A stretch of 24,000 nt of DNA from Micromonosporaceae bacterium (GTDB lineage Bacteria; Actinomycetota; Actinomycetes; Mycobacteriales; Micromonosporaceae). Location of the stretch: contig DASSUC010000150.1 of the NCBI GenBank assembly GCA_035707405.1, forward strand, positions 2,876-26,875, read 5' to 3'. Shown one piece after another: positions 1 through 24,000 of this stretch. The first letter of the stretch is position 1, and each line of letters starts with the position of its first letter. Below the pieces are notes generated by a model that was not told where the DNA came from, did no database searches, and saw only the letters and a list, made by a program, of their open reading frames with translations. The translations under genes and the position numbers were made by a program.

Positions 1-513
1 ATGGTCGCCGTGCTGACCAAGCGGGAGATCGCCAACCAGCAGCGGGCCACGTATGAGGAGCAGCGGCGCGCGGAGACCGCCCGGATCGAGATGGAGAAGG
101 CCCGCGGCATGGCCGACATGCAGGCGGAGCTGGCCGCCGCGCAGGTGTCCATCGACATCAGCGGTAACCGGGCCAAGGCCAGGGAGGCCGAGGCGGGCGG
201 TGAGGCCGCCTACGTGCGGGTGACCGGCCAGGCCGAGGCCGACCGGGTCCAGGCGCTCGGCCTCGCCGAGGCAAAGGCCGCCGAGGCGCTGGGGCTGGCC
301 CGGGCGGCCGGGTTCCAGGCGCAGCGCGAGGCGATCGGCGAGGTGCCGACCGCGCTGGTGGCGGTCGCCGGCGCGGTCGCCGAGGGCAAGCTCGACATCA
401 TGCCCGAGGTCCTGGTCACCGGCGGTGGGTCAAGCCTGGACGGTCTGGCGGCGACCCTGATCCGGGCGCTGGGCAACGGCAAGGTGGAGCTGCCCCAGGC
501 GCCGCAGGCATGA
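1..513 (+). CDS. Flotillin/SPFH (band 7) family protein, C-terminal part (5' end outside window)
   Basis: The ORF is open from base 1 to the TGA at 511-513. The translation is Ala/Glu/Arg-rich with repeated EA/AEA heptad-like segments (AEADRVQALGLAEAKAAEALGLARAAG), followed by PEVLVTGGG. This pattern is typical of flotillin C-terminal coiled-coil regions. GC3 is high in this frame. Confidence 0.55.
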   Translation: MVAVLTKREIANQQRATYEEQRRAETARIEMEKARGMADMQAELAAAQVSIDISGNRAKAREAEAGGEAAYVRVTGQAEADRVQALGLAEAKAAEALGLARAAGFQAQREAIGEVPTALVAVAGAVAEGKLDIMPEVLVTGGGSSLDGLAATLIRALGNGKVELPQAPQA

Positions 514-685
514 CCCGGCGTCCTGCCCGGGTCCGCAGCTCGTAGCTACGCGAGCTTGATCCGTTTCGGGTTTGTGCTGGTCACGGGTGCGCTATGGGGC
601 CAGGATCCGGTGTGGGAGCCGAGGATCGAGACGATCCACGGGTTAACCTCGCCGGTCCGCCGGTGCTGTCTACAGACCCCCGCTC

Positions 686-730
686 AAATGCCTGAGCAGT
701 AGGCTATCTACCAGGCATTTTCTTTCTGAC
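686..730 (+). terminator. Hairpin plus T-rich tract; possible intrinsic terminator of the upstream gene or a protein-binding palindrome
   Basis: A perfect 9-bp inverted repeat, AAATGCCTG (686-694) and CAGGCATTT (712-720), is followed directly by TCTTTCT. The 17-nt loop contains a further GTAG/CTAC pairing. It lies about 170 nt downstream of the stop at 513. Confidence 0.3.
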
Positions 731-1184
731 TGTGCCGTGGGTCACATATTGGCGCCGTATGGCAAGGTCAAAAGGAACTGGAGTGGGCGCGCTGCACAGC
801 TAATTAGACAATAGTAAATTTCTACAGCTCAAGGACGGTATTCTAATAAGCGAATAGATATGAGCTGCGGACGCCAGGCTCGGGGTCCCGGCCCGCCGGA
901 CGGTGACATTAGTCACAGAGAGTGATGGCTGTGCGGGGTGCTCCGTCATGTACCGGGCCGTTGCGTGACTCAGGGTGGCGCCGATTATGTCATCACTTAT
1001 AACGTATATAGATTTTCCTACCCTTCCGGGACCAGTTGCCTGGTAGACCCGGGCCCTTCAGCCCTACGTGGCCGGAGTGGCGGCGACTGGACTTTAAGTG
1101 GCCTCCGCTTTTTTGGGCCCGGGCAGGAGATCGTTCCGAGTCCCGGAAGCCGACTGTCAGCCATACCTCGGCTAGGGGGATTCT

Positions 1185-4100
1185 ATGTACGGCCGAACCG
1201 AACCGTCGCACGGAGGACCAGCCGAAAAAACCAGTGATGCAAAGCAATCAAGTGATAGGCGCGAGCCGATCGCAATTGTCGGTATCGGGTGCCGGTTCCC
1301 CGGAGGCGTGGACAGCCCCGAGTCGTACTGGGACCTCCTGCGCTCCGGCCGGGACGTACTGGTGGACATTCCGCGTGACCGGTGGCAGGTAGAGAAGTTC
1401 TACGACCCTGACCTGGCCCCCGGCACCAGCCGGGTGCGCCGGGGCGGGTTCCTCACCTGCCCGATCGACGAGTTCGACGCGGCGTTCTTCGGGATCTCGC
1501 CCCGGGAGGCCGACCACATCGACCCGCAGCAGCGGCTCCTCCTCGAGGTCGCCTGGGAGGCCCTGGAGAACGCAGGGGTGCCGGCGGAGCGGGTTGCCGG
1601 CTCGGACACGGGCGTCTTCATGGGTGGCTTCACCCTCGACTACGGCCAGCTCCAGTTCGCCGGCACCGACCGATCCAAGATCGCGGCACACACCGCGACC
1701 GGCGTGGTCATGACGATGCTGGCCAACCGGATCTCGCACGCGTTCGACCTGCTGGGGCCGAGCGTCGCGCTCGACACCGCGTGCTCGTCGTCCCTTGTCG
1801 CGGTCCACTTCGCCTGCCACTCCCTCTGGTCGGGCGAGAGCAGCACCGCCCTGGCCGGCGGCGTGAACCTGATGCTGACCCCGAACTTCACGATCGCGGC
1901 GTCCCAGGGCGGCTTCCTGTCCCCCACCAGCCGTTCCCGCGCCTTCGACGCCGGGGCCGACGGTTACGTGCGGGGCGAGGGCGCCGCCGTCGTCGTCCTC
2001 AAGCCGCTCTCCGCCGCGCTGGCCGACGGCGACCACGTGTACGCGGTGATCCGCGGCACCGCCGTCAACCAGGACGGCCACACCAACGGGATCACCGTAC
2101 CGAACGGGGAGAGCCAGAAGAGGGCGATGCGGCGGGCGCTGGCCGAGGCCGGCGTCGCGGCCTCCTCCATCGGCTACGTCGAGGCCCACGGCACCGGTAC
2201 GCCGGTCGGCGACCCGATCGAGGCCAACGCGATCGGGGAGGTCTACGGCCGCGGAGCCGGCCGGCCGGCCGGGGACGACTGCCTCATCGCCTCAGTCAAG
2301 ACCAACATCGGGCACCTGGAGGCGGCGGCGGGGGCCGCGTCCCTGGTCAAGGCCGTGCTCTGCCTCAGGCACCGCCAGGTACCTCCGCACGCGCACCTGA
2401 CGAACCTCAACCCGGCGATCGACCTTGCCGCGCTGCGGCTGCGGATACCCGCCGCGGGCGAGCCGATCACAGAGCATGACGGCGTGGTACGCGCCGCGGT
2501 CAACTCGTTCGGCTTCGGCGGCACCAACGCGCATGTGGTGCTGGAGAGTGCCCCCGTGCCGGCCAGTCCGGCGGCCGCCGCCGCGGAGACTGCGGGCCCG
2601 CGCCCCGCCGACCCCCTTCCGTCGGTCTTCCCGGTGTCCGCCCGCAGCGCGGGCGCGCTGGCCGAGCTGGCCACCGGTTACGCCGACGCGCTGCACAGCC
2701 CGGAACAGGCCGGCGTGCTGGCGTCGTCCACCGCGCACCGGCGCAGCCACCACCGGCAGGCCCGGCTCGCCGTGGTCACCGACGACTTCCACGAGCTGCG
2801 GGAAGGCCTGCGAAGTGCCGGCGCCGGGCAGCCGCACCCGGCGGTCCACCTGTCGTCGGGGGCGCCCGCCGACTCGCCGCTCGCCTTTGTCTACACCGGA
2901 ATGGGCCCGCAGTGGTGGGCGATGGGCCGCCAGCTTCTCACCACGAGCCGGGTCTTCCGTGCCGCGATTGAGCGGTGTGACGCGGCCCTGGGCCGGCTCG
3001 CCGACTGGTCGCTCGTTGACGAGCTGCTCGCCGGCGAGCCGGCGTCCCGGATGGGCGAGACGGCCATCTCCCAGCCGGCGAACTTCGCGCTCCAGGTGGC
3101 GCTCACCGAGCTGTGGGCCTCGATCGGCATCAAGCCGGACGCCGTCGTGGGGCACAGTGCCGGCGAGATCGCCGCGGCGTACGTGGCCGGCGCCCTCACC
3201 TTCGAGGACGCGGTGACGGTCATCTTCCACCGGGCCCGGCTCCAGCACCGCACGACCGGCATGGGCCGCCTCGTGGCGGCGGCCATCCCGCTGGAGCGCG
3301 CGCTCGACCTTCCCGCGGTCAAGGCGGGCCGGGTCGCCCTGGCCGCAGTCAACAGCCCGGTCTCGGTGGCCCTCGTCGGCACCGTCCCCGACCTGGAGGA
3401 GGTCAAGGCCCTGCTGGACGCCGAGGAGGTGTTCTGCCGGTTCGTGGACGGAGCTGTGCCGTTCCACAGCCCGATGATGGACCCGCTGGAGGCGGAGCTG
3501 CGGGAGTGCCTGGCCCGCCTGGCCCCGCGGGTGCCGACCACACCGCTCTACTCGTGCGTCACCGGCCACCGGGTCGTCGACGCCGTCAACGACGCCGAGT
3601 ACTGGTGGGGCAACGTACGAAAGCCGATGCGGTTCGCGGACGCGGCCCTCGAGATGATCGCCGACGGGATCACCGCGTTCGTCGAGATCGGCCCGCACCC
3701 CGTGCTGCACCGCTCGCTCCTGGACTGCCTCGACGCCAGCGGACGGCACGGCTTCGCCGTACCGTCGCTCAAGCGCGGGAAGGACGAGCCGGCCACGATC
3801 GCGCACTCCTGCGCCGACCTGTACGTCGCGGGCTACTCACCTGACTGGGACGCCCTGCACCCGCGCGGCTTCTTCCAGCACCTGCCCCGCTACCCCTGGC
3901 AGCGCGAGCGGTACTGGATGGAGGCCGAGGACCTCCGCCACGACCGGCTCGGGGAGGTCGACCACTGCCTGCTCGGCCTGCGCCGGGACGTGCCGCTGCC
4001 GACCTGGCGCCGGAACCTGGACGGCAGCCGCCCGGCGTACCTCGCCGACCACCGGGTCATGGACACCAACCTGTTCCCGGGCGCGGGGTACGTCGAGATG

Positions 4101-6755
4101 GCGCTGGCCGCCGGGCGGGCGCTGTTCGGCGCGCCGCGCTGCATCGCCCAGCGGGTCCGGTTCGAGGCGCCGGTCGTCCTGCGCGGCCGCGAGCCGTACC
4201 TGCTCGACACGACCGTGGACCGCACCACCGGCCGGGTGGCGATCTACGGCCGCCACCCCGGCCGGGAGCAGTGGGTGCGGCACGCGTCCGCCCGGCTGGC
4301 TCCGGCCGCCGTGTCGGCACCGGTCTTCGACCTTGCCGCCATCCGGGCGCGCTGCCAGCGGGAGGAGTGGACCGGCACCCGCTTCTACGAGACCGTCGGC
4401 GCCCACGGGTTCGAGTACGGGCCCGCGTTCCGGCCCCTCGGCCGGGTGTGGCTCGGCGAGGGTGAGGCGCTCGGCGAGCTCACCCCGGACGCGCTGGCCC
4501 CGAGCGCAGCGGACGACCTGGTGGTGGACCCGATCGCGCTGGACGGCTCCTTCCAGATGCTGCTACCGCTGATCAGCGCGGCGGTGGAGGAGCACGCCGC
4601 GCTGCTGCCGGTCGGCATCGACCGGGTCGTCGTGTACAGCCGCCCCAGCGGCCGGCTGTGGGCCCATGCCACGGCGACCAGCGCGGCCGACGGCCAGCTG
4701 GCCGGCGACGCCGTGCTCATGACCGAGGACGGCCGCGCCGTTGTCGAGGTGACCGGGTTCCGGGCCCGGGTCGTGGGCGAGGAGCAGCAGGTGCGCAGGC
4801 GGCTCGGGAACCGCTGGCTGTACGAGGTGACCTGGCCCCGGCAGGACCTCGGCGACGCCGAGAACGTCGGACCGGGCCGGTGGCTGGTGCTCGCCGACCG
4901 GCAGGGGCTCGCGGACGAGATCGCCGGCCAGCTCGCCCGGGCGGGCCACACCGCGGTGGTCGCCCGCCCGGGAACGGCGTTCGCCGCGACCGGTCCCGAC
5001 GAGCTCGTCATCCGGCCAGGGGAGCGCGAGGACATCGAGCGGGTGGTACGCACCGTCGCGGCCCGGACGGACCAACCGGTACGCGGTGTCATCTACCTGT
5101 CGCCCGCGTGCCTGGACGCCGCCGACCCCGGGTGCACAGGTGCCGGTGACGCCGTGCCGGCCGCCGTGAGCCTGGGCCTGACACCGGTTCTCCACCTGGT
5201 GCAGACGCTCGACGCGGACGGCCTGGCCTGGCCGCTCACGGTCGTCACGGTCGGCGCCCAGCCGGTCGACGGCTATGTCACGGCCGCTGGCCTGCTACAG
5301 GCGCCGTTGTGGGGGATGGCGCGCACCCTGCGCCAGGAGTCGCTCGCCCTGCGCCCCCGGCTGGTGGACCTCGACCCGGCCCGGCCGGCCGGCGACGTGA
5401 CCGCCCTGGTCACTGAGGTTCTGCTCGCCTCACCAGAGGAGGACCAGCTGGCCTGGCGCGGCGGCGAGCGCCGCGTGGCACGGCTCCAGCCGTCCCGGCG
5501 CGACACCGGCTCGGTGCCGTACCCGCTCCGCCCGGACGCGGCCTACCTGGTCACCGGTGGCCTGGGCAGCCTCGGCCTGCTCACTGCCCGCTGGCTCGCC
5601 GAGCACGGCGCGCGGCGGCTGATCCTGCTGGGCAGGTCGTCGCCGCCGCCCAGGAGCGCCTGGCCGGCACTTGCGGCGGACGACCCGCAGCGCCGCGTGG
5701 CGGATGCGGTCGCAGGCATCGAGGAGCTTGGCGCAACCGTCGAGACGGCCAGCCTCGACGTGGCGGACCCGGCGGAGCTCACCGCCTTCCTCGCCCGGCG
5801 CCGCGCCGGCAACCTGCCGCCGGTCCGCGGTGTCCTGCACGCCGCCGGCACCGTGCAGGACCAGGTGATGATCAGGATGACCGAGGCCCAGCTGGAGGCG
5901 GTACTGCGGGCCAAGGTCCGCGGCGGCTGGTCGCTCCACCAGGTGTTCGCGGGGCAGCCGCTCGACTTCTTCGTGCTGTTCTCGTCGGTGAGCTCCGTCG
6001 TCGTGACGGCCGGCCAAGGCAACTACGCCGCAGGCAACGCCTTCCTGGACGGTCTCGCGCACTACCGGCGCGCCCGCGGCCTGCCCGCCCTGTCGGTCAA
6101 CTGGGGGCCGTGGAACACCGGGATGATCGCTCAGCTCGAGCTCCAGCCGTTCTACCAGCGGCGCGGCATCGACGTGATCCCGGAGGAGACCGGCATGGAG
6201 ATCTTCGAGGAGCTGCTCGGCTCCTCGGAGACGGAGCAGGTCGTGGTGTCGGCGCACTGGCCCACGGTCGTCGCGAACTACGCCATCGTGCCGCAGCTCG
6301 TCGACCACCTGGCGCACGAGGACGACCAGCCGGCCGGCGCCGGATCCGGCGGGGGGCGCTCGGTCGCCGACCGGCTCGCCGCAGCCTCCGGCGAGGAGCG
6401 CCGGGGCGTCATCGAGGACTGCTGTGCGGAGGTGGTCGGCGGGGTCCTGCGGATCAAGCCGGACGCCCTGGCCCGGGACGTCCCGCTCAACCAGCTCGGG
6501 CTGGACTCGATGATCGCGGTCGAGATGCGGATCCGGCTGGAGCAGGCGTTCGGCACCGCCCCGAAGGTCGTGTACCTGTTGCAGAACACCACGGTCGGCG
6601 GCGTCGCCGACTACATCGAGGAGAAGCTCACGCCGCAGCCGGCCGGTGACTCGGCCGAGGATCTGGCCGCGCTCCTCGCCGACCTGGGTCCGGAAGCCGC
6701 AGAGGCGCTGCTCGCGCAGGCCGCGCTGCCCGGTGCGAAGGGATCGGAACGGTGA
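1185..6755 (+). CDS. Type I polyketide synthase, single module KS-AT-DH-KR-ACP (no loading domain, no ER, no TE)
   Basis: 1856-aa ORF with an AGGGGGA RBS about 6 nt upstream of ATG 1185. KS motifs: EPIAIVGIGCRFPGG, DTACSSS (Cys codon 1782-1784), HGTGT, NIGH. AT motifs: GHSAGE (Ser codon 3155-3157) and a downstream PFHS resembling the malonyl-type HAFH motif. DH motif: HRVMDTNLFPGAG (His codon 4050-4052). KR motifs: LVTGGLGSLG and YAAGNAFLD. ACP motif: LGLDSM (Ser codon 6507-6509). Confidence 0.95.
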   Translation: MYGRTEPSHGGPAEKTSDAKQSSDRREPIAIVGIGCRFPGGVDSPESYWDLLRSGRDVLVDIPRDRWQVEKFYDPDLAPGTSRVRRGGFLTCPIDEFDAAFFGISPREADHIDPQQRLLLEVAWEALENAGVPAERVAGSDTGVFMGGFTLDYGQLQFAGTDRSKIAAHTATGVVMTMLANRISHAFDLLGPSVALDTACSSSLVAVHFACHSLWSGESSTALAGGVNLMLTPNFTIAASQGGFLSPTSRSRAFDAGADGYVRGEGAAVVVLKPLSAALADGDHVYAVIRGTAVNQDGHTNGITVPNGESQKRAMRRALAEAGVAASSIGYVEAHGTGTPVGDPIEANAIGEVYGRGAGRPAGDDCLIASVKTNIGHLEAAAGAASLVKAVLCLRHRQVPPHAHLTNLNPAIDLAALRLRIPAAGEPITEHDGVVRAAVNSFGFGGTNAHVVLESAPVPASPAAAAAETAGPRPADPLPSVFPVSARSAGALAELATGYADALHSPEQAGVLASSTAHRRSHHRQARLAVVTDDFHELREGLRSAGAGQPHPAVHLSSGAPADSPLAFVYTGMGPQWWAMGRQLLTTSRVFRAAIERCDAALGRLADWSLVDELLAGEPASRMGETAISQPANFALQVALTELWASIGIKPDAVVGHSAGEIAAAYVAGALTFEDAVTVIFHRARLQHRTTGMGRLVAAAIPLERALDLPAVKAGRVALAAVNSPVSVALVGTVPDLEEVKALLDAEEVFCRFVDGAVPFHSPMMDPLEAELRECLARLAPRVPTTPLYSCVTGHRVVDAVNDAEYWWGNVRKPMRFADAALEMIADGITAFVEIGPHPVLHRSLLDCLDASGRHGFAVPSLKRGKDEPATIAHSCADLYVAGYSPDWDALHPRGFFQHLPRYPWQRERYWMEAEDLRHDRLGEVDHCLLGLRRDVPLPTWRRNLDGSRPAYLADHRVMDTNLFPGAGYVEMALAAGRALFGAPRCIAQRVRFEAPVVLRGREPYLLDTTVDRTTGRVAIYGRHPGREQWVRHASARLAPAAVSAPVFDLAAIRARCQREEWTGTRFYETVGAHGFEYGPAFRPLGRVWLGEGEALGELTPDALAPSAADDLVVDPIALDGSFQMLLPLISAAVEEHAALLPVGIDRVVVYSRPSGRLWAHATATSAADGQLAGDAVLMTEDGRAVVEVTGFRARVVGEEQQVRRRLGNRWLYEVTWPRQDLGDAENVGPGRWLVLADRQGLADEIAGQLARAGHTAVVARPGTAFAATGPDELVIRPGEREDIERVVRTVAARTDQPVRGVIYLSPACLDAADPGCTGAGDAVPAAVSLGLTPVLHLVQTLDADGLAWPLTVVTVGAQPVDGYVTAAGLLQAPLWGMARTLRQESLALRPRLVDLDPARPAGDVTALVTEVLLASPEEDQLAWRGGERRVARLQPSRRDTGSVPYPLRPDAAYLVTGGLGSLGLLTARWLAEHGARRLILLGRSSPPPRSAWPALAADDPQRRVADAVAGIEELGATVETASLDVADPAELTAFLARRRAGNLPPVRGVLHAAGTVQDQVMIRMTEAQLEAVLRAKVRGGWSLHQVFAGQPLDFFVLFSSVSSVVVTAGQGNYAAGNAFLDGLAHYRRARGLPALSVNWGPWNTGMIAQLELQPFYQRRGIDVIPEETGMEIFEELLGSSETEQVVVSAHWPTVVANYAIVPQLVDHLAHEDDQPAGAGSGGGRSVADRLAAASGEERRGVIEDCCAEVVGGVLRIKPDALARDVPLNQLGLDSMIAVEMRIRLEQAFGTAPKVVYLLQNTTVGGVADYIEEKLTPQPAGDSAEDLAALLADLGPEAAEALLAQAALPGAKGSER

Positions 6756-9700
6756 CAGACCTGGCCGCACGGATCGCGCAGCTGTCCCCGGAGGAACGCA
6801 CCAGGCTGGCGAGCCTGCTCCGCCGGCCGGCCGCTGGCGCCTCCCCGGTGCCGGAGGGCGCCGGTGGCATCACCCCCGTACCACGGGACGGCCGCCACCT
6901 CCCGTTGTCGTTCACCCAGGAACGCATCTGGTTCCTGGAGCAGTTCGACCCCGGTACGCCGTACCACAACATGTCCGGGGTGGCCCACGTGCCGATGCGG
7001 ATAGAGCCCGACGTGTTCCGGGACTGCATCGACGAGGTGCTCGCCCGGCACGAGATCCTGCGTACGCGGTTCGTCATACATGACGGGGAGCCGGTCGGGA
7101 TCGCCGAGCAGCACGTCACCGTCCCCATCCGGGTCCTACCCGAGCTGCCGGAGCAGGACCGCGAACGGCTGTTCCAGCAGGACGCCACCCGCCCGTTCGA
7201 CCTGCGGGAGGCGCCGCTGCTGCGGGTGACGATCGCGCCGGAGCCCGGCGAGGAGAGCCTGGTCCAGCTCACCATGCACCACATCGTGTCGGACGGGTTC
7301 TCCACCGGGGTGTTCTTCCGCGAGCTCACCCAGCTCTACCGCCAACGGCGGGCCGGGGTACGGGTCGAGCTGCCGCCGCTGCCGTTCCAGTTCGCCGACG
7401 TCGCGGCGTGGGAGCGCCAGCACGTCGACAGCCGGTCGCAGGCGGGGTCCATCCGTTACTGGGCCAGCCACCTGCACGACGCGCCGCAACGGCTCACCCT
7501 GCCCGCCGACCATCCGCGGCCTCCCCGGATGACGAACCGCGGCGGGCGCCTGCGGGTCGCGCTGCCCGCGGCGCTGGCCGGACAGGTGCAGTCGTGGAGC
7601 CAGCGGAACGGGGTGACCCCGTTCGTCACGATGCTGGCGGGGTTCGTCGCCACCCTCTCCAGGTACGCGGCGCAGGACGACCTCGTCGTCGGCGTACCCG
7701 TGGCCAACCGGGAGCAGGCCGGCGTCGAGCAGCTCATCGGCCCCTTCCTCAACACGCTCGCGCTGCGGTTCGACCTCACCGCGGCGCCGACCTTCGCCGA
7801 GCTCGTGCAGCAGGTCAACCGCACGTTCCTGGCGAGCCTGGAGCACCAGCAGGTCCCGTTCGAGCGGGTCCTGCGGGAGGTGCAGCACGGCCGCGACCCG
7901 AGCCGGAGCCCGCTGTTCCAGGTCCTGTTCAACTTCCAGGCCGACCAGGCGTCGGCCGGGGCCCCGGGCTCGCAGCTGCGGGACGTGCACAACGGCGGCT
8001 GCGACTTCGACCTGCTGGTCAGCATCGTCAGCGGTGCCGATGGGATGACCGCCCACATCGACTACTACGCCGATGTCTACGAGGAGAGCAGCGTGGCCCG
8101 GTTCGCCGGGGCCTTCTGGGAGCTGCTGCGTGCCGCGGTGGGCGACCCCGGGCGGCCGGTGGCTGAGCTTGCGCTCGTGGGCGCGGACGCGTACTCCGAC
8201 GTCGCCGCACGCGCGGCCGGCCCCACGATGCCGTACGACGGCCAGTGCGGGGTGCACGACCTCGTGCTGCGGCAGGCTCACCAGGACCCGGCGCGGGTGG
8301 CGCTGGTCGAAGGCGACCGGGAGGTCACGTACCGCGAGGTCGCCGCCCGCTCCGCGGCCGTGGCGGCGCGGCTGCGCCGGCTGGTCACCGCACCAGACGC
8401 AGACACTGCACCAGACGCACACACTGCACCAGACGCACACGTGGCCATCTGCCTGCCCCGGTCGGCCGACATGGTGGTCGCGATCCTCGGCGTCCTGCGG
8501 GCGGGGCTCAGCTACGTACCGCTCGATCCTGAGTACCCCGCGGCGAGGCTCGCGTTCATCTGCGAGGATGCCCGCGCGGCTGCGGTGGTGAGCCGCCATG
8601 GGCTCGAGGACGTCGTCCCGGCAGCCGGCCTGCCGACGGTCTGGATGGACGAGCTCGACAGCGCCCCTGGTGAAGCCGGGCACGGTGACGGGGCGGGCGG
8701 CGACCGGCGCGCCTACACCATCTACACCTCAGGCTCGACCGGCCTGCCCAAGGGCGTCCAGATCAGCCACCGCAACGTCGTGAACTTCCTGCTCTCGATC
8801 TGCGAGCGCCCCGGCCTGGGGCGGCCCGACGTCCTGCTCGCGGTCACCAGCCCCTCGTTCGACATCGCCCTGCTGGAGATGCTCGCGCCGCTCACCTGCG
8901 GCGCGCGGGCCGTCATCGCCTCGCCCGCGGACGTGACCGACGGCCGGCGCCTCGCCGCACTGATCGAAGCTCATCAGGTGACCGTCATGCAGGCAACGCC
9001 CGCGACCTGGCAGCTCCTGCTGGCGAGTGGGTGGCGCGGCCGGCCCGGCCTGCGGGCACTGTGCGGCGGCGAGGCATTCCCACCCGCGCTCGCCGCGGCG
9101 CTGCTGGCCCGGTGCGGCGAGGTGTGGAACATGTACGGCCCAACCGAGACGACGATCTGGTCGACGATCCACCGGGTCAGCGAGGAGGACCCGGCGGGCG
9201 GCTCGATCCCCATCGGGAGGCCGATCGCCAACACCACCGCCTTCGTGCTCGATGCCGGGCTCAACCCGGTGCCGGAAGGCGTCCTCGGCGAGCTCTGCCT
9301 CGGTGGTGACGGGGTCTCCACCGGTTACCACCAGCGCCCCGACCTGACAGCGGCCAGGTTCGTCACACCGCCGTGGCTCGCCGGAGCCCGCGTGTACCGG
9401 ACCGGGGACATCGCCCGTGCCCGTGCGGGCGGGACGATCGACTTCCACGGCCGCAACGACGACCAGGTGAAGGTCCGCGGCTTCCGGGTCGAGCTGGGCG
9501 AGATCGAGGCGGTTCTGGGCGCGTACCCCGGCGTGGCCCGCGTGGCCGCGGCGGCCGTCGAGAACGACGGCGACATCGATAAGTTAGTCATCGCCTACGT
9601 GCAGCTCACACCAGCCGGCGGCGGGCCTGGGCTTTCCGCGCCTGGCGAGGGTGGCGTCACACCCGCCGGGTTGCAGGCATTCGCCAGCGAGCGGCTGCCG

Positions 9701-11359
9701 GACTACATGGTTCCCGGTCGGGTCGTGTTCCTCGCCGAGCTGCCGCTCACTCCCAATGGCAAGATCGACCGCAACCGCCTGCCCCGGCCGGACCGCCGCA
9801 TTGAGGCCGACCCGGGCCCGGCCGCCGCGCCGCCCGGCTCCGCTGCGCCCTCCACCGCGCCGCGCACCGAGACCGAGCAGGCCATCGCGGGCATCTGGCG
9901 GGACCTGCTCGGGCTGGGCGAGGTAGGGGTGGAGGACAGCTTCTTCGAGCTGGGCGGGCACTCCCTGCTGGCGACCAAGCTCATCTTCCGGATCCGCGAG
10001 GTCCTCGGCGTCGACCTGCCGCTCAACGCCCTCTTCGAGGGCGCGCCCACCGTCGCCGGGCTCGCCGCGCTCGTCACCGAAGGGAGCGACGCCTCCGGCG
10101 GTGACGAGGAGGTTCCCGACCTGGCCGAGGAGGCGCGGCTGGCCGATGACATCCGTCCGTCGCCCGGCGCGCACGTGCATTCGGTGCGGCACCCCCAGCA
10201 CATCCTGCTCACCGGTGCCACCGGCTTCGTCGGCGCGTTCCTGCTCGCCGAGCTGCTGCGCGTCACCGAGGCGACGGTCTTCTGCCTGGTCCGCGCGGCC
10301 TCCGCCGGGGAGGGCAGGGAGCGCATCCGTGACGCGATGACGGAGTTCGGGATCTGGGACACCGCCATGGCCGGACGCATCATCCCGGTGGTCGGCACCC
10401 TGGGCCGCCCGCGCCTCGGCCTCAGCCGGCCGCTGTGGCACCACCTGGCGGAGATGGTGGACGTCATCTACCACTGCGGCGCAGAGGTGAACTTCCTGCT
10501 CAAGTACCGGGCGATGAAGCCTGCCAACGTGGCGGGCACCGAGGAGATACTCCGGCTGGCCTGCCGCGGCCCGGTCAAGCCGGTGCACCTCGTCTCCACG
10601 CTCTTTGTCTTCTCCCGTTTCAGCTACCCACCGGGAACGGTGCTCACCGAGGACATGGAGCCGCTGCACGACCTCGACCACACGTTCGGGTACACGCAGA
10701 GCAAGTGGGTCAGCGAGCAGCTGGTCCGCGAGGCCGGGCGCCGTGGCCTGCCCGTCTACATCTACCGGTTGGGCCGGGTCGCCGGGCACAGCAGGACCGG
10801 GGCCTGCCAGACGTACGACTTCATGTGGCAGGTCACGAAGGTGGGGGTCGAAATGGCCGCTGCCCCGGTCATGGACATGGGGATGGACCTCACGCCGGTC
10901 GACTACGTCGCCAGCGCACTGGTCCACCTGTCCCGCCAACCGGCGCTGGAGGGCAAGGCGTTCCACCTGCTCGCTCCGAAGGAGATCCCGGAGCGCGAGC
11001 TCGTCGACTGGCTGGAACGCTACGGGTACCACACCGACAAGGTCACCTTCCAGGAGTGGTGCGTGCGGGTGGTCCAGCGCGCCGCCGAGCTGTCCGACCG
11101 GACCGCCGGGGCGCTGGCGCCGTTCCTCTCCGGGACGCTGCCGCTGGACCGGATCCCCGCCGCCCGTTACGACCAGCGCAACGTCGAGCAGGGCCTGGCC
11201 GGAAGCGGCATCCAGTGCCCGCCGCTGACGGAGGACCTCCTGCGCACCTACCTCGACTACTTCCGGGACAGCGGTTACCTACCGGCACCCACCGGGGCCG
11301 TCCCGGTGACGACCGCGCACGCGACCACCGCACCAACCGTCGGAGAGGCGTACCGATGA
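6752..11359 (+). CDS. Non-ribosomal peptide synthetase, C-A-T-R (terminal thioester reductase), predicted glycine-activating
   Basis: GTG 6752 overlaps the PKS stop (GTGA), indicating translational coupling. C domain: [10 protein letters not shown]. A domain: [52 protein letters not shown]. T domain: [10 protein letters not shown] (Ser codon 9962-9964). SDR-type reductase: [15 protein letters not shown] and YTQSK. A manual alignment to GrsA-PheA gives the specificity code D-I-L-Q-L-G-M-I-W-K, one residue away from the canonical Gly code DILQLGLIWK. Confidence 0.95.
   Translation: [1535 protein letters not shown]
8390..8440 (+). repeat. 18-bp in-frame tandem repeat (about 2.8 copies) inside the NRPS A domain
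   Basis: The copies are GCACCAGACGCAGACACT (8390-8407), GCACCAGACGCACACACT (8408-8425) and GCACCAGACGCACAC (8426-8440). They encode [17 protein letters not shown], between the A1 region ([10 protein letters not shown]) and the A2 region ([11 protein letters not shown]). Confidence 0.9.
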
Positions 11360-12339
11360 AGGCAGCCCGAATTCACCAGACCGGTAGTCCCGAGGTGCTT
11401 GAGCTGGAGGAGGTCGACGTCCCGGTCCCGGTGGACGACCGGGTCCTCATCCGCGTCGGCGTGGCAGGGGTGAACTTCACCGACGTCATGGCCCGGCAGG
11501 GTGTCTACATCAGCCGGGACGTCGCGCCGGCGCTGCCGGCCATCCTCGGCACCGAGGTGGCCGGCGTCGTGACCGCCACCGGCCCGGGCGTCACCGAGGA
11601 CCTGGCCGGCAAGCGGGTCATCGCCTTCGTCCGTGGCGGCTACGCCGAGTACGCGGTCGCGTCGCGGCAGCTCGTCGCGGAGCTGCCGCCCGGCATCGAC
11701 CTGGCCGACGCGACCGCGTTCCTGGTCCAGGGGGTCACCGCCTGGCAGCTGCTGCGGGAGTGCGGGCGCATCGACCGAGGCGAGACCGTCCTGGTGCACA
11801 CAGCAGCCGGCGGTGTGGGCACGCTCGCGGTCCAGCTCGCCAAGGCGCTCGGAGCATCAACCGTCATCGCGACTGCCGGGTCGGCCGACAAGCGCAAGCT
11901 CGCCGCCGAGCTCGGTGCCGACGTCACGGTCGACTACACCGTCCCCGACTGGGCGGACGCGGTGCTCGCGTCGACCGGTGGGCAGGGTGTGGACATCATC
12001 CTCGACGCCGTCGGAGGGGATGTCGGCGAGCAGAGCCTCGCCTGCCTGGCACCGTTCGGCAGGCTCGTGTCCTACGGCGTGTCGAGCAAGCTGCTCGCCG
12101 CGTTCTCCGGGTCGCAGCTCATGCAGAAGAACCAGTCGGTCACCGGCTACTGGCTGACCGGCCGGCTCGCCCGCGACAGCAGGCCGGTCATGGACGCCGT
12201 CGCGAGCCTGCTGGAGCTGGCGGGCCAGGGCCGGATCCACGCGGTTGTCCGGCACGCCTTCCCGCTGGAGAAGGTGGCTGATGCGCACCGGGCGATCAGC
12301 GACCGTGGCACCGTCGGCAAAGTCGTCCTGACGGTGTAG
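11356..12339 (+). CDS. Zinc-type alcohol dehydrogenase / NADPH:quinone oxidoreductase family (MDR) enzyme; candidate trans-acting enoyl or aldehyde reductase
   Basis: ATG 11356 overlaps the NRPS stop (ATGA). The translation MKAARIHQTGSPEVLELEEVDVPVP...VGVAGVNFTDVMARQGVY, with the AAGGVGTLAVQLAKALGA dinucleotide-binding motif, is typical of the quinone-oxidoreductase subgroup of MDRs. The track ORF 10435-12339 upstream of 11356 is out-of-frame overlap with the NRPS. Confidence 0.85.
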   Translation: MKAARIHQTGSPEVLELEEVDVPVPVDDRVLIRVGVAGVNFTDVMARQGVYISRDVAPALPAILGTEVAGVVTATGPGVTEDLAGKRVIAFVRGGYAEYAVASRQLVAELPPGIDLADATAFLVQGVTAWQLLRECGRIDRGETVLVHTAAGGVGTLAVQLAKALGASTVIATAGSADKRKLAAELGADVTVDYTVPDWADAVLASTGGQGVDIILDAVGGDVGEQSLACLAPFGRLVSYGVSSKLLAAFSGSQLMQKNQSVTGYWLTGRLARDSRPVMDAVASLLELAGQGRIHAVVRHAFPLEKVADAHRAISDRGTVGKVVLTV

Positions 12340-12349
12340 GAAGGCGACC

Positions 12350-13273
12350 ATGAACATACTGATCTACGGAGCGGGCGTCATCGGCCAGATCTACGGCGGT
12401 CGGCTGGCGGAGGGCGGCCACAACGTGACCCTGCTCGCCCGCGGGGACCGGGTCCGGTCGCTGGCCGAGCACGGCGTGACCCTGTGCAAGGACGGCGAGC
12501 TGCGGCAGTGGCGCCCGCAGGTGGTCACCGCAGTCCCTGCGGACACCGTGTTCGACGTTGTCCTCGTGGCGGTCCGCCGGGACCAGGTCGCCCACGCCGC
12601 GCCGCAGCTCGCGCACGTGGCCGCCGACCACGTGGTCTTCCTGCTCAACCAGGGCATCGACCTGGAGGAGCTGCGGCGCAGGACCGGGCCGGAACGGACC
12701 CTCTTCGGCTTCCCCGGAGTGGGGGGCTACCAGTCTTCGGAGACAGCAGTCACCTACATCGAGATACCGCAGCAGAAGACCACGATCGAGCACCGTGCCG
12801 GGCGCGAGCGACCGGTCGTCGAGATGCTGCGGACGGCGGGCTTCCCCGTCGCCGTCAGCGACAGCATGGGGGCGTGGCTGGCGACGCACTCGGTCTTCGT
12901 CACCGCGGTAGGCGCCGCCGTCCTCGCCGAGGGCGGTGACAGCGTCGCCCTCGCCGCGGACCGCAGGCGGGTGGCCGACGTGGTGGCCGCGGTCGGAGAA
13001 GGGTTCCGGGCGCTGTCCCGGCAGGGCATCCCGGTCACACCGGTACCGCTACGGCTGATCTTCACGGTGGTACCCCGGTTCTTTGCGGTCCGCTACTGGC
13101 AACGCCAGCTGCGCGGCCCGGTCGGCACGGTCGCGATCGCTCCGCACATGCGCGCAACGGGGTATACGGAGCTGCCCGTGCTCGGCGCCGACGTACGCCG
13201 CCTCGTGGCCGGGCACGGGCCGACCCCGCACCTGGACCAGCTGCTGGAACCCCTACGGGACAGGGCCTCATGA
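12350..13273 (+). CDS. Ketopantoate reductase (ApbA/PanE) family NAD(P)-dependent oxidoreductase
   Basis: 307-aa ORF with a GGAAGG RBS about 6 nt upstream of ATG 12350. The N-terminal Rossmann motif MNILIYGAGVIGQIYGGRLAEGGHNVTLLAR and the overall length match the 2-dehydropantoate 2-reductase family. Confidence 0.8.
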   Translation: MNILIYGAGVIGQIYGGRLAEGGHNVTLLARGDRVRSLAEHGVTLCKDGELRQWRPQVVTAVPADTVFDVVLVAVRRDQVAHAAPQLAHVAADHVVFLLNQGIDLEELRRRTGPERTLFGFPGVGGYQSSETAVTYIEIPQQKTTIEHRAGRERPVVEMLRTAGFPVAVSDSMGAWLATHSVFVTAVGAAVLAEGGDSVALAADRRRVADVVAAVGEGFRALSRQGIPVTPVPLRLIFTVVPRFFAVRYWQRQLRGPVGTVAIAPHMRATGYTELPVLGADVRRLVAGHGPTPHLDQLLEPLRDRAS

Positions 13274-13280
13274 CCTGACC

Positions 13281-13340
13281 GGCCGGGCAACCACGACACC
13301 GGTCCGGCAACCACGACACCGGCCGGGCAACCACGACACC
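13281..13340. repeat. Intergenic 20-bp tandem repeat, 3 copies plus a degenerate fourth
   Basis: The copies are GGCCGGGCAACCACGACACC (13281-13300), GGTCCGGCAACCACGACACC (13301-13320) and GGCCGGGCAACCACGACACC (13321-13340). A decayed copy follows (GGACAACCACA near 13355-13365). The unit length is not a multiple of 3. The array sits between the stop at 13273 and the A-domain gene start. Confidence 0.9.
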
Positions 13341-13391
13341 AGGTGGCACAACCCGGACAACCACATGACAAGCGAAGGTGGGCTGAGTGGG

Positions 13392-14939
13392 ATGACCACA
13401 GCAGCTGACTCCCCGACCCTGCTGCACGCGTTCCTCGACCAGGTGGACAAGCATCCCCGGCGGGTAGCGATCATTGACGGATCTCGACGGATACGCTACC
13501 GCGACCTAGCCCGGGCAGCCGAGAAGGTGCGCCGGGACCTCGTCGGCGCCGGAGTGCGCCCGTCGGACCACGTCGGCATCTCGATGCAGCGGTCCTGGCG
13601 GGTTGTCGCCGCGATCGTCGGCACGCTCGCCGCCGGCGCCCGCTACGTGCCGCTCGACCCGAGCTACCCGCAGGCGCGGATCGACTTCATGGCCGCCGAC
13701 AGCGGACTGCGTGTGGTGTGCTGCGATGCGGGGCGGCCGGCGAGCGTTCCGCTGGGGCTGACGCAGGTCCCGGTGTCCGGAGACGGCTCCGACGGGCTCC
13801 TGGCACCGGACGCGGCGGAGTCGTCGGGGTATGTCATCTACACGTCGGGCTCTACCGGCAGGCCGAAGGGTGTGGTCATCCCGCAGCAGCACGTGCTGAG
13901 CCTGTTCGGGGGAGCGTGCCGGTCGCACTTCTCCTTCAGCTGCGAGGACGTGTGGACCTTCTTCCACAGCTACAGCTTCGACTTCTCCGTATGGGAGATA
14001 TGGGGAGCGCTCGTCTTCGGCGGCGCCATCGTCATCGTCGACGACGCGGCCAGGCGCGACCCGGGGCAGCTGCTCACCCTCCTCCACGAGCACCGGGTAT
14101 CGGTGCTCAGCCAGGTGCCCAGTCCGTTCAAGTACCTGTCACTGCGGTACGAGATGAGCCCCCGGCCGCTGAGGTCGCTGCGCTACGTCGTGTTCGGCGG
14201 CGAGGCGCTGGACAAACCCTCGGTCCGCACCTGGCTGTCGCTGCGCGACGGCCCCGAACAGCTGGTCAATATGTACGGCATCACCGAGACGACCGTGCAC
14301 GTCACCGCCAAGGTCGTCACGCCGGCGGACGTCGCTGACGACTCGTCACCGACCTCGATCGGCGTTGCCCTCCCGCACCTCGACATCGCCCTGGTCCGGG
14401 CCGATGGCACGGTCGCCGGCGCGGGTGAGCCCGGCGAGATGTGGGTCTCGGGCAGCACGCTCAGCCCGGGCTACGTCGGGAGCCCGGACCTCACCGCCGA
14501 GAGGTTCGTGAACCGCGACCTCGGCAGCGGCACCCGCCGGTGGTACCGCAGCGGCGACGTGGCAAGCCGGCAGCCCGACGGTAACCTGCTCTACCTCGAT
14601 CGGCTCGACTCCCAGGTCAACCTGCGTGGCTTCCGCATCGAGCTGGGTGAGATCGAGGCTGTCCTGCGCCAGAGCGGCGATGTCAGGGACGCGGCTGCCA
14701 CGGTGGTGGCGCTCCCGGGAGACGAACGCACTCTCGTCGCGGCCGTCCTGCCGGTGGACCGGGCCGCTCCGCCGGCAGGCGAGGCACTGCGTGAGATGTG
14801 CCGTGGCAGGCTTCCGTCCTATATGGTTCCCGACCGGGTGATGGTAGTGGAGAAGATCCCCGTGACCCCGGGCGGGGAGAAGGTCGACCGGAAGGCCATC
14901 GCGGCCATGGCAGCCGGCGCTCTGGCCGCGACCTGTTAG
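13392..14939 (+). CDS. Free-standing adenylation (AMP-binding) enzyme, NRPS A-domain type, Thr-like specificity code, no carrier domain
   Basis: Motifs present: [67 protein letters not shown]. The ORF ends about 20 aa after A10, so no T domain is present. The manual specificity code is D-F-W-S-V-G-M-V-H-K, compared with the Thr code DFWNIGMVHK. The start is placed at ATG 13392 (GAAGGTGG upstream). ATG 13365 is an alternative. The track start at 13083 overlaps the preceding gene and the 20-bp repeats. Confidence 0.88.
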   Translation: [515 protein letters not shown]

Positions 14940-14943
14940 CCGT

Positions 14944-15390
14944 CTAGCATTCCTGATCGAGCACCTGCGGTGGGTTCTCTGGTGGCTTCCCCGTCTCGTT
15001 GGACAGGATTGCTGCGTAGCTCATCACCAGAGCCAGGGGAGCCACGTAGAGAGTGGACGGCAGGATGCTCTCCGGCCAGTCATCGGCTGTTGTCAGACCG
15101 ACATAGGCGATGGTGGCCTCCAGCAGGAGGACGGCCGACATGCAGTATCGGCGTGACTTCCGCAGCCGTTCGTCGAGCAGTGTAAGGAAAACTACCAGCG
15201 GCAGCCCGAGGCCGCAGGCCCGGAGCAGCACCGAGGAGTACGAGCCGATAACCCCGGCGGCGACGAGCACGGCGGTGAAGGCCACGATGTTGCCTGCCAC
15301 CCCAATGGCCACGGCGCGGACAAAACTCTTCCAAGAACGCCTCGTGCTGGCCGGGGCCGCCTTATTGTCAAGGTCTGGGTTGCCTGCCAA
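14944..15390 (-). CDS. Small hypothetical integral membrane protein (about 4 predicted TM helices), lower-G+C gene
   Basis: The minus-strand frame has high GC3 and four hydrophobic stretches: FVRAVAIGVAGNIVAFTAVLVAAGVIG, GLGLPLVVFLTLL, MSAVLLLEATIAYVGL and LYVAPLALVMSYAAIL. The start is uncertain. TTG 15390 is preceded by AGGGGG with a 5-nt spacer, and TTG 15423 is an alternative. The 287-aa track ORF extends upstream through the likely promoter. Confidence 0.55.
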   Translation of the reverse strand: MAGNPDLDNKAAPASTRRSWKSFVRAVAIGVAGNIVAFTAVLVAAGVIGSYSSVLLRACGLGLPLVVFLTLLDERLRKSRRYCMSAVLLLEATIAYVGLTTADDWPESILPSTLYVAPLALVMSYAAILSNETGKPPENPPQVLDQEC

Positions 15391-15466
15391 CGTAGCCCCC
15401 TGGAAATCCAGCTCCGAATGCAAGGTAGATCCGCCGGGTCTCGGCCTTGCCAAGAGTTGTGGGTCG

Positions 15467-15472
15467 ATTATA
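15467..15472 (-). promoter_or_regulatory. Perfect TATAAT -10-like hexamer (minus strand) in an AT-rich patch upstream of the membrane-protein gene
   Basis: The minus strand reads ...GATTTAAATCTTTGTTGGTTTCG-TATAAT-CGACCC. This is the only strongly AT-rich patch (about 15465-15505) in the 15390-15806 divergent intergenic region. No good -35 hexamer is present. Confidence 0.35.
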
Positions 15473-15605
15473 CGAAACCAACAAAGATTTAAATCGGTAA
15501 AATAGGCACCTTGTCGGCGGCGCGTCCACTCGGACGGTCCGACCAGGGCGACCTTGGCCGGGCGGGTGATAGTGGGCGGGCGATAGCACGGAGCCGGCCA
15601 TCCGG

Positions 15606-15684
15606 CCGCACAGGGTGTGCGGAGGGCGCCGCGAAACCACGCCGGACGGGCGGACAACGGCCTGAAACCGCACACGGTGTGCGG
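15606..15684. promoter_or_regulatory. Two near-identical 17-bp palindromes upstream of the NOS gene (candidate operator pair or 5'-leader hairpins)
   Basis: CCGCACAGGGTGTGCGG (15606-15622) and CCGCACACGGTGTGCGG (15668-15684) lie 62 bp apart centre to centre. The second is immediately preceded by GAAACC; another GAAACC lies between the two palindromes at 15633-15638. They sit 120-200 nt upstream of ATG 15806. Confidence 0.4.
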
Positions 15685-15805
15685 CGTCGCCCGCCGTGAG
15701 GTGGCCAGAATGTGACCAACGGTGGTCGGTCGACGCCTTGCGCGGGGACCATGCGGTGCCGGCGACCCCCGAGACCGAGCTGGCCGACCTCGGGAGGTTC
15801 CGGGC

Positions 15806-18037
15806 ATGACCGCCGTTCCCGGTTACCGTGACGTGCCAATCAAACCTTGGCATCCCGACACGCCGGTCGACCTCGCGGAGGCCGAGGAGTTCCTGCGCGC
15901 CTGCTATGCGGAGACGCCGACGCTCGGCCCGGTCGAGCCCCGTCTGGCCATCGTGCGCGAGCAGGTCGACGCCGTCGGGACGTACGTGCACACGCAGGCC
16001 GAGCTGGTCCACGGCGCGCGGATGGCGTGGCGCAACAGCAGCCGGTGCATCGGCCGGCTCTACTGGCGCAGCCTGGTCGTGCTCGACCGGCGCACCGCCC
16101 GTACCCCCGATGAGATCTTCGACCACATCCTCACCCACCTGGATGTCGCCAGTGGACGGTCCCGGCAGGCCGACGCCGAGCCGGCACCGGGACGGCTGCG
16201 TCCGGTCATCTCGGTCTTCGGCCAGGCGGTGCCCGGCCGGCCCGCCACGCGCATCTGGAACGACCAGCTCATCCGGTACGCGGGCTACCGCACCGAGGAC
16301 GGGTCGGTGGTCGGCGACCCGAAGTTTGTCGACTTCACCGAAGCGGTCACCGAGCTTGGCTGGCACGGCAAGGGCGCGGCGTTCGATGTCCTGCCGCTGG
16401 TGCTGGACGCGCCGGGGACCGGGCCGCGGGTCTACGAGCTGCCCGAGTCGGCCGTGCACGAGGTGCCGTTGACCCACCCGGAGCACCGGTGGTTCGCCGA
16501 GCTGGGCCTGCGCTGGTACGCCATCCCGGCGATCGCCAACATGCGGCTGTCGATCGGTGGCGTCAACTACCCGCTGGCACCGTTCAGCGGCTGGTACATG
16601 GGCACCGAGATCGGCGCCCGCAACCTCGCCGACACCGACCGCTACGACATGCTGCCGGTCATCGGCGCGCGGCTCGGGCTCGACATGTCCAGTGAGCGGA
16701 CGCTGTGGCGGGACCGGGCGCTGGTCGAGCTCAACCGCGCCGTGCTCTGGTCGTTCGAGCAGGCAGAGGTACGCATCGCCGACCACCACAGCGAGTCGCG
16801 GCGCTTCCTGACCCACGTCGCCAAGGAGGAGCGCGCCGGCCGCAAGACCCCGGCGGACTGGACCTGGATCGTGCCCCCGATGTCGGGCGGGCTCACCCCG
16901 GTCTTCCACCGCTACTACGACGAGGCTGACCAGCGCCCCAACTTCTACCTGGACGACGAGGCCCGCGCGTACGCCCGGCACGGCCGGCCGTGCGGTGCGA
17001 GCACCGAGCGGCGGGCGGCCGTGGCCGAAGCCAGCCCTCCAGCCGAGGCGCCGGGCGTGCGGGACGACGTGGCCGCCCCGGCCCCTCTCCTCGCCGCGGC
17101 GACCATCCGGGCCACCGCGGCGGTTCCCATGACAGCCCCTGCCGCGCTGCTGGGCCAGGCCCGGGTCTCGCCTCCCGCGCCGGGTGGCATGCCGGAGGGC
17201 GGCGGCCCGCCCCCGGGCGGCCGGCACAGCGACGCCGCCCGGCACGGCGACATCGGCAGGCATGGCGACATCGGCAGGCAAGGCGGTCCGCCCGGGCACG
17301 ACAGCCCGGGACATCGCGGCCCGGGTGCCGGCGACGGCTACGGTCGCAGCGGCTACCAGTCGAACGGCTCGTCCGGCGGTAACCGGCACACCGGCAACGG
17401 GCACGGCCCGAACGGGCACTCTCCAAACGGGAGCGCGGGAAACGGCCGTGGCGGCAGCGGCTACGCCCCGAACGGGCCGTACGGTGAGAACGGCGGAGGC
17501 GGTGCGCCGGGCGAGATGGAGGCACCGCTACGGCTGGCCGTCAACCCCTGGGCGGCAGCGCCCGAGGTGCGCAGCGTCAAGCCACGGCCGCCCTCTCCCA
17601 TCGTGACGCCGCCCCGGATGACCGAGCCCCCGCCGCCCGTGCGGCCGGCCGTCCCAGCCGGCACGGTGGTCGTCTCCGGCGGGGCCGTGCCGGGGTACGC
17701 GGCCGGGCAGTACGTCCTCGTCGCGCAGCCGTCCGCCGCCGGTCCCGCCGGGCCACCCGGACCGGCCGCCACGGGTGGCGCCGCGCCGGCCCAGGTCGTC
17801 AGCGAGGCTGTCCCCGACGCCGGGCCTGCTCACGGTGGGCCGCCGGCAGGTGAGCCGGAGCGCGCCGCCGCACCCACCGGCCGGGACCGGCCTGCGGAGG
17901 CTGCGAGCAGCACCGAGACCACCATGGTGCGGCCTGCGGCGCCGGTACCCGCCGAGGAGCCGCCGGCCGCCGGTGACCCGCCCGGGCCGCCCGAGCGGCG
18001 GCGCTGGCTGCGGCCGGGCAAGCGGGGCACCGGCTGA
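15806..18037 (+). CDS. nos: Bacterial nitric oxide synthase oxygenase domain (about 385 aa) fused to a C-terminal tail of about 358 aa that is low-complexity and Pro/Gly/Ala-rich
   Basis: GGGAGG RBS 8 nt upstream of ATG 15806. NOS signature motifs: WRNSSRCIGRLYWRSL (heme-thiolate Cys codon 16046-16048), SGWYMGTEIGARN (substrate-binding Glu), ADHHS, WIVPPMSGGLTPVFH. After ...RPNFYLDDE (about 16960) the frame stays open with high GC3 through a Pro/Gly/Ala/Asn/His-rich region to the TGA at 18035-18037. Confidence 0.9.
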   Translation: MTAVPGYRDVPIKPWHPDTPVDLAEAEEFLRACYAETPTLGPVEPRLAIVREQVDAVGTYVHTQAELVHGARMAWRNSSRCIGRLYWRSLVVLDRRTARTPDEIFDHILTHLDVASGRSRQADAEPAPGRLRPVISVFGQAVPGRPATRIWNDQLIRYAGYRTEDGSVVGDPKFVDFTEAVTELGWHGKGAAFDVLPLVLDAPGTGPRVYELPESAVHEVPLTHPEHRWFAELGLRWYAIPAIANMRLSIGGVNYPLAPFSGWYMGTEIGARNLADTDRYDMLPVIGARLGLDMSSERTLWRDRALVELNRAVLWSFEQAEVRIADHHSESRRFLTHVAKEERAGRKTPADWTWIVPPMSGGLTPVFHRYYDEADQRPNFYLDDEARAYARHGRPCGASTERRAAVAEASPPAEAPGVRDDVAAPAPLLAAATIRATAAVPMTAPAALLGQARVSPPAPGGMPEGGGPPPGGRHSDAARHGDIGRHGDIGRQGGPPGHDSPGHRGPGAGDGYGRSGYQSNGSSGGNRHTGNGHGPNGHSPNGSAGNGRGGSGYAPNGPYGENGGGGAPGEMEAPLRLAVNPWAAAPEVRSVKPRPPSPIVTPPRMTEPPPPVRPAVPAGTVVVSGGAVPGYAAGQYVLVAQPSAAGPAGPPGPAATGGAAPAQVVSEAVPDAGPAHGGPPAGEPERAAAPTGRDRPAEAASSTETTMVRPAAPVPAEEPPAAGDPPGPPERRRWLRPGKRGTG
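17243..17278 (+). repeat. 18-bp tandem repeat inside the NOS tail (encodes RHGDIG-RHGDIG)
   Basis: CACGGCGACATCGGCAGG (17243-17260) and CATGGCGACATCGGCAGG (17261-17278). A partial third unit follows (CAAGGCGG...). Nearby peptide-level repeats are NGHGPNGHSPNG. Confidence 0.85.
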
Positions 18038-18064
18038 CGCGGGACCCGCACCACCACCGGCGCC

Positions 18065-18376
18065 TCACTCCGCCGCGCCGAGGTAGGTGCGGATGGCGGT
18101 GGTCAGGGTCCGCATGGTCGCGGGGGTGAGCTGCCCGGCCGGCCCGGCGACTGCGGCAGGGTCGATGGAGCGTATCCGGGAGAGGTCGACGACTGCGGCG
18201 GTCGGCCAGTCCTGCCGGTTGAGTGGTACGAGAAAGGCGGGCGCGAGACCCGGCGCGGCCCGTTCCCGCAGTGGTGCCAGGAGCCCGTGCGCCGGGTTGT
18301 AGCGGTCGGCGGTGACCACGACCACCCGCAGCCGGTGGCTGCCCACCGTGTAGTGCAGGATGCTGCCGCGCCTCAT
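18065..18376 (-). CDS. Type II toxin, MazF/PemK-like fold (putative)
   Basis: 103 aa. The pattern RRGSILHY...LRVVVVTADRYNP...FLVPLN...AAVVDLSRIRSIDPAAV...GQLTPATMRTLTTAIRTYLG follows the PemK/MazF layout (RGD-like start, buried VVVS-x-D-x-xN strand, late I-x-T-ID strand). The ATG overlaps the stop of the upstream small gene (ATGA). Confidence 0.6.
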   Translation of the reverse strand: MRRGSILHYTVGSHRLRVVVVTADRYNPAHGLLAPLRERAAPGLAPAFLVPLNRQDWPTAAVVDLSRIRSIDPAAVAGPAGQLTPATMRTLTTAIRTYLGAAE

Positions 18377-18615
18377 CCAGCGGCCCAGGACCGGTCGTCA
18401 TGGGCCGCGAGCGCATCCAGCGCCGCGCGCTCCTGCGCGTCCGCGTCGGCGTCCCATTGCCGGTACGCCTCCAGCGCGGCAGTCTCGAGGTACTCGACCA
18501 GCGCGGCGTTGACCGTCGAGGAGAGGTTGGCCCCTGGCGTGCTCTGCACGTGCGCGGTGAGCATCCGGTCGACCTCGGGGCGCATGGACAGCGTCCGCTT
18601 GATGGTGTCCGCCAT
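18373..18615 (-). CDS. Ribbon-helix-helix (CopG/RHH-like) antitoxin (putative)
   Basis: 80 aa. An N-terminal beta-strand/helix pattern (KRTLSMRPEVDRMLTAHVQ...LSSTVNAALVEYLE) is followed by an acidic tail. It has a 4-nt overlap with the toxin gene, the classic antitoxin-first TA architecture. Confidence 0.6.
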   Translation of the reverse strand: MADTIKRTLSMRPEVDRMLTAHVQSTPGANLSSTVNAALVEYLETAALEAYRQWDADADAQERAALDALAAHDDRSWAAG

Positions 18616-18619
18616 GCCA

Positions 18620-18653
18620 CCGGATGCTACTACGAGTGAGTGGTAGCAACCGG
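18620..18653. promoter_or_regulatory. Imperfect palindrome immediately upstream of the antitoxin gene (candidate TA autoregulatory operator)
   Basis: The sequence is CCGGATGCTAC-N12-GTAGCAACCGG. The 11-bp arms have one mismatch, and the core is TGCTAC 18625-18630 / GTAGCA 18643-18648. It starts 5 nt upstream of ATG 18615 on the minus strand. Confidence 0.35.
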
Positions 18654-18676
18654 TCGGCTCGCCGTACGACCGCCGT

Positions 18677-18895
18677 TCAGCCGGCTGCCGGGCCGCTCGC
18701 GCCGTGCTCGACGCAGACCGCCCGCCACCCGGCCGGCAGCACCTGGACCTTCAGCCGCCGGCGGCACGCCGGGCAGTACCTCGGCGGCTCCAGCACCCGG
18801 GCGCGCCGGCACGCGTCATGGCCACCGGAGGAGCCCGCGGCATCCAGCGCGCCGCCGCAGCGGTCGCACCACACCGCGCCCACTGTCATCTTCAC
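18677..18895 (-). CDS. bsaP: Small Cys-rich protein coupled to bioB; resembles the actinobacterial biotin synthase auxiliary protein (BsaP/Rv1590-like)
   Basis: 72 aa with CxxC...HxxC...PPRYCxxC...C..HG spacing ([43 protein letters not shown]). GTG 18895 overlaps the bioB stop (GTGA). ATG 18889 is an alternative start. The position directly downstream of bioB matches mycobacterial synteny. Confidence 0.55.
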
Positions 18896-19887
18896 AGCGT
18901 CGCGGACAGCGCCTTGACCGGCATCCGCAGCTCGTCCAGCAGTGCCAGGTCGGCCTGGGCCGGCCGGCCCAGCGTGGTCAGGTAGTTGCCGACGATCACC
19001 GCGTTGACCCCGCCGAGTAGGCCGTCACGCGTACCCAGGTCACCCAGGGTGATCTCGCGGCCGCCGGCGTACCGCAGGATCGTGCGGGGCAGCGCGAGCC
19101 GGAACGCGGCGATGGCCCGCAGCGCGTCCCGCGCGTCGAGCACCGCCTGCCCGCCCAGCGGCGTGCCGGGCCGGGGGTTGAGGAAGTTCAGCGGCACCTC
19201 GTCCGGCCCGAGGGCGGCGAGCTGGGTCGCAAACTCGGCGCGCTGCGCGAGGGTCTCGCCGAGGCCGAGGATGCCGCCGCAGCAGACCTCCATGCCGGCC
19301 TCGCGCACCATGCGTAGCGTCTCGAAGCGCTCCTCCCAGGTGTGCGTGGTGACCACGCGCGGGAAGTAGGAGCGGGCCGTCTCCAGGTTGTGGTTGTAAC
19401 GGTGCACGCCGAGCGCGGCCAGCTCGTCCACCTGGGCCTGGGTGAGCATGCCCAGTGACGCCGCGATGTTGATGTCCACCGCCGCCCGGATCGCGGCCAT
19501 GCCCTCGCGCACCTGCGCCATCAGCCGCTCGTCCGGCCCCCGGACGGCGGCCACGATGCAGAACTCGGTCGCCCCGGTCGCCGCGGTCTGCCGGGCCGCC
19601 TCGACCAGCGCCGGGATGTCGAGCCAGACGGCGCGCACCGGCGAGGTGAACACGCCGGACTGGGAGCAGAAGTGGCAGTCCTCGGGGCAGCCGCCGGTCT
19701 TCAGCGAGACGATGCCCTCGACCTCCACGTCAGGCCCGCACCAGCGCATGCGTACCTCGTGTGCCAGCGCGAGTGCGGCGGGCACCTGGTCGTCGGGGAG
19801 CTCCAGCACGGCCAGGACGCCGGCCTCGTCGAGCCCCACGCCCGCCTCCAGCACCTGGCTACGGGCCTGTTCGAGGACCTCAGGCAT
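18892..19887 (-). CDS. bioB: Biotin synthase (radical SAM)
   Basis: 331 aa. Radical-SAM motif [13 protein letters not shown]. The overall BioB pattern is present ([39 protein letters not shown]). Confidence 0.95.
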
Positions 19888-19893
19888 GGTCGT

Positions 19894-19899
19894 ACCCTA
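19894..19899 (-). promoter_or_regulatory. -10-like TAGGGT hexamer 6 nt upstream of the bioB ATG (suggests a leaderless bioB transcript)
   Basis: The minus strand reads CTTG-TAGGGT-ACGACC-ATG. There is no Shine-Dalgarno sequence between the hexamer and the ATG. The whole bioB/bioF divergent intergenic region is only 53 bp. Confidence 0.35.
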
Positions 19900-19940
19900 C
19901 AAGGCGTCCAAGGCACGGCGGAGCAGTCGGGGGCGAGGAG

Positions 19941-21086
19941 ATGACCGGCTACCTGGACCGGCTGGCGGAGAAGGCGCAGCAGCGGGCGCAGGCCGGGCTG
20001 CGCCGCGAGCTGCGCCCGCGCGCAGCCACCGACCAGGCGGTCGACCTGGCCGGCAACGACTACCTGGGCATGGCCCGCCACCCCGCGGTGCTCGCCGCCG
20101 CCACCGCGGCCATCACCGGGTACGGCCTCGGCGCCACCAGCTCCCGGCTGGTACGCGGCACCACGCAGGCCCACGCGGACCTCGAGACGGCTCTCGCCGG
20201 CTGGCTCGGGCACCCGGCCGCGCTCGTCTTCTCCTCCGGCTACCTGGCGAACCTCGCGGCGGTACGGGCGCTCGCCGGGCGCGACGGCGTGGTGGTCGCC
20301 GACGCGTACAACCACGCGTCCCTGGTGGACGGTTGCCGGCTCGCGGCGGCGGCGGGCGCGGAGACGGTGGTGGTGGACCACGCCGACCCGGGGGCGGTGG
20401 CCCGGGCGCTCGCCGCCCGGCCGGGCCGGGACGCGGTCGTGGTGACCGAGTCGGTGTTCTCTGTGGACGGCGACCTGGCGCCCCTGGCCGAGCTGCACGC
20501 CGTGGCCCGCCGCCACGGTGCGGTGCTGCTGGTCGACGACGCCCACGCGGTGGGCCTGCTGGGCCCGTACGGTGCCGGCGGGGTGGCCGCAGCCGGGCTA
20601 GCCGGCCAGCTCGACGTCGTGGTGACCGCCACGCTGTCCAAGGCGTTCGGCGCCGCCGGCGGGGTGGTGGCCGGGCCGGCCGTGCTGCGCACCCACCTGG
20701 TGGACACCGGGCGCAGCTTCATCTACGACACGGCCCTGCCGCCGGCGCTGGCCGCCGGGGCGCACGCGGCGCTGGACCTCATCCGGTGCGGCGACGCCGC
20801 CCGGGCCGAGCTGGCCCGCCGCGCCGCGCTCGCCACCGCCCGGCTGCGCGCCGCCGGCCTGTCCTTGCCCGACCCGGCGGGCGGGGTGCTTTCGGTGCGG
20901 GCGAGCGGGCCGGAGCAGGCCGTGGCGTGGGCGGCGGCCTGCCGCGACCGGGGCGTGGTGGTCGGCTGCTTCCGGCCGCCGTCCACTCCGGACGGGCAGT
21001 CCCGGCTGCGGCTCACCATCAACGTCGCGGTCCCCGCCGGCGAGCTGGACAAGGCGCTGGATGTCATCGTGGAGTGCGCACCGTGA
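19941..21086 (+). CDS. bioF: 8-amino-7-oxononanoate synthase (PLP-dependent)
   Basis: GGGGGCGAGGAG lies immediately upstream of ATG 19941. The translation is MTGYLDRLAEKAQQRAQAGLRRELRPR...AGNDYLG...SSGYLANL...TESVFSVDGD...DDAHAVG...ATLSKAFG (PLP lysine). The track ORFs starting at 19442 and 19761 are antisense to bioB upstream of this ATG. Confidence 0.9.
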   Translation: MTGYLDRLAEKAQQRAQAGLRRELRPRAATDQAVDLAGNDYLGMARHPAVLAAATAAITGYGLGATSSRLVRGTTQAHADLETALAGWLGHPAALVFSSGYLANLAAVRALAGRDGVVVADAYNHASLVDGCRLAAAAGAETVVVDHADPGAVARALAARPGRDAVVVTESVFSVDGDLAPLAELHAVARRHGAVLLVDDAHAVGLLGPYGAGGVAAAGLAGQLDVVVTATLSKAFGAAGGVVAGPAVLRTHLVDTGRSFIYDTALPPALAAGAHAALDLIRCGDAARAELARRAALATARLRAAGLSLPDPAGGVLSVRASGPEQAVAWAAACRDRGVVVGCFRPPSTPDGQSRLRLTINVAVPAGELDKALDVIVECAP

Positions 21087-21111
21087 CCGGGCGGAGCGAG
21101 GAGGCACCCTC

Positions 21112-21864
21112 GTGACCGAGCCGTGGCGGGGGCCGGTGCTGGTGACCGGCACCGACACCGAGGTCGGCAAGACCGTGGTGACGGCGGCCGTGGCCGCGGC
21201 GGCCGGCGCGGCCGGGCTGCGGGTCGCCGTCGTCAAGCCGGCGCAGACCGGCATCGACACCGGCGCCGACCCGGACACCACAGGCGCCGACCCGGACACC
21301 ACAGTGGAGTCCGACGTGGACGTGGTGCTGCGGCTGGCCGCGCCGGCCAGCGCCCGGGCGCTGGCCACCTACCCGGAGCCGCTCTCGCCGCTCGCCGCGG
21401 CCCAGGTGGCGCAGCTGCCCCCGCTCGCCCTGGACACCGCGCTGGCCGCGGTACGGGCCGACGCGGCAGCGTACGACCTGGTGCTCGTCGAGGGCGCCGG
21501 TGGGCTGCTGGCGCCGATGGGGGAGGGCTGGACCCTGGCCGACCTCGCGGTGAACCTCGGCTGCCCGGCGCTGGTCGTGGCCCGGGCCGGCCTCGGCACG
21601 CTCAACCACACCGCGCTCACCCTGGAGGCGCTGCGACGGCGGGGCCTCTCCGCGCGGGTGGTCATCGGCGCCTGGCCCGCGGTGCCGGAGCTGGTGCACC
21701 TGTCCAACCTGGTGGCGCTCGCCCCGGACCTGGCCGGCGTGGTGCCCGACGGCGCCAGCGGGATGGACTGCGGGGTGTTCCGGCGCTCGGCGCCGGGCTG
21801 GTTCACCCCGCTGCTGTACGGCTCGGTCGACGACGTACGGCAGTGGGCCGACCCGGTGCACTGA
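21112..21864 (+). CDS. bioD: Dethiobiotin synthetase
   Basis: GAGGAGG RBS 8 nt upstream of GTG 21112. P-loop VLVTGTDTEVGKT, then KPAQTG, VEGAGGLLAP and GTLNHT motifs. An in-frame 7-aa duplication is described separately. Confidence 0.9.
   Translation: MTEPWRGPVLVTGTDTEVGKTVVTAAVAAAAGAAGLRVAVVKPAQTGIDTGADPDTTGADPDTTVESDVDVVLRLAAPASARALATYPEPLSPLAAAQVAQLPPLALDTALAAVRADAAAYDLVLVEGAGGLLAPMGEGWTLADLAVNLGCPALVVARAGLGTLNHTALTLEALRRRGLSARVVIGAWPAVPELVHLSNLVALAPDLAGVVPDGASGMDCGVFRRSAPGWFTPLLYGSVDDVRQWADPVH
21262..21303 (+). repeat. Perfect 21-bp tandem duplication inside bioD
   Basis: GGCGCCGACCCGGACACCACA occurs at 21262-21282 and again at 21283-21303. It encodes GADPDTT-GADPDTT just after the KPAQTG motif. 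Confidence 0.95.
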
Positions 21865-22194
21865 GCCTGCGTCGCCACGTCACAGGCCGGTGACAGGCCG
21901 GCCGTCGCGGACGTGTCCACTGTCGATCCCGGGCGACCCGGCCGGGTTGAGTAGCGCCGGCCAGCAACGGGACAGGCCATCGGCGCGCACTATGTCATCG
22001 GATGCGCAGGTCTGCCTGTTCGGTGGGTACCCTCCTGGCGGGAGCTCGATAAAAAGAGGGCCTTGACCAGTTCGTGGACAGGATGATCGGTTGTCGGGAG
22101 GTGACCGTCCGGGGGAGCCTTACGGGCTTGCGGTCTGATCGATCGCAGGAAACCCTCATGGAGGCGACGGGGGAGGCGGCGAAGGGTGCAGGCG

Positions 22195-24000
22195 ATGGGG
22201 GCGAACGACGCTGCGAGACCCCCTGCCCGGCGACCGGACGGGGCCGGGCAGCCCAGCCGCGCCGCACCGCTGGGCGAGGCCGCGGTGACCGGGCACAACC
22301 GGCCGAGCCGGCTGCAGTCCATCCGGATCCGGATCCTGCTGCCGGTCATCCTCGCCACCGCCGGGCTGGTCGGGCTCGGTGTCATCCAGACCGAGGACGC
22401 GATCGCCCAGACGCGCCAGGGCGACCGGGCCCGGGTGCTGGCCCGCATGTCCAACGCCGTGGTCACGCTGATCCATGAGCTGGAGCGGGAGTACGTCGAG
22501 ACGAACGCGCTGCGCCACCGGGGCGGCGAGGCCGGTAGCCAACTTCTTGTAGCGCAACGTGCCCGCACAGACACTGCGCGTACCAGATATGTGACGGCCG
22601 GGCGGGACGCGCGGGCCGCCGTACCCACGCTCGGCCCTTCCCTGGCGAACGCGGACGCGTTCCTCGACCGCATCCCGGCGGCCCGGGAGATCGCCCTGGC
22701 CAACCCGGAAGGCGCGCCGCAGGTCTTCAACGCCTACAACGACGCGGCCTACGCGCTGCTGGCGGTCGCCGACGCCATCCCGGCGCAGCTGACCGACCCG
22801 CAGCTGGTCGAGATCGCCCGGGCGGTCGTGCTCGTCGCCGAGGTGGAGCACCTGGCGGCCGAGCAGCTCGACGTGCTCCGGCGGGCGTTCACCCTGGAGC
22901 GGCTGCCAACCAGCGACCTGGTCCGCCTCGCCCGGCTCGCCGGTGCCGAAGGGCAGCGCCTCACCCAGCTGAAGCGCATCCCCGGCCCGGCCGCGCCGCG
23001 CTATGCCGACCTGGTCGCCGGTCCGGACGTGGAGACGTCGATACAGGCACGGGACCGGGTGCTCAGCCAACCCACCTCGCCCGAGGCGTTGGGCGTGGAC
23101 CCGGACGTGTGGTATGTGGCCCAGAGCGGCTACCTGCGCCGGCTGCGCCTGATGGAGGTCGCGCTCGCCGGAGAGATGGAGCGCGCCTCCTACGACGTCC
23201 AGATCGCCGGGCAGCGCAGGATCGCGCTGACCACCGGGCTCACCCTGCTGGTCGTGGTCATCGTCCTCGCCGGCTCCGGCGTGCTGGCCGTGCGCACCAG
23301 CCGCCGGCTGCGCCAGATGCGCGAGGCCGCGCTCACCGTCGCGCGCACCGAGCTGCCCAACGCGATCGCCCGGGTCACCGCGGCGACCGAGCCCGCCGCC
23401 GTGCGCGGCGCGCTGCAGGACTCGTCCACCCGCTTCGACAGCATGCTGACCACCGGCGCGGACGAGATCGGCGAGCTGTCCACGGCGTTCGGTGCGGTGC
23501 ACCGGCAGGCCCTGCGCCTCGCGGCGGACCAAGCGATGCTGCGCATGGATGTCGAAGCGATCTTCGTCGGCCTGGCCCGCCGGGGGCAGACGCTGGTGCA
23601 GCGCCAGATCCAGCTCATCGACCAGTTCGGGGAGGCGGAGCCGGATCCGGCCACCCGGACCCGGCTGCTCGCGCTGGACCACGTCGCCACCCGGATGCGG
23701 CGCAACGAGGAGAACCTGCTGGTCCTGGCCGGCGGCGAGCCCGGCCGGCGGTTCACCGCCCCGGTCTCGCTGCGGCGGGTGATCCGGGCCGCGGCCCGGG
23801 AGATCGAGGACTACCAGCGGGTGGACGCGTTCGACATCCCGCCGGTGGCGATCAGCGCCCAGGCCGCCCGCGACGTGATCCACCTCCTCGCGGAGCTGCT
23901 GGAGAACGCCACCAGCTTCTCGCCGCCGCACACCCCGGTGCGGGTGTCGGCCCGGTCCACCGTCGAGGGCCTGACCATCACCGTGTACGACGAGGGCATC
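22195..24000 (+). CDS. Sensor histidine kinase with a periplasmic nitrate/nitrite-sensing (NIT)-type domain, HAMP and HATPase (CvnA/conservon-like); 3' end outside window
   Basis: This gene is not in the supplied ORF track. My manual translation of the frame starting at 22195 (AAGGG about 8 nt upstream) is open with no stop through base 24000 and has high GC3. TM1: IRILLPVILATAGLVGLGVI. A helical extracytoplasmic domain of about 270 aa follows. TM2: IALTTGLTLLVVVIVLAGSGVLAV. Then ADEIGELSTAFGAVHRQA (HAMP), LLALDHVATRMRRNEENLLVLAG (phospho-acceptor region) and HLLAELLENATSFSPP (N-box). The minus-strand ORF 22156-23931 is its shadow. Confidence 0.85.
   Translation, partial: MGANDAARPPARRPDGAGQPSRAAPLGEAAVTGHNRPSRLQSIRIRILLPVILATAGLVGLGVIQTEDAIAQTRQGDRARVLARMSNAVVTLIHELEREYVETNALRHRGGEAGSQLLVAQRARTDTARTRYVTAGRDARAAVPTLGPSLANADAFLDRIPAAREIALANPEGAPQVFNAYNDAAYALLAVADAIPAQLTDPQLVEIARAVVLVAEVEHLAAEQLDVLRRAFTLERLPTSDLVRLARLAGAEGQRLTQLKRIPGPAAPRYADLVAGPDVETSIQARDRVLSQPTSPEALGVDPDVWYVAQSGYLRRLRLMEVALAGEMERASYDVQIAGQRRIALTTGLTLLVVVIVLAGSGVLAVRTSRRLRQMREAALTVARTELPNAIARVTAATEPAAVRGALQDSSTRFDSMLTTGADEIGELSTAFGAVHRQALRLAADQAMLRMDVEAIFVGLARRGQTLVQRQIQLIDQFGEAEPDPATRTRLLALDHVATRMRRNEENLLVLAGGEPGRRFTAPVSLRRVIRAAAREIEDYQRVDAFDIPPVAISAQAARDVIHLLAELLENATSFSPPHTPVRVSARSTVEGLTITVYDEGI

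What the first reader, a model, noticed from the sequence alone, without database searches (positions are those of the whole stretch)
16961..18034. NOS oxygenase fused to a C-terminal extension of about 358 residues that looks intrinsically disordered
Characterised bacterial NOS proteins are essentially the oxygenase core alone. The known exception is Sorangium, which has fused reductase modules. Here the canonical core ends around ...RPNFYLDDE, but the same frame continues for about 1.07 kb. Third-position G+C stays high and there are no stops. The encoded sequence is Pro/Gly/Ala/Asn/His-rich low complexity (RHGDIGRHGDIG, NGHGPNGHSPNG, PPSPIVTPPRMTEPPPPVRP). It ends in a basic RRRWLRPGKRGTG motif and includes an 18-bp DNA tandem repeat. 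No flavin, ferredoxin or other redox-partner motif is visible. The tail may therefore be a scaffold or localisation region (cell-envelope tether, condensate former, or docking site for a partner such as the adjacent adenylating enzyme) rather than a reductase.
Basis: partly seen in the sequence, partly recalled or inferred. Interest (0 to 1): 0.75.

Follow-up and report, generated by a model that had tools for sequence, protein, structure and literature searches.

The report
Bacterial NOS with long disordered tail
A soil actinomycete's nitric oxide synthase really does carry a translated, floppy tail of 358 residues, but it is an extreme stretched version of a shorter motif-bearing tail found on most NOS enzymes of that bacterial family, and its function is still only inferred.

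Summary
One gene (15806-18037, +) encodes 743 aa: an intact NOS oxygenase core (aa 24-385) and a 358-aa tail with no Pfam, PDB or other database match.

The tail is not a frameshift or a separate gene. Three other lineages, from six independent assemblies, keep the same frame through to the same RRRWLR-type C-terminus, and every indel is in frame. dN/dS is lowest in the NOS frame: 0.40-0.52 for the tail, 0.05-0.36 in two conserved islands, and 0.13-0.19 in the core. AlphaFold2 gives pLDDT below 50 and no secondary structure for aa 414-743.

The tail is not an isolated oddity. In 107 related Micromonosporaceae-type NOS, tails run 20-393 aa (median 59). The long-tail clade is monophyletic. Its sister clade has about 51-aa tails that end in RRWLRP.

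The tails share short motifs. One is a Cys-Pro box resembling a heme regulatory motif; the window has Ser-Pro there. The others are [LV]RPxxP and a basic C-terminal end that resembles the MinD membrane-targeting sequence in relatives.

The adjacent adenylating enzyme is not a conserved neighbour.

Best reading: a flexible tether presenting short motifs. The target is unproven; an anionic membrane or an acidic partner is most likely.

The parts
15792..15797 (+). Shine-Dalgarno-like GGGAGG, 8 nt upstream of the ATG
   Evidence: Read from the sequence.
15806..18037 (+). Whole NOS gene: 743 codons plus the stop at 18035-18037
   Evidence: ORF list. Homologues start at the same MT(A/T)VPGYRD.
15875..16960 (+). 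NOS oxygenase core (aa 24-385), with heme-thiolate Cys81 and Glu268 invariant
   Evidence: Pfam PF02898, E = 1.8e-146. PDB bacterial NOS chains cover aa 24/25-385. Invariant columns. AF2 pLDDT is mostly 80-98 in 10-residue blocks.
16961..18034 (+). C-terminal extension of 358 aa (aa 386-743)
   Evidence: No match in Pfam, PDB or the representative library. Collinear in L001, L003 and L004. dN/dS 0.40-0.52 in this frame only.
16955..17038 (+). Two predicted helices just after the core (aa 384-392 and 397-409), the only part of the tail with moderate confidence
   Evidence: AF2 block pLDDT 69-86. Coordinates.
17093..17170 (+). Conserved island 1: AAATIRATAAVPMTAPAALLGQARVS (aa 430-455)
   Evidence: Nearly invariant in four lineages. 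dN/dS 0.05-0.36.
17171..17518 (+). Hypervariable low-complexity stretch rich in Gly/Pro/His/Asn/Ser/Tyr (aa 456-571), including the repeated hexapeptide D-x-x-R-H-G
   Evidence: TRF repeats at 17218-17285, 17334-17369 and 17396-17431. Hexapeptide copy number is 0-4 among homologues, always in frame.
17519..17665 (+). Conserved island 2 (aa 572-620): EAPLRLAVNPWAAAPEVRSVKPRPPSPIVTPPRMTEPPPPVRPAVPAGT. It holds the Ser-Pro counterpart (codon TCT at 17594-17596) of the Cys-Pro box, and a VRPAVP motif.
   Evidence: dN/dS 0.05-0.29. L001 and L004 have Cys at this position (TGT/TGC). The [LV]RP[AP][CVA]P motif occurs in 31 of 108 tails.
17666..17734 (+). Semi-conserved, mildly hydrophobic stretch VVVSGGAVPGYAAGQYVLVAQPS (aa 621-643)
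   Evidence: Alignment. No TM-grade hydropathy.
17918..17953 (+). Conserved island 3: TTMVRPAAPVPA (aa 705-716), a second VRPAxP motif
   Evidence: Alignments.
17987..18034 (+). Terminal basic motif PPERRRWLRPGKRGTG (aa 728-743)
   Evidence: R303 R304 W305 L306 R307 are invariant in the four long tails. RRWLRP also ends the sister clade's roughly 51-aa tails (P0005, P0006). Basic ends occur in 35 of 108 tails.

Best explanation
The tail is a real, translated, mostly disordered C-terminal extension of an otherwise ordinary, intact bacterial NOS oxygenase.

Origin (shown): it arose in one small uncultured Micromonosporaceae clade by in-frame expansion of the short C-terminal tail that most NOS of this family carry. 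The added material is GC-codon-rich Gly/Ala/Pro low complexity and slippage-prone 15- and 18-bp repeats. The family's short linear motifs were kept: a Pro-rich (C/S)P...VRPAVP box and an Arg-rich terminal RRRWLR motif.

Mechanism (inferred): the variable stretches act as a flexible tether of loosely constrained sequence and length, and the conserved islands are the working parts. The terminal basic/aromatic motif most likely holds the enzyme at an anionic surface, with the cytoplasmic membrane as the first candidate. An acidic partner such as a flavodoxin or ferredoxin electron donor is the alternative. The Pro-rich island would bind a partner not yet identified.
For: Translation and selection:
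- Four lineages share a collinear tail that ends in the same motif, with every indel in frame.
- Tail-to-tail BLASTP gives E = 4e-70 against P0001 and 2e-11 against P0003.
- dN/dS in the NOS frame is 0.40-0.52 with no stops. Other frames give 1.0-1.8 with stops, except the antisense frame that shares third positions.
- The islands have dN/dS 0.05-0.36 and the linkers 0.25-0.83.

Disorder:
- AF2 gives pLDDT below 50 and no secondary structure for aa 414-743, next to a confident core.
- Composition supports this.

Derived expansion:
- In the NJ tree of core sequences the long-tail clade is monophyletic. Its sister clade has tails of about 51 aa ending in RRWLRP.
- No tail-like gene lies downstream in short-tail loci.

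Family-wide motifs.

Resemblance of relatives' ends to the E. coli MinD membrane-targeting sequence KGFLKRLFGG (PMC5471200):
- PRKGFLKRRGK
- RKRGLRRLLG
- KKGWLRGARK
Against: - No experiment or structure links any of these motifs to a target.
- In the window's clade the terminal motif has only Trp-Leu as hydrophobic residues and is followed by Pro. An amphipathic helix is therefore doubtful: the hydrophobic moment was matched or exceeded by 8% of shuffles.
- AF2 predicts no docking of the tail motifs onto the monomer, either in the window protein or in the short-tailed P0062.
- Linker dN/dS values of 0.25-0.83 and the GC-codon composition fit largely neutral expansion.
- The clade is known only from metagenomes, so expression of the full-length protein is unverified.
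Confidence: 0.55

Rival explanations
1. The tail is largely neutral 'junk'. GC-biased mutation and replication slippage inflated a tolerated linker, and only the ancestral terminal motif, if anything, does any work.
For: - G+A+P+R, the amino acids of GC-rich codons, make up 62% of the tail.
- Repeat copy number differs among lineages.
- Tail DNA is 77% identical to L001, against 92% for the core.
- Linker dN/dS is 0.25-0.83.
- The tail has no homologue outside the clade.
Against: - Islands 1 and 2 were added together with the expansion, yet show dN/dS of 0.05-0.36 and near-invariant sequence even in the most distant member, L004.
- The frame stays intact over about 290-390 codons in four lineages.
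Confidence: 0.25
2. The basic end on a long flexible arm recruits the acidic electron donor (flavodoxin or ferredoxin) that bacterial NOS needs. The tail would substitute functionally for the missing fused reductase.
For: - Prokaryotic NOS oxygenases depend on auxiliary reductase partners (bioRxiv 10.1101/2025.08.15.670619).
- The terminal motif is strongly cationic and conserved.
Against: - No redox-partner gene is a conserved neighbour.
- There is no flavin or Fe-S motif in the tail.
- No modelling or co-variation evidence exists.
Confidence: 0.12
3. The Gly/Ser/Asn/Tyr/Arg/His-rich middle region drives self-association, so the tail acts as a condensate or scaffold. Alternatively it binds metal through its His repeats.
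For: - The region has GYG/SGY/RGG-like composition and 8 His in about 80 residues.
- That composition is conserved across lineages although the sequence is not.
Against: - The argument rests on composition alone.
- This is the least constrained and most length-variable part. It is reduced to about 50 residues in L004.
Confidence: 0.06
4. The tail is an artefact: a sequencing or assembly frameshift, or a separate downstream gene read through.
For: In DNA of 78-80% GC an open 358-codon frame arises by chance in about 4% of shuffles.
Against: - The same frame and the same C-terminus appear in independent assemblies from ENA, JGI (two samples), NCBI and Logan (two runs).
- The dN/dS signature is frame-specific.
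- No stop or internal start is conserved at the core-tail junction.
Confidence: 0.02

Closest known systems
Stand-alone bacterial NOS oxygenases (B. subtilis, Geobacillus; PDB e.g. 1m7v, 2flq)
   Same: The core matches over its full length (aa 24/25-385, E about 1e-111). It has the heme-thiolate Cys and the substrate Glu, and lacks a fused reductase and an N-terminal Zn hook.
   Different: Those proteins end within a few residues of the core. This one continues for 358 mostly disordered residues.
Tailed NOS of cultured Micromonosporaceae (Catellatospora, Asanoa, Pilimelia, Micromonospora pattaloongensis), annotated simply as 'nitric oxide synthase oxygenase'
   Same: They show 60-74% identity to the query and have a C-terminal tail beyond the core with CP, LRPxxP and/or basic terminal motifs.
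   Different: Their tails are 20-162 aa. The window's is 358 aa, has clade-specific islands 1 and 2 and repeat arrays, and has lost the Cys of the CP box.
Multi-domain NOS (Sorangium type; cyanobacterial syNOS)
   Same: Each is a NOS oxygenase with extra sequence in the same polypeptide.
   Different: Their extras are folded redox, globin or C2 domains (Sorangium from my own knowledge). Here no domain is detectable.
Folded domain plus disordered linker plus short C-terminal anchoring peptide, as in the MinD or FtsA membrane-targeting sequences and the FtsZ C-terminal linker and peptide
   Same: The architecture is the same. Relatives' ends resemble MinD KGFLKRLFGG (one search compared).
   Different: There is no homology. 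The window's own end (RRRWLRPGKRGTG) lacks a clear amphipathic helix, and membrane binding is untested.
Heme regulatory motifs in the disordered C-terminal region of heme oxygenase-2
   Same: A heme enzyme whose tail carries Cys-Pro followed by a hydrophobic residue, often with a basic residue before it (definition in PMC2742820; family statistics).
   Different: The window protein has Ser-Pro at that site. Heme binding or redox switching has not been tested in any NOS tail.

Membership tests
Bacterial NOS oxygenase (PF02898) | Full-length match to the NO_synthase oxygenase domain | tested here: met
   aa 24-385 match profile positions 7-359 of 362, E = 1.8e-146. PDB bacterial NOS chains match at about 1e-111.
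Bacterial NOS oxygenase (PF02898) | Heme-thiolate Cys in WRNxxRCIGR, and the substrate-binding Glu in GTEIG | tested here: met
   C81 and E268 lie in invariant columns of the 63-sequence alignment. The functional roles of these residues are from my own knowledge of NOS.
Bacterial NOS oxygenase (PF02898) | Makes NO from L-arginine | not testable with these tools
   This needs an enzyme assay.
Reductase-fused NOS (mammalian, cyanobacterial, Sorangium types) | Flavodoxin/FNR or Fe-S reductase module in the same chain | tested here: not met
   The tail has no Pfam hit at E <= 0.01, no PDB hit at E <= 1 and no hit among 1.84 billion representatives. AF2 shows no fold.
Intrinsically disordered region | No predicted stable structure, and disorder-type composition | tested here: met
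   pLDDT below 50 and no DSSP elements for aa 414-743. Disorder-promoting residues are 74% and sequence entropy is low. Both are computational proxies.
C-terminal amphipathic membrane-targeting sequence (MinD/FtsA type) | Located at the extreme C-terminus and conserved | tested here: met
   RRWLR is invariant in the four long tails and present in the sister clade.
C-terminal amphipathic membrane-targeting sequence (MinD/FtsA type) | Amphipathic helix of about 8-12 residues with a hydrophobic face | tested here: inconclusive
   The window has only W-L followed by Pro, and its hydrophobic moment was matched or exceeded by 8% of shuffles. By eye, relatives such as RKRGLRRLLG and QRKGFRGILDRRRV show hydrophobic residues at i, i+3 and i+4.
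C-terminal amphipathic membrane-targeting sequence (MinD/FtsA type) | Binds the membrane | not testable with these tools
   This needs localisation or liposome assays.
Heme regulatory motif (HRM) | Cys-Pro core followed by a hydrophobic residue | tested here: not met
   The window has PRPP-S-P-IV (TCT), while L001 and L004 have C-P. The feature is met in 77 of 108 relatives' tails.

The most novel reading that the evidence does not exclude
The variable C-terminal tails of Micromonosporaceae NOS are a previously undescribed regulatory and localisation module. It would consist of an HRM-like Cys-Pro box that senses heme, redox state or NO, plus a basic C-terminal membrane anchor. These motifs would place NO synthesis at the membrane and gate it. 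The window's clade would have stretched this module into a tether of about 360 residues with extra docking islands.
Probability: 0.2. Interest if true: 0.7.

Novelty: new variant of a known kind. Interest (0 to 1): 0.5.

Why it matters
Bacterial NOS is treated as a bare oxygenase that borrows cellular reductases, and little is known about how it is localised or regulated. A conserved tail bearing motifs gives concrete, testable handles:
- a terminal basic peptide to test for membrane or partner binding;
- a Cys-Pro box to test for heme or redox sensing;
- natural length variants from 20 to 390 residues.

If the tail proves to be mostly neutral, it is still a clean example of how GC-biased low-complexity sequence and repeat slippage can nearly double the length of an enzyme while short motifs are preserved.

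Tried and rejected
- **Tail-only homology searches found nothing useful.** There were 0 hits in the 1.84-billion representative library, 0 in the word-indexed search, 0 in PDB and 0 in Pfam. The word-indexed search did not even recover P0001-P0003, probably because of low-complexity candidates and bias filtering.
- **The GTDB genome scan with the tail** gave only a spurious 44-residue low-complexity match in a Holophagae MAG (L006). No species-representative genome with the long tail was found. The patterns used came from variable regions, so this negative result is weak.
- **The metagenome scan** recovered only the P0001 lineage again (L010).
- **Hydrophobic-moment analysis of terminal peptides was uninformative.** Even the MinD membrane-targeting sequence did not stand out.
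- **AF2 docking.** I used AF2 to look for the CP/LRP motif docking on the core in the short-tailed P0062. The motif had pLDDT below 50. Only the monomer could be modelled.
- **HMM of the bipartite RCP...LRPxVP motif.** It hit 20-25 tails robustly but not the window's island 2. Island 2's equivalence to the family motif therefore rests on the shared position of C/S-P-(I/V) and VRPAVP, and is an inference.
- **Rfam** found nothing in the window.
- **Transmembrane segment in the tail:** the highest 19-residue hydropathy is 1.45, in an Ala-rich stretch, which is not convincing.
- **Literature searches** for tailed or disordered bacterial NOS in the held library found no prior description.
Full report
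**1. The observation**

The + strand carries one open frame, 15722..18037. The likely start is ATG 15806. It is preceded by GGGAGG at 15792-15797, and all homologues begin at the same MT(A/T)VPGYRD. The product is 743 aa.

Pfam NO_synthase matches aa 24-385 (E = 1.8e-146), and nothing else matches. Solved bacterial NOS chains from B. subtilis (360-366 aa) and Geobacillus (375 aa) align to aa 24/25-385 and stop within a few residues of that point. The heme-thiolate Cys81 and Glu268 sit in invariant columns. The core is therefore a normal, intact bacterial NOS oxygenase.

The 358 residues encoded by 16961-18034 are extra. The 18-bp tandem repeat lies at 17218-17285 with 3.8 copies, and two 15-bp repeats follow it. 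GC3 is 0.87 in the tail and 0.93 in the core.

**2. Is the tail translated?**

An open frame alone is weak evidence at 78-80% GC. About 4% of shuffles of the tail DNA have no in-frame stop, and the window is full of long spurious ORFs. The comparative evidence decides the question.

- Three other proteins share a collinear tail: P0001 (781 aa), P0002 (742 aa, from a Micromonosporaceae MAG) and P0003 (669 aa).
- They come from independent ENA, JGI, NCBI and Logan assemblies.
- In the four-way alignment every indel is in frame, and all four end in (R/G)RRWLRx..RG.
- Tail-to-tail BLASTP gives E = 4e-70 for P0001 (67% identity) and 2e-11 for P0003.
- Nei-Gojobori dN/dS is 0.13-0.19 for the core and 0.40-0.50 for the tail. 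Two islands give 0.05-0.36.
- Reading the same DNA alignment in all six frames gives 0.40-0.52 with no stops only in the NOS frame. The other frames give 1.0-1.8 with stops. The exception is the antisense frame that shares third positions, which has 4-7 stops.

A frameshift, an assembly error or a separate gene is therefore excluded.

**3. Anatomy (coordinates)**

| Residues | Window nt | Feature |
|---|---|---|
| aa 384-409 | within 16955-17038 (aa 384-411) | Two predicted helices (384-392, 397-409), AF2 block pLDDT 69-86 |
| aa 430-455 | 17093-17170 | Island 1, AAATIRATAAVPMTAPAALLGQARVS, almost invariant |
| aa 456-571 | 17171-17518 | Hypervariable Gly/Pro/His/Asn/Ser/Tyr low complexity |
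| aa 572-620 | 17519-17665 | Island 2, ...PWAAAPEVRSVKPRPPSPIVTPPRMTEPPPPVRPAVPAGT |
| aa 621-643 | 17666-17734 | Semi-conserved, mildly hydrophobic stretch |
| aa 644-704 | about 17735-17917 | Acidic Pro/Ala/Gly linker |
| aa 705-716 | 17918-17953 | Island 3, TTMVRPAAPVPA |
| aa 728-743 | 17987-18034 | Terminal PPERRRWLRPGKRGTG |

In the low-complexity stretch, the hexapeptide D-x-x-R-H-G has 0, 1, 3 and 4 copies in the four lineages.

AlphaFold2 with a 63-sequence alignment gives a confident core. For aa 414-743 it gives pLDDT below 50 and no secondary structure. G+A+P make up 54% of the tail.

The tail alone has no match in Pfam, PDB, a 1.84-billion-protein representative library or the word-indexed search.

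**4. Where the tail came from**

The best 120 NOS homologues are all Micromonosporaceae-like. Among the 107 whose core end could be located, tails beyond RPNFY run from 20 to 393 aa with a median of 59.

An NJ tree of the cores places the four long-tail proteins in one clade. Its sister is a clade with tails of about 51 aa (P0004-P0007). Two of those end in WRRWLRPARQ and LKRWLRPAARQ, the same terminal motif.

Loci with short-tailed NOS have no downstream gene resembling the tail. The long tail is therefore a lineage-specific in-frame expansion between retained end motifs. It is not a gene fusion.

Tail DNA evolves faster than its surroundings. It is 77% identical to L001, against about 92% for the core and flanks.

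**5. Motifs shared across the family**

- *Cys-Pro box.* 83 of the 105 Cys residues in the tails are followed by Pro, against 15.8 ± 3.6 expected from shuffling, and 77 of 108 tails carry a CP. Among 71 distinct CP contexts, 60 have V/F/I/L/M next, 25 have Arg before, and His follows two or three residues after the CP in 29. The cores have 3 CP among 216 Cys. This fits the published definition of a heme regulatory motif (PMC2742820). In island 2, L001 and L004 have PRPPCPIV and PQPSCPVV, while the window and L003 have Ser. The window codon is TCT against TGT in L001.
- *[LV]RP[AP][CVA]P.* This occurs in 31 of 108 tails. In 20-25 tails it forms a bipartite RCP...PR..LRPxVP box. The window has VRPAVP and VRPAAP.
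- *Basic end with hydrophobic residues.* 35 of 108 tails have one. Several resemble the E. coli MinD membrane-targeting sequence KGFLKRLFGG (PMC5471200): PRKGFLKRRGK, RKRGLRRLLG and KKGWLRGARK.

**6. Genomic context**

NOS sits at a conserved chromosomal position upstream of BsaP-bioB and bioF-bioD in all loci examined. The upstream neighbour varies:

- PKS, NRPS and a stand-alone adenylation enzyme in the window and L003;
- lasso-peptide genes in L001;
- a two-component system in L004;
- an acetyltransferase in short-tailed relatives.

The adenylating enzyme is thus not a conserved partner of the tail.

**7. Mechanism**

Shown: the tail is translated, is disordered by prediction, contains conserved islands under purifying selection separated by loosely constrained linkers, and is derived by expansion of a family-typical tail.

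Inferred: the linkers act as a flexible tether and the islands are short linear motifs. I take the terminal Arg/Trp/Leu motif to bind an anionic surface. The membrane is the first candidate, by analogy with MinD-like ends in relatives. An acidic redox partner is the alternative, because prokaryotic NOS needs auxiliary reductases.

The weaknesses are real. The window's own terminal motif has only W-L followed by Pro, and its hydrophobic moment was matched or exceeded by 8% of shuffles. AF2 shows no docking of the motifs on the monomer, in the window protein or in the short-tailed P0062. The Cys of the CP box is absent here. A largely neutral expansion remains a serious rival for the linkers, but it does not explain the conservation of islands 1 and 2.

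**8. Comparison with known systems, and verdict**

This is a member of the bacterial NOS oxygenase family. It is not a reductase-fused NOS. Searches of the held literature found no description of disordered or tailed bacterial NOS.

I rate it a new variant of a known kind, of moderate interest. The most interesting part is the family-wide motif set, which makes NOS localisation and regulation testable. The tail's length in itself is less interesting.

Noticed in passing
Relatives' NOS tails (P0008-P0120); window counterpart at 17594-17596: In the C-terminal tails of Micromonosporaceae-type NOS, 83 of 105 Cys are followed by Pro (about 16 expected). The usual form is (R/A/G)-C-P-(V/F/I/L)-x-(H/G), often at the very C-terminus (CPVAH, CPFAH, CPMGH). 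It looks like a heme regulatory motif on a heme enzyme. The window has Ser at this site.
   Followed up: partly
window 14966-15555 (ORF 14944..15807, minus strand): A stretch of about 590 bp with lower GC (about 0.63) lies between the adenylation gene and NOS. It is absent from the otherwise roughly 93%-identical locus L003. On the minus strand it encodes what looks like a small multi-pass membrane protein with no Pfam match.
   Followed up: partly
window 18065-18376 (-) and 18373-18615 (-): A MazF/PemK-like toxin (Pfam E = 3e-7) and an overlapping 80-aa antitoxin-like gene are wedged between NOS and bioB. The pair is also present in L001 and L003.
   Followed up: no
window 1185-14939 (+): A hybrid PKS (KS-AT-DH-KR-ACP) and NRPS (C-A-PCP-reductase) cluster with a Zn-dependent ADH, an ApbA/ketopantoate-reductase-like gene and a stand-alone adenylation enzyme. 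It is shared with L003 but not with L001 or L004, so it is a variable insertion next to NOS.
   Followed up: partly
window 18892-21893 and loci L001, L003, L004, L007, L009: NOS occupies a conserved position next to the divergent biotin genes (BsaP-bioB / bioF-bioD) across Micromonosporaceae-type loci.
   Followed up: partly
window 16961-18034 compared with 15806-16960: Synonymous divergence (dS) is about twice as high in the tail as in the core of the same gene: 0.43 against 0.18 for window versus L001. This may reflect repeat misalignment, weaker codon constraint or local hypermutability.
   Followed up: no
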